Assembly: GCA_965205265.1 (NCBI GenBank)
Contig: CBDBGH010000003.1
Coordinates: forward strand, 3,616,001-3,680,000
From: Alphaproteobacteria bacterium
GTDB taxonomy: Bacteria; Pseudomonadota; Alphaproteobacteria; Bin95
Length of the DNA stretch: 64,000 bases
Direction of reading: 5' to 3'
Shown here: positions 1 through 64,000 of the stretch, one piece after another
Layout: the number at the start of each line of letters is the position of its first letter
Position numbering within the stretch: position 1 is the first letter of the stretch
Position numbers and translations under genes: made by a program
The notes under the pieces: model-generated
Databases searched by the model: none
The model's input: the letters and a program-made list of their open reading frames with translations, nothing else
What the model was told of the DNA's origin: nothing

Positions 1-484
1 CGGCGACCTCCGCGCCGACGGCCGCCGCCCACTGGCAGAGCAGCCGCCCGACGCCGCCGGCCGCGCCCGTCGCCAGCACGGTCTCGCCCGGCTGCACGCG
101 GCGCAGCCGGCGCAGCAGGTAGTGGACGGCGAGGCCCCGGCGGATGACGGCTGCGGCGGTCGCGTCGTCGATGTCGTCCGGAACCGGGACCAGCCGGCCC
201 GCCGGGACATTGCGCAGCACGCGCCAGGCGCCCGGCAGATCGGCATAAGCCAGCCGGTCGCCCGGCCGGATGCCCTCGACGCCCGCGCCCACGGCCTCGG
301 CCTCCCCCGCCGCCGCGACGCCGGGGACGAAGGCCGCGCTGCCCTCCGGCGGCTCGAGGCCGCAGCGGTCGAGGCCCATGGCGGTCTGCCGCAGCCGCAC
401 CTCGCCGGGGCCGGGCGGCCCGACCGCTTCCTCCCCGACGACCGGTCCTGCGCAGCCGGGCCGGACGCGGACGACCGCCGTCAC
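1..484 (-). CDS. quinone oxidoreductase (MDR/zeta-crystallin family), partial, runs off the window
   Basis: Manual translation from a GTG overlapping the amidohydrolase stop: MTAVVRVRPG...PGPGEVRLRQTAMGL...VPDDIDDATAAAVIRRGLAVHYLLRR...VQPGETVLATGAAGGVGRLLCQWA (GAAGGVG nucleotide-binding motif). Not in the ORF track. Confidence 0.8.
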   Translation of the reverse strand, partial: MTAVVRVRPGCAGPVVGEEAVGPPGPGEVRLRQTAMGLDRCGLEPPEGSAAFVPGVAAAGEAEAVGAGVEGIRPGDRLAYADLPGAWRVLRNVPAGRLVPVPDDIDDATAAAVIRRGLAVHYLLRRLRRVQPGETVLATGAAGGVGRLLCQWAAAVGAEVA

Positions 485-1689
485 GCGCTCTCGGGCCGCA
501 TATGCTCCGGCACGGTCAGCCCGAACAGCCTGGCCGCGTTCAGGCCGAGGATCTTCGCCCGGTCGGCCTCGTCGAGCCCGCCCATGGTGCGCTCGATGGC
601 TTCGCCCGAATGCGGCCATGTGCCTTCGTGGTGGGGATAGTCGTTCGCCCACATGAAATTGCCGGCAAGGCCCCAGTCCTTCGCAAGCGCCAGGCCCGCC
701 GGGTCTTCCTGGAAGGTGGCGTAGCCATGCGCGCGGTAATAGTCCGACGGCAGCCCCTGGAGCTTCGGGCGCACCCACATATGGTGCTTGCGGTAGGCCT
801 CGTCCATCGCGTCGAGCAGCCAGGGCACCCAGCCGATACCGGCCTCGATGGTGGCGAAGCGGATCTTCGGGAAGCGCTCCAGCACGCCCGAGGCGCAGAG
901 GTTCGCCACCGGCTCGATGGTCGGCGAGAGCGAATGGGTCACATAGTTGATGACCGCCCCGCCATTGCCCCGCGAGGCGCGCGGGTCGCGCCCGGTGCTG
1001 ACATGGAAGGTGACCGGCATGCCGACCTCCTCGACCAGCGCCCAGAGCGGGTCGAAATGCGGCAGGTTGTAGTTGACGTGATCGACATCGTGCCCGCCCC
1101 AGATGGGCTTGCAGGGCAGGGTGAGCGCCTTGTAGCCGAGCGCCGCGCAGCGCTCGATTTCGGCGAGCGTGCCGTCGAGATCGCCGGTCGCGACCGCGGC
1201 CACGGGCACCATCTTCTCCGGCCAGGCGCCGAACTGCTCCCAGGCCCAGTCGTTCCACACCCGGCACTGGGCGTTGGCGAACACCGGGTCCGGCGTCGCC
1301 CACATGGCGAGGCCCTTGTTCGGGAAGATGATTTCGGCGTCGATCCCGTCCTGCTCATTGTCGCGGATGCGCCCCTCGGGGTCGGCGCCCGCCTGCGAGC
1401 GCACCCAGTCCTCGCCCTCGAAGCTCATGATCCGGATGCGGTCCGGCCGGTAGCCCTCGCAATAGCGCCACTGCACGCCGTTCTCGTCCGTGACGACGCG
1501 GGGCGCGCGTTCGCGGTATTTCTGCGGCAGGCGCGTGGCCCAGAGGTCCGGCGGCTCGTTGGCATGGCTGTCGGTCGAGACCATGTAGTATTTCTTCGGG
1601 TCGCCGGCGCGCGCGGTGCGCGTCCAGCCTTCGTGTCCCGGCGTTTCCAGCCGCCAGAGGTTCTCGGCATTGATGGCGATATCGTTCAT
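481..1689 (-). CDS. amidohydrolase_2 family metal-dependent hydrolase
   Basis: DSH metal motif, FHV, IEAGIGWVP, WANDYPH motifs; start placed at MNDIAIN. Confidence 0.9.
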   Translation of the reverse strand: MNDIAINAENLWRLETPGHEGWTRTARAGDPKKYYMVSTDSHANEPPDLWATRLPQKYRERAPRVVTDENGVQWRYCEGYRPDRIRIMSFEGEDWVRSQAGADPEGRIRDNEQDGIDAEIIFPNKGLAMWATPDPVFANAQCRVWNDWAWEQFGAWPEKMVPVAAVATGDLDGTLAEIERCAALGYKALTLPCKPIWGGHDVDHVNYNLPHFDPLWALVEEVGMPVTFHVSTGRDPRASRGNGGAVINYVTHSLSPTIEPVANLCASGVLERFPKIRFATIEAGIGWVPWLLDAMDEAYRKHHMWVRPKLQGLPSDYYRAHGYATFQEDPAGLALAKDWGLAGNFMWANDYPHHEGTWPHSGEAIERTMGGLDEADRAKILGLNAARLFGLTVPEHMRPESA

Positions 1690-1788
1690 GGGGTCCCGGA
1701 TACTCCCTCGGATGGTCGTTCGCACCGGACGCTACCCGCTCGGCCGGGCGCCGTCCATACCGGCCCCGCCCCGGCAAGGAGCAAGCCG

Positions 1789-2823
1789 TTGACCGGGCGG
1801 GAAAAACCCTGGTGGCGGCCGGAGGCCTACGCCGCCCGCCGCCCGGCCCTGCTCCAGCGCGCGGCGCTGCTCAGGCGCATGCGGGACTGGTTTGACGGGC
1901 AGGGCTTCGTCGAGGTCGAGACCCCGGCGCTCCAGGTCGCGGCCGGCATGGAGGTGCATGTCGCGCCCTTCGAGACGGCGTTGCACGAGCCGGACGGGCG
2001 GTCCCGCGCGCTCCGCCTGCACTCTTCGCCCGAATTCGCGATGAAGAAGCTGCTGGCGGCCGGCGAGCCGCGCCTCTTCCAGTTCGCGCGCGTCTTCCGC
2101 AATGGCGAGCGCTCGGCGACGCACCATCCCGAATTCACCCTGTTGGAATGGTATCGCGCGGGCGCCGGCTGGCGTGACCTCATCCCCGACTGCGAGGCGC
2201 TGCTGGCGCTGGCGGGGCCGGAGCTCCGGTGGAACGGCCGGCGCGTGCCGACCTCTCCGCCCTTCGAGCGCCTGTCCGTGGCGGCGGCCTTCCAGCAGCG
2301 CCTCGGCCTCGACATGCTGGCGGCGGACACCGCGAGGCTCGCCGCCGCCTGCCGGGCGGAGGGGCTGGAGCCGGGCGGAGCGGACAGCTGGGAAGACCTG
2401 TTCTTCCGCCTGTTCCTCAACCGCATAGAGCCGCATCTGGGCTTCGCGCGTCCGACCGTGCTGCACGGATGGCCGGCGCGCATGGCCGCACTCGCCCGCC
2501 TCGACCCGGACGACCCGCGCGTGGCGGAGCGCTTCGAGATCTATGTCGGCGGGCTGGAGCTCGCCAACGCCTTCGGGGAGCTGACCGACGCCGCCGAGCA
2601 GCGCCGGCGCTTCGAGGCCGCGGCAAGGCAGCGCCGGGCGCTCCATGGCGACGACCTGCCCCTCGACGAGGACTTCCTTTCCGCGCTCGAACACGGCATG
2701 CCCTCCTCGGCCGGGATCGCGCTCGGCTTCGACCGGCTGGCGATGCTGGCAACGGGCGCGGATAATATCGAGGACGTGCTCTGGGCGCCCGTGGCGGGCG
2801 CGGCGCACGACGAGGAAGGATAA
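1789..2823 (+). CDS. epmA: EF-P lysine aminoacylase EpmA/GenX
   Basis: GFVEVETP, LHSSPEFAMKKLL, FRNGE..HHPEFTLLEWY, ERFE..GLELANAF, SAGIALGFDRL; TTG start inferred. Confidence 0.95.
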   Translation: MTGREKPWWRPEAYAARRPALLQRAALLRRMRDWFDGQGFVEVETPALQVAAGMEVHVAPFETALHEPDGRSRALRLHSSPEFAMKKLLAAGEPRLFQFARVFRNGERSATHHPEFTLLEWYRAGAGWRDLIPDCEALLALAGPELRWNGRRVPTSPPFERLSVAAAFQQRLGLDMLAADTARLAAACRAEGLEPGGADSWEDLFFRLFLNRIEPHLGFARPTVLHGWPARMAALARLDPDDPRVAERFEIYVGGLELANAFGELTDAAEQRRRFEAAARQRRALHGDDLPLDEDFLSALEHGMPSSAGIALGFDRLAMLATGADNIEDVLWAPVAGAAHDEEG

Positions 2824-2835
2824 GGAGAGGGACGG

Positions 2836-3228
2836 ATGAGCGAAGCGGGCCGGTTTTTCTGGAACGAGCTGATGACGCCGGACATTGAGGGAGCCAAGGC
2901 GTTCTATGGCAGGCTTTTCGGCTGGGAGGGTCAGACCGCGCCGATGCCGGGGCCGGACGGCGCGGACTATACCGGCTTCATGCTGGGCGGCACGCCCGCC
3001 GGCGGCGCGCTCGCGCCCCCGGAGCCCGGCATTCCGCCGCACTGGATGCCCTATGTCCGGGTGGAGGATGCCGATGCGGCCGAGGCGGCGGCGGTCGAGG
3101 CCGGCGGCCAGGTGTGCCGGTCGGCCTTCGACGTGCCGCAGGTCGGGCGGATCGCCGTGCTGCAGGACCCGGCGGGCGCCGTCTTCGCCGTCATCGCGCC
3201 AGCGCCGGAGCTTCTCGCCGGCGGGTAG
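2836..3228 (+). CDS. VOC/glyoxalase family protein
   Basis: WNELMTPD..AKAFYGRLFGW, PHWMPY, GRIAVLQDPAGA; RBS AGGAG upstream. Confidence 0.9.
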   Translation: MSEAGRFFWNELMTPDIEGAKAFYGRLFGWEGQTAPMPGPDGADYTGFMLGGTPAGGALAPPEPGIPPHWMPYVRVEDADAAEAAAVEAGGQVCRSAFDVPQVGRIAVLQDPAGAVFAVIAPAPELLAGG

Positions 3229-3471
3229 GGCGAGTCCCTCCGGACCGGCCGCGCCGGTCTCCACGCCTCCAATTCGTCTTGCCGGACGGCGAGCCGGGGC
3301 GGCGAATGAGGACGGGCAGGCCCGGGCCGCCGGAAATGCGCGGACCCGGCAGCCCTGCCGGCCCGGACCGCGGGAAGCCCCCTCCCAGGATATGTCATGG
3401 GAGGAGATTACAAAGATAGGTTGACGGGGGAGACCGACGACATTTCTTCCGTTATACCTCAACGCTCCCTC

Positions 3472-3559
3472 CGTCATACCCGGACTTGTTCCGGGTATCT
3501 CTCTCCACCGCTGCCGCCGGACGGCCGCATGGATACCCGGAACAAGTCCGGGTATGACG
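3472..3559. repeat. REP-like palindromic doublet (GTCATACCCGGACTTGTTCCGGGTATC ... GATACCCGGAACAAGTCCGGGTATGAC)
   Basis: Two inverted, self-palindromic arms; same unit recurs at 4641-4728, with half-units at ~4483 and ~4862. Confidence 0.9.
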
Positions 3560-3636
3560 ACATGGGGGCGGGTTGGACGTCGGAGAGAAGGTGCGAAGCC
3601 TCCCAAACCTGTTGTCAACCTATCCATATAAGCCCC

Positions 3637-3972
3637 TCATGGGATGTCATGATCCGCATGCGGGCGGCGCATATCCCATGGTCGCTTCCGGCATGAAGCC
3701 GCCGGCTTCGCCCCGACGCTCCGGACATGCCGTCCGGTTTCCCGCCCTCCTGTTTTCGGCACGAGGCTTTCCTCCCGTTCCGTCCTGGTTCCGTGCTTTC
3801 CGCCCCCGGTGGGCCCGGCCAGCAGGGAGTCCCCCAGGACATGTCATGGGATGTCATGATCGGCATGTGGGTGGCGCATACCCTGTGGCTGTTTCAGGCA
3901 TGCAGCCGCCGGTTTTGCGCCGATGCTCCCGGTATTCCATCCGGTTTTTCCACCTTCCTGTTTTCGGCATGA
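3637..3972. repeat. two diverged ~130-bp direct repeats beginning TCATGGGATGTCATGAT
   Basis: Copies at ~3637-3764 and ~3844-3972 align by eye; partial third copy CCCAGGAYATGTCATGGGA near 3384-3401. Confidence 0.8.
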
Positions 3973-4482
3973 AACGCTCCTCTCGATTCGCCTTCGCTCC
4001 GTTCTCCCCGCCGCGCCGAACGCGGCGAACGTTACGAATGGCGGCGTTGGCGCCGCCGCCGCGCCGAACGCGGCGGGACCCTGATTCGCGCGTATCCTGC
4101 GCGCCCGCGCCTGCGCCCGTCCGCGCGCGTTTCGCGGCGGCGCGAATCGCGCGCCTGATTGCGCGCGCGAGACGCAGGACGCACGTCTCCCGTCGGCTTC
4201 TCACGGGTTTTCAGAAAGTGGCGCCGCCCGGTCGCGCAACGCCAAGGGAAGCGGCTCCGGATGCCTCTTCCCTCAGGGGCTATTGTAGCACACTCCGCCA
4301 GATGTCAAGCCCCGAAGGCGAACAAAACAGAAATTACCGGGAATATTTCATATCTGCGGGATCGGAAAGCGTGTTGGCCGAGGCTTTCGCGGCAGGGCAA
4401 TCGCTTTCGGATTTGTCATGCCCGAACGCCCCCTTCGACAGACTCAGGGTAGGCCCCTCCGTCATGTCCGAACGGCCCCCTC

Positions 4483-4883
4483 CGTCATACCCGGACTTGT
4501 TCCATTGCTGTCCGGTTCAGCCATTGGGTGAGGCTGAACGGGAGTCCGCGAGGGGTTTCGGGGGCGCGCGGCGTCTGCGATCCGCCCCTTGCCCGTGAGG
4601 CCCCAACGCCCTCCTTCGACAAGCTCAAGACAGGCTTCTCCGTCATACCCGGACTTGTTCCGGGTATCCACACGGCCGCCCGGCTGAGCTGCTTGAGAGA
4701 GATACCCGGAACAAGTCCGGGTATGACGATATGGGGCGGGCATGACGACTTGGGAGCCGGGCCGCCGGGCATCGATCCGGGTCCCGATCCCGCCGAACCC
4801 CTCGAAACCCGGTTGAATTCGAGCCATACGTCCTGTCCACAAAATCTAAACCGGACAGCAATGGAACAAGTCCGGGCATGACG
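4483..4883. mobile_element. composite REP/MITE-like element with ~35-bp terminal inverted repeats enclosing a REP doublet
   Basis: CGTCATACCCGGACTTGTTCCATTGCTGTCCGGTT (4483-4517) is inverted against AACCGGACAGCAATGGAACAAGTCCGGGCATGACG (~4849-4883); inner REP doublet 4641-4728; second REP type CCTTCGACA(G/A)(A/G)CTCA at ~4432 and ~4613. Confidence 0.7.
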
Positions 4884-4941
4884 GGAAAAGGGATGGGAAA
4901 GAGGCGGGGACACCGGGCCCCGGTCCGCCCCATGCGCCTTC

Positions 4942-5931
4942 TCAGAAGAATTGTTCCAGAACCCGGTCCGGCGGACGGTGGCCGTCCGTGAAGGCCTTGA
5001 TGTTGACGATCACCCGCTCGCCCATTTCCAGCCGGCCTTCCAGCGTGGCCGAGCCCATATGCGGCAGCAGCACCACATTGTCGAGCTCGCGCAGCCTCGG
5101 GTCGATGGCCGGCTCGCGCTCGAAGACGTCGAGCGCCGCGCCGGCGAGCCGGCCGGCGAGCAGGGCTTCCAGAAGCGCCGGCTCGTCGATCACCTCGCCG
5201 CGCGAGGTGTTGACGATATAGGCATGCGGCTTCATCAGCGCGAGGCGCCGGCGCGACAGCAGGTGGTAGGTCGCCGGGGTGTGCGGGCAGTTGATCGACA
5301 CGATGTCCATGCGCGCCAGCATCTGGTCGAGGCTCTCCCAGTAGGTCGCCTCCAGCTCGGCCTCGATGTCGGGGTCCGTGCGCCGGCGGTTGTGGTAGTG
5401 GATCGAAATGCCGAAGCCGCGCGCGCGCCGCGCCACCGCCGCCCCGATCCGGCCCATGCCGACAATGCCGAGCCGCTTGCCGTAAATCCGGTGGCCGAGC
5501 AGCGCCGTCGGCGCCCAGCCGAGCCATCCGCCGGTCCGCACCAGGCGCTCGCCCTCGATGAGCCGGCGCGAGACCGAGAGGATCAGCGCCATGGTCATGT
5601 CGGCCGTGTCGCCCGTCAGCACGCCCGGCGTGTTGGTGACCATGATGCCCCGCTCATGCGCGGCCGCGAGGTCGATATGGTCCACGCCCGCGCCGAAGCT
5701 CGCCAGCAGCTTGAGGCCGGGGCCGGCGGCCTCTAGGCACTCCGCGTCGATGCGGTCGGTCACGGTCGGCACCAGCACGTCCGCCCGGCCCATGGCCTCG
5801 AGCAGTTCGGCGCGGTCCCATTGCCGGTCGCTGTCGTTCAGCTCGGTGCGGAACAGCTCCATCATGCGCGTCTCCACCGCGTCCGGGAGCTTCCGCGTGA
5901 CGATGACGAGCGGTTTGGGCGCGGTGGGCAT
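4942..5931 (-). CDS. D-2-hydroxyacid dehydrogenase (glyoxylate reductase/D-glycerate dehydrogenase type)
   Basis: GIVGMGRIG, VNTSRGEVID, ALDVFEREP, LPHMGSAT motifs. Confidence 0.93.
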   Translation of the reverse strand: MPTAPKPLVIVTRKLPDAVETRMMELFRTELNDSDRQWDRAELLEAMGRADVLVPTVTDRIDAECLEAAGPGLKLLASFGAGVDHIDLAAAHERGIMVTNTPGVLTGDTADMTMALILSVSRRLIEGERLVRTGGWLGWAPTALLGHRIYGKRLGIVGMGRIGAAVARRARGFGISIHYHNRRRTDPDIEAELEATYWESLDQMLARMDIVSINCPHTPATYHLLSRRRLALMKPHAYIVNTSRGEVIDEPALLEALLAGRLAGAALDVFEREPAIDPRLRELDNVVLLPHMGSATLEGRLEMGERVIVNIKAFTDGHRPPDRVLEQFF

Positions 5932-6167
5932 GGACCCGGCGCCTACGGCCCGGCCGCGCAGGACGGCCGGCCGCCGCAGCCGGCGATGGGGGAGACAGGA
6001 ACGGTTCCGTCCATGCCGAAACGCTCTAGCAAGCCCCGCGAACGGAGTCCACCGCGCGGGCGCTCGCGGAGACCCCGTTCCGGCAGAAGTTCCTTCCGGT
6101 CCGGGTCCGAAACCGCTGCCCCGGATTTCTGCTCCGTCGTAAGCGATGCGGGCGGGTCACCCGGATT

Positions 6168-7811
6168 TCAGCTTGACGACGGCTTGAAGTTCCACGGGAG
6201 CAGGTCGTCGATGCGGTCGTTGGGATGGCCGACCGCGATGGCTTCGAGGGTGGCCTTGAGCCAGGCGTAGGGCTCGACCCCGTTCAACCTGGCGGTCTGG
6301 GTGAGTGAAGCGATCCGGCCCCAGGCGACTGCGCCTTCGTCGTGACCCGCGAAGAGCGCGTTTTTCCTTGTAAGGGCAATCGGCCGGGCGAGGTTCTCGA
6401 CGGCATTGCTGTCCATCTCGACGCGGCCGTCGGCGAGGAACAGCCGGAGGCCGTCCCAGTGACGGGCGATATAGGCGAGCTTCTCGCCGAGGCGGGACTT
6501 GGGCGAGATGCGGGCGCGCTGCTGCTTCAGCCAGTCGCCGAAGGCCTCGACCAGGGGCGCGGAGCGCGCGTGTCGTTCTGCGAGACGTTGCTCGGGCGGG
6601 CTGCCGCGGATGTCGGCCTCGATGGCGTAGAGCTCGGCGATCCGGCGCAGGCCCTCTGCCGCGATCTCGGAGCCGCTGCTGTCGTAGATCTCGCGGAGCC
6701 GGCGCCTCGCGTGGGACCAGCAGTAAGCCAGCCGTATCGGCGCGCCGCCCTTGCGGCTCGGTCCAGTCAGCCGGTTGTAGCCGGCATAGCCATCCACCTG
6801 GAGGATACCATCGAAGCCGTCGAGGAAGCGCTCGGCATATTCACCGCCGCGCCCGGGCGCATAGAAGTACACAACGCCCGGCGGGTCGGGTCCGCTCCAG
6901 GCACGGTCGTCGCGGGCCAGCGCCCACAGCCAGCCGGTCTTGGTCCTGCCGCGGCCCGGATCGAGCACCGGCGCCCGCGTCTCGTCCATGAACAGCTTCG
7001 AAGAGCGCTTGAGATGCTCCGCCAGCCGGTCGGCCACCGGTTTCAGATGGAATGACGCCCTGCCGACCCAGCCGGCCAGCGTCGAGCGGTCCAGATCGAG
7101 GCCGGAACGGGCATAGACCTGCGCCTGCCGGTGCAACGGGCAATGGTCCAGGTATTTGGAGACGAGCACATGGGCGATCGCGCCTTCGGTCGGCAACCCG
7201 CCCTCGATCAGCCGGGCCGGCGCCGGCGCCTGGGTGACGCCCTGTTCGCAGGCCCGGCAGGCGTATTTCGGCCGCACCGTGACGATCACCCGAAGCTGCG
7301 CCGGCACGATGTCCAGGCGCTCCGTGCGATCCTCGCCAATCTTCACCATCTCCCCGCAGCCGCAGGGGCAGAGCGTGCTCTCCGGCTCGACCACCTGCTC
7401 GATCCGCTCCAGATGCTCCGGCAAGTGGCCGATATTGCGCGCCGGGCGAGGACGCTTCGGCGATTGGGCCGGCGTCGGATCTTCCGGCGCGGCCGCTGCT
7501 TCGATCTCCGCCGCCGCGCCCTCAAGGTCCTCGAACGCCAGCTGGCGCTCGTCCGCCGACAGCTTCTCCGACCTCTTGCCATACAGAAGGCGGATCAGTT
7601 CGAGGTTCAGATGTTCGAGACGGCGGATGCGCTCCGCCTGAGCCCCGTTGCGGTCCGTCAGAACTTCGTTCTCGCCCGCGAGACAGGCCTTCTCTTCCGC
7701 CAGCGTCTCGTTCTCGGCGCGAAGCACCTCCAGCGCCGCGATTGCCTGCACCGCCGCTTCCCGCTGTTCGGGCGTCAGCGTTCCGAGGTCGATCTCCGCA
7801 AGGGCCGGCAT
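6168..7811 (-). CDS. tnpC: IS66 DDE transposase TnpC
   Basis: Coiled coil, CPCGCG..CRAC zinc finger, MDET, LQVDGYAGY, CWSHARR, DSNAVEN, LLPWN. Confidence 0.95.
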   Translation of the reverse strand: MPALAEIDLGTLTPEQREAAVQAIAALEVLRAENETLAEEKACLAGENEVLTDRNGAQAERIRRLEHLNLELIRLLYGKRSEKLSADERQLAFEDLEGAAAEIEAAAAPEDPTPAQSPKRPRPARNIGHLPEHLERIEQVVEPESTLCPCGCGEMVKIGEDRTERLDIVPAQLRVIVTVRPKYACRACEQGVTQAPAPARLIEGGLPTEGAIAHVLVSKYLDHCPLHRQAQVYARSGLDLDRSTLAGWVGRASFHLKPVADRLAEHLKRSSKLFMDETRAPVLDPGRGRTKTGWLWALARDDRAWSGPDPPGVVYFYAPGRGGEYAERFLDGFDGILQVDGYAGYNRLTGPSRKGGAPIRLAYCWSHARRRLREIYDSSGSEIAAEGLRRIAELYAIEADIRGSPPEQRLAERHARSAPLVEAFGDWLKQQRARISPKSRLGEKLAYIARHWDGLRLFLADGRVEMDSNAVENLARPIALTRKNALFAGHDEGAVAWGRIASLTQTARLNGVEPYAWLKATLEAIAVGHPNDRIDDLLPWNFKPSSS

Positions 7812-7866
7812 GGCCAGTCTGGTAGCACAGTGTCGGGACGCGGCACGCCCCGATCCGCCCAGTGAG

Positions 7867-8220
7867 TCATTCGGCCTCAGCCGGGCGCCGTGCCGACAGC
7901 GCTCGCACACGGCGCCAGTCCAGCCCGGAGAACAGCGCCTCGAACTGCGCATGGCTCAGCGACATCACCCCGTCGCGGATCGCCGGCCAGACAAAGCCCT
8001 GGTCCTCCAGACGCTTGTAGACCATCACCAGGCCGGTCCCGTCCCAGTAGATCAGCTTCAGCCTGTCAGCTCGTTTCGTACGGAACGCGAAGACCGTTCC
8101 CGTGAACGGGTCCTTGCGCAATACGCTCTTCACATGCGCAACAAGGCCGTCGTGCTGCTTCCTGAAGTCCACGGGCTTCGTCGCAACCACGATCCGGACC
8201 CGGTTCGATGGGAAGATCAT
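7867..8220 (-). CDS. tnpB: IS66 accessory protein TnpB
   Basis: PVDFRK..DGL, DRLKLIYWDGTG, KRLE..FVWP. Confidence 0.93.
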   Translation of the reverse strand: MIFPSNRVRIVVATKPVDFRKQHDGLVAHVKSVLRKDPFTGTVFAFRTKRADRLKLIYWDGTGLVMVYKRLEDQGFVWPAIRDGVMSLSHAQFEALFSGLDWRRVRALSARRPAEAE

Positions 8221-8615
8221 ACCGATGCGTTCAACGCCGACACGATCTCGGCGATCCGGCAAGCCGGTGTCGCGGCGTCCAGACGGAGCGTCACCCGGTC
8301 CTGGATCACTTCCAGGCGGTCGCTGCCCGCAGCGGGAACCCGGCGCTCATCCTGACGCAAGACCACCGGAGCAAAACCCATCTCGCCCTCCGCAGGCAAC
8401 ACCAGAAGGCCCTTCCGTGCCTGGCGGCGCCATTCCGACAGCTGGTTCGAGTTGATCTCGTAGCGACGCGCTACCCCGGCGACCGTCGCGCCTTCCTCCA
8501 GTGTCTCGGCAACAATCCGCGCTTTCACCGAAGCCGGCCAGCGACGGCGAAAGCCGCCACGCGCCGGCAACACTTCAACCCTGGCGTTGGTGAGAAGCTC
8601 TGCTGAGGGCTCCAA
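8217..8615 (-). CDS. tnpA: IS66 TnpA (HTH)
   Basis: RRRW..KARIVAET..GATVAGVARRYEI..NQL..WRR. Confidence 0.9.
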   Translation of the reverse strand: MEPSAELLTNARVEVLPARGGFRRRWPASVKARIVAETLEEGATVAGVARRYEINSNQLSEWRRQARKGLLVLPAEGEMGFAPVVLRQDERRVPAAGSDRLEVIQDRVTLRLDAATPACRIAEIVSALNASV

Positions 8616-8989
8616 TGAGAAATTCCCTTCGTCTCATTCCGAACCCTAACTCCCACATCACCAGGCCTGTATGAAGGTGGGGCGCTCGCACCGCATACGA
8701 ACGAGCGGACACAGCAGCTTGACGTTGATGTGTCAGTATGGGTTCCGGAAGGCACACAAGTTGTTCAGGGCATGATTGCGCCGAAGGGGGGACTGACGTT
8801 CGGGGCGCGGTGCTCATTTCCCCGAGAGCCAGACAATCACATAGTAAACGTGGATACGGATCTTGGCCCTGTGGTCGTGCGCATTCACTTACTCCGCGCC
8901 TTCCCCTAGGCCGCCTTAGGCAAGGCTTGCGATAGCGTCCTCATCCCACCACCCCCGGTATCGCCATGCCGGGCGCGGCTTCAGGCGAC

Positions 8990-9105
8990 GTAAGCGGTTC
9001 GGACGCGGCACGAGGGTTTTAGCTTGACGAGCTGGCGAAGTTCCACGGGAGCAGGTCGTCGATGCGGTCGTTGGGATGGCCGGCCGCGATGGCTTCGAGT
9101 GTGTA
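8990..9105 (-). pseudogene. remnant end of a second IS66 (3' end of tnpC plus terminal GTAAGCG)
   Basis: GTAAGCGG at 8990 followed by a near copy of 6170-6250 (...HPNDRIDDLLPWNF...). Confidence 0.85.
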
Positions 9106-9116
9106 GCCATCTGCTG

Positions 9117-9569
9117 TCAGCGGCAACATGACTTGCGCAGCGCGACCACGGGATTCGCCCTGGCCGACAAGCCTTGCACCTCTCCGAGAAGCCGGAGTCG
9201 GTCGGGTTCGACCGCAAAGGCGACCGCCGACAGGTATCCCCCGGACCCGGACGATCTGACGGTCACAACGGCGTCGGCGCGGCCGTCCCCGTCGATATCC
9301 TCTGCAAGGAGACGGTCAACGGCGCCGTCACGGTGGCGAACGAGGCCGTGCGCAAAGCTGTCATAGGGCCAGTCCGGATCGACGGGCGCATATAGCCTGA
9401 CGGCATAGCTGCCTATGCTTCGTGGCTCTCCCTGCCCCTCCGTCACGGTAATCAGGTTGCCGGTTTGCGGCATCGAAACCTCGAACCTTGCGGGAGGTTC
9501 CGCCACCGCCTCCTTTAGCGCGAAGATTGCTGCCAGGGCACAGAGAAAACGGCGGCATGGAATGCGCAT
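9117..9569 (-). CDS. pliI: PliI family periplasmic inhibitor of i-type lysozyme
   Basis: Signal peptide; EG.GEPRSIGSY.VRLY, RDG, DIDGDG, RSSGSGGYLS motifs characteristic of PliI. Confidence 0.85.
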   Translation of the reverse strand: MRIPCRRFLCALAAIFALKEAVAEPPARFEVSMPQTGNLITVTEGQGEPRSIGSYAVRLYAPVDPDWPYDSFAHGLVRHRDGAVDRLLAEDIDGDGRADAVVTVRSSGSGGYLSAVAFAVEPDRLRLLGEVQGLSARANPVVALRKSCCR

Positions 9570-9576
9570 TGCGCGG

Positions 9577-11004
9577 TTACCCGTGCCCGTTCGCGCAGGC
9601 GACGAGGCGCCGGTGCGCAAGCGCGTTCGCCTGTGCCCCGGCCCGGTTGCGAAGCGAGCGGTATCCGTTCGAGAGCAACGCTCCCTCGGTGAAGAGGGCG
9701 GCCGCGAACCGCAATGCGTTCGTCCGGTCGTCGATCCTCGGGCTGTGGAATCCCGACCGGGGCGTGCCCCGCACCACCGGTCCGAACCGCTCGATCCGCC
9801 CCTGCCCGTCGCGCACCGCCAGCTGGACCCTGCGCCCGTCTTCGGGGAATCCGCCGAAATGGGCCGCGACCTCAAGCCTTCGCTCCCGCGCGAAACAGGT
9901 CAGGGCGACGCCGATCCGGTCAGGCCCCCCTCCGACCCGTGCGCGCAGCAGGTAGGCGACATCGGTCCCGAACTCGCCGCTCGTGTCTTCTATGCGCCTG
10001 ACCTCCGGGGTGGGCAGAACCGTCTGTGCTGCCGTGTCTTTCGCCGGATTGAGCCGCGTACCGGCATCGGCTTGTTTCGGTCCCGCGCTCCGTCCGGGGA
10101 AGAACAGGTCATCGAGGATGGCCTCGATGTTTTTCGGTCCCGCGGTCTGTCCGGCCGGCACCGTCCATTCGAGTTGCGTGTCGAGCGTGTCGTACAGGCT
10201 CGCCCGGCGCGTCCAGCCTCCAGTCGGTCCGGGCCCAAAGCCGATGACGTCCTGGACCTCGCCCCTCAGTTCCACCAAAAGCGTGACGCCGGCGAGCTGG
10301 TTCCTGAACGAATGGATCATGGCGGCGAGGTTGTGGCCGGTGAGGCCGGTCTCCGGGCTCAGGAGCGGTGCGAGCACGCCGGGGTCGATCGGTCTTCCGG
10401 GATCGAGAAGCATTTCGCTCACCGTCTCGCAAAGGGCGGGCGAAACCGGCGGCGGCAGGCCGTCGGCGCAATTGGTGAGAATTTCCTGCCGTATGAACTT
10501 TTTGGTCTCCGCCGGCGAGCTGGTGAACCGGTAACCGGTTTCGCTCCCGGTGACGACGGTGCCCTGCTCGCGCATGAACTGCGCGAAGCGTTCCAAGGCG
10601 ACCGGAGGGCCGGTGGACCGCCACTGGTTCGCGCCGTATTTGACGATCTCCCGCTCTCCGAGTTCGGAGAACAGGGTCTCCTCGACAAACGCGCGCCGTT
10701 CCTCTTCGGGCATGCCTTCCAGGACCCCGGCGTTGACGCTGAGCGTGGACTCGACCGTCACCGTGCCGTCCGGGGAGAACGTATAGACCGCGTGCTGGTG
10801 CAGGCAGCCGGACAACGCGAGCGCGCTGGTGAGTGCGAACGGCAGCACGAGCCTCGATGTTTTCGAGGCCTTGCGGGCCGGCATCCGGTGGTCCCGTTCT
10901 GCCCGCCGGAAGATTCTGAAGCCGAAGGCAATCGCATCGGAAAGAAGAGCCGTCGCGGCTGCTCGCAATGGCTGGAGAGGTGTCGAGGGATGTGCATGGG
11001 ACAT
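9577..11004 (-). CDS. hypothetical lipoprotein
   Basis: Lipobox ALSGC after a hydrophobic stretch (true start probably MPARKASK, ~10884); long uninterrupted ORF. Confidence 0.65.
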   Translation of the reverse strand: MSHAHPSTPLQPLRAAATALLSDAIAFGFRIFRRAERDHRMPARKASKTSRLVLPFALTSALALSGCLHQHAVYTFSPDGTVTVESTLSVNAGVLEGMPEEERRAFVEETLFSELGEREIVKYGANQWRSTGPPVALERFAQFMREQGTVVTGSETGYRFTSSPAETKKFIRQEILTNCADGLPPPVSPALCETVSEMLLDPGRPIDPGVLAPLLSPETGLTGHNLAAMIHSFRNQLAGVTLLVELRGEVQDVIGFGPGPTGGWTRRASLYDTLDTQLEWTVPAGQTAGPKNIEAILDDLFFPGRSAGPKQADAGTRLNPAKDTAAQTVLPTPEVRRIEDTSGEFGTDVAYLLRARVGGGPDRIGVALTCFARERRLEVAAHFGGFPEDGRRVQLAVRDGQGRIERFGPVVRGTPRSGFHSPRIDDRTNALRFAAALFTEGALLSNGYRSLRNRAGAQANALAHRRLVACANGHG

Positions 11005-11245
11005 GAAAGCCTCCTGCGGATGGGGAGGCCCGATAGATTATGCATCCCGATCGGGAACGGAACACGGAAATCGTGAAAAATGGGGAAACGCAAATTTTGT
11101 TGTTGCGCATCGTGACAGCTCTCCCCTCTCGCTCGCCGACTTGCGGATAAGCGCCCAGGCTGGCGCCTGCAGCCTACGGCCTGATCCGTCTGCCGAAGTT
11201 CTTGAAGACTGCCGCACGACCGCCGGGACCCGGCGCAGGGCCGCC

Positions 11246-11455
11246 TTAGGGCGCTCCGTCACGTCGGCGCCGGGGCCGGCAAGGCTTCCCGCCTGTCCTC
11301 GCGAAGGCGGGGGTCCGCAGGGCCGCATTGCTGCGCCGAAAAACGCCGCCTATGGAGACCGGGACGCGATAGGGGACGATCACACCCTCGATCACCCCCG
11401 GAGCGACCAGCTCGAACGCGAAGGCGCGCCGCTCGGGCCGTCCGGTCCCCGTCAT
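11246..11455 (-). pseudogene. truncated HK97-type prohead protease-like gene
   Basis: ERRAFAFELVAPGVIEGVIVPY.VPV.IG matches ERRAFAFDVAAPGVLEGLLIPYGVPIRVG at ~26440; similarity breaks after ~40 aa. Confidence 0.65.
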
Positions 11456-11621
11456 GCACTCTCTCCGGCTTCGCAGCGTTCGCAGACGATGATCGTGCGA
11501 GGGTCGGGTCTCGCGAGGACCGGGCCGTCAGTCTCGGCCTCGTCCTCTATGACGGCCTCGCAGCGTTCGGCGTGTCCGCATCCGGCATGGGCGGCGATTT
11601 CGGCATGCGCGGGAAAGACGA

Positions 11622-11865
11622 TCACGGCGGGGGCCCGGGCGGTGGGGTTTCCTGCGCCGCACGGTCCGCCGCGCGGTCTTCCGGCGTCCGCCAGGCCCGA
11701 GCGCGATGCTCGGCGCAATAGGGCTCGCCGGCGCGTGCGACGGTCGCGCGGCGCAGGAAATCCAGCGCGCGCGGATCGCCGATCGGCCAGTGGCACTGGC
11801 CCGGCGCCAGCGGCGTGCCGATCTCGTCGAGGCGCCGTTCGAGGGCGCGCTTGACGGACAGGCGT
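11622..11865 (-). pseudogene. GcrA C-terminal-like domain fragment
   Basis: Manual translation: ...QCHWPIGDPRALDF...GEPYCAEHRARAW (CxWPIGDP...PYCxEH); no standard start codon, not in ORF track. Confidence 0.5.
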
Positions 11866-11917
11866 ATTGTCCGGCCGCCGGATTGGCGTGCGGTCTGTGG
11901 TGGCCCGCGCCGGGCGC

Positions 11918-13309
11918 CTACTGCGCCTGCTTGCAGCCGCTGGTGTCCCAGACTCGCTGGCCGTCTGCACCCAGCGTCCAGGTCGCCGTGCCCTCATGGT
12001 CGCCGACGCACTTGCCCGTGCCGCTCGTCGCGGGAGCGGCCTCCGAGGTCCCGGCCGATGCCGACGCCTGCGGCCCGATGCGCTGGCCGTCGGCCGGCGC
12101 CCACAACTCCGGCATCTCCATGCCGAGATGTTCGGCGACCTCCGTCCAGAACACCGCTTTGCGGTTGCCATCGATCGCGACATGCAGCTGGCCGCGCGTC
12201 CAGCGCCAGTGCGCGATGCGGTCCGGACCGCCATCGGCGCGCCGGGCCCGCACCGTGCCGTCGGCCAGGAAGGTGAAGTCCTTCCATTCCGACGGCATCC
12301 AGGGCAGCGCCACCGGCTCGCCCGACTCGACCAGGCGGTCCGTCAGCCGGAACGCCGCATGACGATGACCCGTCGGCAACACCGGGAACGGGTAGCCGAT
12401 GGGATGGCGCAGCGCCGGCTGGCCGGGGATTTCGATAAGCGCCCACTCCTGTCCCCTGGCGTCGATCTCCGTACGCAACACGCCATAGGCCGTGAGCTTG
12501 CCCTCATCGTCCAGCCGCCAGACCTCGTCCGTCCAGATGGTGTCCTGCGAAGTGGCCTGCCCGCCCACGAAGACGTAACCCGTCTCCGACGGAGACAGCA
12601 GGATGTTGCCGTTCTGCGCCTTCACGAACGCCAGCACTTCTTTCCTCGTCGTGGTCGGCGCGCCGCGCGAGGCCCCCAGGCCGGTCCGGCCCGGCGCCGT
12701 CAGGTGCGAGCCCGGGAAGTGGCGGACCGGCGCGTCCGGGTCCTGGCGGCGCAACTCGTCCATCTTCAGGGACGTCTGCTTCTCGTTGATCCGGATATGG
12801 TCAGGGAGCTTCAGCTGCGGGCAGGCGTCCGCAAGGGCGCGCGGCCATGTGTCCTGGATTTGCGCCGCGTTCGACACGATCCAGCGGCCCTTGCTCCATA
12901 TCTCGGTGTTGAACGCGCCCGTTTCCGGATCGTAGAACTTCGACGCATATTTCCTGACGCCGCCGCCATAGTTCCATTCGGTCCACATCCCGGACCGCTT
13001 TTTGACGAGCGCCCAGCGGGTGTTGGTCCGGCTGATCCAGTGCAGCTTCCCGTCCAGGCGCAGGCGGCCGGCGCATTCGATTACCGTCCCGTCGGACGCG
13101 TAAACGAGACCCTGGACGACATTGCTGAACCTGCCGAGCCCGGTGAACACATTGACCCGGCCGGTCATGAGCTCCCGGTAGAACGCCTCGCTATAGGGCG
13201 AGTAGTTCACATGCACCCTGGGATCGATCTTCCGGGCCTGCCCATGCGCCACGCATGCCGCCAGCAGCGCGCAGGACAGCAGGACAGCCAGTCCTCTCAT
13301 GACACTCAT
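11918..13309 (-). CDS. hypothetical lipoprotein
   Basis: Lipobox LLAAC; 463-aa ORF rich in W/Y/T; GGAG upstream. Confidence 0.8.
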   Translation of the reverse strand: MSVMRGLAVLLSCALLAACVAHGQARKIDPRVHVNYSPYSEAFYRELMTGRVNVFTGLGRFSNVVQGLVYASDGTVIECAGRLRLDGKLHWISRTNTRWALVKKRSGMWTEWNYGGGVRKYASKFYDPETGAFNTEIWSKGRWIVSNAAQIQDTWPRALADACPQLKLPDHIRINEKQTSLKMDELRRQDPDAPVRHFPGSHLTAPGRTGLGASRGAPTTTRKEVLAFVKAQNGNILLSPSETGYVFVGGQATSQDTIWTDEVWRLDDEGKLTAYGVLRTEIDARGQEWALIEIPGQPALRHPIGYPFPVLPTGHRHAAFRLTDRLVESGEPVALPWMPSEWKDFTFLADGTVRARRADGGPDRIAHWRWTRGQLHVAIDGNRKAVFWTEVAEHLGMEMPELWAPADGQRIGPQASASAGTSEAAPATSGTGKCVGDHEGTATWTLGADGQRVWDTSGCKQAQ

Positions 13310-13417
13310 CGTCTTCTCCTCTGCGCCCCTGCCGTCCGGCTGTCCTGCCGGATCCGCGGGCGCCGCTTCGCAATTGTCTCCGCGGCGGTCTGCCGGACCG
13401 GCCGGCGCCTTCCGCCT

Positions 13418-14332
13418 TCAGCGTTGCCTGACGTCAAGGCGCTGATGGCGGAAGGCGCCGGCCGACCAGGCCCGGCTCACATGCGCGAACCGGTCCATCC
13501 ACAAACGCGCGTGCGAGGGCAGCATCCCCCTCTGCGCCCTCCGCCTCATCCGCGCCGCCTGCACCGCGAGGATCCGTGCATTCGGCAGGCCCGGCCCGGA
13601 CAGGTCCTCGATCCCGACAAGGTCGAGCCCCGCGGCGCGGACCTTTGCGGCAAGGCTTTCCGCATCTTCCAGCGCGCACTCCATCCACGATTCGCAGATC
13701 GGCGCGATATAGGCGCGCACGGTCTCCGGGGCGAGCCCCGACGCCATCATGTGGTCGAGGCCCACCAGGCGGCCGCCGGGCTTCAGCACCCGGGCGCACT
13801 CCCGCAGGAACCGCCCCCGGTCCGCCATGTGGCACATCGCTTCGATGGTCACCACCGCGTCCACGGACCCGTCCGGCAGCGGAAGCCGCTCCGAGCAGTC
13901 GGCCTGGCGGAACTCCACGAGGTCCTCCAGGCCGTCCTGCGACGCCAGCTCCCGGGCGAGGCCAAGCTGCCGCCCGCTGATATTCAGCCCAAGGACCCGG
14001 CATCCCTTCGCCGCCGCCAGGTGCAGCGCCGTTCCGCCGACGCCGCAGCCCGCGTCCACGACCAGCTGTCCGGCGCCGATCGCGGCCGGCGCAACGACAG
14101 CGTCGATCATCCTCACCACGGCGTCATGGAGCCGGCTCCGGTCGAGCCAGTCCCCCTCCCCGCTCCCGCAAAGCATCGGCTCCTCGCCGGGCTCGAAGAG
14201 CCCGAAATGCAGGTGCCGCGGATGCCAGGCCGACAGGTAGTAACCGCCCTCATCGTCGTAATGCGCGGCGACGATCTCCGCCTGACGCGACCGGTCGACC
14301 GACGTCGCTCCGGATGCAAGGGCCACCGTCAT
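13418..14332 (-). CDS. class I SAM-dependent methyltransferase (sterol/tocopherol/GPP-methyltransferase-like)
   Basis: IVAAHYD, HLHFG, VVDAGCGVGG, GLNIS..Q, IEAMCH, ARVLKPGG; TGATG overlap with upstream gene. Confidence 0.88.
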   Translation of the reverse strand: MTVALASGATSVDRSRQAEIVAAHYDDEGGYYLSAWHPRHLHFGLFEPGEEPMLCGSGEGDWLDRSRLHDAVVRMIDAVVAPAAIGAGQLVVDAGCGVGGTALHLAAAKGCRVLGLNISGRQLGLARELASQDGLEDLVEFRQADCSERLPLPDGSVDAVVTIEAMCHMADRGRFLRECARVLKPGGRLVGLDHMMASGLAPETVRAYIAPICESWMECALEDAESLAAKVRAAGLDLVGIEDLSGPGLPNARILAVQAARMRRRAQRGMLPSHARLWMDRFAHVSRAWSAGAFRHQRLDVRQR

Positions 14333-15357
14333 CAATGCCTCCTCTCGACGCAAAACGCCGCAAACCCGCCCAGCGCCGCACGCACGGCGCCTTCCGGGAA
14401 GAACCCGAGGGAGTCCACGGCCAAGTCCACGCGGGCGTGCGCGAGGGCCCATGTCCTCGCCAGCGCGCCCCGCCGGTCCAGGACCGCGAGCGCCCGCTCG
14501 AAGTCCCCGGGACGCCGGTCGCCCTCCTCCAGGGTGCGGCGCCAGAACGCCCGCTCGGCTTCGTCGCCGTACCGGAACGCCAGCACGACCGGCAAGGTCA
14601 CCTTGCCGCCGGCGAAGTCGTCGCCGACCGTCTTGCCCAGTTCGGCCTCCCGGCCTGACCAGTCCAGCGCATCGTCCGCCAGCTGGAACGCAATCCCCAG
14701 GTTCTTCCCGAAGGCCTCCAGCGCCGCTGCCGCCTCCCGCGAGGCGCCGGCGGACAGGGCGCCGAGCCGGCAGCAGGCCGCGAACAGCGAGGCCGTCTTC
14801 TTCGATACGGCTTCCAGACAGGCCTGCTCATCGATATCCGGGCTCCCGACATCCTGCATCTGGCGCAGCTCGCCATCGACCATGACAGAGGTCACGTCGG
14901 CGAACAGTTCCACCGCTTCCCGGGGGCCGGACTCCAGCATCAGCTGCAAGGCTCGCCCGAGCAGGTAATCGCCGACCAGGACGCTGGCCTTGTTGCCCCA
15001 GAGCGCATTGGCGCTCGCCGCCCCGCGCCGCAGTGCGCTCGTATCGACGACATCGTCATGCAGCAGAGACACCATGTGGAACAGCTCCACGGCCGCCGCC
15101 AGAGCCGCCGGGCCTTCTCCCGACGACCCGCAGAGACGCGCGGAGGTCAGGGTCAGGATCGGGCGAAGGCGCTTGCCGCCCGCCCGGGCGATATGGCCGC
15201 CCAGGAGAGGGATCAAGGCCGTCCCGGCTTCCATCCGCTCCGCGATCAGGACCTCGACCCGGGCCATGTCCGCGCTCACGAGACTGCGCAGCCGCGCAAG
15301 CGCCGAAGCCGGAGAGGCCTCCCGGGCCGGGACCGCGAACCCGCCATCCGCCATCAT
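14332..15357 (-). CDS. trans-polyprenyl diphosphate synthase (IspB-like)
   Basis: GGKRLRP, LLHDDVVD..RRG, KKTA, FQLADDALD, GKTVGDD. Confidence 0.93.
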   Translation of the reverse strand: MMADGGFAVPAREASPASALARLRSLVSADMARVEVLIAERMEAGTALIPLLGGHIARAGGKRLRPILTLTSARLCGSSGEGPAALAAAVELFHMVSLLHDDVVDTSALRRGAASANALWGNKASVLVGDYLLGRALQLMLESGPREAVELFADVTSVMVDGELRQMQDVGSPDIDEQACLEAVSKKTASLFAACCRLGALSAGASREAAAALEAFGKNLGIAFQLADDALDWSGREAELGKTVGDDFAGGKVTLPVVLAFRYGDEAERAFWRRTLEEGDRRPGDFERALAVLDRRGALARTWALAHARVDLAVDSLGFFPEGAVRAALGGFAAFCVERRH

Positions 15358-15363
15358 GGGCCT

Positions 15364-17472
15364 TCAGCCGCCGGACCCCCAGCGCTGGTCGAGTTCGCGC
15401 ATGGCGCCGACATACATGCCGAACGCCGCCTCGTCGTCACCGGCCCGGATGGCGGCCACGGCCTCGTCGATCCGCGCCCCGATCCAGTCCCACTCGGGAT
15501 GGTCCTGCGGGATCGCGGCGACGATCGCCGGGGCCCGGCGATAGTATTGCGCCACCATCGCCATGCGCTCCGGCGACGTCATCATGTAGCGGTCGCGGAA
15601 CGCGCGCAGCGCCGTCAGCGTCGGGCCGTCATCCGCCTCGCCCCTGCGCTCCACGACAGCCGTCGTCAGGAAACAGCTGCCGCCGCCGCCGCCATCGCCG
15701 CCGCTGCCGCCTTGGCTACCGGAATTGCTCTGGCCGGGGGCATGACCGCCCGTCACCCCGCCGTCGACACCGCCGATCCCGCCGACCTCGCCTCCGCCGC
15801 TGCCTCCGCCGCTGCCTCCGCCGCTGTTTCCGTCACCATCACCATCACCGTCACCGTCACCATCACCGTCACCATCACCGTCACCATCACCGTCACCGTC
15901 ACCATCACCGTCACCGTCACCATCACCGTCACCATCACCGTCACCGTCACCATCGCCATCACCGTCACCGGACGGCGGCGGAGGCGGTGCGACGCAGGCC
16001 GAGCAGGCGCAGGTGTCGGCCTGGATGATATGCGGGTTGGATGTGTGGCGGGCGTCGTGCCGATGGTAGTACCACCGGATTTCCGGGTACCCGGAGGGGT
16101 CGCCACCGCTGTGCCCGGGCGGGCATGAGCAGCGCGAGGCGCAGGAGGAGTCCGTCTGCGCGTCGTAGCAACCGACGAAGTTCTCCTGGATCCACTGGTC
16201 GCCCCGGAAGACGCCCGTGACGCCCGTCGAGGACAGGCCGCCCGGCTCCACATACACCCGCGTGTGCGGCTGGCTCCAGCCATAGGGCTGCGAGGCCGGA
16301 GAGTCCCAGCCCGGTTTTTGTTCCTTCCAGACCGAACGATGCTTGCGCAGCAGCGTCCGGCTGCCCACGGCGCCGCCGGATGTGTATCCCGACGGGCAGT
16401 ATGACGAGGTCGCGCAGCCCACCGTCGGCGGCGTGGACGGCGTCGGGAACGGCGCGCCCGTGCCGGCGTAATCCGTCTGATCGTAGAAATTGCTGCCGTC
16501 CGCCTTCGAGACCGGCACCGTATGGCTCGAGGCCCCGCCCGTCACCGTGTTCGGGCTCGAGGCCGCAGAGCACAACTGGTCGAAATGGTGCCACCGGGGT
16601 GCCGTCGTCCCCCGGATGTCAACCGGTAGGTGGCAGCCATTGTGGACCACCGCCTCGATAATATGCGCCCCCGATTCCCCGTCGCCCGGCGGCGCGCACT
16701 GGCCGTGCGCCGGCAGCGCAACCGTCACGCCGTTATAGACGAAAGTCCCGGCGGCCCGGGCCGCGCAGGTCCCTGGCCAGCGCGCCATGTCCGCCCCCGA
16801 CCAGGGATGCAGCTCGACCGGGCGCGTCTGGCTGTAGCGGATCTCCCCGACCGTCGCCGTCGGGTCGCCGCCCGGCATCGGGCAAGCGCGCTCCCAGTCG
16901 GTATGTTCGTTGCGCCGCTGGGTATTCCCCCAGCCGAACGGGTCGGTCACCTCCGAGACGAGCCCCACGCGGCGCGCCGGCAGGCTCATGCAGCCGGGCA
17001 GTGCCACCGTGGGGTGCCCGGACTGCGGCATGCCCACCGCCTGACCGCCGGTGATCCACTGCAGCCCGCCCTCGGTCTGTACGGTTCTCTGGTCCGTGCC
17101 CCTTAGCCTTACGTCGCTCGCATAGACCGCCAGCACGTCGTCACAATACGCGAACGACAGGCCCCGGTCGGTCCATTCCGCTTGCCAGATGGCAGAAACG
17201 GCCGCTGGCAGGCCCGGGCTCGACGGGCCGGACAGCCAGGAATACGGGGCCCTTTCGTTCGTCGCGTCGGGATCCGCCGCTGGCGGGCGGCGCTCGATCC
17301 AGGCCGACAGGGCCGCCCATGCCTGCTGGATCGCCGACGCATGCGCCCGCGCCGCATCGCGGCGGTTGTCGCGGTCGATGTCAGCCGCAATGGGGGTCAG
17401 TGGTATTAGCCACAGGGCGGCCGCGATCAGCGCGGCCGCCCCCAGCCGAGAAGGTGTGCGTGCATGTGACAT
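15364..17472 (-). CDS. secreted Cys-rich protein with (Gly-Asp)23 tract and C-terminal CFI-box-CTERM-like domain
   Basis: Signal peptide; Cys-rich middle; GD repeat; Gly linker then SCFLTTAVV...LRAFRD...YY..AP. Confidence 0.8.
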   Translation of the reverse strand: MSHARTPSRLGAAALIAAALWLIPLTPIAADIDRDNRRDAARAHASAIQQAWAALSAWIERRPPAADPDATNERAPYSWLSGPSSPGLPAAVSAIWQAEWTDRGLSFAYCDDVLAVYASDVRLRGTDQRTVQTEGGLQWITGGQAVGMPQSGHPTVALPGCMSLPARRVGLVSEVTDPFGWGNTQRRNEHTDWERACPMPGGDPTATVGEIRYSQTRPVELHPWSGADMARWPGTCAARAAGTFVYNGVTVALPAHGQCAPPGDGESGAHIIEAVVHNGCHLPVDIRGTTAPRWHHFDQLCSAASSPNTVTGGASSHTVPVSKADGSNFYDQTDYAGTGAPFPTPSTPPTVGCATSSYCPSGYTSGGAVGSRTLLRKHRSVWKEQKPGWDSPASQPYGWSQPHTRVYVEPGGLSSTGVTGVFRGDQWIQENFVGCYDAQTDSSCASRCSCPPGHSGGDPSGYPEIRWYYHRHDARHTSNPHIIQADTCACSACVAPPPPPSGDGDGDGDGDGDGDGDGDGDGDGDGDGDGDGDGDGDGDGDGDGDGDGNSGGGSGGGSGGGEVGGIGGVDGGVTGGHAPGQSNSGSQGGSGGDGGGGGSCFLTTAVVERRGEADDGPTLTALRAFRDRYMMTSPERMAMVAQYYRRAPAIVAAIPQDHPEWDWIGARIDEAVAAIRAGDDEAAFGMYVGAMRELDQRWGSGG
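15832..15969 (-). repeat. hexanucleotide tandem repeat (GGTGAY)x23 encoding (GD)23
   Basis: 138 bp of (G/A)TCACC units on the + strand, with one GGC variant. Confidence 0.95.
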
Positions 17473-17805
17473 GAGACGGGCTCCGGGTCGATCCGATCAA
17501 TGGGGAGCCCTCTCGCGCATGCGAGATTGGGGAGGTCGCGGCAGGCAGAAAAAAGATCGCCCTGGATTATCCGCGTCGTCACGCGACCGGCCCGCGACAT
17601 GGGACGCTACATGAGCCTGCCGTGCGTATGTCGTTGGGGACATTATGCGCGCATCGATTACGAATGCAACTTTGTTTTGCGGAGCGGCCGGACCTCCTCC
17701 CTTGGACGCCCGGCCGACGCCCGGGACGGTTTCGGACCGCCGGCGCCCTTGGAAGGCGCTGACGCGCATTTTTGCGGCTGCGCTCTGTGAGAACCGCCTT
17801 TATTG

Positions 17806-17842
17806 CCGATTGTCAAAACAATCGGATTGTTTTGACAATCGG
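17806..17842. promoter_or_regulatory. perfect 18-bp inverted repeat (double operator-like site) between divergent genes
   Basis: CCGATTGTCAAAACAATC-G-GATTGTTTTGACAATCGG; each half is itself palindromic (GATTGT-N4-ACAATC). Confidence 0.7.
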
Positions 17843-18206
17843 TTTGGCATAGGTTCAGCATCGGCAAACAGGTCAGCGGACGATGATCTCTGGGCGACAA
17901 GCAAAGGCCTGAATCGATCATCGCATCGGACGATCCCCCGGTAGAAACCGGCCCGGCCGCGGTGTGACGGACCCCGGCGGGCGAGGAGCCCGGCAGCAGC
18001 CGGGGACCCGCTGTGCGAGCCCTTCTTTCCCGCTCCGGCCGGAGCGCCGCTGACCGGCCCGTTTCCGGCCCGCCGGCCGCGGCGTTCACGCCGCCCCCGC
18101 TTGCCCTGACTTGTACCGGGTATCGCGAGAGCCTGCCCCATTCCCCCTGCAATGAACGAACGCCGCGGCCCTTCACGGGGGCGCGGCCTCCGAACGGAGT
18201 CCCGTC

Positions 18207-19412
18207 ATGCACATGCATAGCGTCAGGGTGCTCGACCTGCCCGATCACGACACCGACAGCGACACGATCCGGGAGCGTCTGGAGGCCTTCCTGACCGGTC
18301 TGCGCCAACGGCGCGCGCTGACGGTGTATTTCGATCTCGTCGAGGAGCGGAAGCGGCGCCATGCGCCGGACCCGCCGCCGCCTCTCACCCGGGACGACCT
18401 CACTGACGTGAAGGACGCGGTCGGGCTGCACAGCTTCAAGGCCCGTTCCGGGGGCCCCCCGTCTTGGCCGCGCCGGGGGGAGCCGCTCCCCTCCGACGCC
18501 CTGAGCCGCATCGGCCGCCGGGTGAAGACCCTTGTGGAACGCCGCAGGCGGGCGAACGGCCTCACCCATCTCAAGGAAAAGGACAAGGACCAGGCGAGGC
18601 GCATCCGCGCCCTGATAGGCGAGGTGCCGGCCCCGGGCCTGGAGTCCGAGGACCGGGCGGACGAGATCGCGGCCGCCCTGCACGAGGAGATGCCCTGGAT
18701 GGCCCCGGCGACGGAGGCGGCCTGGCATGCCTGCCGGCGCAGCGGACGCCTGGGCGAGCCGGTGCGGCTCGGGCCGATGCTGCTGGTCGGTCCGCCCGGC
18801 ATCGGCAAGACCCATTGGGCCCGCCGGATCTCCGACAGGCTCGGCACCCCCTCCTGCACCATCGACGCCTCGCAGGGGCTTGCCTCCTTCTCCCTTGTCG
18901 GCACGGAGAGCGGCTGGTCCAGCTCCCAGCCCGGGCGCCCGCTCGAGACCATGCTCCAGCATCGCATCGCCAATCCCGTGATTGTAGTCGATGAGGTGTG
19001 CAAGGCCAGCGCCCCGCGGTCGTCAGCCGGCTTCTCGGCGGCCTTCTTGCCGGCGCTGTTGGGCCTGCTGGAGCCGGAAAGCGCGCGCGAGTGGACCTGC
19101 CCCTTCTTCAAGGTGAAGCTGGACATGCGCAATCTCAGCTGGGTGATGCTGGCCAATACGCTCGCCACCGTGCCGGAGCCGGTGCTGAGCCGCGCCCACG
19201 TGCTGCCGATCCCGGATGTGACGCCGGCGCAGTTGACGGATTTCGCCAGGCGCCGGGCCGCGGCCCTGGGGCTGGAGCCGCCGGCGGTGGACGCGGTGCT
19301 CGAGACCCTCGACCGCGCCCCCGCCCTGCTGCCGCGCCGCCTCTCCCTGCGTGATGTGAACCGCGTATTGGAGCGCGCCGTCGAACTCGCCGCGCGTCCG
19401 ACGATGCACTGA
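18207..19412 (+). CDS. Lon-like AAA+ ATPase lacking a protease domain
   Basis: Walker A GPPGIGKT, Walker B VIVVDEVCK, SWVMLAN, VLSR; no Lon protease domain. Confidence 0.85.
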   Translation: MHMHSVRVLDLPDHDTDSDTIRERLEAFLTGLRQRRALTVYFDLVEERKRRHAPDPPPPLTRDDLTDVKDAVGLHSFKARSGGPPSWPRRGEPLPSDALSRIGRRVKTLVERRRRANGLTHLKEKDKDQARRIRALIGEVPAPGLESEDRADEIAAALHEEMPWMAPATEAAWHACRRSGRLGEPVRLGPMLLVGPPGIGKTHWARRISDRLGTPSCTIDASQGLASFSLVGTESGWSSSQPGRPLETMLQHRIANPVIVVDEVCKASAPRSSAGFSAAFLPALLGLLEPESAREWTCPFFKVKLDMRNLSWVMLANTLATVPEPVLSRAHVLPIPDVTPAQLTDFARRRAAALGLEPPAVDAVLETLDRAPALLPRRLSLRDVNRVLERAVELAARPTMH

Positions 19413-19432
19413 ACCCCCGGAAGGAGACGAAC

Positions 19433-19675
19433 ATGTTCAAACTGCTCGACGGCCTTTCCGCGCTGGCGAAGCTCCCGTTCCCCGTGTTACTCGCGGTCGC
19501 GCTGGTTCTGGCCGCTGCGGGCCTCGTCCCGATCGGCTGGCATGTGCTGTGGTGCATCGAGACGGCCGCGCAAGGCTGGCAGTCCCTGGCCTTGCTGGTC
19601 GCCGGTCTGGCCATCCCGCCGCTCGGCTGGGCCCATGGCATGTCGCTGCTGCTGGGTTTCGGCGGATGGCTGTAG
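19433..19675 (+). CDS. small hydrophobic membrane protein
   Basis: Strong RBS AAGGAG; several hydrophobic segments. Confidence 0.65.
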   Translation: MFKLLDGLSALAKLPFPVLLAVALVLAAAGLVPIGWHVLWCIETAAQGWQSLALLVAGLAIPPLGWAHGMSLLLGFGGWL

Positions 19676-20724
19676 GTCCGGCAGAGTCGCGCGGCATCCC
19701 GGAGGAGCTGCGCGCCCGGGCGCGGGCCGCCTTGGCGGCCGACCGCAATGTCCGGGCGGTGCTGCTCTACGGCTCGCGGGCGCGCGGCGACCACCGCCCG
19801 GAAAGCGACTGGGACATTGCGCTCGTCACCCGCCGGGGCGGCTGGCGGCTCTGCTGGCGGCCGCCCGCGGGCTGGGGGGACGGGCCTGGGTTCCGGACGC
19901 CCTGGTTCCTGCGCCTGCCGGAGGGCGAGTTGCGGCGGAAGAAGGATGCGGTGGGCCATCCGGCCTTCGCGCTCGCGCGCGACGGGATTGTGCTGGCGGG
20001 TTCCTGGCGCCGTCCGGTTCCGGGACCGCCGCAGCCGGTGGGAGCGGACGACCATGCCCGCATCCTCGACATCGCCCTTCGCTGTCTCGGGCGGGCCGTC
20101 CACGGCGCCGGGGCGCTGCTGACGACGGACCGGAAACACGCCCTGCGATACGACGACTGCGACTACGCGCGCTGGGTGTTCCACACGACGTGTTTCCGGA
20201 TTTCGCGGGACAGCGGGTGGGCGGCCTCCGGGCTTGCCGTGGCCGCCCTGGCGCGGTTCGCGAAGCCCGGCGCGTGCAAGCATCCGCCCGAGCGGCTGGC
20301 CCGCTCCATATCCGACTCCGTGCTGGCCGCCGAACTTGCCCGGCTCGGCGGCCGGATCGTCGAAGAGGGTGCGGCCGGGGAGGAGGCCGGCGGCCCGGAG
20401 GACCTGCGGGCGGCGTTCGTGCGCATCGCGCGGATTGCGGAACGCCTGCCGGCGGAACTTCTGGAGGCTGCGCGCGCCCCGCAGCTCCGGCGCAAGGCGC
20501 CCGGCTTCGCGCTCCGGCAGGTCCGGACCCTGCGGTGGATGGCCACGCTGTTGCGCGAGGCCCGCATGGAAGCGGACGCCGGGGATCCGGGGGGGCAGGC
20601 GGATTTCCCGGTGAGCGCGGAAGTGCTGGCGGACTACGACCTGATGGCGCCCGCGCTGGAGGCGGCGGCGCGCGGCCTGATGGCGGTCCCGCGCCTCCTG
20701 AAGCACGACATGGGGGGTCCGTAA
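19666..20724 (+). CDS. minimal nucleotidyltransferase (MNT) domain protein with helical C-terminal extension
   Basis: VLLYGSRARGDHRPESDWDIALV. Confidence 0.75.
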   Translation: MAVGPAESRGIPEELRARARAALAADRNVRAVLLYGSRARGDHRPESDWDIALVTRRGGWRLCWRPPAGWGDGPGFRTPWFLRLPEGELRRKKDAVGHPAFALARDGIVLAGSWRRPVPGPPQPVGADDHARILDIALRCLGRAVHGAGALLTTDRKHALRYDDCDYARWVFHTTCFRISRDSGWAASGLAVAALARFAKPGACKHPPERLARSISDSVLAAELARLGGRIVEEGAAGEEAGGPEDLRAAFVRIARIAERLPAELLEAARAPQLRRKAPGFALRQVRTLRWMATLLREARMEADAGDPGGQADFPVSAEVLADYDLMAPALEAAARGLMAVPRLLKHDMGGP

Positions 20725-21195
20725 TGCTCACGGTTGCCGGAGACATCTACATGAAGAAAACAGGACCCCTGCCCGCCGCGACGCAGATCCTGGACGCCTG
20801 CCTGTCCGGGGCGGTATCCCGCGAGGAGGCGGTGGACCTGCTCCGCATGTCGGGCTATGCGGAACTGCTGAACGCGCTCGCGGACAGGGGCGCCGCCTCG
20901 CCGGAGCCGCCTTCCGGGCCGGTCGGGTTCGAGCTTGCCGGGGCGATGCCGGTCCTGCGCATGCTGGAAGCGGCCGGCCACAGGGCCGGGCTGGCGCCGC
21001 CCCGGGCGGCGGAGCGCGAGATCGAGGTGCAGGCCGCCCTGTTCAGCTGCGTCCGGGGCAAGCGCGCCACGCTCCTGATTGCCGAGGACGCGCCGCTCCA
21101 GAGCTTCCGGGCGGCCGGGCGACTGGACCTGCTGCTCCGGCTCGGCGCCCGGGTCCTCGTCCCGGACGGCGTTCTGGATGCGGTTGCTGGAGGTC
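20724..21195 (+). pseudogene. antitoxin-like/PIN-like gene, truncated
   Basis: TAATG coupling; ends in LLIAEDAPLQSFRAAGRLDLLLRLGARVLVPDGVLD, resembling a PIN-domain N-terminus, then coding character is lost. Confidence 0.45.
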
Positions 21196-21199
21196 TAAG

Positions 21200-21582
21200 C
21201 CATCCGCGACTGGGAGTCGTCCGAAGGCGACGGCTTGCTGACTACAGGCGAAACCGCACGCCGCCATGCCCGGGACCGCGCCTTCATCGAGGCGGAGATC
21301 GCGGCGGCCCACGAGGCCGGGCTGGAGGCCGCGGTCATCACCCACCATGCGCCGAGCCCCGCGTCGATCCACCACCGCTATGCGGACAGCCCGCTCAACC
21401 CGGCCTTCGTTTCCGACCTGGACGCGATGATCGTGCATCTGCGCCCGGCGCTCTGGATCCACGGCCATGTCCACCACGCCATCAGCGCGACGGTCGGGCG
21501 GACGCATGTCGTCGCCAATCCGCTCGGCATCGGCCCCGCGGAAGAGGCGGATTTCACGCCGGACCTCGTCGTCGAACTGTGA
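21200..21582 (+). pseudogene. C-terminal fragment of a calcineurin-like metallophosphoesterase
   Basis: VITHHAPS..S, NPAFVSDL, LWIHGHVH, VANPLG; N-terminal DxH/GD/GNH motifs absent. Confidence 0.75.
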
Positions 21583-22258
21583 AGGGACCCTCATGATGAC
21601 CGCTGCAACCGCCAGATTTTCGCCTGTCGTGCGGCTCGGGCCGAACCCCGGGAAGGGCCGCGACCTAGTCGTGGGCGACGTTCACGGGCATTTCGCGACG
21701 CTGCGCCATGCGCTCGCCGAACTGGAATTGGGCGCGGGCGACCGGCTCTTCTCGGTCGGCGACCTGGTCGACCGCGGCCCGGACCCCTTCCAGGCCCTGT
21801 CATGGATCGCCGGGGGCCCGCCCGATCCGGGGGACGGTTCCGCGGCCCGCTTCGACCTTGTCATCCGCGGCAATCACGAACAGCTGATGCTCGACGCCCT
21901 GGCCTCGGAAGCCTCGCCGGACTACGAGCCGCTCTGGCCGACCGGGCGGGACCTCTGGTACGACAATGGCGGCTGCTGGTGGCGGAACCGGGAGCGTCGG
22001 CCGAAGCCGCCGGCCGAGGCCTGGACGGCGGCCCTGGCGGCGCTGCCCTTTGCGGCGCGCATCGAGACCCCGCGCGGCCCGGTCGGCCTGGTGCGGCGCG
22101 TCAATCAAGCTGAGACGTTTGCGTCAATCAGGATGAGACGGGGGAAGGCGGCGGCCTGGAACGCAGGGAGGGCGTAGCCCGACCGGAGTTCCGGGCCGCC
22201 GGCTCGAAAAATTTCCCCCGGGCCTTCTGGCGGCCAGGGCCGGCCGGGCGAACGGTGA

Positions 22259-24627
<2,369 letters not shown>

Positions 24628-25169
24628 GCCGCCGCCTGCTCAGGTAGAGCGGCCACGACAATCAGGGCCCGCGGGGATCGTCTCCGCGCGCCGTCTCTTC
24701 TCCGACCCGACGGCCTGCCGCGACAATCAAAACCATTCCCGAAAACACTGTTTGTCGCGCCGCGACAATCAAAACCGGAAACCGCTTGCAATCCACCCCC
24801 CGCGCGGCAATCATCAACTCGCCGCTGCCGCCGGGAATCTCATCCTGATTGACGCGCAGCTCTCACCCAGATTGTCGCGCCATAGCCTGGTGCATGCCTG
24901 CCCGCTCTTCCCCTCCTGGGAGGAGCTGGAAGCGGCGCTCGCGGTTATCTCCATACCGGGGCGGTGGCGGGCGTGCGCGCGGTGGTGACCGGCCACACGC
25001 CGGTGCAAGAGCCCGTCTGGCGGGCGAATGTGCTCGATATCGACACCGGCATCGCCAGGGCGGGCCTGCGCCGCCTCACCATTGCGCGCATCGACAGCGC
25101 GGAGATCGGCACATGGACTTTCGACCGGGTCCCGGAGGACAGGAGGTGAGCGCAATAGCGGGGCGGCGC

Positions 25170-26933
25170 ATGACGAAGCCATCCTGGCGCTTCTACGGGC
25201 GCGAGGCGGAGATGGCCCGGCTCAGGGCCGCCTTCCTCGCCCCGCAATTCGGGCTGGCCGCCATCCGCGGCCGCCGGGTCGTCGGCAGGTCGCGCATCCT
25301 CCGGGAGACCGTACGGAGCCTGCCGGAAGACAGGCCGGCCTTCCTGTTCCGCGCGAAGCCCTGGGACAGTCCGGAGGACCTGCAGGGGGCTCTGCAGGAC
25401 GCGCTGCGCCGGGCCTGCGCGAAGCGGCCCGGCATCGGGCGGCCGCTCGACAGCGCCGGCAACCCGCTCCGGGACCTGCCGCAGGTCCTCGAAAGCCTGC
25501 TGCGGCGGGGCGTCGGCGTGGCGATCGACGACGCGCACTACCTCCTGTCGGACAGGCTGCCCAGTCTCGTCCCGGAGATCGCCGCCATGGCCCGCAGGCT
25601 CCGGCGGGAGGCGCAGGGCGCGGGGTCCGGACTGCTGTCCGACCGCAGGCGGGGCGCGCTGGTCCTCGCCGGCTGGGACCATCTCCGGATGCGGGACCTG
25701 CTCGCCGCCTTCGGCCCGGCCGTCAGCATCTCCATGCCGCTGGAGCCCTGGCCGGCCGCGACGGTGCTCGCCGTCGCGCGCGACCGGGGCTGGCTGGGCT
25801 GGCCGCGCCGCCTGGCGCTGGTCAGGGCCGCATATGGCGGCATGCCGCTGGACTGGGCGCGGTTCTCGGGCGACAGGATGGCCGACTTCGCGGCATGGCC
25901 GGACGACGGCAAGTGGCGGCGGGCCTTCGCCGAGCGCATCGGCGAGAGCGTGACGTCCTGGGGCAATGTCGCGGCCCGCGCGGCATCCGAGCCGCCAGAG
26001 ACCTTGCGGATCCTCGAACATATCGCCCGCTCTCCGGAGGGGGAGGCCGGCGCCGGGGCGCTCGGCGCCGCCTTCCCCGACATGGCGCCGGACCGCCTGG
26101 AGGCCCGGCTCGAGGAGCTGTGCGACAGGCAGTTGCGGCTGGAGACGGTTCCCGCCTTTCCGGGCGCGGAGGGCGGAGCGTCGGAGGAGCGCTGGCGGAT
26201 CTACGATCCGGAGTTCCGCTTCTGGGTCGATGCCGGCATGCCGCGCATCTTCAATGAATCGATACGGCGCTATAGCCCGCCGCATTCCGCAACCCGGCTC
26301 CTGGCCGGGCGCATGGAAGCCATGGAGAAAGTCGCCCTTGCGCAGTTCAAGCGCGACTGCGGGGACGACTGGACCGAGCCGGTCAAGCGGGACCGCCTCC
26401 CGATCCGGGGTAGCAGCCGCTCTCCCGATCCGGAGGTCGAGAGGCGCGCCTTCGCCTTCGACGTGGCCGCGCCCGGCGTGCTGGAAGGCTTGCTGATCCC
26501 CTATGGCGTCCCCATCCGCGTCGGCGACAGGTTCGAGGAGGTCTTCGAGCCCGGTTCCCTCGTAGTGAACGGCCTGCTCGTGGCTGTCCCGCCGGAGCTG
26601 GCCCCGACGCGTCCCCAAGGCAAGTTGAGGAAGGCTCTCCCGCGGACCCGCCCGCTCGCCCGGCCCGGACAGGGCCTGGAGCTGCATGACGGCCCCGACG
26701 GCCTGCGTGCGACGGTAACCCTGCCGGACACGATCGACGGGCGCCGGGTCCGGGACCGCGTCGAGGCGGGCGAACTGACGGCGTTCAGCGCCGCGTTCCA
26801 GGCGCTCGAGGAGGAATGGCCCGCCCCCGACCGGCGCATCGTCCGCCGGGCGCTGCTCGTGGGACTCTCCTTGGTGGGCAAGCCGAAGCAGGAGGAGGGC
26901 AGGTCATGCCGTTCGTTCCCGTGGTCGATCTGA
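25170..26933 (+). CDS. degenerate archaeal-type ATPase fused to an HK97-like prohead protease domain
   Basis: FYGREAE...GRRVVGRS (Walker A Lys replaced), IDDAH, YGGMP, WRIYDP.FRFW; C-terminus GLLIPYG...EEVFEPGSL...DGPDGL...GELTAFS. Confidence 0.6.
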   Translation: MTKPSWRFYGREAEMARLRAAFLAPQFGLAAIRGRRVVGRSRILRETVRSLPEDRPAFLFRAKPWDSPEDLQGALQDALRRACAKRPGIGRPLDSAGNPLRDLPQVLESLLRRGVGVAIDDAHYLLSDRLPSLVPEIAAMARRLRREAQGAGSGLLSDRRRGALVLAGWDHLRMRDLLAAFGPAVSISMPLEPWPAATVLAVARDRGWLGWPRRLALVRAAYGGMPLDWARFSGDRMADFAAWPDDGKWRRAFAERIGESVTSWGNVAARAASEPPETLRILEHIARSPEGEAGAGALGAAFPDMAPDRLEARLEELCDRQLRLETVPAFPGAEGGASEERWRIYDPEFRFWVDAGMPRIFNESIRRYSPPHSATRLLAGRMEAMEKVALAQFKRDCGDDWTEPVKRDRLPIRGSSRSPDPEVERRAFAFDVAAPGVLEGLLIPYGVPIRVGDRFEEVFEPGSLVVNGLLVAVPPELAPTRPQGKLRKALPRTRPLARPGQGLELHDGPDGLRATVTLPDTIDGRRVRDRVEAGELTAFSAAFQALEEEWPAPDRRIVRRALLVGLSLVGKPKQEEGRSCRSFPWSI

Positions 26934-27337
26934 CGGACCCCGAACGCGAACCCTCGGATGAGGAACTGGAAGCCTTGATGCAGTCGGTTTGCGAGAAGGT
27001 CGTCGAAAACAATCGCCGGGCCCGGGAGCGGTTCCTTGCGGACCTCAAGGACAGCATCGCCCGGGCGGCGCAGGGCGGGACAGACCCTGTGCCGGACGCC
27101 GTCAGGCGCGCCGACGCGGCCCGCCAGGCAAAGCCGGAGACGACAATGACCGGAACAGCGAAGCCCGACCATGAACCCGATTGGGCCTATCTCTGCGAGA
27201 ACTGCAGCCAGCCCATGCTCGCCGGCGACGAATATACCGTCTGGTGGGAAGGCATGTGGCAATGCTGGGCCTGCGCCAAACCGAAATGCGGGGACGCCGA
27301 ACCGTTGTCCCTGGCCGAATGGAAGGCCGGGCGATGA
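26906..27337 (+). CDS. hypothetical protein with C-terminal CxxC..CxxC zinc-ribbon-like motif
   Basis: RBS GGAGG; CENC and CWAC. Confidence 0.55.
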   Translation: MPFVPVVDLTDPEREPSDEELEALMQSVCEKVVENNRRARERFLADLKDSIARAAQGGTDPVPDAVRRADAARQAKPETTMTGTAKPDHEPDWAYLCENCSQPMLAGDEYTVWWEGMWQCWACAKPKCGDAEPLSLAEWKAGR

Positions 27338-27453
27338 AAGACCGGAGACGCTGACATGGCGGACGGCGCCGAACCGCAATACCGCGCGAAACTCCGGCGC
27401 CCCGCCCTGCACCCCGGCCGTGAACCGTTGAGCGAGAGGCGCGATCCCGGTTC

Positions 27454-27714
27454 TCAGCAGGTCCCTCCATCCGGTCCGGACCGGTAACCCGGTCCGGGAT
27501 CCGGCGTGCCATGCCATGGCGGGGGCGGTTTGCGGAAGAACCGCAGGCCGCAGAGTTCGAGATGCGCAAGAATCTTTCCGGCGAGAGGTTTGAAGCGGTC
27601 GTGATCGCCGGGCCTGTAGCGCTTCGGCCACAGCTTTTCGCCTTTCCGGAGCGCCATCTCGATGTCGAAAAGGACCTCGTCCCGCGGAACTGGCCGGCTG
27701 TCTTCCCCGTGCAT
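27454..27714 (-). CDS. small hypothetical protein downstream of a LexA-box-like site
   Basis: GGAG RBS, MHGEDSRP...; its 5' region is duplicated at 30607-30726. Confidence 0.55.
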   Translation of the reverse strand: MHGEDSRPVPRDEVLFDIEMALRKGEKLWPKRYRPGDHDRFKPLAGKILAHLELCGLRFFRKPPPPWHGTPDPGPGYRSGPDGGTC

Positions 27715-27795
27715 GAAGCGTCTCCCCGAATGGAACATTATAGCAACATATAGCCTGTCGAGGCGCAGGGGCCAAGCATGCGGCCGGGCTGACGG
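27676..27795. repeat. ~120-bp direct repeat, copy 1 (copy 2 at 30607-30726), containing a GAAC-N7-CAAC LexA-like box
   Basis: Shared CTCGTCCCGCG..GGCTGTCTTCCC..TGCATGAAGCGTCTCCC..GGAACATT..GCAACATATAGCCTGTCGA..GGCCAAGCATGCGGCCGGGCTGACGG. Confidence 0.85.
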
Positions 27796-27971
27796 CGTCC
27801 GGTCCGGGGTCGCCCTCATGTCCTGCATGGCTTCTGTTGTCCGGCGCGCAGATTGGACGCCGCTCAGTCCTGCAACATGTCGATCGCCGTGACTCCAAGG
27901 AATCAAGCAACACGTATGGTGCAGCCTCCCGATCGGGTACGCTTGCCCACCCGCAAACGAGGAGCACCGAT

Positions 27972-28328
27972 ATGCCCATCGGCACCCGCTACGTCTTCAT
28001 CGCAAGCATGGATGTGGACCCGGAGAAGGAGGATCTGTTCAACGAAGTCTATGACACCGAGCATGTGCCCTACTTGCTGGAGGTGCCGGGCGTGATAGCG
28101 GTCACGCGCCTGAAGGCGCTGGACTTCGAGAGGTCGATCGGCGGCGAGCTGCAGTCGGTGCCACGCGGCGAGACCCCGACATGGCACGCCATCTACGAGA
28201 TCGAAAGCCCCGACGTTTTGAAGAGCGCGGCGTGGGCGGAGGCCGCCGAGCGTGGCCGCTGGCCCGGCGAGGTGCGTCCGCACACCCGCAACCGGCGCCA
28301 TTCGCTCCAGCGGGTGACGGGGGCGTAG
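27972..28328 (+). CDS. EthD/DUF4286-like dimeric alpha-beta barrel protein
   Basis: MDVDPEKEDLFNEVYDTEHVP..LEVPGV, AIYEIESPDV; RBS GAGGAG. Confidence 0.75.
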   Translation: MPIGTRYVFIASMDVDPEKEDLFNEVYDTEHVPYLLEVPGVIAVTRLKALDFERSIGGELQSVPRGETPTWHAIYEIESPDVLKSAAWAEAAERGRWPGEVRPHTRNRRHSLQRVTGA

Positions 28329-28699
28329 CAGCCCGCGTACCGAATCCTCGAAGGTCCGCGGATCTCGAGGCGTCCGCGTTCGTCGCAGCGGAGCAACGTG
28401 GTGATGGTGCAGATCACCGGGCCAGCGCCCACGTGTCGTTAAGAGCGTATGTCCTTCAGCGGCAGGCTTGTGATGGGGTGGTCCGCCCTACACTGGCGGC
28501 ATTCAACGAGGGTTGCTCGGCGCGCCGAGCAACAATCCACAAGACCGGCCGGGTCACGGGCGCGATCCGCCATGGCCACCTGTCGATCGAGGAAGGCGGC
28601 AAGGTCGCCGGCGACGTCGCCGCGGCAGATGGCGACGTCGCTGTTGTCCAAGCCCAACCCAGTTACGGTCAGGAATACAAAAGCGTCGGAAAAAGCCGA

Positions 28700-30430
28700 C
28701 TACATCAGGCACATCTCGCTGCTGGGGCCGAGATCGTCTTTCGCTTCGGCGATCAGGCCGGCCCAGTCGGCCGGCAGATCGACCGGTTGACCGGCGACGA
28801 TCGCCGACCACCCCTGCATCCAGAAATTATGCGTCGGATGCGCGCCGCCAGCGACGGCCAGGATGATCTGCGACGGATCGCGGCAGATTGCCCAGGGATC
28901 GTCGTTGGCGGTGGCGGCGGTGTTCGGGTTCGACGCGTCGTCGATCCACTGCCACAGGCCGGTCCGCTTGACCTCTTCGTGCGGGATCCTGGAATGCTCC
29001 CACAGGAAGGCCTTGACCTTTTCCTTGGTCCAGCCGAGATCGGCCAACTGCCTGGCGACGATCCGCGGCACCAGCAAGGCGCCCGGCGTGCCATTCCAAT
29101 GGCCTTGCATGTAATGCCCGCTGGGGCTGGCAAGATAAGACGCGACGCGATGCAGGCCCTGCTCCGCCTCCTCTTCCTGCGTTTCCTTGCCGACGCCGCG
29201 GCGCATGACGTTCGACGCGCCGGTCGCGATATAGACTGTCACCGCATTCTCGCCGCGTTTGGCATGCCCGAAATCGACGCTGACCGGGTCCCAGCCCTCA
29301 GGCAGCCCGTCCTCGTCCTCGGCGATGACCACGTTCGTGTAGCGCATGGCGCCGAAGATCGCCATCGTGCCCACACCGGGCAGCGCGCCGCCGACATTCT
29401 GCTGGATCAGGCGCAGCGCGCGGCCGATCGAGGCGCCCGCCGGATGCTGCGGATCGGGACCGAGCAGGCCGAAGCCGGAATTGAGCCGGATCTCCTTCGC
29501 CATCGGCCCGTTGACGATGACCACCGGGAAGGTGCTGCCCGAGGTCGCCTGGATCTTGTCGTGTTCCAGCCCCGGATCGATCAGTCCCGCCGTTGCCGCG
29601 ATCAGCACCGGCAGATACTCCGGCCGGCCGCCGGCCATTGCCAGCGAAATCGCGATCGTCTCGATCGTCGCCACGCCGCCGCGCGGCATGACCTTGCCGA
29701 TGACATGATCCCGCGGCAAATCGGTACCCTTCAGGATCCAGTCGACCCGTTCGACTGTCGGTGCGTTGACCGGCAGCCCATCGCCCCAGCTGCTGGTGAG
29801 GAACAGGCGGTTCATCTTGTCGAGCGCCGCTTCGTAGCCATTGGCTTCGATGCGCATTCTCGACGGCTCCTGCAGTCCGGTTTCGGTCGTCGCCGACTGC
29901 CAGTCGGTCAACCCCTCGCCAAACTTCCCGATCGCGCACTCGATCGGCGTCAGGTCACTGCCGACCAGGAACGGGTCAATCGGGAAGACCACCATGGCGG
30001 CGTCCTGGCCGAAACCCAGACCGGACACCGCATTGCGGACGACGCCCACGAAGTCCTCGCGGGCCAGGGTAACGGTGGGAATGCCCCTGCTTTCAATTCG
30101 AGCGGCAACACGGCCGCATGCTGTCGCGCAGGCGCCTCAAGAGGCGTTGCCGACAATGACCGCTTCGGCGCCGCGCGCCACGACCATGTCGACGGTTTCA
30201 TCCGTATCGATCTGCTGCGTTCCCATCGGGAACTCGGTCTCCGGAATGAATACGGCATCCGGATAGCGTTCCTGCAGCTTCTCGCGTACCAGCGGCAGTA
30301 TGCGGTGCGCCTGCCACATATCGTCGGACAGAAAGGCGACGGTCTTGCCGGCCAGCGTGTCAAGCCGCGGAGCGTGCAGGTTGATCACCTCTGTCGCTCC
30401 CGTCGGATCAAAGATTTCCAAGGCATCCAT
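28700..30430 (-). CDS. UGSC-family selenoprotein fused to its usual thioredoxin-like partner domain (Sec at TGA 30137-30139)
   Basis: ORF 30137-30430 ends in TGA and reads through in frame (...GNAS-U-GACATACGRVAARIESRGIPTV...) into ORF 28700-30049 (WGDGLP..PT.ERV, ISLAMAGGRPEY); SECIS-like hairpin follows the TGA. Confidence 0.85.
30102..30127 (-). promoter_or_regulatory. putative bacterial SECIS hairpin
   Basis: mRNA GCG-A-CAGCAUG-[CGGC]-CGUGUUG-C-CGC; apical loop starts ~21 nt after the UGA and contains G. Confidence 0.6.
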
Positions 30431-30606
30431 GAACGGTTCCTCCTCGTTTCGTGAATTGTTGCCAGACGTAGCGCAGTCGGCGCGCGTCTTCCAATTTCAT
30501 GTCCGAAGCCCTTTTGTTGTTCGGCTCCGTCTCATGAACCCCATGCTCGCTGCTGTCGCAACGGGTTGGCAGGATTATAGGCGTCCAACGGCGACGCCGA
30601 ACAACA

Positions 30607-30726
30607 CTCGTCCCGCGATGCCGGCCGGCTGTCTTCCCTGTGCATGAAGCGTCTCCCGGATTGGAACATTCAGGCAACATATAGCCTGTCGATGCGCGTC
30701 GGCCAAGCATGCGGCCGGGCTGACGG
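30607..30726. repeat. ~120-bp direct repeat, copy 2, with LexA-like box at 30664-30678
   Basis: Aligns with 27676-27795; carries only the first ~12 codons of the small gene. Confidence 0.85.
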
Positions 30727-30839
30727 GCCCGGAGCCGGACGCCGTCAGGCATGCAAGCCTGTTGCAGGCGCGCCTGAAACAAGGTTCATGGGGCGGCGCC
30801 GAACGACACCTGCCGCTGACAGGGACAATCGGGCCAGAA

Positions 30840-31549
30840 TGTGCGGTCGATTCACCCAGCGCCTCTCATGGGCGGAACTGCACGAGCTGATGAACCTCAT
30901 CGGCCCGCCCCGCAACCTGGAGCCCCGCTACAACGTCGCTCCGGGCCAGGATGTCGCCATTGTCCGCGCCGCGGAACACGGATCGCAGTCGGGCGACGGC
31001 CGCCGTCTCTCCATGCTGCGCTGGGGGTTGGTACCCGCCTGGTCGAAGGATCCCTCCATCGGCAACAGGCTCATCAATGCGCGGTCCGAGACGGTCGCGG
31101 AGAAGCCGGCCTTCCGCGCCGCATACCGGCGCCGGCGCTGCCTGGTCCCGGCCGACGGCTTCTACGAATGGCAGCACCGGGGCGCGACCCGCCAGCCCTG
31201 GCTGTTCGGCCTCCGCGGTGGCGCGCCCTTCGCGTTCGCCGGCCTCTGGGAGCGCTGGACCGGATCGGAGGGTCCGGGGCCGACAGGTTCGCTCTTCGGC
31301 CCGGAACCCGGCTGGCCGGTTGAGACGTTCACCATCCTCACCACCGCCGCCAACGAGACCGTGGCGCAAGTCCACGGCCGCATGCCGGTCATCCTGCCCC
31401 CGGACGCCTGGGGTGCTTGGCTTGCGGGCGAGGACATTCCGCTCGGCCCCTGTCCCGCGGATGAAATGCACGCGCATCCGGTGAGCACGCTGGTCAACAA
31501 GCCCGCCAATGACGATCCACGCTGCGTCGAGCCGGTCTCCCTCTGCTGA
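30840..31549 (+). CDS. SOS response-associated peptidase (SRAP/YedK/HMCES family)
   Basis: MCGRF N-terminus, RYNVAPGQ, INARSET, RCLVPADGFYEW, HGRMPVIL. Confidence 0.93.
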
Positions 31550-31657
31550 TCGCCGGCAACCGTTCCCGACTTCGCCGACCGGTCCGGATGAAGCGGCGCC
31601 TGAGCGCCCTGGGACCGGCCGGTTACAGGCAGCCCTTATGCTTGTATCTCTTCGGCG

Positions 31658-32194
31658 CTACGGGTCGGGATTTCCAGCCTGGGCCTCGATTTGCCACAAT
31701 TCCGTTTCCCACCACTCGATGGATGCCTCTATGGCCTGCAACGGCGAATAGGCGCGATCTCCTATCAGTATTGCCGGATAAATTGATGGAGCATCCAACA
31801 TTTCCTGTTTTTCGGCAGGCGATGGAAATAGCGATGATCGATATTCTTTCAGAATCGTATTTCTTTCCTTCTCGATGAATTCATTAAAGATCAGATGTTG
31901 AAATGGTTGGGATTTCCAACGGTTCCAGGCGGCATCTATTGCCGAGCGGAGTGCATTGGATCGTGTTGCATCCATGTTTCGCAAGGCATGTCCTACCGCC
32001 CGCAGAATTGTGATCGCTGTGATCCACCGCAGGCGAATGGTCGCCAAATCATCCGAGTCGAGTGCAGCGGAGAAATCATGCTTGGCTCGATAAGCATCAC
32101 GTAGAACGCGCCGCGCCGCAAGGGCATCGTATTTCGAATATCGATTATTCTTCTTCGCCCTGCTTCTGCGAGTGTTTTGCCAGGTCCTGGCCAC
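31658..32194 (-). CDS. hypothetical all-helical protein, lower GC
   Basis: 178-aa ORF with atypical codon usage; ERNTILK motif loosely HEPN-like. Confidence 0.6.
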   Translation of the reverse strand: MARTWQNTRRSRAKKNNRYSKYDALAARRVLRDAYRAKHDFSAALDSDDLATIRLRWITAITILRAVGHALRNMDATRSNALRSAIDAAWNRWKSQPFQHLIFNEFIEKERNTILKEYRSSLFPSPAEKQEMLDAPSIYPAILIGDRAYSPLQAIEASIEWWETELWQIEAQAGNPDP

Positions 32195-32825
32195 GGTGAA
32201 GCTCCAGAGTGTTCGGAACCCGCGTCAACGGTTCCTGCCGGTGGCGTGTCGAGTGCGGCTTCCGGCGATGCTCCTTCGGGAAGGGCATGCAGGCAAGGAC
32301 ATCGTGCCCGGTCTCGTCCAGGAAGGTAGCGAACCTGGGCGCCCCGGCCCTGAGCCGGACCGCGACCTGTCGCCACTGGACGCCAGCGCATTTCTTCTCT
32401 GTGTTCCTCTTTTTTTCTCAATGAGGGGTTGCAATGGGAAAGAAAATCTAACATAACGGGAAGCGGACGGCGCAAGAGGAGTCAGCTCTTGCACCGCCCT
32501 GACCAAGGATCTTCTGGAGAAAGATCGCATGGCTGCTCACGAACTTAGCACGGCCCCGACGCCGGCTGTCAGCCCATACGACCGTCCCTGGCAACCGGCG
32601 CGAACCGGGATTCCGCCCGGCATTTGCGCCGCCTCCCGGCGCGCGCCCTCCGGCCGCGCCCGGCGGTCATTGCGCCCGGAGACAGTCGGGGCTCACGCCG
32701 CCCGCCCGCCCGCGGCGCATTCGCTGAATCCCTGAGTCCCCGGCGCCGTCCGGCGTCCGGCGATGACCGGCAACGTCCTGCGCTTCACAGGCGCAGGCGA
32801 CAGGCTGTGGAACTGTGAGGAGACC

Positions 32826-33704
32826 ATGACCGACAGCGACTTCACCCTGCCGGAGGCCGCACCCGCCGTCCGGCTCGGGCCGAACCCCGACAACGGCCGC
32901 GACCTGGTGGTCGGCGACGTCCATGGCCATTTCGCCACGCTGCGCCATGCGCTGGCCGAACTGGAGGTCGGCGCGGGCGACCGGCTGTTCTCGCTCGGCG
33001 ACCTGGTCGACCGCGGCCCCGACTGCTTCCAGGCAAAGGCCTGGATCGAGGGTTCGGCCCTCCCGGCTCTGGGGCCGGGACAGGCCCCGGCGCGGTTCGA
33101 CCTTGTCGTCCGCGGCGATCACGAGCAGCTGATGCTCGACGCGCTGGGCCCGCAGGTCTCGGCGGCATACAGGCCGCTCTGGCCGGCCGACTGGAACCTC
33201 TGGCGTCTCAATGGCGGAGACTGGTGGGAGGAGGGGGACCCGGTCGACCCCGCATCGGGGGGAGTCTGCCCCGGACTGCGATCCGGGAGGACAGGCGATG
33301 CCCGGTCCTGGGCCGTGGCGCTCGCGGGGCTGCCCTTCGCGGCCCGCATCGAGACGTCGCACGGCCCGGTGGGCCTCGTGCATGCCTGCCCGGTCCACCG
33401 CTCATGGGAGGCGCTGGAAGAGGCGCTCCGGCAGGACGGGCCCGACGGCCGCCGCACGCGCACGCGCGCGCTCTGGAGCCGCGTCCATCACCGGACCCGC
33501 CGGCCGGAGACCGACGGGCCGGTGGCGGGCGTGCGCGCCGTCCTGACCGGCCACACGCCCATGCCCGGGCCCGTCTGGCGCGCGAACGTCCTCGATATCG
33601 ACACCGGTATCGTCCGCCAGGGCATGCGCCGCCTCACTGTCGCACGTATCGACACGAAGGAGATCGGGACATGGACCTTCGACCGGGTGCCTGGCGAGAC
33701 GTAA
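32826..33704 (+). CDS. PphA/lambda-type Ser/Thr metallophosphoesterase (uninterrupted copy)
   Basis: GDVHG, GDLVDRG, RGDHE (Asn replaced by Asp), GLVHA, TGHTP, DIDTG; RBS GAGGAG. Confidence 0.88.
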   Translation: MTDSDFTLPEAAPAVRLGPNPDNGRDLVVGDVHGHFATLRHALAELEVGAGDRLFSLGDLVDRGPDCFQAKAWIEGSALPALGPGQAPARFDLVVRGDHEQLMLDALGPQVSAAYRPLWPADWNLWRLNGGDWWEEGDPVDPASGGVCPGLRSGRTGDARSWAVALAGLPFAARIETSHGPVGLVHACPVHRSWEALEEALRQDGPDGRRTRTRALWSRVHHRTRRPETDGPVAGVRAVLTGHTPMPGPVWRANVLDIDTGIVRQGMRRLTVARIDTKEIGTWTFDRVPGET

Positions 33705-33910
33705 TGACAACCGGCCCGAAGACGCCATCCGGGATCGTGGGGGAACTGCGCTTCGGGATGAACAGCGCAGGGCAGTTCAACTTGTTCCTCTATGCGCCAT
33801 GCTCAAGGTAGCTACAGGCCAATAGGCCGCGCTCTGCTGCATCGCCTCCCCATAGACGGCCTGCGTCGAACGGATACCGTCTATGGGGAGGGACCGGCGA
33901 CCGGAAGGAG

Positions 33911-34957
33911 TCAGCAGCAATTGTCGTTGGGATGGTCTTGGTCGTCGTCTTCCCAATCGGCTTCTTCCTTGCCAGCAGCTCGACGCCGCACACGTCCAGC
34001 GAACTCTCGGTAGTGGATTTTCCCGTCTGCGTAGTCGGCCAGGAGGTCTTGGTAATTGTCGAAGCGGGTACGTGCATCTGGAAGCTGCTCGGGCAAGGTC
34101 GTGCCGATGAAACTCAAGAGGCGGGCGTCAGGCGCGTCGCCGACTCGGATGTCGTTGAAGCCGAGCGAGTCTTGGCGCATTGCGCGGTCAGCCAGACCCC
34201 TATCGGTGACGTGATAGAGCTGGTTGAGGGTTTGATAGAGAATTACGCCGCACTCGCCGAGGACATCGAAGGTAGCGCGCGGAAAGCGGCGAGCGACGAG
34301 GATCGGAACGCAGTTCAGCGCGACACACTTTTCAAGTAGCCGCTTGACTTCGTCCGTATCGGGGTAAATCCACCTACGGAAGCTCTTTGCCTCGACACCG
34401 GCAAACCCCGCTGTGCGATGCAGATAGAGGAAGTCGAGCAGACGTCCCTCGGGTATTGCGCGGCCCCCGATGTGGGCGGGTGGTTCCTCCTTGCGGTAGC
34501 GGCTCTTTCGTTCTGCGACGGACGGGTCGAAATCGGGAAATCGGCCGAAGTAGGGAGCATTGGATTGGGCACCAAGTGCGCGGAAGATGGCAAGTTCCAG
34601 GCACTGGCCCCGACGATCCGAAACGGCTGGTTTAGAAAGTGCACGGAGAACGCGCCTCAGCGTGGCGAGGCGTGCTTGTACGCCTGTTTCCGGGGCATCG
34701 GGAAGGTGGAACCACGACGGATCGTCGTTGATGCCGACAATCTCCACTAGGTCGCCATCGCGAACGAGGATCTTGCGGGCCATGCCCAATATATGAGGCT
34801 CCAGCGGCTGGGCGCCCGTGTCGCAGATCTCGTGTTCGAGCATCCGCGCTGTCATGACGACTCGACGGGAGAGGACGTCGCGCAGCCGAGCCTTGGCGAG
34901 CGCGAGGTCGGCCGGATCCGACTCCGGGTGCGATGACGTTGGGGGGCGACGCGCCAT
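33911..34957 (-). CDS. PD-(D/E)xK restriction-endonuclease-like protein
   Basis: G..LELAIF helix, GRLLDFL...GVEAKSFRRWIYP; RBS GAGGGAGG. Confidence 0.6.
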   Translation of the reverse strand: MARRPPTSSHPESDPADLALAKARLRDVLSRRVVMTARMLEHEICDTGAQPLEPHILGMARKILVRDGDLVEIVGINDDPSWFHLPDAPETGVQARLATLRRVLRALSKPAVSDRRGQCLELAIFRALGAQSNAPYFGRFPDFDPSVAERKSRYRKEEPPAHIGGRAIPEGRLLDFLYLHRTAGFAGVEAKSFRRWIYPDTDEVKRLLEKCVALNCVPILVARRFPRATFDVLGECGVILYQTLNQLYHVTDRGLADRAMRQDSLGFNDIRVGDAPDARLLSFIGTTLPEQLPDARTRFDNYQDLLADYADGKIHYREFAGRVRRRAAGKEEADWEDDDQDHPNDNCC

Positions 34958-35042
34958 GGAATTGGAGCCTCCCTCAGGATAGTGAGTCAACACAGCGATT
35001 ATATCTTAATTGAATGGTCTTCCAATCACACTGTGCAGTTAC

Positions 35043-35048
35043 TATAAT
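35043..35048 (+). promoter_or_regulatory. sigma70 -10 box upstream of the E1/E2/JAB operon
   Basis: TATAAT in an AT-rich divergent intergenic region. Confidence 0.45.
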
Positions 35049-35076
35049 TGGATACTCTCAACTGAAGGATGGGACC

Positions 35077-35271
35077 ATGGCACGAAAACCTACGATCGAG
35101 GAGCTGGAAAGCATCCTGGACGACGAGGAGGACATCCCGATCGAGATACTCCCCAACGGCGAGATTCGGGCGCTTGGAGGTAGCGACGCGGCGGAGCGGA
35201 ATTTCCAGAAGCCGCTGACGATGCGTGAGGACCTCGGCGGCGAATACGGACGGCGAGGTAACCAAGCATGA
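35077..35271 (+). CDS. 64-aa acidic peptide, candidate non-canonical protein modifier/substrate
   Basis: MARKPTIEELESILDDEED...RALGG...REDLGGEYGRRGNQA; GAAGGA upstream; ATGA overlap with the E2 gene. Confidence 0.7.
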   Translation: MARKPTIEELESILDDEEDIPIEILPNGEIRALGGSDAAERNFQKPLTMREDLGGEYGRRGNQA

Positions 35272-35642
35272 ATCTGGCGCGAATCCGCGAAGACATCGCC
35301 GCTGCGCAACGGTATTTCCAATATGTTGAGGGCCGGGCGACGCCGGAAGGTGGCTTGATGGCGCTCATCGCGCTGCAGACCAGCGGGCGCCTCTACACCC
35401 TCGGCGTGTCGTTTCCAGATTCGTACCCGAACGCGATGCCCGAGGTACATGTCAGGAAACCGTCGCTGTCATACTCACCGCACCAGTACCTGCACGACCG
35501 GATCTGCTACCTCCACCCGCACATGTGGAACCCGGGTCGTCACAACCTGACCTTCGTCATACAGCGCGCCGCGAAATGGCTCGGCAAGTATGAGGTGTAC
35601 CGGAAGACGGGGAAGTGGCCGGGGGCAGGTTTGGACCATTGA
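35268..35642 (+). CDS. prokaryotic E2/UBC-like protein
   Basis: FPDSYPNAMPEV...SPHQY...RICYL...WNP pattern matches UBC fold YP..PP/HPN/ICL/W.P. Confidence 0.8.
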   Translation: MNLARIREDIAAAQRYFQYVEGRATPEGGLMALIALQTSGRLYTLGVSFPDSYPNAMPEVHVRKPSLSYSPHQYLHDRICYLHPHMWNPGRHNLTFVIQRAAKWLGKYEVYRKTGKWPGAGLDH

Positions 35643-35646
35643 GACG

Positions 35647-36246
35647 ATGAGCAACACTCAACGCCAGGCGACTGTGAAGCTGATCGAGGGGCAGGCATCT
35701 GGCCCGCGGTCCAACGATACGCACATCGAGTTCAAGCCCCTGCCGATGATGGCGCTGCGCAGCAGCCCAGGGGAGGTGCTCGACGAAGTGTCGAAGGAGG
35801 GGGCCGCCTACCTGATCGAACGCAACGGGCAGCAGAAAGCGTGTCTGGTTCCCATATCGTGCTTTCTGCCGGATATCCAGCGATCACGCGTAACGGCGGA
35901 ACTCGACAGACTCGAGGACTCCGTGGAGAAGTACCGCGTGGCAATCAGCGCCGAGCGGGAGATGCAGTTCCTTTTCCGCGAATTCAGCGGCGACACGCGA
36001 TTGGAGGTGGCGGTGACGCTGCCCCATGGCTACCCCAACAAGGCGCCCGTGGTGACGGCTGAGCCGATCGAGGAAGGCTGTCCGCACCGGTGGCCAGACG
36101 GGACGTTATGCCTCTATGGCGCAGTGGCGGTGTGGAACCCGGGTAGGCACGACGTGATGCACGCAGTCGCGCTCTTCCGGCGGTGGATCCAGCACTACAC
36201 CGTATGGCGGCAGACAACCGAGTGGCCGCGGGAGGGGTTGGAATGA
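35647..36246 (+). CDS. Phd/YefM-like domain fused to an E2/UBC-like domain
   Basis: N-terminal LRSSPGEVLDEV...YLIERNGQQKACLVP; C-terminal LPHGYPNKAPVV...CPHRWPDGTLCLY...WNPGRH. Confidence 0.75.
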   Translation: MSNTQRQATVKLIEGQASGPRSNDTHIEFKPLPMMALRSSPGEVLDEVSKEGAAYLIERNGQQKACLVPISCFLPDIQRSRVTAELDRLEDSVEKYRVAISAEREMQFLFREFSGDTRLEVAVTLPHGYPNKAPVVTAEPIEEGCPHRWPDGTLCLYGAVAVWNPGRHDVMHAVALFRRWIQHYTVWRQTTEWPREGLE

Positions 36247-37085
36247 TGACTGACGGTCTTTTTGCGAGGGTTGAGCCTCTGTTCGACGTCGACGCATTCC
36301 GGGACCAGTGGGTGCTGATCGCCGGTTGCGGGTCGGGCGGCGGCCAAGTAGCGCTGCAGCTGGTCATGTCGGGAGTCAGAAAGTTCATCCTGGTGGACAT
36401 GGACGAGGTCGCGGTCGAGAACATCATCAGACATGTGTGCGGCCTCCGTTATGTGGGCTGGCGCAAGACCGCGGCGCTCGCCGACGTCCTCAAGGATCGC
36501 AACCCGGAGGTCGAGATCAGGTCGTTCAACGAGGATGTTCTCGAATGGCCGGGCTTGGAAGACGAGGTTGAGCGGGCGAGCGTGGTCGTGATCGGAACGG
36601 ACAACGAGCCGAGCCGCTACCGGCTGAACGAAGTATGCGTGAAAACGGCGACGCCGTTCACGGTCGGGCGCGTGTTCACCCGCGGCATCGGCGGCGAAGC
36701 CTACGCATACCGGCATGGAAGCACCGGATGTCTGGCCTGCCTGGAGGGGGTTCTGGAACGCACCCGGTTCCGGGAAGGGGTGCGCGAGATCGACCTCGCA
36801 ACGGAGGAAGAGCGCCAAAAGATGTACGACCTTGAAATCGAGGAGATCAAGGACTCGCCAGGCTTGTCGGTGGACATCGGCTTCATTGCCGCGTTTCACA
36901 CGCGGCTCACGCTGGACGCACTCGGTGAAATGGCCGACGAGCGGCCGAAGTTCATGACGCCGCTCGAGGAGAACTACCTCGTGTGGGGCAACCGGACTGT
37001 CCACCCGTTCTCGAAGAATTTCCAACTGCAGCGGATGTCCTTGCAGCCGCAGAAAGGCTGCAATGTCTGCGGAGGGCAGGTATGA
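36243..37085 (+). CDS. ThiF/E1-like adenylyltransferase
   Basis: IAGCGSGG, VDMDEV..ENIIRH, GTDN..SR, CLAC and C-terminal CNVC zinc ligands. Confidence 0.92.
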   Translation: MMTDGLFARVEPLFDVDAFRDQWVLIAGCGSGGGQVALQLVMSGVRKFILVDMDEVAVENIIRHVCGLRYVGWRKTAALADVLKDRNPEVEIRSFNEDVLEWPGLEDEVERASVVVIGTDNEPSRYRLNEVCVKTATPFTVGRVFTRGIGGEAYAYRHGSTGCLACLEGVLERTRFREGVREIDLATEEERQKMYDLEIEEIKDSPGLSVDIGFIAAFHTRLTLDALGEMADERPKFMTPLEENYLVWGNRTVHPFSKNFQLQRMSLQPQKGCNVCGGQV

Positions 37086-37996
37086 ACGCGATGAGAGACG
37101 TACGTTCGGTCAGGGTCGAAATTGCCGCGCGGGCCTTGGAGGCCGTTTTCGAGGAGTGCGACCGCTACGACAGCGACGAGACGGGCGGGCGGATGGTGGG
37201 GCACTTCTCGCTGGAGCGGAACACGCTGGTGGTGAGGGCGCGTGGAGTCATAGAACCGGGGCCTAACGCCAAGCGGACCAGCGCCAGCTTCTTCCAGGAC
37301 GGTGACTACCAGACCGAGATCTTCCGGCGGATCGAAGCCAAGGACCCGACGGTCGAGCACCTGGGCAACTGGCACACGCATCATGTGAACGGGTATCCGA
37401 ACCTGAGCGGAGGCGACGTGGCAACCTATCGCCGCATCGTGAACCACGAGCTGCACAACCTGGACTTCTTCTACGCGTTGCTGGTGACGGCGCGCCGTGA
37501 GGGACGGTCGGGACTCGGCCGTTACACGGTGCGGCACTACGTTCTGTTCCGCGGAGACGACGGGGTCTATGAGGTAGATCCGGGGAATGTCCGGATAACG
37601 GACGAGGCGACGATCTGGCCGAAAGACGCAGCCGGGCCGGGCGACGGGCTCGAAACCGACCCTCAACGAATGAAGCAGGCTGCTGCCATCCGCGCGCACG
37701 ACCTGCAGGTCCTCAAGGTCATGTACCCTTCGCTGAGTCCGCGACAGTCGGCGCGGTCGGAGATGTTCTTCTGGAAGGGGCCGTTGCCGCTGATCGATGG
37801 TACTGAAGCGGGGCTGCGGATCCTGGAAGTGGAAGACGATGAGGGGCTTGCCTACTACCTGAGGGTGAGCCCGGCCTCGGCGGAGGCGAGGGAGCTGTAC
37901 GAGACGCGCTTCCGAAGCGCGAGCGAGGCAGTGCGCACGCTGGAGGTGAGCTTGGACCGGGCGATCTACCGGTCTGCCGCTGGATCGGAGGGCTGA
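37082..37996 (+). CDS. JAB/MPN metalloprotease with a C-terminal extra domain
   Basis: ETGG, LGNWHTHH...NLSGGD (E..HxH..S..D JAMM motif). Confidence 0.88.
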   Translation: MNAMRDVRSVRVEIAARALEAVFEECDRYDSDETGGRMVGHFSLERNTLVVRARGVIEPGPNAKRTSASFFQDGDYQTEIFRRIEAKDPTVEHLGNWHTHHVNGYPNLSGGDVATYRRIVNHELHNLDFFYALLVTARREGRSGLGRYTVRHYVLFRGDDGVYEVDPGNVRITDEATIWPKDAAGPGDGLETDPQRMKQAAAIRAHDLQVLKVMYPSLSPRQSARSEMFFWKGPLPLIDGTEAGLRILEVEDDEGLAYYLRVSPASAEARELYETRFRSASEAVRTLEVSLDRAIYRSAAGSEG

Positions 37997-38826
37997 TGAC
38001 GATGGAGATATTGACGCTCTATGCGGGTCAGGGGAATTTCGCGGTTGTCCGCCATGGTGGGCAGGCAATCGTGGTGGATACCCGGCGCCCGGCCGAATGT
38101 TCGGACGACATCGCGTCGAAGGTGAGCCGATTTCTGAGGGGGCGGGAACTGGTGGGCATCGTGTTGACGGGGTTCGACGACGATCACGCGGACCCGGACG
38201 GACTCGACTGGCTGCTGGAGGATTATGCGGCGGCCTGGGTGATGTATCCCAAGTACTACAAGGATACGGAAAACACGCAGCGGGTGTTCAACGTAATCCG
38301 CAAGCATGAACGACGGCGCGAGAACACGCACAATCCACTTGAGCGTGTGTCGGTTCGCCTCGACCGGCTAGACTCACGGTACCTCGACGAGCTGTCCGAT
38401 GAGTTCGACCTGGAGCTCTTTTCGCCGCACATCGAGGACATGGACAACTCGAACAACTGCAGCATCGTACTGAAGATCGAAGGAGTCGGACCAGACGGAT
38501 TCGGATACCTCGTGACCGGCGATACCGAGAACCCGCGCTGGGACAGGATTGTGGCTCTGTTCGACGATGCCTTGGCGGCGGACGTCATGGCTGCACCGCA
38601 TCACGGGTCCAAGAATGCGGCGCATCCGGGCATGGCCCTGGCGGTTTCGCCCGACACGGTGCTGATCAGCGCCGGCATCGACAATCAGTACGGACACCCG
38701 GACGCGAAGGCGGTGGCGCTCTATTCGCGCGTCGCCGAGCATGTGTTCCAGACCAACATCCGGACAGGGATTTCGTGGCTCACGAGGCGCGTGGGTAGTG
38801 ATTTCCCGACGCAAAGGGTGGCGTAA
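37996..38826 (+). CDS. ComEC/Rec2-like metallo-beta-lactamase-fold hydrolase
   Basis: GQG, IVVD, TGFDDDH, NNCSIV, LVTGD, APHHGS, ISAG..NQYGHP; TGATG overlap. Confidence 0.85.
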   Translation: MTMEILTLYAGQGNFAVVRHGGQAIVVDTRRPAECSDDIASKVSRFLRGRELVGIVLTGFDDDHADPDGLDWLLEDYAAAWVMYPKYYKDTENTQRVFNVIRKHERRRENTHNPLERVSVRLDRLDSRYLDELSDEFDLELFSPHIEDMDNSNNCSIVLKIEGVGPDGFGYLVTGDTENPRWDRIVALFDDALAADVMAAPHHGSKNAAHPGMALAVSPDTVLISAGIDNQYGHPDAKAVALYSRVAEHVFQTNIRTGISWLTRRVGSDFPTQRVA

Positions 38827-39093
38827 CGAAGGGTCGGAGGATGCCTGGACCATTGGTCCCAGAGCGAACTTCAAGAACGCATGCCATTCCGATTTGACTG
38901 CAGTGGGCGGAACGCGAGGCGCGTCACCTGCTCCACGAAGGCGAGGGCAAGTGGGACTCGCACCGACCCCCGACGACAGCATCCTGCTTGCGACGATCTC
39001 GAAAGAGACGCGAATGCGTGGGTGGTGGGCGTAATGACGATCATCCGCAAAGGTGGGTGTGTCGGCTTCTCTACGCGGGCTTGGTGAGCAGCG

Positions 39094-40236
39094 ATGAAGG
39101 TCGCGCTCGCACTCTCCGGGGGCGGCGTCCGAGCGGCCGTGTTCCACTGTGGCGTGCTGCAGCGCTTGGCGCTGGACGGCTTGTTGGAATCGACGGCGTT
39201 TGTGTCGACGGTCTCAGGGGGCAGTCTGGTCGTGGGGTTAATCCTCTGCCAGAACGGCCATCAATGGCCGGGCAGCAAGGAGTTTCTCGAAGCCGTGCTG
39301 CCGAGCGTTAGGACTCGGCTCACGACGGCGACCCTGCAATGGTCCTATGCGTGGAGGTCGGTCGTGCTCCCCTGGAGACTTGCCCGCGGGCGTGCGCACG
39401 TTCTCGCGGGCCTGCTTGAAGCCCAATGGGGAATCTGCGGGACGATGCAGGACGCACCTGAGACACCCCGTTGGATGGTGAATGCGACCTGTTACGAAAC
39501 AGGGCGGAACTGGCGGTTCAGCCAGCGACGAATGGGCGACTACGCTACGAACTATGTGTTGAAGCCGACGACGCCAATCGCCGATGCGATCGCCGCTTCG
39601 GCCGCCGTGCCGGGGGCAATCGGACCGCTTGCGATCCGGTCGGCCGACTACGATTGGCACCGCTACGAGAGTGGACAGCTTGTGGCGAGCTCGACGCCTG
39701 CAAAGCGGTACGCGTTGTGGGACGGTGGAGTGTACGACAACTTGGGCGTGGAATCACTGTTCAAACCCGGCGGCGGATTCCGTGACGGCTTCGACTTCCT
39801 GGTGGTGAGCGACGCATCGGCACCGCTGTCCCTGGACATTGGGAAGGTCAAGCGAATGTTCATGCCATGGCGGCGAGCGCTTCGTCTGGTGGACGTGGCA
39901 ACGGAGCAGGTGCGGGGGTTGCGGGCGCGGTCGCTGATCGCCGAGTTTCAGCGAGCCCCGGCAGCGGGCGTTTATGTAAGGATTGGCAACACCGTCGAGA
40001 CGGTTTACGGCGCCGTACGCCGAGAGCCTCCCGCCGGGGAGCATCTCGGGGAGATCGACGTCGCCCGCGCGGAGCGTTTCAAGACGACTCTCCGACGACT
40101 TAGCGGGGAAGAGTTCGAACTCTTGAGGCGACATGGATTCGAGGTGGCGAACGCGACGTTGGCAACGCGGCAGCCCGAGCGGTTTTCGTACAGGGTGTTG
40201 TCCGGCGCGCCGCTTCCACGCCGATCAGCACCATAA
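39094..40236 (+). CDS. patatin-like phospholipase
   Basis: LALSGGGVRA, STVSGGS nucleophile elbow, ASAAVPG, DGGVYDNLG. Confidence 0.9.
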   Translation: MKVALALSGGGVRAAVFHCGVLQRLALDGLLESTAFVSTVSGGSLVVGLILCQNGHQWPGSKEFLEAVLPSVRTRLTTATLQWSYAWRSVVLPWRLARGRAHVLAGLLEAQWGICGTMQDAPETPRWMVNATCYETGRNWRFSQRRMGDYATNYVLKPTTPIADAIAASAAVPGAIGPLAIRSADYDWHRYESGQLVASSTPAKRYALWDGGVYDNLGVESLFKPGGGFRDGFDFLVVSDASAPLSLDIGKVKRMFMPWRRALRLVDVATEQVRGLRARSLIAEFQRAPAAGVYVRIGNTVETVYGAVRREPPAGEHLGEIDVARAERFKTTLRRLSGEEFELLRRHGFEVANATLATRQPERFSYRVLSGAPLPRRSAP

Positions 40237-40334
40237 GTGACTGATCCCGTTGGATACCGAAGTATCAGGCCCCCGCGCATAGCGGCATGCCAGATCGAGT
40301 GCCCCGAAAGGCGGGAAGGCACGCCTGAGCCCTG

Positions 40335-42218
40335 TCAGAGCTTGAGCGCGCGCCCCTTGCGGCGGACCTTCTTCGGGGTGGGAATCTTCTCGCCCGGCCA
40401 GAGGATGTCGGCATAGGCGAGCGGGCGGTCGGCGAAGCCGAGCCGCATGGCGGGCGTGGCGCCGTCCACGCCGGTGTGGATGAAGTTGTTCACCGCCCGG
40501 AAGACGTCGAGATATTTCTGCACCATGTCCGGCCTGTAGGGCGCATAGCCGTACCAGACCTGCTGCCAGCGCCCGCTCGCCGTGTCGATCGGGCGCTCCA
40601 GGGCCGAGAGGAACCGCCGGGTCAGCTGGAAGACATTGTCCACCTGCGCGACCGAGGCCGCGAGATAGAGCCGGGCCCTGTCGTCGAGCTCCATATCCGG
40701 GCTCTCCGTGATCCAGCGGACCTCCTTGCCGGGCTCCTGGGCGGTCGGCACCGGGTGCCGCAGCCAGCCGTCCTCGGGCAGGCCGTCCGCCCGCAGGGCG
40801 GTCCGGATCATCTCGAAGCCGAGCTCCTCCTCCGTCATGCCCTCAAGATGTCGAGCCCGGGCGAAGGCCCGCATCTGCCTCTCGGTCTCGCGGTAGATGC
40901 GGTTGCGCTCGTCGATCGGGCAATCCTTGGCGTAGCGCACCAGGAAGCCCTGCGCGCGACCCTCGCAGACCTGCTCCTGGAAGGCGCACATGAAGGACGC
41001 GATGGTCGAGAGATGCTGGTCCATCGACAGCTGGAGCCGCTCGACGCCGGCGCCCTTCAGGATCTCGCGCAGCACGAACATGTGCCCGAGCGTCCGGTAG
41101 CCGGTCTTCACCAGCATGCCGGAGCGCAGCATGGTGTCGCGCAGCGGCCCCTGGCCCGGCACGATCTCCATCTCCGCCACGTCGGCATAGGCATTGGCCG
41201 CCCGGAAAGCGTCCTGGATGTCGCCGACGGCCTGTTCGGCCGCCCGGGCGCCCATGCGGCGCTGGCCGGTGCGCCCGCTGCGCATCTCGTCGCCGGCGAG
41301 CCAGAAGCGGGCATATCTGCGGAACGCCTCCTTGCGGGTCAGGTCGCCCAGTTCGGCCGACTCCTGGTTGACGTCGAACGGGTCGAAGCGCGGATCGTGG
41401 TTCACGTCCAGTTCGAGGATGAAGCGCGAGCCGGCATCGACGCTGCAGCAGGAGGTCACCTCGACCGTGCGGCGCTGGACCTTGCGCGGCCAGTTGACCA
41501 TGAGCGACTGCGAGTCGAGGGCGATGTCCATCTCGGCCGGCAGGCGCCGCGCGCCGGTCAGGAACGCCCGTGTGACGGCGCCGTTCATCTCCCGGCAGCG
41601 CCGGTGGATGAAGTCGAAGACCGTGTAGTAGTCCTTGCAGCTGTTGAGCCCGGCCCCTTCCACCGTGCGGCGCATCGGGGACTTGTTGGCGATTCGAGAG
41701 AGCACATCGGCGGCGAGCGACTGGTTCTTCGCGTGGATCCTGGGAGCCTTGCGCGAGACGAGGATGCGCCGCAGGCAGGCCTTGCACTGGTAGTAACGGT
41801 TCTCCGGCGTCTTGTAGTAGCCGCGCCTCCAATAGCGATCCCGATGCTCGCCGACCGAGAGGCCGAAATTGGCGCAGCCCTCAGTCTTGCAGGCGAAGTG
41901 GTGCTCCAGCGGCCGGGCATAGTCGGAGATGCGCTCGATCTCCTCGGCGATAGCCGCGTTCGAGCGGATGGCGCCCTTGCCCCTGCAGACCTTGCACTCG
42001 ATGGCGGGTTCCTGGCCCTTGGCGGTCGAGTTCAGCTTGTACCGGAGATCGCGGTCCCGGCTCGGCCCGGTCTTGCCGCGCTTCGTGCGCGCCGGCACGC
42101 CGAAATTGGCGCAGCCCGGCGTGCGGCAGTGGTTGACCTGAACCGGGAACGGTTCTCCGAGGAGCCTGGCATGGGCGATTTCGGGGACCCGGAGCGAGCG
42201 GCGGGGCGTTGAAGCCAT
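40335..42218 (-). CDS. large zinc-finger transposase-like protein (IS1/IS1595-like insertion element protein)
   Basis: Repeated C..C motifs (CRTPGCANFG, CKVC, CKTEGCANFG, CKAC), IALDSQ, SMDQ, VDNVFQ..RR, TPAMRLG. Confidence 0.65.
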   Translation of the reverse strand: MASTPRRSLRVPEIAHARLLGEPFPVQVNHCRTPGCANFGVPARTKRGKTGPSRDRDLRYKLNSTAKGQEPAIECKVCRGKGAIRSNAAIAEEIERISDYARPLEHHFACKTEGCANFGLSVGEHRDRYWRRGYYKTPENRYYQCKACLRRILVSRKAPRIHAKNQSLAADVLSRIANKSPMRRTVEGAGLNSCKDYYTVFDFIHRRCREMNGAVTRAFLTGARRLPAEMDIALDSQSLMVNWPRKVQRRTVEVTSCCSVDAGSRFILELDVNHDPRFDPFDVNQESAELGDLTRKEAFRRYARFWLAGDEMRSGRTGQRRMGARAAEQAVGDIQDAFRAANAYADVAEMEIVPGQGPLRDTMLRSGMLVKTGYRTLGHMFVLREILKGAGVERLQLSMDQHLSTIASFMCAFQEQVCEGRAQGFLVRYAKDCPIDERNRIYRETERQMRAFARARHLEGMTEEELGFEMIRTALRADGLPEDGWLRHPVPTAQEPGKEVRWITESPDMELDDRARLYLAASVAQVDNVFQLTRRFLSALERPIDTASGRWQQVWYGYAPYRPDMVQKYLDVFRAVNNFIHTGVDGATPAMRLGFADRPLAYADILWPGEKIPTPKKVRRKGRALKL

Positions 42219-42679
42219 GGCTCTGCCTCTTGTAATGAGGCGGTCCATCGTAACGCCGGAGGGGCTTCCTGTCAAGCCTGAATTAGAACATTGGCAAGTA
42301 AAAACAATGTGTTATCCGGGTTTCCTATCGACCCCCAGAGAATTCAAAGGAACTTTTGTGTCAGTTTATGACTGCTAAAATATGCCATATTATCAATGCA
42401 TTATATCGTATTTTGACACAGAATTTTCATCGGCTATCTCTCCGCCATAGCGGATGCTCCTTTTGTGGGAACCTGCTGTGAACTCGATACTCAACGTATT
42501 GATTTTCCGCCATTAACTGCCGCCGTTCAGCACCGCAACATGTTGCTTCGGAACGATTTCACGGGGTCAACGGCGGTGTCGAACAACATGGAGCGAGGCG
42601 CGCAAGCGCCGGATCGCGCCGGCCCGGGGTTTCGGTCGTGGCGCAGCGTCATGACGTGAACGCGAACCCGGTCTTCAGT

Positions 42680-42910
42680 TGGCGACGACTATAGGGGCAC
42701 AGGCTGCGACCGGGGGCACCTGGCTCCGGCCGACGCCATGAAATGGTCGGAAGAAGCCATGAGCGGCAGCCTCTTCCTGGCGAATACCGCGCCGCAGGAC
42801 GGGGTAGGGTTCAGCCGGCACATATGGAAGGCGCTGGAGCGGGGGATGCGGCGCCGGGCCTGTGAACGCGGCCGGCTCCCTGTCATGACCGGGCCCCTTT
42901 ACGAGACCCG
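42680..42910 (+). pseudogene. fragment of a DNA/RNA non-specific (NucA/EndoG-like) endonuclease
   Basis: DYRGTGCDRGHLAPA..MKWS..AM...NTAPQ..GF.R.IW..LE...TGPLY; no N- or C-terminus. Confidence 0.75.
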
Positions 42911-42912
42911 CC

Positions 42913-43932
42913 CTACCGCCCCCCTGCCGACCAGGAAGCGGCGGCAGTCCTGCCCTGTCCCTGCCTGTCCACACGGCGCCGGATGGCATCCTCAATGCTG
43001 CCGAGTATGCCTTTTGGCAGGAAGACGATGAACAGGACGAGCGCTACGCCGTAGATCGCGTTGTCGAGGCCGACGGCGTCCGTGCCAATGTAGATGCGCA
43101 GTATCTCGGCCAACAGCAGCGTGATGATGGCGCCGAAGGTCGGGCCGAACTGGGTAAACACCCCGCCCGCGACGACAGCGAACACGATCTGAAGCGAGAT
43201 ACCGATGCCGCTCACCGTGTCGGGCGCAACGAACAATTGGTATTGCACATACATCGCGCCGCCGAACGCCGTCATGACCGCAGAGAGCACGGTGATCTTC
43301 AGCTTTTCCCAGGTGACGTTGATGCCGGCGGCGGCGGCGCTGTCCTCGTCCTCGCTTATCGCATCGAGCGCATTGCGGACCATCGAGCGGTCCACTGCCC
43401 GCCAGACCAGGAGGCCGGCCAGCCAAACGACGACGGCGATCAGGAACCAGGTTTCCTTGTCCTCGAACTGCAGCGCGATATAGCCGGGCGTGTCGTCATT
43501 GCCCTTCGGCGTGGGCGTGAAGCCGAGCGAGCCGCCGGTATGGTCGCGCGTCGCGATCACCGTTTGCCGCACCACCTCCGTCAGCGCCAGGGTGACGAGC
43601 GCGAAATAGTGGCCCGTGATGCGGAACTTGAAGCAGGGGTAGCCGACGATCACCGCAAGCAGGGCCGCGAGCGCGAGCGCAATCGGGATGCCGAGCCAGG
43701 GCGTCATGCCGGCATAGTTCCAGAGCAGCGCCGTGGCATAGGCGCCGAGCCCCATGAAGGCGCCGTGACCGAGCGACACCAGGCCGAAACGGCCCATGAG
43801 CGACCAGCCGGTGTAGGTGAACGACCATATCAGGATCACGATCATGATATGCAGCGGATAGGACGGGATGCCGATAAGGGCCGCGATAGCGAGCAGCGCC
43901 GCGAAGGCTATCGGCAGGGTCAGGCTGTTCAT
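42913..43932 (-). CDS. branched-chain amino acid-type ABC transporter permease (LivM-like)
   Basis: SLGHGAFMGLGAY, YFALVTLA, GPTFGA, PKGI. Confidence 0.9.
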   Translation of the reverse strand: MNSLTLPIAFAALLAIAALIGIPSYPLHIMIVILIWSFTYTGWSLMGRFGLVSLGHGAFMGLGAYATALLWNYAGMTPWLGIPIALALAALLAVIVGYPCFKFRITGHYFALVTLALTEVVRQTVIATRDHTGGSLGFTPTPKGNDDTPGYIALQFEDKETWFLIAVVVWLAGLLVWRAVDRSMVRNALDAISEDEDSAAAAGINVTWEKLKITVLSAVMTAFGGAMYVQYQLFVAPDTVSGIGISLQIVFAVVAGGVFTQFGPTFGAIITLLLAEILRIYIGTDAVGLDNAIYGVALVLFIVFLPKGILGSIEDAIRRRVDRQGQGRTAAASWSAGGR

Positions 43933-44903
43933 GACCGCCGCCCCATAATGCCCTCGGGCCGGACGAACATCATCGCGATGAAGAAGGCGAAGGCGAACAC
44001 ATAGCCCCACTCCAGGTCGAAGTGGTAGCCGCCGAGCGCAATCAGCTCGGACAGGATGAATGCGGCGATAAAGCCGCCCACCATGTTCCCGAGGCCGCCC
44101 AGCACGCAGATCATGAAGGTGATCGGCCCGAAGCTGAGGCCGACGAAGGGATGCACATCGTATTGCAGCACCAGCAGGCAGGCCGCGAGGCCGGCAAGGC
44201 CGCCGCCGATGGCGCTCGAAATCAGGTAGAGCCGGCCCTGGGATGCGCCCATGAGCGTCATGATCTCGCGGTCCTGGCTGATGGCGCGGATCGCCGTGCC
44301 CATGAAGGTTCGTGTCAGGAACAGGTAGAGGAAGGCGACGCAGGCGGCGGCGACGATGAAGGCCGCAAGCCGCGACCAGGAAATGTAGATGTCCTCGGTG
44401 AGCGGAAACGAGCCGAGCGAGACGCCCAGATTTCGGAAGTCGATACCGAAGGCGAGCGTGGCAACGCTCTGGAAGAAGAACAGCAGGCCTCCCGTCGCCA
44501 GCAGTTGGTTGATCGGTGCCGAGTCCAGCAGGTGACGGATGACCAACCGGTGCACGGCATAGCCGATAAGGGCCGTCAGCAGGATGCCCGCCGGCATGGC
44601 GAGCAGCAGCGGCACGCCGTAGTAGCTGTGCAGGTAGTAGATGCCGTACATGCCCAGCATCACGATCTCGGCGTAGCAGATCCAGACGACATCGACGACG
44701 CCGAAGATCAGGTTCAGGCCGAGGGACAGCAGAGCCAGAACGCCGCCGAGAAGCAGCCCGTTGATCATCGCCTCGTAGAGGAAAACGTCCGACACCGCGA
44801 AACCGAGATTACCCTCCCGTATGATCGCGGGCACATAGGCCAGGCACACGAACAGCCCTGCCGCGATTACGATCAGCCAGACGCGGGTGTCGATCCTGCC
44901 CAT
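43929..44903 (-). CDS. branched-chain amino acid-type ABC transporter permease (LivH-like)
   Basis: SLGLNLIFGV, GTAIRA, VLGGLGN, RPEG. Confidence 0.9.
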   Translation of the reverse strand: MGRIDTRVWLIVIAAGLFVCLAYVPAIIREGNLGFAVSDVFLYEAMINGLLLGGVLALLSLGLNLIFGVVDVVWICYAEIVMLGMYGIYYLHSYYGVPLLLAMPAGILLTALIGYAVHRLVIRHLLDSAPINQLLATGGLLFFFQSVATLAFGIDFRNLGVSLGSFPLTEDIYISWSRLAAFIVAAACVAFLYLFLTRTFMGTAIRAISQDREIMTLMGASQGRLYLISSAIGGGLAGLAACLLVLQYDVHPFVGLSFGPITFMICVLGGLGNMVGGFIAAFILSELIALGGYHFDLEWGYVFAFAFFIAMMFVRPEGIMGRRS

Positions 44904-44934
44904 TTCCGTTCCCCGTCCCCCGAAACGCCCGGCC

Positions 44935-45639
44935 TCAAAGGCCCATGTAGAGGCGCCGAATCTCGTCGCTCGCCGCCAGCTCTTCCGCCGAGCCGGTCAT
45001 CCGGATCGAGCCCGCCTCAAGCACGTAGGCCCGGTCCACGACGCGCAACACCTGCTGTACATTCTGCTCGACGATCAGCACCGTCAGCCCCTGCTCCCGG
45101 ATGACCCGGACCAGTTCGAAAATGCGCTGCACGATCACCGGCGCGAGCCCGGCCGAGGGCTCGTCCAGCAGCAGCAGCTTGGGTTCGCTCATCAGCGCGC
45201 GTCCGATGGCGCACATCTGCTGTTCGCCGCCGGAGAGCGTGCCGGCAAGCTGGTGGCGGCGCTCCTTCATGCGCGGGAACAGGTCATAGACGAAGTCGAG
45301 CCGCCGGGCGAAAGCGGCACGCGCAGAGGGCACAAAGGCGCCCATGCGCAGATTGTCCTCCACCGACATGCGCGGGAACAGGCGCCGGTTCTCCGGAACA
45401 TGCGCGATCCCGAGCTCCACTATGCGGTGCGGCGGCGTGGCGACGAGGTTCCGCCCTTCCATGTCCATGCGGCCGCCGCGCGCCGGGATAAGGCCCGAGA
45501 TGACCCGCATCAGCGTGGTCTTGCCGGCGCCGTTCGGGCCGATCACGGCGACAGCCTCGCCGGCCTTCACCTCAAGGGTGCAGCCGAACAACGCCTGGAA
45601 GGTGCCGTATCCGGCATCGACATTGGAGAGCGCGAGCAT
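44935..45639 (-). CDS. ABC ATP-binding protein (LivF-like)
   Basis: GPNGAGKTT, LSGGEQQM, LLDEPS. Confidence 0.93.
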   Translation of the reverse strand: MLALSNVDAGYGTFQALFGCTLEVKAGEAVAVIGPNGAGKTTLMRVISGLIPARGGRMDMEGRNLVATPPHRIVELGIAHVPENRRLFPRMSVEDNLRMGAFVPSARAAFARRLDFVYDLFPRMKERRHQLAGTLSGGEQQMCAIGRALMSEPKLLLLDEPSAGLAPVIVQRIFELVRVIREQGLTVLIVEQNVQQVLRVVDRAYVLEAGSIRMTGSAEELAASDEIRRLYMGL

Positions 45640-45663
45640 GGGGTTCCGGCGTGCCGCCCTGTA

Positions 45664-46413
45664 TCAGCCCGGCGCCGCTACCGCGCCGGTATCGACCGTA
45701 TCCGTGCCGAGATAGACCTCGATCACCCGCGGGTCGTTCGCCACTTCCGCGGGCGTGCCCTCGGATATCTTCTCGCCGTGGTCCAGCACCATCACGCGGT
45801 CCACCACGCGCATCAGCACCCCCATGATGTGCTCAACCCAGATTACCGTGATGCCCATCTCGGCGCGGATCTTGCCGAGCATGTCCGCCGCCTGGTCCAT
45901 TTCGCTGTCGTCGAGGCCGCCCAGGCTTTCGTCGGCCAGCAGCAGCCGGGGTCTTGTCGCCAGCGCCTTGGCGAGTTCGAGCTTCTTGAGCCCGGCGGCG
46001 CCGAGGCTGCCCGTCTCGGCCCTGGGGTCGGTCGGCAGCCCGACCATCTCCAGCGCCTCCTCCGCCGCCTCCCAGGCCTCCGCCCGGCTGACGCCGTCCT
46101 GGCCGTAGAACCCGGCCAGCGCCGCGTTCTCCAGAATCGACAGCCGCCGGAACGGGCGCGGGATCTGGAAGGTGCGCCCGATGCCCATATGCACGATCCG
46201 GTGCGGCATCAGCCCGGCCAGTTCCCGGCCTTCGAAGCGGATCGAGCCGGCGGTGGGCGCAAAGGCTCCGGCGAGCATGTTGAAGATCGTGCTCTTGCCG
46301 GAGCCGTTAGGCCCGATCAGCCCCAGGATTTCTCCCTGCTCGACATCGAAGGAAACATCGTTCACGGCCGTGAAGCCGCCGAAACGCTTGACGAGATGTT
46401 CGACGGCCAGCAC
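45664..46413 (-). CDS. ABC ATP-binding protein (LivG-like)
   Basis: GPNGSGKST, RTFQ, VEH.M, V..DPRVIEVYLG. Confidence 0.93.
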   Translation of the reverse strand: MLAVEHLVKRFGGFTAVNDVSFDVEQGEILGLIGPNGSGKSTIFNMLAGAFAPTAGSIRFEGRELAGLMPHRIVHMGIGRTFQIPRPFRRLSILENAALAGFYGQDGVSRAEAWEAAEEALEMVGLPTDPRAETGSLGAAGLKKLELAKALATRPRLLLADESLGGLDDSEMDQAADMLGKIRAEMGITVIWVEHIMGVLMRVVDRVMVLDHGEKISEGTPAEVANDPRVIEVYLGTDTVDTGAVAAPG

Positions 46414-46455
46414 GGCGCGTGTTCCCTCCCCCGATGCGCGCGGATGCGCGAACCG

Positions 46456-47769
46456 TCACTTCGCGTAGGGCGAGGAATCCGGCAGCGGCAGCACGGGATC
46501 GATGGTCTGGAGCGCCTTCGGCCAGGCGACCTTGATCTCTTCGTCCACATACTGGACGACGACCGGGAAGGCCTCGGTGTTCTGGCCGTCCATGGCGCTT
46601 CCGGGCTCGGGAAATTTGACGCCGAAACCGAGCAGGGTGCCGCCGACCGGGATATCGGTCTCCAGCGCCGCAGCCCGCAGCGCGTCCGCCGAGATACCGC
46701 CATGGTCGCGGATCGCGCGCGGCAGCACGTCGGTGAAGAAGACATGCGCATTGGACGCCGCCATGCCGACATGGGCGGAAATCTTCTTCAGGTCCATGTC
46801 GGGCGTATCGACCGCCTTGGCGTATTCCTTGCCGACCAGTTCGGTCACCTCGCCCAGCCCGGGCGCAAGCGACGCTGGGTCAAGAAGCCAGATCGACACC
46901 GGATCGACATTGAAGATGTAGTTGGCCGCATCCCCGAAGGCTTCGTAGAGCTTGGCGGGCACGCCGTAGCCGGCGCCGTGGCCGATCAGCGCGCGGAAGC
47001 GCAGGCCCTGCTCCTGCGCCTGACGCAGGAACAGCGTGATATCCGGGTTGTAGCCGGTGTGCAGGATCACGTCCGGGCGGGCGCGTTTCAGTTTCGTCAC
47101 CAGCGAAGACAGGTCGGGCGCCGTGGTGGCGTATCCTTCCTTCAGCACGACCTCGAAGCCCTGCTCCTTTGCGCCGGCCTCGTTGCCGGCGGCCACGCCG
47201 GAGCCGTAGGGGCCATCCTCATGAATGATCGCGACCTTGAGGTCCGAGGGCTCGATGCCGAGCTTCTCCTGGGAATAGGCCGCCAGGAAATCGGTAGAGG
47301 ACGTGCCGAACATGCCGCCGTGGACCTGCGGGCGGAACACATATTTCAGGTTCCGGTCGCGGAGCACCGCCGGCGAGATGCAGGTGGTGATCCACATGAA
47401 CTTCTTGAGCTGCTCGACGCGGGCCGCGACCGGCACGCACTGGGCCGAGCTGTAGAAGCCGAGCAGCATGTCCACATTTTCCTGCTCGATCAGCCGGACG
47501 GCTTCGTTGATCGCGACATCGGGCTTGGACTGCGCGTCGGCATAGATCGGCTCGATCTTGTAGCCTTCGACACCGCCCTGGGCATTGATGTAGTCGATCA
47601 TGATCTTGGCGCCGCGGGCCTGGAGTTCCGACCCGCCGCCGGCCAGCGGCCCCGTATAGTCGTAGATCACGCCGATCTTGATGACTTTGTCCGCTGCCTC
47701 TGCCGATACTGCAAACGCCAATGCCGCCGCGCCTGTCACCAGGCCGCGTGCGATTGTTCCGAGCTTCAT
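46456..47769 (-). CDS. ABC substrate-binding protein (LivJ/K-like)
   Basis: Signal peptide, KIGVIYDYTGPLA, INAQGGV, HEDGPYG. Confidence 0.9.
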   Translation of the reverse strand: MKLGTIARGLVTGAAALAFAVSAEAADKVIKIGVIYDYTGPLAGGGSELQARGAKIMIDYINAQGGVEGYKIEPIYADAQSKPDVAINEAVRLIEQENVDMLLGFYSSAQCVPVAARVEQLKKFMWITTCISPAVLRDRNLKYVFRPQVHGGMFGTSSTDFLAAYSQEKLGIEPSDLKVAIIHEDGPYGSGVAAGNEAGAKEQGFEVVLKEGYATTAPDLSSLVTKLKRARPDVILHTGYNPDITLFLRQAQEQGLRFRALIGHGAGYGVPAKLYEAFGDAANYIFNVDPVSIWLLDPASLAPGLGEVTELVGKEYAKAVDTPDMDLKKISAHVGMAASNAHVFFTDVLPRAIRDHGGISADALRAAALETDIPVGGTLLGFGVKFPEPGSAMDGQNTEAFPVVVQYVDEEIKVAWPKALQTIDPVLPLPDSSPYAK

Positions 47770-48181
47770 GGCACCCCTCCCGGTCTCGCCTGTAGCCGCA
47801 TTCTATAGCAGCCTGCCGGCGTGGAGTCAGCAAGCGGGAAGCATCGATGCGGGCAACAGCGGCACACAGGGACGCCTGGCCCCAAAGTGTGTTGGGTTAT
47901 CCCGCTCAACCGCACCGGGAAGAAGAGGGCAGAAGGAAAGATTGGCCCACAATATAGCCGGTCCGCTTGTTGCGGGAAGCTCATATCCTGCAAGGCATTG
48001 CAATAGAGCGCTTCTCCTTTTCCGGGCTCCGATCTTTATTTCCTGACGGCGACTCGGTCAGGATGATGTCATACCAGCGGCGTCGGGTTACGACTCATGG
48101 AGGATGCCCCCCGCTTGACCGCGCGGACGCCCGAACGCATAGACGGCGGACAGGCGCTCTCGGACGGGATGGAAAGCACCA

Positions 48182-48595
48182 ATGGCTCACACGCGAATCC
48201 GGAAATTCAATACGGCGGACACCTACCCGGAGCAGAACCTCGACAACGATCTTTGCCAGGCCGTTGTCGCGCGCGGGCGCATGGTTTTCCTGCGCGGCCA
48301 ATGTCCGCAGAGCCTCGAGGACGGCGCGAGCATCGACAGCCACGATCCGGTGGAGCAGACGCACGAGGTCATGCGGAACATAAGGCAGTTGATCGAGGAG
48401 GCCGGCGGCTCGATGGAGCATCTGGTCAAGATCGTTGTCTATCTGACCGATATCCGTCACCGCGAGCCGGTCTATCGGACCATGGGCCAGTATCTCAAGG
48501 GCATCCATCCGGTCTCGACCGGGCTCGTGGTTCAGGCGCTGGCGCGGCCGGAATGGCTGGTCGAGATCGACGGCACCGCCGTCATTCCGGATTGA
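48182..48595 (+). CDS. RidA/Rid family protein
   Basis: VFLRGQ, VYLTD, PVSTG..V.ALA.PEWLVEID. Confidence 0.9.
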   Translation: MAHTRIRKFNTADTYPEQNLDNDLCQAVVARGRMVFLRGQCPQSLEDGASIDSHDPVEQTHEVMRNIRQLIEEAGGSMEHLVKIVVYLTDIRHREPVYRTMGQYLKGIHPVSTGLVVQALARPEWLVEIDGTAVIPD

Positions 48596-48641
48596 GGAGG
48601 AATTTCATGGCGAAGCTCAGCAGCGAACGGGAGCGCGCCGC

Positions 48642-49316
48642 GTGACGTTCTCCATTGCCGCGCGCTGCGCCGACACGGGCATGTTCGGCGTTGCCGTCTC
48701 ATCGTCCTCCCCGGCGGTCGCCGCGCGTTGCGCCTATGTGCGCAACGGGGTCGGCGCCGCACTCAGCCAGAATGTCACCGATCCGCGCCTGGGCGAGCGG
48801 ATCCTCGACCTGATGGCGCTGGGCGCGAGCGCCGCGAATGCGGTCGGGACGGTGTCCGAAACAAGCCCCCATATTCAGTATCGACAATTGCTCGCGGTTG
48901 ACGGCGCCGGGAGGGCGGCCGTTTTCTCCGGCTCCAACGCACTCGGAAATGTGGGCGAGGCATCGGGACCGGATGTCGCGAGCGCCGGCAACCTGCTGTC
49001 GGTCGACACGATTCCGCGAACCATCGTCGAGGCGTTTCTCGCGAGCGGGGGACATCTCGCCGACCGCCTGCTTGCCGCCATGCAGGCCGCGGTGGATGCC
49101 GGCGGCGAAGCCGGTCCCGTCCACTCCGCCGGCATGAAGCTCGCGGGCGAGGTCCCCTGGCCGGTCGTCGATCTGCGCGTGGACTGGACCGAAGGCTGTC
49201 CGGTCGCGGAACTCGCGCAGGTCTGGAAGGTCTATGCCCCGCAGCTCGACGACTATGTGACCCGCGCTCTCGACCCCTCCAGGGCCCCGAATTACGGCGT
49301 GCCCGGCGACCGGTAA
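48642..49316 (+). CDS. DUF1028 family Ntn-hydrolase-like protein
   Basis: MTFSIAARC..TG.FGVAVSS, AGNLL, GGE..P..SA, DLRVD. Confidence 0.88.
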   Translation: MTFSIAARCADTGMFGVAVSSSSPAVAARCAYVRNGVGAALSQNVTDPRLGERILDLMALGASAANAVGTVSETSPHIQYRQLLAVDGAGRAAVFSGSNALGNVGEASGPDVASAGNLLSVDTIPRTIVEAFLASGGHLADRLLAAMQAAVDAGGEAGPVHSAGMKLAGEVPWPVVDLRVDWTEGCPVAELAQVWKVYAPQLDDYVTRALDPSRAPNYGVPGDR

Positions 49317-49344
49317 GCCGGCCCCGGGCGCTCCGCCCGGCCTG

Positions 49345-50385
49345 TTACGACTGTTTCCGGGCGAGCCGCGCACCCTCGACCATGGCCTTCAGTTTCGCCC
49401 TCGCGACCGGCAGCGACAGCGGGACCAGCCCGCAATCCGGTGCCGCCTGGATCTGCGCGGCCGGCAGGTGCTTCGCGGCTTCCAGCAGCTTTCCCGCGAC
49501 ATATTCCGGCGTTTCCACCTCGTCGATGCCGTTGTCGATGCAGCCGAACATGACCGTCTTGGAGGGGCAGAGGCGAAGCAGCGCGGGGTCCAGGCGCGAC
49601 GCCTCGAACTCAAGCGCCAATTGATCGACCCTGGAGCCTTCCAGCGCCTCCAGAATCACCGGATAGCTGTCCATGATCGGCCGGGGCACGCCGGGCATCG
49701 GGTAGCTGTAGCAGACATGCGCGGCCGTCAGCGTGTTCTCGATGCCCTCCAGACACCGGTCCAGCGCCGCGATGCCCCATTCCCTGACCTTGTCGGGATA
49801 GCGGCTGAACACCGGCTCGTCGAACTGGATGACGGCCGCGCCCATCCCGTCGAGCTCGCGCGCCTCCGCGTTGAGGGCGTCGGCCACATCCATCGCCATC
49901 GCCGCCTCGTCGCCGTAATGCTCGTCGGCCGTCGAATCGACCACGGTCATCGGCCCCGGCATCGTGATCTTCACCGGCCGGTCGGTCTCCGCCAGCATGA
50001 ATTTGAGATCGTCCGCAAGCATCGGCTCGGTGCGCCGCACGGGGCCGGTGCAGCGGCCGACCTCCGCCAGCCGGCGTCGGTTCCGGGTCCATTTCTTCGC
50101 CAGCGTCTCGTAGTCGAACCCGCTAAGGCGCATGGTGATATAGGTGAGGTAGGAACGCCGCCGCTGCTCGCCGTCGCTGACGATATCGATCCCGGCGGCC
50201 TCCTGGTCGTGCAGGGTCACCCGGGTCGCGTCGTCCATCGCCTCGGACAGCAGATCGCCCGAGAAGACCCAGTCCGCACCCTTGCCGTGAACCTGCTTGC
50301 CCGTCTCGTTGAGCGGCACCTGCTCCATCAGCCAGGCCGGCTTCGGCATGGACCCCACGACCGTGGTGAGAAACGGTTCCGTCAT
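49345..50385 (-). CDS. cobalamin-independent methionine synthase II family protein
   Basis: TTVVGSMPKP, SDGEQRR, PGPMT, IQFDEP, HVC, APDCG. Confidence 0.9.
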   Translation of the reverse strand: MTEPFLTTVVGSMPKPAWLMEQVPLNETGKQVHGKGADWVFSGDLLSEAMDDATRVTLHDQEAAGIDIVSDGEQRRRSYLTYITMRLSGFDYETLAKKWTRNRRRLAEVGRCTGPVRRTEPMLADDLKFMLAETDRPVKITMPGPMTVVDSTADEHYGDEAAMAMDVADALNAEARELDGMGAAVIQFDEPVFSRYPDKVREWGIAALDRCLEGIENTLTAAHVCYSYPMPGVPRPIMDSYPVILEALEGSRVDQLALEFEASRLDPALLRLCPSKTVMFGCIDNGIDEVETPEYVAGKLLEAAKHLPAAQIQAAPDCGLVPLSLPVARAKLKAMVEGARLARKQS

Positions 50386-50564
50386 GGCGGCCTGCCCCCG
50401 TCGATCAGTCCGTTTCCAACGTTAGTGCATTGCCGGCTTCTCCGCCACTTCGCCAAGCCCCTGCCGCAGATGCGCTTTCCCGCACGCAACATCCGGTTGC
50501 GCCTACTGCCCGCAGGCGAACCGGGCTAGGATTGCGCCTGTCCGACCATGGCGGGAGAAGCGGG

Positions 50565-51869
50565 GTGGATATCGCGGCCCTGCGCGCGGCCGGCGCGCGC
50601 CACCTGATCCAGAGCGAGCTGCTGTCGGACGTGGTGCCGGCCATCGAGGGGCCGGTGTTCGTCCGGGCCGAGGGCGCCGAGATCTTCGATGCGGAAGGCC
50701 GAGCCTTTCTCGACTTCAACTCAGGCCAGATGTGCTCGGCGCTCGGCCACAACAATCCGCGCGTGACCGCCGCCGTGCGCGAGGGCCTCGGCACGCTGAC
50801 CCATGCGAGCTCGGTCTATTTCAACGCGCCGCAGCTTCTCCTCGCCGCGCGCCTGGCGGAGACCTTCGATGCGCCGCTCACCCGCTCGCTCTTCATCCAG
50901 TCCGGCGCCGACTCCAACGAGGCCGCGCTCTTGTTCGCGCGCCGCGCGACCGGGCGCACGGGCATCGGCGCGCTGCATCTGAGCTTCCACGGCTATACGG
51001 ACGTGACGCGCGCGATCAGCTTCGCCGCGGCCACGCAAGGGAACGGGCCGGCGATCCCGGAAGTGTTCGCGATTCCCGCGCCCTATGCCTACCGCTCGCC
51101 CGTGCCCGCCGAGGGCGAGGACTGGTGGCGCCCGCTGCTCGCCATCGCCTTCGACCTGCTCGACCGCGAATGCCCGGACAACCTCGCCGCCGTCATCGCC
51201 GAGCCGCTCATCAGCGCCGGCGGCGTCATCGAAATGCCGCCGGGCTACCTCAGGGCGCTCAAGGCGGGGCTGGAGGAGCGGGGCGCGCTGCTGATCCTCG
51301 ACGAAGCGCAGACCGGGCTCGGCAAGCTCGGCAGCATGTATGCCTACCGGCAGCACGGGGTCGTGCCGGACATCATGACGCTCTCCAAGCATTTCGGCGG
51401 CGGGCTGCCCATCAGCGCCATGGTGACGACCGATGCGATCGCCGAACGCGCGCTGGAAGGCGGGCTCACCTTCGGCCATTCGCACTCCTCCGACCCCATC
51501 GCCTGTACGGCGGGCCTTGCCAGCCTCGACGAAATCCTGGAAGAGGACGTGCCGGCGAAGGCCCGCGCCATCGGCGCCCGCTGGCTGGCCGGCATGGAGA
51601 GCCTCATGCAGCGCTTTGCGATCATCGGGGACCTCCGCGGCAGGGGCTGCCTGCAGGGGGTGGAGCTGGTGCGCGACCGCGCCACGAAGGAGCCGGCGAG
51701 CCGGGAGGCGCAGGACATCTACCGCGACTGCCTCGCCAACGGCCTGCTCTTCTCGGTGCGGGGCCAGCACGGCAATGTGCTCCGCTTCGTGCCGCCCTTC
51801 TGCTCCAGCGGCGAGCAGATCGACCGCGCTATTTCGATCCTGGAGGGTGCGCTCGCCCGCCACGGCTGA
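50565..51869 (+). CDS. class III PLP aminotransferase (2,2-dialkylglycine decarboxylase-like)
   Basis: LDFNSGQM, SFHG, EPLISAGG, DEAQTG, TLSKHFGGG; GTG start inferred. Confidence 0.88.
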   Translation: MDIAALRAAGARHLIQSELLSDVVPAIEGPVFVRAEGAEIFDAEGRAFLDFNSGQMCSALGHNNPRVTAAVREGLGTLTHASSVYFNAPQLLLAARLAETFDAPLTRSLFIQSGADSNEAALLFARRATGRTGIGALHLSFHGYTDVTRAISFAAATQGNGPAIPEVFAIPAPYAYRSPVPAEGEDWWRPLLAIAFDLLDRECPDNLAAVIAEPLISAGGVIEMPPGYLRALKAGLEERGALLILDEAQTGLGKLGSMYAYRQHGVVPDIMTLSKHFGGGLPISAMVTTDAIAERALEGGLTFGHSHSSDPIACTAGLASLDEILEEDVPAKARAIGARWLAGMESLMQRFAIIGDLRGRGCLQGVELVRDRATKEPASREAQDIYRDCLANGLLFSVRGQHGNVLRFVPPFCSSGEQIDRAISILEGALARHG

Positions 51870-51896
51870 AGGGCCGCCCGCGCGGGCTTCTTCGCG

Positions 51897-52643
51897 TCAG
51901 GGCGCGCCGCCGTCCACGCGGATGACGGAGCCGGTGGTGAAGCCGCTCGCGTCGGAAGCGAGGTAGAGGGCGGCGGTGACGATCTCTTCCGGCTCGCCGC
52001 TGCGCTGGAGCGCGGCCTCGGCATTGCGGCGCGTCTCCTCGTCCCAGGCCCTGGAAATGTCGGTGAGGAAGCGCCCCGGCATGATGGCGTTGACGCGCAC
52101 CTTCGGCGCATATTCGCGCGCGAACGCCTCCGTCACCGCGTTCAGCGCCGCCTTGGCGCCGGCATAGGGCGCAAGCTCCGGGCGCGGGCGGATGGCGCCG
52201 GTGCTGGAGATGTTGACCACCGACCCGCCCCGGCTCATCGCCATGGCCGTGCCGAGGATCGCCGTCAGCCGGAACGGCCCCTTGAAGTTGAGCGCGATCA
52301 CCTTGTCGAACAGCTCCTCCGGCGTTTCCAGCGAGGAGGGCGCAAGCGGCGAGGAGCCCGCATTGTTGACCAGCACGTCGATGCCGCCCGCCGCCGCCCA
52401 GGCCCGTTTCGCGAGGTCCTCCAGCGCATCCCAGTCCGAGACGTTGCAGGGCATCGCCCAGGCGCGCCGGCCGAGCGCCTCCACCTCCGCCGCCACGGCC
52501 CGGCAGGACTCCTCGCGGCGCGAGACGATGACGGCATCGGCCCCGCGCCGCGCGAAGGCCAGCACCATCTCGCGCCCGAGCCCGCGGCTGCCGCCGGTGA
52601 CGAGCACGGTCCTGCCGGTGAAGTCGAACAACGGGTCGGTCAT
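51897..52643 (-). CDS. short-chain dehydrogenase/reductase
   Basis: TGGSRGLG, NNAG, YAGAK. Confidence 0.93.
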   Translation of the reverse strand: MTDPLFDFTGRTVLVTGGSRGLGREMVLAFARRGADAVIVSRREESCRAVAAEVEALGRRAWAMPCNVSDWDALEDLAKRAWAAAGGIDVLVNNAGSSPLAPSSLETPEELFDKVIALNFKGPFRLTAILGTAMAMSRGGSVVNISSTGAIRPRPELAPYAGAKAALNAVTEAFAREYAPKVRVNAIMPGRFLTDISRAWDEETRRNAEAALQRSGEPEEIVTAALYLASDASGFTTGSVIRVDGGAP

Positions 52644-52784
52644 GGCTTCTGCTCCGGCCGTTCAACAAAAAGTGATTTTGCCGGACGCGGCGAACGGTCA
52701 AATTACACGCAAGGGGCTGCGCGCAGCAATGCGGCGGCGCCGGGACTACCCTGCTGAAACCCCGACAATCCGAAAGGAAGCAGA

Positions 52785-53078
52785 ATGACGACCTCGACAC
52801 TCAAGGGCCTCGCGGTCGCCAGCGCTGTCGCGGCGGCGCTCGCTATGCAGACCGCCACCCCGGCCGCGGCCGGCGACAAGGAGAAGTGCTACGGCGTCTC
52901 GCTGGCCGGCAAGAACGACTGCGCCGCCGGCCCCGGCACCACCTGCGCCGGAACCTCCACCGTCGATTACCAGGGCAATGCCTGGACGCTCGTGCCCAAG
53001 GGCACCTGCATGACCATGGAGCTGCCGGGAGACCGCAAGGGCTCCCTCGAGGCGCTCGACCGCGACCTTCCGAGCTGA
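52785..53078 (+). CDS. bufA1: bufferin precursor (DUF2282, BufA1-like)
   Basis: Signal peptide, [27 protein letters not shown] (4 Cys). Confidence 0.88.
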
Positions 53079-53153
53079 GGCCGGCGCCGCCCGCGTCCCG
53101 GATGCCTCCGGGACGCGGCACGCCGGCCCCCGCCTGCCAGAAGAGGACCCGCG

Positions 53154-54011
53154 ATGGACGGCATGGACAGAGGGCGGGGCGGCCTGCCGCCCAGGGCCGG
53201 CGTCGGCTACAAGCCCCGGCACCTGGAAGACATCCTCGCCGCGCCCGGCCCGGTCTCCTGGGTGGAGATCCACGCTGAAAACTACATGGCGGACGGCGGC
53301 CCCGGGATCGCAGGACTCCGGCGGCTCGCGGAACGCTTCCCGGTCTCCTGCCACGGGGTCGGCCTTTCCATCGGCTCCGAAGGCCGGCTCGACGCCGAAC
53401 ATCTGGGCCGCCTGGCGCATCTGGTCTCGTGGCTCCGGCCCGCCAGCGTGTCCGAACATCTCGCCTGGTCCGGCCATGGCGGCGGCTATCTCGCCGACCT
53501 GCTGCCGCTGCCTTGCGACGAGGCGACGCTCGGGCGCGTTTCGGACCATATCGACGAAGTGCAGGAACGCCTCGGCCGCCCCATCCTGCTCGAAAACCCT
53601 TCGAACTATCTCTGCTTCTCCTCCAGCAGCATGGACGAGGTCGAGTTTCTGGGCGCAGTCGCCGCGCGCACCGGCTGCGGCCTCCTGCTCGATGTCAACA
53701 ATGTGCATGTCTCGGCGGTCAACGGAGCCTATGACGCGGAGGCCTATCTGGACGCCTTTCCGCTGGCCCTTGTCGGCGAAATCCATCTCGCCGGCCATAA
53801 AGTCGAGGCGGACGAGGGCGGCGGCCCGCTGCTGATCGACGCGCACAACAACCCCGTCGCCGATCCCGTCTGGGCGCTCTTCGCCCGCGTGCTCGCCCGC
53901 TCGGGGCCGTTGCCGACGCTGATCGAATGGGACAATGACGTGCCCGAATGGCCGGTGCTGGCCGCCGAGGCCGCGCGCGCCGAGGCCATACTGGCGGGCT
54001 GCCATGCCTGA
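53154..54011 (+). CDS. bufB: DUF692 multinuclear non-heme iron oxidase (bufferin maturase)
   Basis: EIHAENY, HGVGLS, SEHLAW, LLENP, LLDVNN, EIHLAGH, IDAH, IEWD. Confidence 0.93.
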   Translation: MDGMDRGRGGLPPRAGVGYKPRHLEDILAAPGPVSWVEIHAENYMADGGPGIAGLRRLAERFPVSCHGVGLSIGSEGRLDAEHLGRLAHLVSWLRPASVSEHLAWSGHGGGYLADLLPLPCDEATLGRVSDHIDEVQERLGRPILLENPSNYLCFSSSSMDEVEFLGAVAARTGCGLLLDVNNVHVSAVNGAYDAEAYLDAFPLALVGEIHLAGHKVEADEGGGPLLIDAHNNPVADPVWALFARVLARSGPLPTLIEWDNDVPEWPVLAAEAARAEAILAGCHA

Positions 54012-54762
54012 GTGGCAGGGCGCGTTCGCGGAGGCGCTGCTCGACCCGGCGAGGCCCCCGCCGCCGGACCTGGTCCGCCCGGACGGGCGGCCGGCGGGAC
54101 GGCGCTTCGACATCTACCGCAACAATGTCGTCGTGGTGCTCGTCGAAGCGCTCGGCGAGGCGTTTCCCGTCGTGCGGGCCCTTGTCGGGGAAGAATTCTT
54201 CGAGGCGATGGCGGGCGTTTATGTGCGCGCCCATCCGCCTTCCTCGCCGCGCATGATGTTCTACGGCGAAGGGTTCGCGCCCTTCCTCGAGAGCTTCCCG
54301 CCGGCGGCCGGCCTGCCCTACCTGTCGGACGTGGCGCGGCTCGAATATGCGCGCCGGCTGGCCTACCACGCGGCCGACGAGCCCGCCGTCGATCCCTCCG
54401 TGCTGGGGGAACTCGATGCGGCGGCGCTCATGGCGGCCCGCCTCTCGCTGCAGGCGGCCTGCCATGTGCTGCGCTCGGCGCATCCGGTCCATGCGATCTG
54501 GCGTTTCAACGCCACGGACGACAAGTCCCCGGTGCGGCCCGCCGCCGAGGACGTGCTGGTGTCGCGGCCGGAGGAGAGCGTGTTCGTGCAGCTTCTGCCG
54601 CCGGGCGGGGCCGCATTCCTGCTGGCGCTCCGGGCGGGCGAGCCGCTGGGCCATGCGGCGGAGCGCGCCGCGGCGGACGCGCCGGCCTTCGATCTCGGCG
54701 CCAACCTCGCCTCGGTCTTTTCCGCGCGCATCGTCAGCGCCATCTCAATTCAACAGGACTAG
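54004..54762 (+). CDS. bufC: DUF2063 partner protein
   Basis: RF.IYRNN, FPVVRALVGEEFF, DVARLE. Confidence 0.9.
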   Translation: MPEWQGAFAEALLDPARPPPPDLVRPDGRPAGRRFDIYRNNVVVVLVEALGEAFPVVRALVGEEFFEAMAGVYVRAHPPSSPRMMFYGEGFAPFLESFPPAAGLPYLSDVARLEYARRLAYHAADEPAVDPSVLGELDAAALMAARLSLQAACHVLRSAHPVHAIWRFNATDDKSPVRPAAEDVLVSRPEESVFVQLLPPGGAAFLLALRAGEPLGHAAERAAADAPAFDLGANLASVFSARIVSAISIQQD

Positions 54763-54777
54763 CCGGGAGACCCCGCG

Positions 54778-55329
54778 ATGAATGCCCTTTACCGCCTCGA
54801 AGACGCGATTCTCGGGCCGTTCGGACGGCTGCTGGACGGCGCCGTCATGGCGGCGCTCGCCCGCCTCGTTTTCCTGGCGACGCTCGCCCCCTTCTTCTGG
54901 TCTTCGGCCATGACCAAGCTGGGAGAGGGGATCGGCGGCATCTTCTCGCCCTCGGCCGGCGCCTATGTGCAGATCCTGCCGGCGCAGATGGAGGCCGCCG
55001 GCTATGACGAGTCGAAGCTCGGCCTCCTCGCGGATCTGGTCGTGCTCGCCGGCATGTGGGCGGAGTTCATCATTCCCGCGCTGATCGTGCTGGGCCTGTT
55101 CACCCGCGCCGCCAGCCTCGCGATGGTCGGCTTCATCCTGGTGATGAGCTTTGTCGATATCGCGGGCCACGGCGCGGACGCCGCCACGATCGGCATGTGG
55201 TTCGACAGAATTCCGGACGCGAAAATCATGGACCAGCGGCTCTTCTGGATCTTTGTGCTGCTCATCTCCATAGCCCGCGGCGCCGGCCCCCTCTCGCTGG
55301 ACGCCCTGCTGAAGCGCGGGAGCGGGTAG
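54778..55329 (+). CDS. DoxX family membrane protein
   Basis: FFWSSAMTK, AEFIIP..IVLGLFTR, GAGPLSLD. Confidence 0.9.
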   Translation: MNALYRLEDAILGPFGRLLDGAVMAALARLVFLATLAPFFWSSAMTKLGEGIGGIFSPSAGAYVQILPAQMEAAGYDESKLGLLADLVVLAGMWAEFIIPALIVLGLFTRAASLAMVGFILVMSFVDIAGHGADAATIGMWFDRIPDAKIMDQRLFWIFVLLISIARGAGPLSLDALLKRGSG

Positions 55330-55359
55330 GCCCATTCCTCGTTGGCTGCGGTTGCCGGT

Positions 55360-55392
55360 AATTCAGACCGGTCGTATAATCCGGTCTGAATT
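55360..55392. promoter_or_regulatory. TA operator: 12-bp inverted repeat flanking a TATAAT box
   Basis: AATTCAGACCGG-TCGTATAAT-CCGGTCTGAATT directly upstream of the antitoxin gene. Confidence 0.75.
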
Positions 55393-55407
55393 GCGGGAGT
55401 GGTCCTT

Positions 55408-55650
55408 ATGGAGAGAATTGGCTCTTACGAAGCCAAGACGCATCCGTCGGCGCTGCTCAACCGGGTCGCGCAGGGCGAAAGCCTTACCGTCACGCGGCAC
55501 GGCAAGCCGGTAGCGAGGCCGGGTCCCGTTGCCGGCGACCGCGACCGCGCCCGGGAGGCGGCCGCGCGTATCGCCGAACGCCGCCGCCACCTGAAGCTCG
55601 CGCCTGTGTCGGAGTTGATGGAGACGATCCATGAGGGGCACCGCTATTGA
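55408..55650 (+). CDS. Phd/YefM family antitoxin
   Basis: IGSYEAKTH.SALL.RV..GE...VTRHGKPVAR. Confidence 0.85.
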   Translation: MERIGSYEAKTHPSALLNRVAQGESLTVTRHGKPVARPGPVAGDRDRAREAAARIAERRRHLKLAPVSELMETIHEGHRY

Positions 55651-55766
55651 TGCCCATCGTCATCGACTGCTCCCTGCTTCCGGCCTGGAGCCTGGCTGAG
55701 GAGGAAGAAGAGGCAGCAACCGAAGCCATTCGCAGAACAGCGGCGCGCCGGCATGATGGAACCTGA
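55650..55766 (+). pseudogene. truncated VapC/PIN toxin
   Basis: TGATG-coupled MPIVIDCS..PAW..EE, stops after 38 residues. Confidence 0.65.
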
Positions 55767-55998
55767 TGAGATAACAGCCTTGGCGACGGTCGGTTTGATG
55801 CTGGCGACCTTCGTCACATGCTTCCTGATCTGGCGGGGGATCAAGGCGATGGATCGCTCGTCGGCCGAGCGGGCGAAGGATCGCCGCGAAGCCCGCGAAG
55901 CGGACCTTCGCCGCCATGACGAAGCGATGGCGGCTCTGCGGGCGTTGATCGAGCGCACGGCGCCGGCGCCTGCAGAGCGCGCGGGCGAGGCTGACTAG
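55753..55998 (+). CDS. small protein, one TM helix plus coiled coil
   Basis: Hydrophobic N-terminus, charged helical C-terminus. Confidence 0.55.
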   Translation: MMEPDEITALATVGLMLATFVTCFLIWRGIKAMDRSSAERAKDRREAREADLRRHDEAMAALRALIERTAPAPAERAGEAD

Positions 55999-56003
55999 GT
56001 GTC

Positions 56004-56267
56004 GTGACGAAGCGTCTGCGGATTTCCGGCCAGTCGCAGACGCAGCAGCTTGCGGAGGCGCTTCGCGCCATGCACCGGCGCGCGGACGGCGGCGGCAAGT
56101 CAGAAGCCGTCATCCTGTTCGGGATTGTCTACAGCGCCGAGATCGAGGCTTGCGGCGAGAGCAAGGCGCAGCTTGTGAAGCGCGCCGGCATCGGCCCGAG
56201 CTATGTCACGAATATCGGTAGAGGCATGAACTTGGCGCGTGCCGGCGTCCGCGCGCCCGAATGCTGA
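56004..56267 (+). CDS. small HTH-like hypothetical protein
   Basis: LFGI.Y..EI......L...AGI..SY.T.I..G.NLA pattern. Confidence 0.55.
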   Translation: MTKRLRISGQSQTQQLAEALRAMHRRADGGGKSEAVILFGIVYSAEIEACGESKAQLVKRAGIGPSYVTNIGRGMNLARAGVRAPEC

Positions 56268-56654
56268 AATGCGCCCGGCGCAAAGGCGGCCCGGCTCAAA
56301 GGCGAGCCCGGCTCAATCCCGTCCAAAGCCGCGCGGAAGCTCCACATCAAGCTCGTCCAAGTCGAGTTCACACACGGCATCCAAGAGTTCGGCGGTCGGG
56401 CTTTCGGCGAGGCTCTCCGGGAGGCTGTCGCGCCAATCGCGATATTCGGCTTGCAGAGTCTGGAGAGTCTCGACGGCATCGGCCCGTCGCTGGAGCCGCG
56501 AGCGCTGGTCGGCCGGGGCGGTGGAGGCGGAGGGCGTGGCCCTGATCGGTCTTTCCGGCGAGGGGCGGTAACGGTCCGGGTCGCTTGACGAATTTACCGC
56601 GCGGGCCGGGCCGGGTTATCCTCGCGCCGAGGCATCGCCGGCAGGGAGGGCACG

Positions 56655-56948
56655 ATGGCGAAGGGTTACTGGGTGAGCTGCTACCGGTCGATCGCGAATC
56701 CCGACGCGCTGGCCGCCTATGCGAAGCTCGCGGGACCGGCGATAGAGGCCGGCGGCGGCAGGTTCCTCGCGCGCGGCGGGCGCGTGCAGGCCTATGAGGC
56801 GGGCGTCGCGGAGCGCACCGTGGTCGTCGAGTTCCCGAGCTTCGAGCAGGCCGTGGCGACCCATGACGGCGAGGCCTACCGGGCGGCTGCCGCAAAGCTC
56901 GAAGGCGCGGTCGAGCGCGACCTCAGGGTGGTCGAAGGCGTCGATTGA
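56655..56948 (+). CDS. DUF1330 family protein
   Basis: AY...AGPAI...GGRFLARGG, RTVVVEFPS..A. Confidence 0.9.
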   Translation: MAKGYWVSCYRSIANPDALAAYAKLAGPAIEAGGGRFLARGGRVQAYEAGVAERTVVVEFPSFEQAVATHDGEAYRAAAAKLEGAVERDLRVVEGVD

Positions 56949-57028
56949 CGCCGCGCCGGACGCGGTGACGGGCCGGGCCTGCAATGATAGTCTGGCCGCG
57001 AAACGGCGAACCGAGGAGGACCCGAATC

Positions 57029-57346
57029 ATGGCGGTAACCGCGATCGTCCGCATCCCGCTCTCTGCCGGCATGACGCGCGAGGCGGCGAGGGCCGCGTTC
57101 GAAGCATCCGCCCCGCGCTACCGCAGCGTCCGGGGGCTGGTGCGGAAATACTATCTCTTCTCCGAAGAATCGCGGACGGGCGGCGGCGTCTATCTGTTCG
57201 ACTCGCGGGAGGACGCCGAGCGGCTCTATGACGACGCCTGGAAGGCCAATATCCGCGAGCGCTACGGCGCCGAGCCGTCGATAGAGATCTTCGAGTCGCC
57301 GGTGATCGTGGACAACGACGCAGGCGCCATCTCCACCGCAGCCTGA
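57029..57346 (+). CDS. YdhR family putative monooxygenase
   Basis: GLVRKYYL...GGGVYLF.SRE.A; RBS GAGGAGG. Confidence 0.8.
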   Translation: MAVTAIVRIPLSAGMTREAARAAFEASAPRYRSVRGLVRKYYLFSEESRTGGGVYLFDSREDAERLYDDAWKANIRERYGAEPSIEIFESPVIVDNDAGAISTAA

Positions 57347-57524
57347 CCCTTATCCCCGGCGACCGGCTCCTTCCGCAAAGGGAACCTCTCTCCGGGAGAG
57401 CCTGTTCGCGGACGCATCGAGGTCGGCGCCGCGAGGCATGTTCTCGACCAGCCACCGGCCCATGGGCGGGCGGGGCTGCGTCTTCGCATACCACTCGGCC
57501 GCGGGCACGACTACGAAGGCCCGT

Positions 57525-59440
57525 CCTGACTTCGACGGTTGGGCTGACTTCTGACCGATCTCGCGTCTGGAGTTTTCAGTAAAGCCAATGAGTTGGCAGT
57601 TGCGGTGCGGTCAAGCTGCGTTGTAGTGCCTAGTAAATCTTTGAGACTGTCAATGCCTCCGCCACGCGCTACACTCCCCCCATGTTCGTGCGCATCAAGA
57701 CCTCCCCCAACAGCCCGCGACGCTCGGTCCAGATCGTCGAGGCCGTGCGCGACGGCGGCAAGGTCCGACAGCGCATCGTCCGCCATGTCGGCGTGGCCAT
57801 GGACGAGGACGAGCTCGAGCGCCTGAGGCAGCTCGGCGAGTACGTCAAGGCGAAGCTGGAGGACGAGCGTCAGCCGGCATTGTTTGCGCCCGAGAAGATC
57901 GCTGAGCAGGCGATCCGTGTCGGCCGCCGGGGGGACGGCAAGGAGGAACTCCCGGTCGACCTCAAGCAGCTTGAAGAGGAGCAGCGCCTGATCACAGGCA
58001 TCCACGAGGTCTATGGCGAGATCTACCGGCTGCTGGGCCTCGACGCGCTGCTGCCGCGCTCGCGCTACCGGGCCTCCCATGACGCGCTGTTCCATGTGGT
58101 GATGGCGCGGGTAGCCAACCCCGACAGCAAGCGGGGCAGCGTGCGCCGGCTCGAGGAGGACTTCGGCGTGAGTCTTCCGCTCGAGAAGGTCTACCGGATG
58201 ATGGATCAGCTCGACGCGACGGTGATCGAGCGACTGCGCACGCGCGTCGGCGAGGCGAGCCGGTCGCTGCTGCCGGAGCCGGTCGCGATCCTCTTCTTCG
58301 ATTGCACCACGCTCTACTTCGAGACGGCCGCCGAGGACGAGCTTCGCCAGCACGGCTTCAGCAAGGACGGCAAACACAAGGACTCGCAGGTTCTGCTGGC
58401 GCTGATGGTGACGCGCGAAGGGCTGCCGATCAGCTACGAGGTCTTCCCCGGCGCCACCTACGAGGGACACAGCATGGTCCCGGTCCTGCAGGACATGCAG
58501 CGCCGCCACCAGGTGGAGCGCACGGTATGCGTGGCCGACCGGGGCATGCTGAGCGCCGACAACCTCGACGCCATGGACGCCATCGGCGGCGAGTATGTCG
58601 TCGGCGCGCGGCTGCGCAAGCTGCCGCTCGCGCTGCTGGGGCAGGTTCTCGACCCCGGGACCTATGCCCCGCTGGAGGGCTCACAGGACCGCCGGGTCGG
58701 CGAGTGGGAGTACAAGGGCCGTCGCCTGATCGTCGTCTTCTGCCCCCAGCGCGCACGCAAGGACGCGCACGAGCGCCGCCATCAGGTGGAACGCCTGCTC
58801 GACAGGCTGGCCCGCAGCGACAATCCCAGGGAACTGCTCTCCAATCACGGGGCGAAGCGCTTCATCGCCGTCGAGGGCGACGCACGGCTCACGGTGAACC
58901 CGGAGAAGATCGCCGAGGCCGCACGATGGGACGGGCTCACCGGCGTCATCACCAATCTGCGCGACGCGCGCGTCACCGAAGTGATGGCTCACTACCAGGG
59001 GCTCTGGCAGGTCGAGGAGAGCTTCCGGATCACCAAACACGACCTGAAGATACGTCCCATCTGGCACTGGAACCCGGACCGGATCCGCGCTCACATCGCC
59101 ATCGCCTTCCTGGCCTTCGCCTGCGTTCGACACCTTGCGTACCGCGTCGCCATCCAGAAGCGGCGGATGTCCCCGGAGGTCATCCGCTCCGCCCTCGTCC
59201 ACCGCCAGTGCTCCCTGCTGCGCTGTCGGCAATCGGGCAACCGCTACGTCATCCCCTCGAAGCCGACACCGGCGGCGGAGCAGATTTACGCAACCATGGG
59301 GCTGCCCCTGACGATCACCCCGTATCAACTCGCCTGACCGTCGACGAAGCACGGCTCGAAGAAATGCCGGATGTAGTGCCTAGCCGAAATGAGAACCAGG
59401 CAATATCAACTACTTATGCGAATCAACCGTCGAAGTCAGG
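57525..59440 (+). mobile_element. IS1634-family insertion sequence
   Basis: Perfect 17-bp IR CCTGACTTCGACGGTTG; AGGCCCGT duplicated at 57517-57524 and 59441-59448. Confidence 0.93.
57682..59337 (+). CDS. IS1634-family DDE transposase
   Basis: FFDCTTLYFE, GFSKDG, VADRGM, YQGLWQVEESFR..K.DL..RPI.H. Confidence 0.93.
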   Translation: MFVRIKTSPNSPRRSVQIVEAVRDGGKVRQRIVRHVGVAMDEDELERLRQLGEYVKAKLEDERQPALFAPEKIAEQAIRVGRRGDGKEELPVDLKQLEEEQRLITGIHEVYGEIYRLLGLDALLPRSRYRASHDALFHVVMARVANPDSKRGSVRRLEEDFGVSLPLEKVYRMMDQLDATVIERLRTRVGEASRSLLPEPVAILFFDCTTLYFETAAEDELRQHGFSKDGKHKDSQVLLALMVTREGLPISYEVFPGATYEGHSMVPVLQDMQRRHQVERTVCVADRGMLSADNLDAMDAIGGEYVVGARLRKLPLALLGQVLDPGTYAPLEGSQDRRVGEWEYKGRRLIVVFCPQRARKDAHERRHQVERLLDRLARSDNPRELLSNHGAKRFIAVEGDARLTVNPEKIAEAARWDGLTGVITNLRDARVTEVMAHYQGLWQVEESFRITKHDLKIRPIWHWNPDRIRAHIAIAFLAFACVRHLAYRVAIQKRRMSPEVIRSALVHRQCSLLRCRQSGNRYVIPSKPTPAAEQIYATMGLPLTITPYQLA

Positions 59441-59584
59441 AGGCCCGTCTCCTGCCGATTTGCTGTGGCCCCTCCTCTTCGGCCCGGCGCAGCACTTCGG
59501 AGAGGCGCGACCTGGCCTCGGCGACGGTCCAGACCCGACGGGCTTCCGGGTGTTGGCGAGTCATGGCATCCCCTCTCCTTCTCC

Positions 59585-60202
59585 CTACCGGTCGCCGTAA
59601 TGGCGGCGCCAGATGGGGCCGACGACCGGGTGGGCGCGGACCGCGTCCCCGATCCGGGCGAGGCGCGGCGGCTTCGTATCGCCGCGATACCAGACGAGGA
59701 ACATGGCGAGGTAGATGTCCGCCACCGTCATCTCCCCGCCCAGCAGGAAGGGCCCCTCGACATGCGCGTCGATGACGGCCAGCGCCTCGCCCATGCGGCG
59801 GATGGCGGCGGTCCGGACGGCGTCGTGTCCTTCGGCATCGTCGGTGAAGCGGAACGGGTAGCCCCGCCTGAGCACCGCTTCGTAAAGGTTCACATTGGCG
59901 AAGACGGTCCAGCGCAGGAAGGCGGCGTGCGCTGGCGTGCCGGGCGGCGGCGCCAGGCGCTTCTCCGGGAAGCAGAGCGCGAGATGGACCAGGATCGCCG
60001 AGGTTTCCGTCATGACCGAGCCGTCCGGCAGGATCAGGGTCGGCAGCTGGCCCCAGGGATTGGTTGCTCGAAAACTCTCGGGCAAGGGCGTCCCGGCCTT
60101 CGAGTCCAGTTCGATGAGCTCGAACGGCGCCTCCGCCAGGGCGAGCGCCGCCTCGACGACGAAACCGCCCGAGCCCGGCCGGTTGTAGAGCGTGTAGCCC
60201 AC
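59585..60202 (-). CDS. glutathione S-transferase family protein
   Basis: NPWGQLPTL.LPDG.VMTETSAI, FLLG...TVADIYL; GTG start with AGGAGG RBS. Confidence 0.88.
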   Translation of the reverse strand: MGYTLYNRPGSGGFVVEAALALAEAPFELIELDSKAGTPLPESFRATNPWGQLPTLILPDGSVMTETSAILVHLALCFPEKRLAPPPGTPAHAAFLRWTVFANVNLYEAVLRRGYPFRFTDDAEGHDAVRTAAIRRMGEALAVIDAHVEGPFLLGGEMTVADIYLAMFLVWYRGDTKPPRLARIGDAVRAHPVVGPIWRRHYGDR

Positions 60203-60213
60203 GGATCCCTCCT

Positions 60214-61077
60214 TCAGCGCGCCAGCATGGCGGCCCAGTTGGCGTAGAAGCGCTCGCCGGCGGCGCGCCAGCGGTCTCCGGGCGGTCGAGCGGGATCGTC
60301 GCCGGGATAGTAGTCCCGCGGCACCGGCACGTCGTCGCGGCGGCCGAGGTCGCGCCGGTATTCGTCGTCCAGGGTCGTCGCCTCGTATTCGAAATGGTTG
60401 AGCGCGTGGACATGGCCGAGCGCCGGCTCCGCCACCGCGCCGACATTGGCCTCGTCGTGGTCGAGCAGCAGGTCGAGGCCCGGCCCGGCCCGCGCCAGGT
60501 CCTCGCGGCGGGTCTCGGTATGGCGCGAGACCGGCATCGCCACCGGCCCTTCCAGCCCGGCGACGGCGGCGCTGCCGGGCGCGGCGATCCGGTGCTCGAA
60601 CACGCCGAAGCGCTTTTCCGTGAGCGTGTGCTTGGGCAGGCCGCGATAGCGGTAAAGCGCCGCCTGCGCCGCCCAGCAGAGCGTGAACAGCGGCGTCTTC
60701 CGGGCGCGCAACCCGTCCAGCAGATGCGCGATCTCCTCCCAGTAATCGACCTCCTCGAAATCGAGCAGCTCGATGGGCGCGCCGGTCAGGATCACGCCGT
60801 CCGCCTCCTCCGCCCTGTCCAGCCCGCCATAGAAGGCGCCCATATGCCCGGGGTCGGCATTCTTGCCCCGGTAGCGCGAGGGAACCGCGAGCGAGAGCGC
60901 AATGTCCGGTCCGGCAAGGCCGAGCTTGCGGGCGATCTGCCGCTCCGTCTTCTGCTTTTCGGGCATGAGGTTGACCAGCAGCACGCGCCGCGCCGGCCGG
61001 TCGTCCGAGAAGAGCGGCACGCCCTCCTCCGCAAGCTCCGCCGCTGCCGGCAGTCCTTCCGCAAGCCGAATGGCCAT
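60214..61077 (-). CDS. metA: homoserine O-acyltransferase (MetA family)
   Basis: VNLMP.K..TE.Q, ILTGAPIE.L.FEEVDYW.E, LCWAAQAALY, PVSRHT, HFEY. Confidence 0.9.
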   Translation of the reverse strand: MAIRLAEGLPAAAELAEEGVPLFSDDRPARRVLLVNLMPEKQKTERQIARKLGLAGPDIALSLAVPSRYRGKNADPGHMGAFYGGLDRAEEADGVILTGAPIELLDFEEVDYWEEIAHLLDGLRARKTPLFTLCWAAQAALYRYRGLPKHTLTEKRFGVFEHRIAAPGSAAVAGLEGPVAMPVSRHTETRREDLARAGPGLDLLLDHDEANVGAVAEPALGHVHALNHFEYEATTLDDEYRRDLGRRDDVPVPRDYYPGDDPARPPGDRWRAAGERFYANWAAMLAR

Positions 61078-61982
61078 CAGCCGCCCTTCCTTTCCGCCCG
61101 GCGCCGCTCGCAGAGCCCGATATAGCCCTCCAGCCGGTCGCCGCCATGCTCCCAGAGCGTGGCGAGGAACCGGTCGGCATCCGGTATCCCGTCCTCCGGG
61201 AACACGTCTGCGGTCTCCAGCGCCAGGCCGTAGCGGGCGAGGCGCTCATAGCGGGGCCGGCGAAAGGCCAGCAGTTCCGGGAAGAGCGGGCGCGCGAAGC
61301 CTACCGGGTCGATGCCCGCGCCGTCTTCGGGCATGCCCTCCAGGCGCGGCATCAGGAAGTCGGGATTGTAGAACAGCGGCTTGGGGTGGGTGCGGGCGCG
61401 CGCCTTCAGTGTCTCCTCGAAGGCGGCGTCGGCGCGGATATAGACAATCAGGCTGTGGGCCGTCAGCCGTTCCAGCACCGGGTCCTCCGGGTCTTCGAGA
61501 TCGACGACCTCGCAGAGCGAGCCGGAGGCGTCGTTGACGAAACTCTCGCAACCGTAGAGCCGCCAGCCCTTGGCGATGAAGTCGGGCACGTCGAGCATCG
61601 ACTGTATCTCGGCGTCCCGGTAAAGCCTCTGGCGGTGGAGGAAGGTCTCCATGTCCAGCCCGCCCGCGGCCGGGTCACCATACATGCCGAGAAAGGTCGA
61701 GACCGGCTCCAGGTTGTCCACGGAGATATTGTGCTCGATATAGATCGAGTCGGAGCGCAGCAGGTCGGCGACGAACCGGTCCGCCATCGACATGATCTTG
61801 AACTTGATGTTGTCGAGGATGTGCTCGGCCAGGTAGCGCGTGCCGATGCGGTAGTCGGCGGAATAGTGGAACCAGTCGGCCGACCGGCGCAGCGAGGTCG
61901 AGAGCACGGTCTTCCCGACGCCCGACATGCCGAGCAGCGTGATCGCGTGGGGGAGCGCCCGGAAAGCCTCGAAACCGCCCAT
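61077..61982 (-). CDS. P-loop ATPase-like conserved protein
   Basis: LLGMSGVGKT, HYSADYRIGTRY, NDASGSLCE, HPKPLFY; coupled to metA. Confidence 0.8.
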   Translation of the reverse strand: MGGFEAFRALPHAITLLGMSGVGKTVLSTSLRRSADWFHYSADYRIGTRYLAEHILDNIKFKIMSMADRFVADLLRSDSIYIEHNISVDNLEPVSTFLGMYGDPAAGGLDMETFLHRQRLYRDAEIQSMLDVPDFIAKGWRLYGCESFVNDASGSLCEVVDLEDPEDPVLERLTAHSLIVYIRADAAFEETLKARARTHPKPLFYNPDFLMPRLEGMPEDGAGIDPVGFARPLFPELLAFRRPRYERLARYGLALETADVFPEDGIPDADRFLATLWEHGGDRLEGYIGLCERRRAERKGG

Positions 61983-61990
61983 GGCCGCCC

Positions 61991-63259
61991 TCACCCGGCA
62001 AGGCGCGGATGCAGCCAGGCGGCGGCCGCAAGCAGGTCGGCGTCCCCGCCCGCCCGGCCGACAAGCTGTACCCCGACCGGCAGGCCGTTGCCGGGCGAGA
62101 ACCCCGGCAATGTGATGCAGGGCACGCCCAGCGTCGTCCAGATGCGGTTGCATTCGGGCGAGCCGGTCCAGCCGAGCCCCTCCGGCGCCTCGCCGGGCGC
62201 AGCCGGGGTGATGAGGACGTCCACGCCGTCGAAGACGCTTTCGAAGGCGGCCCGCGCCGCCTCGCGGATGCCGAGCGCCCAGAGATAGCGTTCGTGGTCC
62301 AAACCGAGGCCGGTTTCGACAATCTGGCGGATGGCCTCGCTCATGTCCTCCCGGTGCGCGCGGTATTCCCAGGCGAGCAGGCGGGCGCCCTCATAGGGCA
62401 TGATGACATCGTGGGCCGCCGGCACCTCGTCGCAGGGAGGCGGCAGTTCCAGGTCCTTCGGCCCTGCCTCCGCCGCTGCGCGCGCCACCTCCATCGCCTC
62501 GGCCGAAGCCGGCTCGACGCAATGCCAGGCCGGGCTCGGGCACATGGCGAACCGCGCCGGGCGCGCCTCGGCCGTCGCAATGGGAATGCCCGCCATGGCC
62601 TGCACGAAGGCGCCTGCATCGGCGACCGTGCGCGCCATGGAGCCCACCGTGTCCAGCGTCTCGGAAATCGGCTTCACGCCCGCGCGCGGCACCGTGCCGA
62701 ATGTGGGCTTGAAGCCGACCGCGCCGCAATAGGAGGCCGGGCGGATCACCGAGCCTGCGGTCTGCGTGCCGATGGCCAGCGGCACCTGCCAGTCCGCGAC
62801 CCCGGCGGCCGAGCCCTGCGAGGAGCCGCCCGGCGTGTGGGCCGGGTCCGCCGGGTTCATGGTCTTGCCCGGATGGCGCATGGCGAACTCGGTCGTCACG
62901 GTCTTGCCGAGCACGACCATGCCGGCGTCCCGCAGCAGCGCCACACATGCCGCGTCCCAGGCCGGGCGGTTGCCGGGCGTGTAGATCGGCGAGCCGTAGC
63001 CGGTCGGCATGTCGTGGGTGTCGATGATGTCCTTGATGCCGGCCGGCACGCCGTGCAGCGCCGAGCGCGGCTCCTCCCGGTCGCGCTGCCTCGCCTCCGC
63101 CAGCGCCGCCTCCGGGTCGAGATGAATCCAGGCGCCGACCGCCGCGTCGCGCGCCTCGATATGCGCGAGGCAGGATTCGACCAGCCCTTCGGATGTCAGG
63201 TCCCCCGCCCGGATGGCGGCGGCGGCGTCGAGGGCGGAGAGGAGATGGGGCTGGGTCAT
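61991..63259 (-). CDS. amidase signature family protein
   Basis: GIKD, GKTVTTEFA, PGGSSQGS, GTQTAGSVIRPA. Confidence 0.92.
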   Translation of the reverse strand: MTQPHLLSALDAAAAIRAGDLTSEGLVESCLAHIEARDAAVGAWIHLDPEAALAEARQRDREEPRSALHGVPAGIKDIIDTHDMPTGYGSPIYTPGNRPAWDAACVALLRDAGMVVLGKTVTTEFAMRHPGKTMNPADPAHTPGGSSQGSAAGVADWQVPLAIGTQTAGSVIRPASYCGAVGFKPTFGTVPRAGVKPISETLDTVGSMARTVADAGAFVQAMAGIPIATAEARPARFAMCPSPAWHCVEPASAEAMEVARAAAEAGPKDLELPPPCDEVPAAHDVIMPYEGARLLAWEYRAHREDMSEAIRQIVETGLGLDHERYLWALGIREAARAAFESVFDGVDVLITPAAPGEAPEGLGWTGSPECNRIWTTLGVPCITLPGFSPGNGLPVGVQLVGRAGGDADLLAAAAWLHPRLAG

Positions 63260-64000
63260 GCTTGCCTCGCGAAACTGCGGCCGATGAGTTGGCGGTGGAT
63301 CTGGTTGGTCCCTTCCCAGATCTGGGTGATCTTGGCGTCGCGCAGCAGCCGTTCGGCGCGATACGCCCTGATATAGCCGTAACCGCCGTGAAGCTGCACG
63401 CACATATCGGCGGCCTTCATGGCGAGGTCGGAGGCGGAGAGCTTGGCCATGGAGGCCTCAATGCCGATATCGTCGAGCCCCTCGTCCACGAGCCCCGCGA
63501 CATAGCCGAGCCAGAGCTCGGCCTGGGCGAGTTCGGTGGCGAGGTCGGCCAGCATGAACTGGATGCCCTGGAAATCCGCGATCCGCCGGCCCGACTGGCG
63601 GCGCTGGCCGATATAGTCCACGGCGTCGCCGAAGGCGGCGCGCGCAATGCCGAGCGCATGGGCGGCGATGGAGGGCCTGGACTTGTTGAGCGCGCCGAAC
63701 AGCACCTTGAGCCCCTCACCCGGCCCGAGCACCAGGTTGGCGCGCGGCACGCGCACGCCCTCGAAGGCAAGCGCGGCGGTGGAGCTGGCGCGCAGGCCCA
63801 ACTTGTCCTCCAGCCTGAGCACGCTTATACCGGGAGCCTCCTTCTCCACCGCGAGCGCCGTGATCGCCGCGCGCCCGTCCTCGATTTCCGCCCATTTGCC
63901 GAACAGCAGATAGACGTCCGCCACGTCTCCGTTGGTGATAAAGGTCTTGGTCCCGTCGATGACGATGTCGCCGCCGTCCGGGCGGAAGCGGGTGCGCATG
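63256..64000 (-). CDS. acyl-CoA dehydrogenase, partial (5' end outside the window)
   Basis: GTKTFITNG, KLG.RAS, FQGIQFMLAD, QLHGGYGY, RDAKITQIWEGTNQI. Confidence 0.93.
   Translation of the reverse strand, partial: MRTRFRPDGGDIVIDGTKTFITNGDVADVYLLFGKWAEIEDGRAAITALAVEKEAPGISVLRLEDKLGLRASSTAALAFEGVRVPRANLVLGPGEGLKVLFGALNKSRPSIAAHALGIARAAFGDAVDYIGQRRQSGRRIADFQGIQFMLADLATELAQAELWLGYVAGLVDEGLDDIGIEASMAKLSASDLAMKAADMCVQLHGGYGYIRAYRAERLLRDAKITQIWEGTNQIHRQLIGRSFARQA

Follow-up and report, generated by a model that had tools for sequence, protein, structure and literature searches.

Within the window, the 64,000-nucleotide stretch of DNA that we analysed, six translationally coupled genes occupy positions 35077-38826, with the reading frames and junctions that an earlier sequence-only reading had described. 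The first gene, pep (35077..35271, + strand), encodes a 64-aa peptide, our candidate for a transferable tag and E1 substrate, and has AAGGA 6 nt ahead of its ATG. It shares an ATGA overlap with E2a (35268..35642, +), a minimal 124-aa UBC-like E2, and after a 4-bp gap comes Phd-E2 (35647..36246, +), in which a Phd/YefM-type domain precedes a second E2-fold domain. Further ATGA overlaps join Phd-E2 to E1 (36243..37085, +), a 280-aa ThiF/MoeB/MccB-like adenylating enzyme, and E1 to JAB-RWD (37082..37996, +), a JAMM/MPN+ metallopeptidase with an RWD/UEV-like domain; a TGATG junction with a 1-nt overlap leads into MBL (37996..38826, +), a 276-aa ComEC-type protein of the metallo-beta-lactamase fold. 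A patatin-like phospholipase (39094..40236, +), separated from MBL by 267 bp, fills a variable slot; ahead of pep, an ORF of 360 aa (33911..34993, - strand), possibly NERD/PD-(D/E)xK-like, runs divergently and is a clade-specific neighbour. Reading the sequence ahead of the operon, we found a promoter-like stretch (35020..35052; TTCCAA, 17 nt, TATAAT), with which an inverted repeat of imperfect symmetry (TGCAGT...ATTGGA) overlaps. A promoter scan returned an opposite-strand promoter only, with a count no higher than in shuffles. Related loci show a clearer palindrome, TGCRATYGCA, at the same intergenic place, of which the window copy is weak (at least 2 mismatches).

We found the six-gene order kept in 52 of 61 related loci, which places the operon far beyond chance; 6 of the other 9 loci are cut by a contig end. 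Judged by record titles, these loci span at least 10 phyla, and a Mesorhizobium plasmid also has the cassette, under generic PGAP names. Profile searches with Pfam, PADLOC and NCBIfam gave no cyclase or Ubl family match on any ORF, bearing out the earlier impression that the operon has neither a cyclase nor a beta-grasp Ubl. A name for the six-gene system turned up neither in the searched literature nor in Pfam, PADLOC 2.0 or NCBIfam 20.

Protein families and folds of the cassette

E1 matches Pfam ThiF (2.3e-28) and keeps a GCGSGG loop, Asp120 and two CxxC pairs across 50 sequences. The solved sequences closest to its profile are MccB (72 bits, 4e-19), MoeB (68.5) and ThiF (66.6), with PaaA (43.7 bits) and Cap2 (39) scoring lower. 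E2a is matched by PADLOC E2 models (4.2e-11) and, under the cut-off, by Pfam RWD and UQ_con; His72, Cys80 and W87-N-P89 are invariant in 60 sequences. Phd-E2 is also matched by PADLOC E2 models (4.9e-8), and its AF2 model (pLDDT 84.8) has BubB (Z 10.2), UFC1 (10.1) and the Tsg101 UEV domain (10.0) as fold matches, 50 of 50 among the matches listed being UBC, UEV or RWD folds. Its E2-fold domain spans residues ~96-190 and its Phd/YefM-type N-terminal domain ~29-67; PhdYeFM (PF02604) falls under the cut-off in the window protein, and 48/48 family members match it (best E 6.6e-9). Both proteins are E2-like, as had been proposed, but the cysteine attributed to each holds up across the family only in E2a: the Cys155 position of Phd-E2 is variable, with Ser in one clade and Gly in one further locus (L010). 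The JAB protein bears the third E2-fold domain of the cassette, judging from its AF2 model (pLDDT 88.3): an RWD/UEV-like C-terminal domain (192-304) without Cys, predicted to resemble VPS37A, RWD, Tsg101 and E2 folds (Z 6.8-7.7). Its JAB domain (residues 1-175; Prok-JAB 26.1 bits, cut-off 25) has an invariant motif of E33, H98, H100, S109 and D112 and matches an Rpn11 homolog (Z 17.2) and Cap3 (Z 15.8).

MBL, the fixed last gene of the cassette, scores 23.4 bits with Lactamase_B (cut-off 22.7) and 2.3e-22 with ComEC_Rec2, the latter under that model's cut-off. Among 57 sequences TGDTE and HHG are invariant, while the C-termini vary in sequence and length. On sequence reading, the HxHxDH motif is degenerate in the window MBL, so its hydrolase activity is not assured. 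MBL-linked E1/E2/JAB operons had been mentioned in the earlier reading, and the cassette is distinct from these '6a' operons: 6A-MBL NCBIfam models reach 33-49 bits on cassette proteins against cut-offs of 220-320 (MBL with 6A-MBL_enzyme, 33 bits, cut-off 220), and a canonical 6A-MBL MBL gene stands separately just 3' of the cassette in 9 of 55 loci scanned. We found no 6A-MBL elsewhere in this genome. Among the defence libraries, the cassette E1 and JAB are matched best by the CBASS models of PADLOC for E1-E2 and JAB.

In the 55 loci scanned, the slot 3' of MBL held a patatin in 19, and the 6A-MBL-type MBL in the 9 noted above; a further 6 loci had one membrane-protein family there and 5 had another, each with 3-4 hydrophobic segments. 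The window patatin (Pfam Patatin 65.8 bits, 7.6e-18) shows GGGVR, VSGGS and DGG on direct reading and has no PADLOC match; a homolog occurs in 31/61 loci, at most 400 bp from the cassette in 21. The lipase effector of the earlier reading is thus present, but as one of several alternatives in a variable slot and not as a fixed component. Its nuclease effector fared worse as a part of the system, since homologs of the divergent ORF were found in 3 of the 61 loci only, all closest relatives (L001-L003). The divergent protein, 348-360 aa long, has 59 homologs in all. D175, E189 and K191 are invariant in 15/15 aligned homologs, a D...ExK pattern in keeping with the PD-(D/E)xK call made earlier, but the window protein has no family match in profile searches. 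NERD is weakly matched by 3/15 homologs (best E 0.013), and Atlas leads for the ORF as a PD-(D/E)xK nuclease stand at 0.81-0.83. At the level of motifs, the divergent ORF may encode a nuclease.

The peptide and its predicted docking on E1

The 64 residues of pep divide into a 57-residue conserved core ending LGGEY and a 7-residue variable tail. Homologs lie 5' of E2a in 56/61 loci, and across these 56 sequences ILPNGE, P46, T48, E51, L53, G54, G55, E56 and Y57 are invariant. Beyond Y57 the tails are unconserved, with a length of 0 in 18/56, 2-12 in 37/56 and 102 in 1/56. EY follows GG in 128 of the best 150 of 584 family representatives, among which the variants LGSEY, LEAEY and LCGEY retain EY. 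There is one natural in-frame pep-E2a fusion, and some cores bear 65-150-residue extensions; in these proteins, cleavage after the core would be needed. The peptide has no Pfam, PHROG or PDB sequence match.

We predicted the complex of two E1 copies, pep and ATP in three runs with controls. The pep-E1 ipSAE values were 0.72, 0.63 and 0.54 (median 0.63, against 0.01 for the best control), a mark attained in calibration by 116/157 solved complexes and 2/215 mismatched pairs, although the geometry resembles solved E1-Ubl complexes and part of the score may stem from this likeness. Contacts agreed between runs by at least 54%, at a pep pLDDT of 48-64 that leaves the peptide's own fold uncertain. 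The predicted interface comprises residues 19, 21-28, 33, 44 and 46-58 of pep and 120-122, 142-152, 170-177, 206, 242-247, 255-256, 261-271 and 278 of E1. This controlled prediction supports a placement of the C-terminal end of pep against the E1 adenylation site, without specifying which residue adjoins ATP. While the sequence-only reading was right that no beta-grasp Ubl is encoded, the role itself need not be empty: the invariance of its LGGEY end, the variability of its tail and its predicted docking on E1 make pep the best candidate and most likely the missing 'Ubl'.

A proposed peptide-tag conjugation mechanism and its alternatives

We favour, with a probability of about one half, a system that conjugates a peptide tag and serves in defence against phages. 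This would be a self-contained six-gene conjugation cassette with a short non-beta-grasp peptide in ubiquitin's place. The peptide would be made as a precursor, its core followed by 0-12 variable residues, and the JAB peptidase would trim this tail and could later reverse conjugation. E1 would bind pep through beta-strand pairing (pep 21-28 with E1 261-271), with the C-terminal segment 46-58 threaded to the adenylation site at Asp120, where a carboxylate would be activated: most likely that of a C-terminal Tyr57, less likely that of Gly55 after a cut between GG and EY, or the Glu56 side chain. Activated pep would be handed to Cys80 of E2a, while Phd-E2 and the RWD-like domain of JAB, as E2-fold partners, would have a non-catalytic or auxiliary part; the Phd/YefM domain would probably form dimers and may bind a palindromic operator 5' of the operon. 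The peptide would be attached to a phage protein or to the system's own effector, with the ComEC-type MBL hydrolase as the fixed output enzyme and the gene after it, here the patatin lipase, as an exchangeable membrane-attacking module.

Several observations count against this scheme. On sequence reading, the E1 142-152 loop contains no obvious catalytic Cys, which makes the route to E2 less obvious, and MccB, by sequence the closest solved relative of E1, is a peptide-modifying rather than a conjugating enzyme. For E1 chemistry, Tyr is an unusual C-terminal residue. In type II CBASS, conjugation was abolished when the C-terminal Gly was changed to Ser, Val, Arg or Trp (PMC10097602). The pep family also comprises at least 2273 clusters against 1154 JAB clusters, and this larger size, together with many phage copies without E1 or E2, means that the peptide could act independently of the cassette.

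If the cassette instead followed the logic of CBASS and 6A-MBL, MBL would be conjugated through its own C-terminus and pep would be only an adaptor, an inhibitor or an E1 regulator. Two reports describe the operon's own enzyme as the conjugated substrate in type II CBASS and related MBL pathways (10.1101/2024.11.21.623953; PMC10097602), and the CBASS-type library matches and the resemblance of the JAB domain to Cap3 are in line with this. We nonetheless consider it unlikely: MBL C-termini are unconserved across the 57 sequences, which makes MBL an improbable substrate, whereas in 6/9 of the neighbouring 6A-MBL enzymes the chain finishes with PRAG or GRG and 0-2 residues more. The invariant end belongs to pep, and it is pep that is predicted to reach the E1 active site.

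Equally unlikely, in our estimate, is modification of the peptide in place of conjugation. An MccB- or PaaA-like E1 would alter the C-terminal Tyr or Glu56 of pep, giving a peptidyl-nucleotide, a cyclised residue or a signal that MBL and the downstream effectors would process or sense. MccB and PaaA both act on peptides and both appear among the solved relatives of E1, the substrate here would be a short peptide with an invariant end, and an invariant Glu56 ahead of tails of any length fits side-chain chemistry without trimming. However, MoeB and ThiF score nearly as high as MccB, and the match begins at MccB residue 111-114, which leaves E1 without the N-terminal peptide-clamp region. The E2 with its His and Cys, the E2 paralog and JAB are kept in 52/61 loci, yet the known pathways of MccB and PaaA make no use of E2s or a JAB isopeptidase, and profile searches found no exporter or immunity gene in the cassette.

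Phage-borne copies and local context

For the conjugation system proposed above, phage defence is the most likely biological role. A lone JAB of the cassette family (43-51% identity, all motifs kept) occurs on five IMG/VR contigs, beside the terminase in L071 and L072 and in one case between terminase and portal; these phage JABs fall within the cassette JAB radiation, far from 6A-MBL JAB domains. A lone complete pep occurs in 14/18 viral loci, immediately 3' of portal in L077 and L080 and at other places among the head genes in L081, L086 and L087. No E1, E2 or MBL lies within 5-6 kb of these lone genes. Such JAB and pep copies, often among head genes, suggest counter-defence and lend the anti-phage role indirect support; with the apparent use of ubiquitin-type enzymes on a small peptide, they point to a branch of phage defence not described before. 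Two of the cassette's neighbours, 6A-MBL and PDC-M48B, are known or candidate genes of defence; the contextual case for defence is anecdotal rather than a statistical island test.

The same phage copies could be read differently, with pep and JAB serving at root in phage morphogenesis or mobile-element functions and the bacterial cassette acting in addiction to, or regulation of, a mobile element, for instance through a toxin-antitoxin-like circuit that is built on Phd and has MBL or patatin for its toxin. The positions beside portal, head and terminase genes, the Phd/YefM domain in every Phd-E2 member compared, and the IS-like ORF and NinI-like phosphatase adjoining the window copy would all fit. 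Yet the phage contigs lack the conjugation enzymes and MBL within 5-6 kb, their JAB and pep keep every cassette-specific motif, so that mimicry or counter-defence fits better than an independent assembly role, and profile searches found no Doc- or YoeB-type toxin partner; with defence genes as neighbours as well, we rate this reading as slightly less probable again. A sulfur-carrier pathway of the ThiS/MoaD/CysO/QbsE type, in which JAB would expose the GG of pep for thiocarboxylation by E1, would suit the ThiF/MoeB-like E1, the GG near the pep end and the precedent of QbsE, where a JAB removes two residues after GG, but is very improbable: sulfur transfer has no use for a pair of E2-fold proteins with a conserved catalytic Cys, profile searches found no gene for a rhodanese, a cysteine desulfurase or cofactor biosynthesis in the cassette, conservation is as strong for EY as for GG, and the distribution is sporadic and accessory.

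None of 20 relatives, including 12 from the same genus, has a match to the region of the cassette, and a multi-copy IS-like ORF flanks the window copy. A NinI-like phosphatase also lies near it. GC content falls from 0.70-0.73 (32.5-34 kb) to 0.60-0.64 over 34-40 kb and returns to 0.67-0.69 over 40-42 kb; the dip noted earlier is modest, other flanking stretches being equally low.

A conserved six-gene cassette on an accessory block

The six ORFs of the cassette occupy positions 35077-38826 of the + strand and are translationally coupled, with junctions exactly as the sequence-only reading had described them. The gene for the 64-aa peptide (pep, 35077-35271) overlaps the small E2 gene E2a (35268-35642) by ATGA. 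A 4-bp gap separates E2a from Phd-E2 (35647-36246); Phd-E2 overlaps E1 (36243-37085) and E1 overlaps JAB (37082-37996), each by ATGA, and the MBL gene (37996-38826) shares 1 nt with the JAB stop codon (TGATG). A patatin gene lies downstream of MBL on the + strand (39094-40236), and a 360-aa ORF (33911-34993, - strand) runs in the direction opposite to the cassette. Scans against Pfam, PADLOC and NCBIfam agreed with the gene labels proposed earlier: they returned ThiF (2.3e-28), Prok-JAB (26.1 bits, cut-off 25), Lactamase_B for the cassette MBL (23.4 bits, cut-off 22.7), Patatin (7.6e-18) and, for both small E2-like proteins, PADLOC E2 models. ComEC_Rec2 also matched the MBL (2.3e-22), below its cut-off. 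The reported lack of a cyclase and of a beta-grasp Ubl agrees with the scans of the same three libraries: no Ubl family matched any cassette ORF and no cyclase family matched the cassette, the patatin or the neighbouring ORFs scanned at 30.6-42.3 kb, except that in one fused cyclase model the tail was weakly matched by the E2a fold (1.1e-4).

To survey its relatives, we started from the JAB protein, which had 1154 relatives at E <= 1e-3 among 5741 candidates. A scan with one genome per species gave 61 loci, spread over at least 10 phyla as judged from record titles and tree labels. The sequence-only reading had proposed a neighbourhood survey for conserved gene order, and tblastn with the window proteins recovered the complete set of six, in unchanged order, in 52/61 loci; MBL follows JAB in every one of these 52. 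Of the nine incomplete loci, six are truncated where their contig ends, and the other three show decay. One cultured organism, Mesorhizobium sp. AR10, carries the cassette and patatin on a plasmid, where PGAP names the genes, in order, hypothetical, ubiquitin-conjugating enzyme E2, Phd/YefM antitoxin, ThiF adenylyltransferase, hypothetical, hypothetical and patatin.

The block is accessory in this genome. Window 33.9-40.1 kb had no counterpart among 20 relatives (12 of the same genus), and seven of the 12 same-genus genomes share the Liv transporter genes just beyond it at 86-91% identity. The dip in GC reported for the block is real, though small, and other parts of the window are equally low. 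Downstream of patatin, a 646-aa ORF (40335-42275, - strand) with Cys-rich N-terminal motifs and no family match occurs in several copies per same-genus genome at 82-90% identity; a transposase or IS of no known class, which would mark the island edge, is its probable identity. Upstream of the cassette we observed genes for a SRAP/YedK protein (30644-31549, + strand; 1.9e-70) and a NinI-like Ser/Thr phosphatase (32763-33704, + strand; phrog_246, 4.4e-39), the latter being the only match of the window's proteins to PHROGs. Several other copies of these two genes in the genome or its relatives suggest phage-derived or mobile DNA. A tRNA scan of window 20-50 kb found none, and therefore gave no lead to an att site.

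The divergent 360-aa ORF had been called a PD-(D/E)xK nuclease and an effector of the system. Its residues D175, E189 and K191 are invariant in 15/15 aligned homologs, which makes a PD-(D/E)xK-type nuclease plausible, although the window protein itself had no family match and its PDB sequence rows were at chance level. NERD matched the family weakly (3/15 members, best E 0.013), and the Atlas leads were to NERD/Mrr (0.81-0.83). The ORF has only 59 homologs and accompanies the cassette in the three closest loci alone (3/61), which rules it out as a core part.

The gene that follows MBL varies from locus to locus. Among the 55 loci whose neighbours were scanned, this slot held patatin in 19 and, in nine, an MBL of the type found in 6A-MBL, a published anti-phage system that consists of an E2-E1-JAB fusion and an MBL. 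A family of 230-275 aa was found in six (L009, L016, L018, L034, L056, L059) and a family of 219-236 aa in five (L028, L030, L039, L047 and L057, upstream of the cassette in L057). These two unnamed families had 3-4 hydrophobic 19-residue segments in all eight members checked (four of them from the 219-236-aa family), and no Pfam, NCBIfam or PADLOC match in the four members scanned. A patatin homolog was present somewhere in the locus in 31/61 and within 400 bp of the cassette in 21/61. In the window, the protein scored 65.8 bits against PF01734 (cut-off 27.7) and its translation contains GGGVR, VSGGS and DGG; by Pfam and motifs, it is a putative patatin-like phospholipase. A third kind of MBL, corresponding to PDC-M48B, a PADLOC candidate (three proteins were scanned and gave 185-305 bits), lies within a few kb of the cassette in six loci (L040, L048, L057, L059; L015, L023). 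Exchangeable lipase or membrane modules are typical of abortive-infection systems such as CBASS-type operons, and we infer by analogy that the cassette slot may hold modules of this kind.

The peptide as candidate tag and its enzymes

A pep homolog is found upstream of E2a in 56/61 loci. Two stretches of the alignment are invariant, an ILPNGE turn and the end P.T..E.LGGEY, which closes a 57-residue core. After Tyr57 there are no residues in 18 of the 56 loci, 2-12 unconserved residues in 37, and 102 in one. At 90% identity the family falls into at least 2273 clusters, none of them named; at 50% identity it has 584 representatives, and EY follows GG in 128 of the best 150 of these 584. The rare end variants LGSEY, LEAEY and LCGEY have lost a Gly and kept EY, so conservation of the end lies in EY no less than in GG. 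By analogy, ubiquitin-like precursors show this pattern of a conserved core with disposable sequence behind it. A search of the pep profile against PDB sequences gave 0 matches at E <= 10. Natural variants (P0278, P0124, P0389, P0384, P0380) include one in-frame fusion of pep to E2a through a two-residue linker, one partial tandem duplication with two LGGEY units, and several cores with extensions of 65-150 residues past LGGEY.

We predicted the structure of two E1 chains with pep and ATP, alongside three controls. The ipSAE values were 0.72, 0.63 and 0.54 (median 0.63) versus 0.01 for the best control; in calibration, the ipSAE mark was reached by 116/157 solved complexes and 2/215 mismatches. 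Contact agreement between runs was at least 54%, and the partner pLDDT was 48-64, leaving the peptide fold uncertain. In the predicted complex, E1 261-271 pairs with pep residues 21-28, and pep 46-58 follows the E1 142-152 loop as far as 120-122, which includes the Mg-binding Asp120. This geometry resembles solved E1-Ubl complexes, a likeness that may supply part of the score. We consider pep the likely "ubiquitin" of the cassette.

In E1, the GCGSGG loop, Asp120 and two CxxC pairs are preserved. E2a has a minimal UBC fold in which His72, Cys80 and W87-N-P89 are kept in at least 97% of 60 sequences. Phd-E2 is a paralog of E2a (about 24-38% identity in tblastn cross-hits) fused to an N-terminal Phd/YefM domain: PF02604 matches 48/48 members (best E 6.6e-9), with the window's protein at 22.5 bits, under the 29.8 cut-off. 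Its AF2 model (pLDDT 84.8) matched BubB (Z 10.2), UFC1 (10.1) and Tsg101 (10.0), and among the matches listed all were UBC, UEV or RWD folds; the Phd domain was assigned by sequence. Since one clade has Ser, and one locus Gly, in place of its Cys, Phd-E2 may often be non-catalytic. JAB belongs to the JAMM/MPN+ proteins, with the full motif (E33, H98, H100, S109, D112) invariant, and its model (pLDDT 88.3) places the MPN domain close to an Rpn11 homolog (Z 17.2) and to CBASS Cap3 (Z 15.8). The second domain of JAB, residues 192-304, matched only RWD, UEV and E2 folds, with moderate but consistent scores (Z 6.8-7.7); as modeled, it is the third E2-fold module of the cassette, and a Cys-less one. 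The cassette MBL keeps TGDTE and HHG.

We propose that these genes form an E1/E2/JAB cassette for conjugating a peptide tag, that an MBL hydrolase and an exchangeable module directed at membranes complete it, and that it acts in phage defence; we give this reading a probability of about 0.5. The earlier observation stands, and the interpretation as a conjugation system holds in kind, with its details refined. A fuller version, in which E1-E2 conjugation with a ~57-residue non-beta-grasp tag, three E2-fold modules sharing the work and two phage counter-weapons all hold together, is more tentative, and we lean somewhat against all of it being correct. Under this version, the tag would be activated at its invariant GGEY end, most likely at the C-terminal tyrosine. 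The catalytic mini-E2 would be one of three E2-fold modules dividing the work; the Phd-fused E2 would also repress its own operon, and the RWD domain on JAB would be the third module to share in the work. Phages would answer with two weapons: a stolen JAB, kept as an orphan, to strip off or destroy the tag, and a mimic peptide to jam E1/E2.

Possible regulation of the operon was examined in the region upstream of pep. A 10-bp palindrome, TGCRATYGCA, is found there in many loci (L015-L061), mostly 26-49 nt before the start codon and often twice, between a TTGACA-like box and the pep ribosome-binding site, in loci of different phyla. With at most one mismatch it occurred in 20/56 upstream windows versus 116/7203 controls (1.6%), and its half-sites at a spacing of -2 to 10 in 22/56 versus 165/7203; the motif came from the same data, so both contrasts are inflated. 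The window's own copy (35020-35052) is weak, and a promoter and terminator scan gave counts no higher than in shuffles. Such a palindrome would suit a dimeric DNA binder such as Phd/YefM, and PF02604, with its 48/48 matches, is what likens the N-terminal domain of Phd-E2 to these antitoxins. Because this is the only DNA-binding-type domain in the cassette, autorepression through it at the palindrome, as a putative operator, is a reasonable guess. The domain departs from Phd/YefM antitoxins in being attached to an E2 fold, and no Doc-, YoeB- or RelE-like toxin was found on any ORF in the region (Pfam, PADLOC, NCBIfam). The fusion joins toxin-antitoxin parts to ubiquitin-like enzymes, and we found no such report in the literature searched.

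Lone JAB and peptide genes in phages

Five IMG/VR contigs (L069-L073) encode a lone JAB of 163-208 aa with all family-specific motifs and 43-51% identity to the window JAB. These proteins are without the RWD domain, and no other cassette gene is found within 6 kb of them. The gene lies between the large terminase and a portal/adaptor gene in L071 and just upstream of the large terminase in L072. We placed the phage proteins in a maximum-likelihood tree of 65 rows: 58 cassette JABs (those of at least 280 aa, the shorter of 60 sequences being dropped), the five phage JABs and two 6A-MBL JAB domains, with a midpoint root for drawing only. The phage JABs group together (88/75) beside the cassette JAB of L042 (88/89) and within the cassette radiation, and the 6A-MBL JAB domains stand across a very long branch (100/100). 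A tblastn search of the window JAB against INPHARED phages gave no match at 1e-10.

Relatives of pep were found in 18 viral loci, and in 14 of these (12 distinct; L074-L087) the ILPNGE...LGGEY core is complete, with a short tail behind it. None of the 14 stops directly at Tyr, and several have N-terminal extensions. No E1, E2, JAB or MBL gene was found within 5 kb of a viral lone pep. The pep gene starts right at the end of the portal gene in L077 and L080, and one small ORF separates the two in L087; after two duplicate loci were dropped, head or packaging genes were within 2.6 kb of pep in 7/16 loci scanned.

Lone erasers together with tag mimics are what counter-defence would look like, and to this extent the phage genes lend indirect support to a role in phage-host conflict. 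One rival uses the same positions: beside portal and terminase genes, JAB and pep could have a mobile-element or phage-assembly role, and the peptide may serve the phage in its own right. We set against this rival that the phage JAB and peptide keep the cassette-specific motifs with no E1, E2 or MBL gene nearby, and we prefer conjugation in defence. Under the fuller version above, the phage JAB and peptide would mirror the viral deubiquitinases and viral ubiquitins of eukaryotes, and both are ready-made counter-defence candidates. Another viral locus, L091, contains a 75-aa ORF (L091:4821-5048) that consists of a Phd/YefM-like domain and the last 15 residues of pep. The Phd-like part is 38% identical to residues 29-70 of the window Phd-E2 and the pep part, ending LGGEYAQ, is 80% identical to pep; the ORF looks like a chimeric mimic.

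Relation to described systems

The cassette has no name in Pfam, PADLOC 2.0.0 or NCBIfam 20, and the literature searched, which includes work on 6A-MBL, CBASS, Bil and Bub, contained no Phd-E2 fusion, no such six-gene order and no LGGEY peptide; the supplementary operon catalogues of the Bil/Bub work could list the cassette, and a prior bioinformatic mention is possible. Assignment to an already described system had been named as what would overturn the claim of a distinct system, and within these sources we found no named system of the same composition. Work on bacterial systems related to ubiquitination (type II CBASS, Bil, Bub, 6A-MBL) moves fast, and every new architecture has brought new chemistry to light. 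The cassette is widespread yet without a name in these libraries, with 61 species-level genomes in at least 10 phyla, 584 peptide representatives and a plasmid of one cultured Mesorhizobium. On the fuller version given above, it would be the first case of E1-E2 conjugation with a peptide tag that lacks the beta-grasp fold. If the tag is indeed the peptide, an E1/E2 cascade would not need a beta-grasp modifier, which bears on the origin of ubiquitin signalling, and the cassette would supply a genetically encodable protein tag of very small size together with the enzymes that write and erase it.

Another rival is a peptide modification of the MccB type. Like microcin C7 MccA/MccB (and PaaP/PaaA), the cassette would pair a minimal ThiF-type E1 with the end of a short ribosomal peptide, and MccB was the top solved match of the E1 profile (72 bits, followed by MoeB with 68.5 and ThiF with 66.6; Cap2 was well below with 39). 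The alignment begins at MccB residue 111-114, leaving the N-terminal region of MccB unmatched. MccA is a heptapeptide ending in Asn. A microcin C-type system would have a peptide-clamp E1 and an Asn-ending peptide, and we found a 280-aa E1 and a peptide core that ends in an invariant Tyr. Unlike microcin C7, the cassette has E2 and JAB genes and is without export or immunity genes. We regard conjugation of the peptide as the better reading. Sulfur transfer, a further rival, would accord with the MoeB and ThiF matches of E1 and with the JAB peptidase, and seems less likely still for a cassette with a Cys-keeping E2a.

Bil and Bub share with the cassette separate E1, E2 and JAB genes and, on the reading proposed here, a small dedicated modifier made as a peptidase-trimmed precursor. 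Bub has a natural Ubl-E2 pre-protein (PMC11601596), which the one natural pep-E2a fusion parallels, and BubB is the best fold match of the E2 domain of Phd-E2 (Z 10.2). The modifiers of Bil and Bub are described as beta-grasp Ubls of one to three domains (PMC11601603), whereas that of the cassette would be a 57-residue peptide without a Ubl signature. Bub acts through Ser oxyesters, in contrast to the cassette, where E2a Cys80 is at least 97% conserved and Ser takes the E2 Cys position only in one clade of the auxiliary Phd-E2. No match to DUF6527 (BubE) was found, nor does the cassette have CEHH or a multidomain E1, and an MBL is added.

Type II CBASS resembles the cassette, as proposed here, in directing E1/E2/JAB chemistry at a non-beta-grasp substrate and in an exchangeable downstream slot that includes patatin and membrane proteins. 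PADLOC CBASS models were the best defence-library matches (E1 against the E1-E2 models, 2.7e-27), and the JAB fold is near Cap3; by sequence, JAB scored 20.4 bits on the Cap3 model NF050170, which has a cut-off of 200, and Cap2 trailed MccB, MoeB and ThiF in the PDB search with E1. Unlike type II CBASS, the cassette is without a CD-NTase or other cyclase, its E1 and E2 are separate genes where Cap2 is an E1-E2 fusion, and its patatin had no PADLOC (CapV-type) match. The substrate in type II CBASS is an enzyme ending in Gly or Ala (PMC10097602); that of the cassette would be the dedicated 57-residue peptide with its Tyr end.

Among the closest described systems is 6A-MBL. Iyer et al. 2006 list an E2-E1-JAB triple-module protein beside an MBL (Table 1, row 6a), in a two-gene operon with a single E2-E1-JAB polypeptide (PMC1779556), and its anti-phage activity in Pseudomonas aeruginosa was, according to a review (PMC13276650), shown by Van den Berg et al. 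2024. Both systems place E2, E1 and JAB modules by an MBL-fold hydrolase, with no cyclase and, by family matches, no beta-grasp Ubl, and in the window, too, the MBL gene adjoins the E1, E2 and JAB genes. What sets the cassette off from 6A-MBL is that its genes are separate, that its second E2 carries Phd/YefM, that its JAB bears an RWD-like domain and that a peptide is conserved with them. E2a, Phd-E2, E1 and JAB are four ORFs rather than a single polypeptide, and their order was kept in 52/61 loci by separate tblastn matches. Against the NCBIfam models of 6A-MBL, NF058523/NF058524, the window proteins scored weakly (E1 46.8 and JAB 48.6 bits, with a cap2_3 cut-off of 320; MBL 33, with an MBL enzyme cut-off of 220). 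The known MBL-linked E1/E2/JAB operons had been the main worry for novelty, and these scores of 33-49 bits versus cut-offs of 220-320 set the cassette apart from them. No 6A-MBL was found above cut-off elsewhere in the window's genome.

The two systems also occur side by side. In 9/55 loci (L004-L008, L011, L012, L031, L057), an MBL gene of the 6A-MBL type is found downstream of the cassette MBL, at a distance of at most about 180 bp in eight of them and 1.5 kb in L031. Two of these MBLs, scanned with NCBIfam, scored 283-289 bits, and a 3.5-kb neighbour scan found the E2-E1-JAB fusion in L005, L006 and L057, with 572-644 bits for the two scanned. Scores far under the cut-offs for the cassette, a genuine 6A-MBL MBL beside it in these loci and the lack of a 6A-MBL above cut-off in the window's genome rule out a "split 6A-MBL". 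The ends of the MBLs differ as well: 6/9 of the neighbouring 6A-MBL-type enzymes end PRAG or GRG plus 0-2 residues, as expected if they are conjugated through their own C-terminus, and the cassette MBL is without such an end. Because the scores, the co-occurrence and the MBL ends set them apart, we take the cassette and 6A-MBL to be paralogous neighbours. The last rival, that the cassette MBL is itself the E1/E2 substrate, would follow from the 6A-MBL example and seems unlikely: its C-terminus, rejected as the E1 substrate, varies freely in 57 sequences. In 7/9 loci with a 6A-MBL-type MBL, a patatin homolog is found about 3.5-4.1 kb beyond the cassette.

What the first reader, a model, noticed from the sequence alone, without database searches (positions are those of the whole stretch)
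35077..35271. 64-aa acidic peptide with LGG motifs: candidate Pup-like (non-beta-grasp) modifier used by an E1/E2 cascade
Seen: it is the first gene of the operon, in the position a Ubl usually takes. It has an acidic helix (IEELESILDDEED), LGG at 33-35 and DLGG-EYG at 52-58, followed by a short tail. Established: JAB proteases mature Ubls by cutting after a C-terminal Gly-Gly that E1 then adenylates; Pup is a similarly short, acidic, disordered tag ending GGE/GGQ, but it is ligated by PafA, not E1/E2. Inference: JAB cleavage after G55 gives a GG-ended tag conjugated via E1 and E2. Alternatively it is a RiPP-like substrate. The Pup resemblance is compositional only.
Basis: partly seen in the sequence, partly recalled or inferred. 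Interest (0 to 1): 0.88.

Follow-up and report, generated by a model that had tools for sequence, protein, structure and literature searches.

The report
Small peptide tag for E1/E2 cascade
A tiny, very strongly conserved protein that is not ubiquitin-shaped is encoded in front of a bacterial set of ubiquitin-type enzymes and is probably what those enzymes attach to other proteins, and some phages carry lone copies of it.

Summary
The 64-aa ORF (35077-35271, +) is a real gene under strong purifying selection. It is the first cistron of a fixed cassette: peptide, E2a, Phd-like-E2b, ThiF-type E1, JAB, MBL, often patatin. That order held in 49 of 49 true genome loci (one further locus, L050, was a false hit) and in 69 of 69 metagenome loci with room downstream. 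Conservation runs to an invariant L53-G54-G55-E56-Y57, then stops. The tail after Tyr57 varies in sequence and length, or is absent (8 of 50 genome and plasmid loci, 21 of 76 metagenome loci). No copy ends at GG. The first LGG (33-35) is not conserved. The fold is one helix plus one hairpin, not a beta-grasp, and it is not Pup. A complex model places the hairpin and residues 46-57 on the E1, touching its P-loop and Asp120 (ipSAE 0.81, best control 0.02). Natural peptide-E2a fusions and a tandem-peptide form exist, which imply cleavage at the motif. Canonical 6A-MBL loci lack the peptide. Phage genomes carry orphan copies without any E1. I read it as a free-standing, non-ubiquitin-fold conjugation substrate. 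I favour Tyr57 over Gly55 as the mature end, about 60:40. No paper in the searched library describes it.

The parts
35077..35271 (+). Peptide gene, 64 codons plus stop. It is the first cistron, and its ATGA stop/start overlaps E2a.
35077..35247 (+). Conserved core, residues 1-57: helix 7-14, hairpin 22-24/30-32 (the ILPNGE turn), then KPLTMREDLGGEY ending at the invariant Tyr57.
35248..35268 (+). Variable tail, residues 58-64. It is absent in many homologs and its first residue is usually G, A or S. Presumed propeptide.
35268..35642 (+). E2a, 124 aa. UBC/RWD-like, with H72 and C80 invariant in 37 of 37 cassettes.
35647..36246 (+). E2b, 199 aa. Phd/YefM-like N-terminal domain plus a second E2 domain; C155 is kept in 34 of 37.
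36243..37085 (+). E1, 280 aa, ThiF family. P-loop G28-G33, D120 and two CxxC pairs are invariant. ATGA overlap with E2b.
37082..37996 (+). JAB/JAMM peptidase, 304 aa. E25 is kept in 36 of 37; H98, H100, S109 and D112 are invariant. It carries an extra C-terminal domain (residues 194-302).
37996..38826 (+). MBL-fold protein, 276 aa. ComEC/Rec2-like metallo-beta-lactamase domain; presumed nuclease effector.
39094..40236 (+). Patatin-like phospholipase, 380 aa. A frequent but not constant neighbour of the cassette.

Best explanation
The peptide is the dedicated, free-standing substrate (tag) of a split Cap2/Cap3-type E1/E2/JAB conjugation cassette. It has no ubiquitin fold.

Proposed steps:
1. 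It is made as a short precursor. Where a tail is present, a peptidase, most likely the operon's JAB, removes it after Tyr57.
2. The ThiF-type E1 holds the peptide by pairing its ILPNGE hairpin with the E1 strand at residues 262-271. Residues 46-57 thread to the ATP site, where the E1 adenylates the C-terminal carboxylate.
3. The peptide passes as a thioester to E2a Cys80, and perhaps to E2b Cys155, and is then joined to a target.
4. The target is unknown. It could be the MBL or patatin effectors, phage proteins, or Lys45 of another peptide.
5. JAB also reverses the conjugation.

Shown here: the gene, its conservation, the fixed gene order, intact catalytic residues, natural peptide-E2a fusions, and an in-silico E1 complex. 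Inferred: every chemical step, the cleavage site (Tyr57 favoured over Gly55 about 60:40), and the targets.
For: 1. Gene order. The peptide lies directly upstream of E2a in 49 of 49 true genome loci from many phyla and one archaeal MAG and in 69 of 69 metagenome loci with at least 450 nt downstream. E2a, E1, JAB and MBL were all present in 34 of 34 loci with at least 3900 nt downstream. A cultured Mesorhizobium plasmid has the same cassette.
2. Conservation. The peptide is the most conserved component. Mean pairwise identity over 37 cassettes is 0.66 for the peptide, 0.65 for E1, 0.57 for MBL, 0.55 for E2a, 0.51 for E2b and 0.45 for JAB.
3. C-terminal motif. LGGEY is invariant in 116 of 116 close homologs, 50 of 50 genome and plasmid loci and 76 of 76 metagenome loci, and is present in 131 of 149 distant representatives. 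The tail is variable or absent. The copy ends at Tyr57 in 8 of 50, 21 of 76 and 13 of 140, and never at GG or GGE. The +1 residue is G, A or S in 81-83% of tails.
4. Complex model. Two E1 copies with ATP and Mg plus peptide 1-57 gave ipSAE 0.82, 0.81 and 0.80; the best of 3 controls was 0.02. That mark was reached by 58 of 80 solved complexes and 2 of 110 mismatched pairs. The runs share at least 85% of contacts, and the partner's pLDDT is at least 67. Peptide residues 19, 21-28, 30, 33, 44 and 46-57 touch E1 residues 28, 30-33 (P-loop), 118-121 (T119, D120), 142-152 and 262-271.
5. Enzymes look intact. E2a C80 and H72 are kept in 37 of 37. E2b C155 is kept in 34 of 37. In the JAB, H98, H100, S109 and D112 are kept in 37 of 37 and E25 in 36 of 37. 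The E1 P-loop, D120 and zinc cysteines are kept in 37 of 37.
6. Natural fusions. Peptide-E2a proteins have only G, A or a few residues between Tyr57 and the E2a start: P0286 (plus P0289), P0287 (plus P0292), P0288, P0277, P0150 and P0282. P0273 has two tandem peptide units, each ending in LGGEY-A, followed by E2a. These forms need cleavage at the motif.
7. Comparison with canonical 6A-MBL. In 5 canonical loci there is no such peptide. In 3 of the 4 loci where the MBL upstream of cap2_3 could be read, that longer MBL ends in a flexible tail with a terminal Gly; the fourth ends ...GRGNK; the fifth could not be read. Here the MBL is short and its C-terminus is not conserved.
Against: There is no experimental evidence of any kind. 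No RNA, processing or conjugate data were available.

- The complex is a model. I used my own alignments and riding ligands, so the calibration counts hold only roughly. The peptide was cut at Tyr57 by me, so the model cannot choose between Tyr57 and Gly55. The tail-in-active-site mode resembles solved E1-Ubl complexes and may in part be recalled by the model.
- Known E1 and JAMM enzymes, including the related CBASS and 6A-MBL systems, work on C-terminal Gly or Ala. A C-terminal Tyr would be unprecedented. This favours Gly55.
- The spacing from the hairpin turn to Gly55 is 27 residues. That matches the 23-27 residues seen in canonical MBL tails better than the 29 residues to Tyr57.
- No target is known.
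- E2b is missing in 4 contiguous loci: L004, L042, L043 and L045.
- Binding to E1 is also what a pseudo-substrate regulator would do.
Confidence: 0.42

Rival explanations
1. The peptide is the conjugated tag, but JAB cuts after Gly55 and the E1 activates a Gly-Gly end. Glu56-Tyr57, with or without the tail, is an obligatory propeptide that JAB must recognise.
For: G54 and G55 are invariant or nearly so. Established knowledge says E1 adenylation sites and JAMM peptidases take C-terminal Gly. The related canonical 6A-MBL MBL proteins end in ...HG or ...AG in 3 of the 4 read. The hairpin-to-Gly55 spacing of 27 residues matches their 23-27. All evidence for the cassette link applies equally to this version.
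Against: Residues after the GG of known Ubl precursors are normally variable, yet here E56 and Y57 are invariant across phyla. No copy has lost EY, although 42 have lost everything after Tyr57. The small-residue constraint sits at position 58, next to Tyr57, not next to Gly55. Rare variants change the glycines (LGSEY, LCGEY, LEAEY) about as often as they change E or Y (LGGNY, LGGEM).
Confidence: 0.28
2. The peptide is not conjugated. It is a regulator, a pseudo-substrate or adaptor that occupies the E1 (or the E2s or JAB) and keeps the cassette and its MBL and patatin effectors off until infection. Phage copies would mimic it to keep the system off.
For: The predicted E1 binding fits an inhibitor as well as a substrate. 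Orphan phage copies keep all the E1-contacting elements. Phd/YefM antitoxin-like domains are fused to E2b, and in P0275 and L072 to the peptide or its tail.
Against: An inhibitor would not need an invariant extreme C-terminal motif followed by a disposable tail, nor fusions and tandem forms that require cleavage. Two E2s with conserved catalytic Cys and an intact JAB would be left without a substrate. The MBL here has no conserved C-terminus of its own.
Confidence: 0.15
3. RiPP-like or microcin-C-like. The E1 modifies the peptide, for example by forming a peptidyl-adenylate or a side-chain modification at Glu56, to make a small product or signal rather than a protein conjugate.
For: The best solved relatives of the E1 profile are MccB (4.8e-19), just ahead of MoeB and ThiF. 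PaaA also appears at 6.1e-11.
Against: The MccB lead over MoeB is only 3 bits. The E1 scores higher on CBASS E1-E2 models (up to 94 bits). No copy has the C-terminal Asn of MccA-type substrates, as far as I recall that requirement. The variable part cannot be a core because 29 of 126 loci have none. No transporter, YcaO, LanB or other RiPP enzyme was found in the cassette. Two E2s and a JAB have no role in this scheme.
Confidence: 0.05

Closest known systems
6A-MBL anti-phage system. This is Iyer et al. 2006, Table 1 row 6a (sections read), and NCBIfam NF058523 cap2_3 and NF058524 MBL. It is named as a defence system in passages of PMC13276650 and 10.1101/2025.09.30.679545. The primary paper, van den Berg 2024, is not held.
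   Same: It has the same domain set in one operon: E2, E1, JAB and an MBL-fold protein. The window's E1, JAB and MBL each hit the 6A-MBL models weakly.
   Different: There, E2-E1-JAB is one fused protein and the operon has two genes. Here the domains are split, there are two E2s, and the scores fall far below the curated cut-offs (47 and 48.5 against 320 bits; 33 against 220). Five canonical loci have no peptide gene, and in 3 of the 4 where it could be read the longer MBL ends in a flexible Gly-terminal tail. A preprint (PMC11601596, passages read) says such pathways conjugate their own enzyme. Here a separate peptide seems to take that role.
Type II CBASS Cap2/Cap3
   Same: These are the best PADLOC matches: E1 to the E1-E2 models (2.7e-27), JAB to JAB (2.5e-18), E2a to E2 (4.2e-11). 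The substrate there is also not a ubiquitin fold; it is the C-terminus of the CD-NTase (passage in PMC11601596).
   Different: No CD-NTase and no nucleotide-sensing effector are in the cassette. The presumed substrate is a free 57-aa peptide, not the tail of an enzyme.
Bil and Bub bacterial ubiquitination-like pathways
   Same: Separate E1, E2 and peptidase genes sit with a small substrate gene placed first. Bub has Ubl-E2 fusion pre-proteins that are cleaved (passages in PMC11601596), which parallels the peptide-E2a fusions found here.
   Different: [quoted passage not shown] This peptide has one helix and one hairpin, gives no fold match, and ends in GGEY.
Pup and PafA (pupylation)
   Same: Similar size, acidity and a partly disordered state, with a GG-plus-acidic-residue C-terminal region.
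   Different: There is no sequence family match. The motif is GGEY plus a tail, not a terminal GGQ or GGE. The neighbours are E1, E2 and JAB, not a PafA/Dop-type ligase. The description of Pup rests on my own knowledge.
MccA/MccB (microcin C) and PaaP/PaaA
   Same: An E1-like enzyme acts on a ribosomal peptide that is not a Ubl. MccB is the top solved-structure hit for the E1 profile.
   Different: Those systems have no E2 or JAB and make a small antibiotic. Their peptides are far shorter, as far as I recall.

Membership tests
Ubiquitin-like beta-grasp modifiers (Ub, ThiS/MoaD, SAMP, BilA, BubA) | Beta-grasp fold | tested here: not met
   The AF2 model (pLDDT 73.7) has one helix, one two-stranded hairpin and short helices. 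Foldseek against the PDB gave 0 matches at E<=0.001. Pfam, NCBIfam and PHROGs gave 0 families.
Ubiquitin-like beta-grasp modifiers | Mature form ends in Gly(-Gly) | tested here: inconclusive
   GG is invariant at 54-55 but is always followed by EY. No copy ends at GG, and 42 end at Tyr57. The true mature end needs mass spectrometry.
Ubiquitin-like beta-grasp modifiers | Encoded with, and bound by, an E1 with the C-terminal tail in the adenylation site | tested here: inconclusive
   The gene linkage is met. Binding is supported only by a model: ipSAE 0.81 against 0.02 for the best control, with contacts to the P-loop and D120.
Pup | Sequence membership of the Pup family | tested here: not met
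   The Pfam scan returned 0 families at E<=0.01.
Pup | C-terminal GGQ or GGE as the last residues, with a PafA/Dop-type ligase nearby | tested here: not met
   The motif is GGEY with or without a tail. The neighbours are E2, E2, ThiF-E1, JAB and MBL. The definition of the feature is recalled.
6A-MBL system (NCBIfam NF058523, NF058524) | Fused E2-E1-JAB cap2_3 protein above the 320-bit cut-off | tested here: not met
   E1 scores 47 bits and JAB 48.5 bits, as separate proteins. The own genome has no match at E<=1e-30.
6A-MBL system | 6A-MBL MBL-fold protein above the 220-bit cut-off | tested here: not met
   It scores 33 bits. It is 276 aa, against open frames (stop to stop) of 391-490 aa in canonical loci.
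6A-MBL system | E2, E1, JAB and MBL domains in one operon | tested here: met
Type II CBASS | CD-NTase as signal generator and conjugation substrate | tested here: not met
   None of the seven cassette proteins matches a CD-NTase. The only 'Cyclase' row is a weak hit to the E2-like end of a fusion model.
RiPP precursor (conserved leader, variable C-terminal core) | A core peptide present in all members and tailoring or export genes nearby | tested here: not met
   The tail is absent in 8 of 50 genome and plasmid loci and 21 of 76 metagenome loci. No RiPP enzyme or transporter family was found in the cassette.

The most novel reading that the evidence does not exclude
This would be a ubiquitin-type conjugation pathway that uses neither a ubiquitin fold nor a C-terminal glycine. 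A 57-residue helix-hairpin peptide would be activated at a C-terminal tyrosine by a Cap2-family E1 and passed to two E2s. It would have arisen by splitting the E1-recognition tail off an MBL effector. Phages would carry orphan copies of the tag as decoys that jam or hijack the cascade.
Probability: 0.3. Interest if true: 0.92.

Novelty: new variant of a known kind. Interest (0 to 1): 0.82.

Why it matters
Bacterial E1/E2/JAB systems are now studied as the roots of ubiquitin signalling and as anti-phage immunity. In the known ones the conjugated substrate is either a beta-grasp Ubl (Bil, Bub) or the tail of the system's own enzyme (type II CBASS, 6A-MBL).

A widespread cassette built around a free, non-beta-grasp peptide would show that E1/E2 chemistry can be re-aimed at a minimal tag. 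The scans found 381 metagenome stretches, many bacterial phyla and one archaeal MAG. The peptide's invariant end is GGEY, and it is more conserved than its enzymes. This would give a very small, tractable model for how an E1 recognises its substrate.

Orphan copies in phage genomes, seven of them at least 90% complete, would be a new kind of counter-defence candidate.

All of this is directly testable with a seven-gene cassette that also exists in a cultured Mesorhizobium plasmid.

Tried and rejected
What led nowhere:
- Pfam, PADLOC, NCBIfam and PHROGs scans of the peptide gave 0 families.
- The ESM Atlas gave no usable hit.
- Foldseek of the peptide model against the PDB gave nothing at E<=0.001.
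- tblastn of the window peptide and of one phage copy against cultured phage records found no match.
- In plasmids, only the Mesorhizobium cassette was found. Other plasmid E1 hits were CBASS, MccB or unrelated JAB-E1 systems.
- The look-up of sequencing runs listed no RNA holder.
- The consensus scan found no sigma-70-like promoter on the + strand upstream of the gene. It found only one on the - strand.
- A 'longer' search with the E1 found two 593- and 596-aa proteins carrying the ThiF domain, long enough to be E1-JAB fusions, but no fused E2-E1-JAB form.

Literature. None returned a paper that mentions this peptide or its motif; 'DLGGEY' had 0 occurrences. The primary 6A-MBL paper (van den Berg 2024) and Burroughs 2009 on the E1 superfamily are not held. 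Supplements were not opened. They may bear on whether a small ORF was ever noted.

Considered and rejected:
- The MBL as the conjugated substrate in this cassette, because its C-terminus is not conserved.
- The upstream divergent 360-aa gene as part of the system, because it is conserved only in L001-L003 and L073.
- LGG at 33-35 as a second processing site, because it is not conserved.

Not done: complex models of peptide 1-55 or 1-64 with E1, or of the peptide with JAB or the E2s.

Full report
**The observation**

The ORF at 35077-35271 (+) is as described. It has 64 codons and an AAGGA ribosome-binding site 8 nt upstream. Its stop forms an ATGA overlap with the next gene. The downstream genes are also packed by overlaps or gaps of a few bases up to the MBL gene.

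Domain scans give the operon as:
- peptide
- E2a: 124 aa, with weak UQ_con and RWD matches and PADLOC E2 at 4.2e-11
- E2b: 199 aa, with a Phd/YefM-like N-terminus at 1.1e-4 plus an E2 domain
- ThiF-family E1: 2.3e-28 in Pfam, PADLOC CBASS E1-E2 at 2.7e-27
- JAB: Prok-JAB, PADLOC JAB at 2.5e-18
- MBL fold: its closest solved relatives are ComEC/Rec2 domains
- a patatin-like phospholipase

**Is it a real gene?**

Yes. There are 562 proteins of 35-112 aa matching at E<=0.01, and the best 120 are 72-100% identical. A profile search of 1.84 billion representatives found 584 at E<=0.001.

In 26 cassette copies, differences pile up at third codon positions (4871/3969/11208). The invariant residues are written with all or most of their synonymous codons.

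The peptide occurs once in its own genome and in 0 of 40 relatives searched, 16 of them from the same genus. It lies in a stretch of lower G+C: 63-65% over 28-48 kb, against 67.7% for the whole window. It is therefore an accessory, probably transferred, island.

**Linkage to the enzymes**

A genome scan gave 50 loci, of which one (L050) was a false hit. The other 49 all have the peptide directly upstream of E2a, in the same order as here.

At ORF level I recovered E2a in 49, E2b in 44, E1 in 46, JAB in 43 and MBL in 41 of the 49. The misses are mostly loci cut by contig ends. E2b, however, is truly absent in L004, L042, L043 and L045.

The loci come from Pseudomonadota, Acidobacteriota, Binatota, Gemmatimonadota, Myxococcota, Planctomycetota, Verrucomicrobiota, Chloroflexota, Elusimicrobiota, Armatimonadota, Actinomycetota and one Methanosarcinales MAG.

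A metagenome scan found 381 related stretches, of which 80 were kept. E2a followed the peptide in 69 of 69 loci with room. E2a, E1, JAB and MBL were all present in 34 of 34 loci with room.

A cultured Mesorhizobium plasmid has the cassette. It is annotated there as hypothetical, E2, Phd/YefM, ThiF, hypothetical, hypothetical, patatin.

Over 37 complete cassettes the peptide is the most conserved protein. For that count I dropped L009, L017, L043 and every locus lacking one of the six genes.

**Anatomy of the peptide**

Conservation covers three elements: a helix (TIxELExxL), a hairpin around ILPNGE, and KPLTMREDLGGEY. Then it stops dead at Tyr57.

- LGGEY was present in 116 of 116 close homologs. 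I had set aside 4 longer proteins of the 120 before that count.
- It was present in 50 of 50 genome and plasmid loci, 76 of 76 metagenome loci, and 131 of 149 distant representatives.
- Of the other 18 representatives, 9 carry a near-variant: IGGEY or VGGEY (two each), LGSEY, LCGEY, LEAEY, LGGNY and LGGEM. The other 9 lack the motif; most of these look truncated or frameshifted.

The tail after Tyr57 is usually 0-13 residues and has no conserved sequence. The gene stops right after Tyr57 in 8 of 50, 21 of 76 and 13 of 140 copies. No copy stops after GG or GGE. The single regex hit, L042, is a tail that happens to end in GG.

The first tail residue is G, A or S in 81-83% of tails, against 23-54% at the next four positions.

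AF2 gives a helix at 7-14, a hairpin at 22-24 and 30-32, and a low-confidence C-terminal part. This is not a beta-grasp, and no solved fold matches it.

**Does it meet the E1?**

I had one complex job. I used it on two copies of the E1 with ATP and Mg, plus peptide 1-57, both given as alignments from the same loci.

- The ipSAE was 0.82, 0.81 and 0.80. The best of three controls scored 0.02.
- The tool's calibration: 58 of 80 solved complexes and 2 of 110 mismatched pairs reach the mark. These counts hold only roughly here, because my own alignments and ligands were used.
- The runs agree in at least 85% of contacts, and the partner's pLDDT is at least 67.
- The hairpin (residues 21-28, 30) lies against E1 residues 262-271.
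- Residues 46-57 run to E1 residues 28 and 30-33 (the invariant GxGxxG loop), 118-121 (T119, D120) and 142-152.

This is where an E1 substrate's tail should lie. It remains a model. It may echo solved E1-Ubl complexes. Because I cut the peptide at Tyr57, it does not decide between Tyr57 and Gly55.

**Are the enzymes live?**

They appear to be. In 37 cassettes:
- E2a H72 and C80 are invariant.
- E2b C155 is kept in 34.
- In the JAB, H98, H100, S109 and D112 are invariant and E25 is kept in 36.
- The E1 P-loop, D120 and both CxxC pairs are invariant.

The JAB model (pLDDT 88.3) matches Rpn11/CSN5-type MPN domains, a bacterial Ubl-deubiquitinase and Cap3.

**Fusions**

A search for longer relatives found peptide-E2a fusions in several independent assemblies. 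Only G, A, VP or a few residues lie between Tyr57 and the E2a start (P0286 and P0289, P0287 and P0292, P0288, P0277, P0150, P0282).

One protein, P0273, has two tandem peptide units, each ending in LGGEY-A, followed by E2a. It is reminiscent of polyubiquitin. These forms make sense only if the chain is cut at the motif.

P0275 has a Phd/YefM domain (2.7e-8) in front of a full peptide.

**Comparison with the known 6A-MBL system**

NCBIfam holds models for the fused cap2_3 protein and its MBL. The window's proteins hit them, but far below the cut-offs.

Five canonical loci found in 401 genomes of the same class have no match to the peptide profile at E<=1. They have no small ORF ending in a GG[ED][YFW]-like motif, and no small ORF shared by three or more loci within about 6 kb.

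I could read the MBL encoded just upstream of cap2_3 in four of the five loci; L160 gave no clear MBL. These MBL frames are longer than the one here. Three of the four end in a flexible tail with a terminal Gly; the fourth ends ...GRGNK. The tail is preceded by a short FE(V/I)...G element that looks like the peptide's hairpin. That likeness is only a lead.

A preprint states that MBL pathways conjugate their own enzyme (PMC11601596, passages read). Here the MBL is short and its end is not conserved. My reading is that the substrate module has become a separate gene.

**Phage copies**

Eighteen IMG/VR loci carry relatives of the peptide. Fourteen have the full helix, hairpin and LGGEY design with tails of 2-13 residues; in one of them (L058) the frame reads on for 297 residues.

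None has E2a, E2b, E1, JAB or MBL within 8 kb, by tblastn or by profile. In ten whole viral records, none has any E1 match. Seven of those are at least 90% complete and one has terminal repeats. The same profile finds three ThiF-type genes in the window's genome, which serves as a positive control.

The contigs are true phages. The gene sits just after the portal and before the scaffold in L058 and L061. It sits after the terminase and portal in L068, and after the major head protein in L062. No other neighbour is shared among them.

In a quick tree the viral copies are long-branched and clustered: 3 changes, with 0 of 500 shuffles as low. With 54 columns the tree is weak, and the careful search did not finish.

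A decoy or hijack role is my speculation.

**Verdict**

It needs correction in detail: the conserved end is GGEY, the mature end is more likely Tyr57, and the first LGG is irrelevant.

I found no description of this peptide in the ten literature searches. Two key papers and all supplements could not be read.

I rate it a new variant of a known kind, of high interest.

Noticed in passing
L055-L068 (IMG/VR viral contigs), e.g. L061:8001-8174 and L058:7995-8180: Phage genomes carry orphan homologs of the peptide (45-60% identical, LGGEY kept, tails of 2-13 aa). No E1, E2, JAB or MBL lies within 8 kb, and none is found anywhere in ten whole records. The gene is often placed between the portal and scaffold genes. 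They are possible decoys against the cassette.
   Followed up: partly
L072:7821-8048 and protein P0275: A Phd/YefM-like domain, like the N-terminus of E2b, is fused either to just the KPLTFREDLGGEY tail (L072, on a viral contig) or to a whole peptide (P0275). This is a domain-fusion hint that the Phd-like domain and the peptide work together.
   Followed up: partly
Proteins P0286, P0287, P0288, P0277, P0150, P0282 and P0273: These are natural peptide-E2a fusion proteins. P0273 has two tandem peptide units before E2a, which recalls polyubiquitin and the Bub Ubl-E2 pre-proteins.
   Followed up: partly
L158:8933-10402(-), L159:8998-10302(-), L161:5171-6466(+), L162:5503-6675(+): Canonical 6A-MBL MBL proteins carry a C-terminal FE(V/I)...G element followed by 23-27 flexible residues. 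Three of the four end in Gly; L162 ends ...GRGNK. In layout this resembles the peptide's hairpin plus tail. The peptide may be a split-off version of this module.
   Followed up: no
window 37661-37993 (JAB residues 194-302): The JAB has an extra C-terminal domain, predicted with confidence as helix, four-stranded meander, long helix. This is the order of elements of an E2/RWD-like fold. I did not test that likeness on the domain alone.
   Followed up: no
window 28000-48000: The cassette lies in a stretch of lower G+C (63-65% against 67.7%). That stretch also holds an SRAP peptidase gene (30644-31549), a metallophosphatase (32763-33704), and large ORFs with no family match: 40335-42275 (-), 646 aa, and 44887-47808 (+), 973 aa.
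   Followed up: no
window 24849-26933 (+): A 694-aa protein has weak AAA_16 ATPase and C-terminal prohead-protease (Peptidase_S78) matches. This is an odd pairing that might be another defence gene.
   Followed up: no
L019 (Methanosarcinales archaeon MAG): The complete cassette, with a peptide ending exactly at Tyr57, occurs on a 70-kb contig binned as an archaeon. This is either transfer across domains or a binning error.
   Followed up: no
Proteins P0207 (1163 aa) and P0252 (1392 aa): Two large proteins match positions 31-53 of the peptide profile 7-8 times each. I did not examine whether this is a true repeat of the linker region or a compositional effect.
   Followed up: no
L004, L042, L043, L045: These cassette variants lack E2b altogether but keep the peptide, E2a, E1 and JAB. 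The second E2 is therefore dispensable in some lineages.
   Followed up: no

What the first reader, a model, noticed from the sequence alone, without database searches (positions are those of the whole stretch)
36243..37085. E1 lacks the usual catalytic cysteine while both E2s keep theirs
Seen: after the CLAC zinc motif the crossover loop (LEGVLERTRFREGVREIDLATEEERQKMYDLEIEEIKDSPG) has no Cys; the two E2s keep Cys in RICYL and TLCLY. Established: canonical E1/ThiF enzymes carry the thioester-forming Cys in this loop. Inference: the adenylated modifier may pass directly to an E2 Cys with no E1 thioester, and the two E2s may act as a heterodimer or relay.
Basis: partly seen in the sequence, partly recalled or inferred. 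Interest (0 to 1): 0.7.

Follow-up and report, generated by a model that had tools for sequence, protein, structure and literature searches.

The report
Cysteine-less E1 with conserved loop tyrosine
A bacterial ubiquitin-style tagging operon has an activating enzyme with no catalytic cysteine but an invariant loop tyrosine, one always-cysteine E2, a second E2 that can lose its cysteine, and a tiny non-ubiquitin protein ending in LGGEY as the likely tag.

Summary
The 280-aa ThiF-type E1 (36243-37085) has seven Cys. None lies in the crossover loop (residues 167-209), and none of 81 distinct orthologues has one there. An E1 thioester is very unlikely. The loop carries an invariant Tyr195 (81/81). 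In 30-40%-identical relatives a Tyr sits 9-17 residues before the loop-end PG motif in 106 of 113 loops, and a Cys takes that place in 4. This parallels the Bub E1 tyrosine oxyester (10.1101/2024.11.21.623953). I therefore favour E1~Tyr ester to E2a~Cys over direct transfer.

E2a Cys80 is invariant (62/62). E2b Cys155 is Ser in 13 and Ala in 4 of 64 sequences, all in one clade. An obligatory two-cysteine relay is therefore unlikely, and E2b looks accessory.

The likely tag is a conserved 57-64-aa protein with an invariant ...LGGEY. It is not a beta-grasp fold, and it is modelled with its tail in the E1 adenylation site (ipSAE 0.77, best control 0.00).

The six-gene cassette is a split relative of 6A-MBL, not a member. 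My searches did not find it in print. The scan has noted it twice before on other DNA.

The parts
35077..35271 (+). Small 64-aa protein ending ...LGGEY-GRRGNQA; the candidate conjugated tag (mini-modifier)
   Evidence: It is conserved at 57-97% in loci. LGGEY is invariant in 55 of 55 distinct sequences. 20 of 54 locus orthologues end exactly at Tyr; the others carry variable tails of 2-19 aa. The model on its own is not a beta-grasp. It is modelled bound to E1 through residues 19, 21-28 and 46-57. No Pfam, PADLOC, NCBIfam or PHROG family matches it.
35268..35642 (+). E2a, 124 aa, E2/UBC-like; Cys80 (codon 35505-35507) in RICYL
   Evidence: PADLOC E2 models match down to 4.2e-11. Ubc6 in the PDB matches at E 0.003, and the weak UBC9 alignment puts Cys80 on the catalytic Cys. 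Cys80, His72 and W87-N88-P89 are each present in 62 of 62 sequences.
35647..36246 (+). E2b, 199 aa: N-terminal Phd/YefM-like region plus an E2-like domain; Cys155 (codon 36109-36111) in TLCLY
   Evidence: PADLOC E2 matches at 4.9e-8. Pfam PhdYeFM matches at E 1.1e-4, 22.3 bits, below the cut-off of 29.8. It is a paralogue of E2a (34% identity over about 80 aa). The Cys155 column holds C 47, S 13, A 4 of 64. The 17 non-Cys rows form one clade with support 100/99.
36243..37085 (+). E1, 280 aa, single ThiF-type adenylation domain with a Zn site and no catalytic-Cys domain
   Evidence: Pfam ThiF matches at 2.3e-28. The AF2 model has pLDDT 89.6. The top Foldseek hits are UBA5, ThiF, MoeB and MccB. 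R9, R63, H64, K75, D120, C166, C273 and C276 are each 81 of 81; C163 is 80 of 81.
36741..36863 (+). E1 crossover loop (residues 167-207), Cys-free; holds Tyr195 (codon 36825-36827) and KDSPG (203-207)
   Evidence: 0 of 81 sequences have a Cys in the loop. Y195, K203, D204, S205, P206 and G207 are each 81 of 81. The loop has low pLDDT (184-204 below 50), as expected for a mobile loop. Residues 203-207 touch the tag tail in the model.
37082..37996 (+). JAB/JAMM peptidase, 304 aa, with an extra C-terminal half of unknown type
   Evidence: Pfam Prok-JAB matches at 8.5e-6 and PADLOC JAB at 2.5e-18. E25, H98, H100, S109 and D112 are at least 95% conserved in 65 rows. Its start overlaps the E1 stop.
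37996..38826 (+). ComEC-type metallo-beta-lactamase-fold protein, 276 aa
   Evidence: Pfam Lactamase_B matches at 6.4e-5. NCBIfam ComEC_Rec2 matches at 2.3e-22. The 6A-MBL enzyme model gives only 33 bits against a cut-off of 220. C-termini are variable: 24 of 51 end in Ala and 1 of 51 in Gly.
39094..40236 (+). Patatin-like phospholipase, 380 aa; a variable downstream partner
   Evidence: Pfam Patatin matches at 7.6e-18. A patatin-like hit lies downstream on the same strand in 15 of 41 loci with room for it.
33911..34993 (-). Divergently transcribed 360-aa protein of unknown family; linked only in the closest clade
   Evidence: It was found in 4 of 83 loci (L001-L004, 63-79% identity). No Pfam, PADLOC, NCBIfam or PHROG family matches it.

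Best explanation
This is a six-gene ubiquitin-type conjugation cassette: small protein, E2a, E2b, E1, JAB, MBL. Here a patatin phospholipase follows. I infer that it is an anti-phage defence island gene set. The homodimer-type E1 adenylates the C-terminus of the small LGGEY protein, after the JAB peptidase has trimmed the variable tail that follows Tyr57 in this window. The E1 has no loop cysteine, so it cannot form a thioester. Instead, the invariant Tyr195 on the mobile crossover loop takes the acyl group as an aryl ester, as shown for Bub E1, and delivers it to Cys80 of E2a as a thioester. E2b is an accessory, UEV-like paralogue whose cysteine is dispensable. Shown here: the sequence features, their conservation, and the gene order. 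Supported by a model: the tag's tail sits in the adenylation site. Inferred: the Tyr ester, the hand-off to E2a, the JAB processing site, and the defence role.
For: The E1 loop lacks Cys in 0 of 81 orthologues, and Tyr195 is present in 81 of 81. Among 113 readable loops of 50%-cluster representatives (mostly 27-41% identical to the query), a Tyr lies 9-17 residues before the PG motif in 106. The comparators are Phe 6, Trp 2 and Cys 4. The four Cys cases sit at that same spot; in P0130, VCGME replaces IYGME. Ser205, the other hydroxyl near the canonical Cys position, is E or Q in most distant relatives. The adenylation residues are intact: R9, R63, K75 and D120 are each 81 of 81. For precedent, the Bub E1s lack Cys, and Y370F or Y342F abolish conjugation (10.1101/2024.11.21.623953, sections read). 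In Bub-type loci fetched here the shared loop Tyr lies 10 residues before the P-G/P-A motif, against 12 here. For the tag: LGGEY is invariant, 20 of 54 orthologues end at Tyr, and 35 of 37 tails start with G, S or A. The complex model scores ipSAE 0.77 (runs 0.80/0.77/0.58) against a best control of 0.00. That mark was reached by 58 of 80 solved complexes and 2 of 110 mismatched pairs. The runs share at least 68% of contacts and the partner's pLDDT is at least 50. Tail residues 46-57 touch E1 30-33, 118-120, 142-152 and 203-207. E2a Cys is 62 of 62. E2b Cys was lost once, in a clade of 17. Gene order is kept in 40 of 42 loci with enough flank.
Against: There is no biochemistry for this family. 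Tyr195 lies in a low-confidence loop and is not among the confident contacts. Within the close family much of the loop is invariant, so Tyr195 stands out only against distant relatives. True Bub E1s are not detectably similar to this E1 beyond the superfamily: no tblastn hit at 1e-3, and BubCD scores only E 0.008 against a relative. The tyrosine could therefore be convergent or serve another role. To my knowledge, Tyr-ester to Cys-thioester transfer has not been demonstrated. I cut the tag at residue 57 for the complex, so the model cannot tell Tyr57 from Gly55 as the reactive end. The job used my own alignments and 2+2 copies, unlike the calibration. Solved E1-Ubl and MccB-peptide complexes may also help the score by likeness.
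Confidence: 0.45

Rival explanations
1. The E1 only adenylates the tag. E2a Cys80 attacks the acyl-adenylate directly while docked on E1, with no covalent E1 intermediate. Tyr195 merely positions the tail or the E2.
For: No loop Cys occurs in 0 of 81 orthologues. E2a Cys is invariant at 62 of 62. From my own knowledge, MoeB- and MccB-type enzymes work without an enzyme-bound acyl intermediate, and MccB is the best sequence match in the PDB (9.6e-18). Tyr195 is not among the confident contacts in the model.
Against: It does not explain why a Tyr is kept at that loop position in 106 of 113 distant relatives, nor why Cys, the canonical nucleophile, replaces it in 4. In Bub, the Tyr-to-Phe mutants abolished conjugation.
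Confidence: 0.25
2. The E1/E2 machinery acts on the C-terminus of the MBL enzyme, as proposed for 6A-MBL and shown for the cyclase of type II CBASS. The small protein is then a regulator or adaptor, not the tag.
For: The MBL gene is always present, in 40 of 42 loci with room. 24 of 51 MBL proteins end in Ala. The E1 and JAB give weak hits to the 6A-MBL cap2_3 model. The Bub paper's discussion says MBL pathways conjugate their enzyme.
Against: MBL tails differ in length and sequence, and only 1 of 51 ends in Gly. The small protein has an invariant C-terminal motif with the 'ends here or carries a variable tail' pattern typical of processed modifiers. Its tail is also modelled in the adenylation site.
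Confidence: 0.12
3. Another E1 residue is the covalent acceptor: Ser205 (KDSPG, near the place of UBA5 Cys250 and ThiF Cys184 by my motif alignment), or one of Cys29, Cys66 or Cys132.
For: S205, C29, C66 and C132 are each 81 of 81. Residues 203-207 and 30-33 touch the tag tail in the model.
Against: The Ser205 position is E (56) or Q (19) and Ser in only 8 of 113 distant relatives. The C132 column also holds Cys in ThiF and MccB. C66 aligns with a buried Leu of ThiF and MccB. C29 aligns with the Cys of MccB's glycine-rich loop. None of those is catalytic there, from my own knowledge.
Confidence: 0.08
4. There is no protein conjugation. The E1 modifies the peptide's C-terminus, MccB-style, to make a small-molecule or peptide product, and the E2-like proteins are scaffolds.
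For: MccB is the top sequence hit in the PDB. The substrate is a short protein that is not a Ubl.
Against: The invariant E2a Cys/His/WNP motif and an intact JAMM peptidase are hallmarks of conjugation and deconjugation.
Confidence: 0.07

Closest known systems
Bub (6E/DUF6527) pathways, Types I and II (Ye, Gong, Chambers, Corbett; 10.1101/2024.11.21.623953)
   Same: The E1 has no catalytic Cys and carries an invariant Tyr in the crossover loop. The Tyr lies 10 residues before the loop-end P-G/P-A in Bub-type loci and 12 here. A JAB peptidase is present. Distribution is sporadic and island-like.
   Different: The Bub E2 uses Ser; here E2a Cys is 62 of 62. Bub tags are beta-grasp Ubls; here the tag is a 57-aa protein that is not a beta-grasp. 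Bub has the DUF6527 protease BubE, which is not present here. In Bub, JAB or E2 is fused to E1; here they are separate genes. The E1s are not detectably related beyond the ThiF superfamily.
6A-MBL anti-phage system (operon type 6a of Iyer, Burroughs, Aravind 2006, PMC1779556; NCBIfam NF058523/NF058524)
   Same: E2, E1, JAB and a neighbouring MBL-fold protein occur together. There are weak hits to both NCBIfam models.
   Different: 6a has one fused E2-E1-JAB protein (Table 1 row 6a). Here there are four separate genes with a duplicated E2 and an extra small protein. Scores are far below the cut-offs (47 and 48.5 against 320; 33 against 220). The MBL C-terminus is not a conserved Gly.
Type II CBASS Cap2/Cap3
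   Same: The best PADLOC matches of E1, the E2s and JAB are to CBASS-type E1-E2, E2 and JAB models.
   Different: No CD-NTase was found among the ten neighbourhood proteins scanned. E1 and E2 are not fused. From my own knowledge, Cap2 E1 uses a Cys.
Minimal homodimeric E1-like enzymes: UBA5, ThiF, MoeB, MccB
   Same: The fold and the adenylation residues match. The top Foldseek hits are UBA5 at 6.5e-18, then ThiF, MoeB and MccB.
   Different: UBA5 has Cys250 in the loop. From my own knowledge, ThiF has Cys184. MoeB and MccB have no E2 partners.
Ubc13-Mms2/Uev1 type pairs of an active E2 with an inactive E2 variant (my own knowledge)
   Same: A catalytic E2 sits beside a paralogue that has lost its Cys in part of the family.
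   Different: E2b keeps its Cys in this window and in 47 of 64 sequences, and it carries an extra Phd/YefM-like N-terminal region. Pairing of E2a with E2b was not tested.

Membership tests
Canonical E1 (ubiquitin-activating type) | ThiF-fold adenylation domain with ATP/Mg-binding residues | tested here: met
   Pfam ThiF matches at 2.3e-28. R63, K75 and D120 are each 81 of 81. The fold matches UBA5, ThiF and MoeB.
Canonical E1 (ubiquitin-activating type) | Catalytic Cys in the crossover loop, or in a domain inserted in it | tested here: not met
   0 of 81 orthologues have a Cys at 167-209. The 41-residue loop has no inserted domain.
Bub pathway | E1 without catalytic Cys and with an invariant crossover-loop Tyr | tested here: met
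   Tyr195 is 81 of 81. A Tyr is present in 106 of 113 distant loops.
Bub pathway | E2 with catalytic Ser instead of Cys | tested here: not met
   E2a Cys is 62 of 62. E2b has Ser in only 13 of 64, interchanging with Ala.
Bub pathway | DUF6527 (PF20137) serine protease BubE in the operon | tested here: not met
   No PF20137 hit occurs among the operon proteins or anywhere in the window's genome.
Bub pathway | Beta-grasp Ubl as the tag | tested here: not met
   No Ubl family matches. The small-protein model has one helix, a two-strand hairpin and a short helix.
6A-MBL system | Single fused E2-E1-JAB protein | tested here: not met
   There are four separate ORFs with start/stop overlaps.
6A-MBL system | Score above the NCBIfam cut-offs for NF058523 and NF058524 | tested here: not met
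   Scores are 47 and 48.5 bits against 320, and 33 bits against 220.
6A-MBL system | Adjacent MBL-fold protein | tested here: met
   Pfam Lactamase_B and NCBIfam ComEC match. The gene is present in 40 of 42 loci with room.
Type II CBASS | CD-NTase next to Cap2/Cap3 | tested here: not met
   No cyclase family matches among the ten neighbourhood proteins.
E2/UBC superfamily (E2a) | UBC-like core with the catalytic Cys followed by W-x-P | tested here: met
   PADLOC E2 matches at 4.2e-11. Ubc6 matches at E 0.003, and the UBC9 alignment places Cys80 on the catalytic Cys. C80 and W87-N88-P89 are each 62 of 62. Pfam UQ_con gives only 16 bits against a cut-off of 27.

The most novel reading that the evidence does not exclude
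This cassette is a third chemical flavour of ubiquitin-like conjugation. An E1 charges itself on a loop tyrosine as an aryl ester and passes the tag to a cysteine E2. That would be a hybrid between the all-thioester eukaryotic cascade and the all-oxyester Bub cascade. The tag would be a 57-residue protein that is not a beta-grasp, conjugated through a C-terminal tyrosine (LGGEY) rather than glycine. The Tyr-type E1 would be widespread, since it occurs in most of the roughly 100 distant 50%-cluster representatives seen here, which would mean tyrosine-based E1 chemistry is not a Bub oddity.
Probability: 0.3. Interest if true: 0.85.

Novelty: new variant of a known kind. Interest (0 to 1): 0.72.

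Why it matters
If Tyr195 is catalytic, tyrosine-ester E1 chemistry, so far shown only for Bub, exists in a second E1 lineage that is not detectably related to Bub beyond the superfamily, and it can feed a normal cysteine E2. That would bear on how thioester cascades evolved from adenylating enzymes. The family also offers a natural experiment for what the second E2 does, because E2b occurs with and without its cysteine. The LGGEY protein would widen the idea of what can serve as a ubiquitin-like tag. The cassette is compact (about 3.8 kb for six genes), strongly conserved and easy to reconstitute, so each of these points is directly testable.

Tried and rejected
1. Alternative E1 cysteines were rejected on homology. 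C132 shares its column with Cys of ThiF and MccB, C66 with their Leu, and C29 with the P-loop Cys of MccB. I could not measure distances, because no model coordinates reach the scripts.
2. Ser205 as nucleophile was rejected, because that position is E or Q in most distant relatives.
3. I tried to get a residue-level alignment to BubCD. A PDB search with the C-terminal 121 residues gave only one chance hit. BubCD appears only at E 0.008 against relative P0136. I then fetched Bub-type loci through PF20137. tblastn with this E1 found nothing at 1e-3, so only the loop geometry could be compared.
4. The 400-470-aa relatives with an N-terminal extension are not Bub fusions by this test. Their extra domain matched no Pfam family in five of five such proteins tested (P0136, P0142, P0145, P0167, P0170).
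5. The ESM Atlas gave no usable hit for the small protein and only unnamed clusters for the 360-aa neighbour. PHROGs gave nothing for the small protein, E2b or the neighbours. No tRNA lies in 20-50 kb.
6. The genome-contig scan with a single protein returned only 3 loci, so the alignment was used for the metagenome scan.
7. One search translated E2b from 35648, the wrong frame. This was corrected to 35647.
8. Literature: searches found no description of this split cassette or of a GGEY-ended tag. The paper that named 6A-MBL (van den Berg et al. 2024) is not in the library. I saw it only as cited in passages of PMC13276650.
Full report
WHAT IS THERE. On the + strand between 35077 and 38826 lie six tightly packed genes.
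- A 64-aa protein (35077-35271).
- E2a (35268-35642, 124 aa).
- E2b (35647-36246, 199 aa).
- E1 (36243-37085, 280 aa).
- A JAB/JAMM peptidase (37082-37996, 304 aa).
- A ComEC-type metallo-beta-lactamase-fold protein (37996-38826, 276 aa).
The starts and stops of E2b/E1, E1/JAB and JAB/MBL overlap. A patatin-like phospholipase follows at 39094-40236, and a 360-aa protein of unknown family is transcribed divergently at 33911-34993. Family assignments: ThiF 2.3e-28, Prok-JAB 8.5e-6, Lactamase_B 6.4e-5 and Patatin 7.6e-18 in Pfam. PADLOC's CBASS-type E2, E1-E2 and JAB models match at 4.2e-11, 2.7e-27 and 2.5e-18. The region has lower G+C (0.605-0.637 at 34-40 kb) than the flanks, which reach 0.72.

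THE OBSERVATION. The E1 translation has Cys only at positions 29, 66, 132, 163, 166, 273 and 276. The last four are the two CxxC zinc motifs. One Cys-free stretch of 41 residues is not remarkable in itself, but the trait holds across the family. I collected 3 loci from genomes and 80 from metagenomes (180 stretches encoded a relative and the best 80 were kept). Together with the window these give 81 distinct E1 sequences, 57-95% identical to the window's. None has a Cys at positions 167-209. Among 121 close database homologues, 2 have a sporadic Cys at loop position 4. E2a RICYL (Cys80) and E2b TLCLY (Cys155) are present as described.

COULD ANOTHER CYSTEINE DO THE JOB? C29, C66 and C132 are each invariant (81 of 81). 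In the profile alignments to solved structures:
- C132 (NEVCV) falls in a column where ThiF (NAACV) and MccB (NKYCV) also have Cys.
- C66 (RHVC) aligns with the Leu of NLQRQIL in ThiF and NLTRQVL in MccB, a core position.
- C29 (GCGSGG) aligns with the Cys of MccB's GCGGIG.
From my own knowledge, none of these is a catalytic nucleophile in those enzymes.

WHAT THE LOOP DOES CONTAIN. Tyr195 is invariant (81 of 81), as is K203-D204-S205-P206-G207. Much of the loop is conserved within the close family, so the telling comparison is with distant relatives. An exhaustive search of 50%-identity cluster representatives found 7571 proteins at E up to 1e-3. Of the best 149, a crossover loop could be delimited in 114; 113 of these were at most 60 residues long and were analysed. 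In 106 of the 113, a Tyr lies 9-17 residues before the G of the loop-end xPG motif. The comparators are Phe 6, Trp 2 and Cys 4. The four Cys cases are instructive. In P0130 the motif VCGME stands where its relatives have IYGME. P0203, P0239 and P0265 have KKDC or KSTC at offset 11-12. So the canonical nucleophile and the tyrosine alternate at one loop position. Ser205 lies nearest to the place of UBA5 Cys250 and ThiF Cys184 by my motif alignment. Its position is E (56) or Q (19) in distant relatives, with Ser in only 8 of 113. I read KDSPG as a tail-binding element, and residues 203-207 do touch the tag tail in the complex model.

PRECEDENT. I read the preprint on Bub pathways (10.1101/2024.11.21.623953): abstract and sections 3, 5, 7, 9, 10 and 12. 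It states that all known E1s have a Cys in or inserted into the crossover loop, and that Bub E1s lack it. The only invariant loop residue there is a Tyr (Y370 in Citrobacter BubCD, Y342 in E. coli BubBD). Y-to-F mutants abolish conjugation. The Bub E2 uses Ser.

I fetched Bub-type loci through their DUF6527 marker. 17 of 401 genomes of the phylum matched at E up to 1e-3, and the window's own genome did not. In the two Type-I-like E1s the shared loop Tyr lies 10 residues before the P-G/P-A motif, against 12 here. These E1s are not detectably related to the window's E1 beyond the superfamily. tblastn gave no hit at 1e-3, and BubCD chains score E 0.008 against relative P0136. The resemblance is therefore one of mechanism, not of family membership.

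THE TWO E2s. E2a and E2b are paralogues (34% identity over about 80 residues).
- E2a: Cys80, His72 and W87-N88-P89 are each present in 62 of 62 sequences. Six rows were dropped because the E2a query had hit the E2b gene on truncated contigs. E2a matches Ubc6 in the PDB at E 0.003, and the weaker UBC9 alignment puts Cys80 on the catalytic Cys.
- E2b: the Cys155 column holds C 47, S 13 and A 4 of 64. In the same alignment the last residue of its WNPG motif is Gly in only 47 of 64 rows and Lys in 16. On an E2b tree the 17 non-Cys rows form one clade (support 100/99), inside which Ser and Ala interchange several times. E1 Tyr195 is invariant across all 81 E1 sequences and E2a Cys80 across all 62 retained E2a sequences.
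The system therefore works with one cysteine E2, and an obligatory E2-to-E2 cysteine relay is unlikely. E2b looks like an accessory, UEV-like partner. It carries a weakly Phd/YefM-like N-terminal region (E 1.1e-4, below Pfam's cut-off). In this window E2b is still 'intact', so a catalytic role here is not excluded. Pairing of the two E2s was not tested.

THE LIKELY TAG. The small protein is better conserved (57-97%) than E2a (45-97%) across loci. It reads ...KPLTMRE(D/N)LGGEY, with L53-G54-G55-E56-Y57 invariant in 55 of 55 distinct sequences. 20 of 54 locus orthologues end exactly at Tyr. The rest carry tails of 2-19 residues, and one ends LGGEYLGGEY. 35 of 37 tails begin with Gly, Ser or Ala. 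This is the pattern of a modifier whose C-terminus is exposed by a peptidase. Here a 7-residue tail (GRRGNQA) would have to be removed, presumably by the JAB enzyme, whose E...HxH...S..D residues are at least 95% conserved.

Folded alone, the small protein is a helix, a two-strand hairpin and a short helix (pLDDT 70.6, pTM 0.28). That is not a beta-grasp. I submitted a complex of two E1 chains and two tag chains cut at residue 57.
- It scored ipSAE 0.77 (runs 0.80, 0.77, 0.58) against 0.00 for the best of three controls.
- That mark was reached by 58 of 80 solved complexes and 2 of 110 mismatched pairs.
- The runs share at least 68% of contacts, and the partner's pLDDT is at least 50.
- Tag residues 19, 21-28 and 46-57 touch E1 residues 30-33 (glycine-rich loop), 118-120 (the TDN Asp), 142-152, 170-173, 203-207 and the C-terminal sheet.
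This supports binding in the MoaD/ThiS manner but does not show it. The job used my own alignments and 2+2 copies, unlike the calibration. Solved E1-Ubl complexes may help the score by likeness. My cut at residue 57 cannot discriminate Tyr57 from Gly55 as the reactive end.

The alternative substrate is the MBL C-terminus, as proposed for 6A-MBL. It is not conserved: tails vary in length and sequence, 24 of 51 end in Ala and 1 in Gly. I keep it as a rival.

CLASSIFICATION. Iyer, Burroughs and Aravind (PMC1779556; passages and Table 1 read) define type 6a as a single E2-E1-JAB protein next to an MBL. This cassette has the same domains as four genes, plus a second E2 and the small protein. The NCBIfam 6A-MBL models score far below their cut-offs: 47 and 48.5 bits against 320, and 33 against 220. 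It is not Bub: no DUF6527, a Cys E2 and no Ubl. It is not CBASS, because there is no cyclase. From the description read, it is not Bil either, because the E1 has a single domain and no Cys domain.

Gene order is kept in 40 of 42 loci with enough flank. The two exceptions lack a detectable small gene. A patatin follows in 15 of 41 loci with room, and the 360-aa neighbour occurs in only 4 of 83. An E1 orthologue (E up to 1e-50) was found in none of 400 other sampled genomes of the phylum. Yet copies 86-95% identical occur in assemblies labelled Pseudomonadales, Gammaproteobacteria and Binatia. That distribution fits a mobile island gene set. A defence role is inferred from this and from the PADLOC similarities, and was not tested.

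IN PRINT, AND EARLIER NOTES. Nine literature searches found no description of the split cassette, of a GGEY-ended tag, or of a Tyr-type E1 outside Bub. The library lacks most subscription papers, and supplements were closed, so operon tables of the CBASS, Bil and Bub papers may list it. The scan's own earlier notes describe the same cassette on two other genomes and also propose the GGEY protein as the tag. I reached and tested that point independently here.

VERDICT. 'Direct transfer' is a live rival (0.25) to a Tyr195 ester relay (0.45). An obligatory two-cysteine E2 relay is disfavoured. The cassette is a new variant of bacterial ubiquitin-like conjugation.

Noticed in passing
L057:3891-4076: One orthologue of the small protein ends with a tandem duplication of the terminal motif (...LGGEYLGGEY), as if the five-residue end were a unit.
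   Followed up: partly
proteins P0136, P0142, P0145, P0167, P0170 and similar: Many 30-36%-identical E1 relatives are 390-470 aa long, with an N-terminal extension of 100-170 aa. The extension matched no Pfam family in five of five such proteins tested (P0136, P0142, P0145, P0167, P0170). P0174 has a C-terminal UQ_con-like region, and P0193 an N-terminal HerA/FtsK-like ATPase. They also lack a loop Cys and keep the loop Tyr. Their operons were not examined.
   Followed up: partly
proteins P0203, P0239, P0265: A small subgroup of distant E1 relatives has a Cys (KKDC/KSTC) where the others have the loop Tyr. It may be a thioester-type branch of the same clade.
   Followed up: no
window 33911-34993 (-): The 360-aa divergently transcribed protein matches no family. 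It is linked to the cassette only in the four closest loci. ESM Atlas leads below 0.85 point to HTH/NERD/Mrr-like proteins.
   Followed up: partly
window 40335-42275 (-): A 646-aa protein has several CxxC pairs near its N-terminus and matches nothing in Pfam, PADLOC, NCBIfam or PHROGs. It may belong to a mobile element bordering the island.
   Followed up: no
window 30644-31549 (+): This ORF matches phrog_1599 (4.8e-57). Its sequence begins a conserved region with MCGRF, and from my own knowledge it looks like an SOS-response-associated peptidase (SRAP/YedK). The annotated start may be too far upstream.
   Followed up: no
window 32763-33704 (+): A calcineurin-like metallophosphoesterase (Pfam 3.2e-8) lies between the SRAP-like gene and the cassette.
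   Followed up: no
L036:620-1750 and L041, L058: In some loci the patatin-like gene lies on the opposite strand, upstream (L036) or downstream (L041, L058) of the cassette. In most loci it is absent or only 25-32% identical, so the effector slot is variable.
   Followed up: partly
window 37082-37996: The JAB protein has a conserved C-terminal half of about 150 residues (R204, D207, W231, G233, F277 and others at least 95% conserved) with no family match.
   Followed up: no
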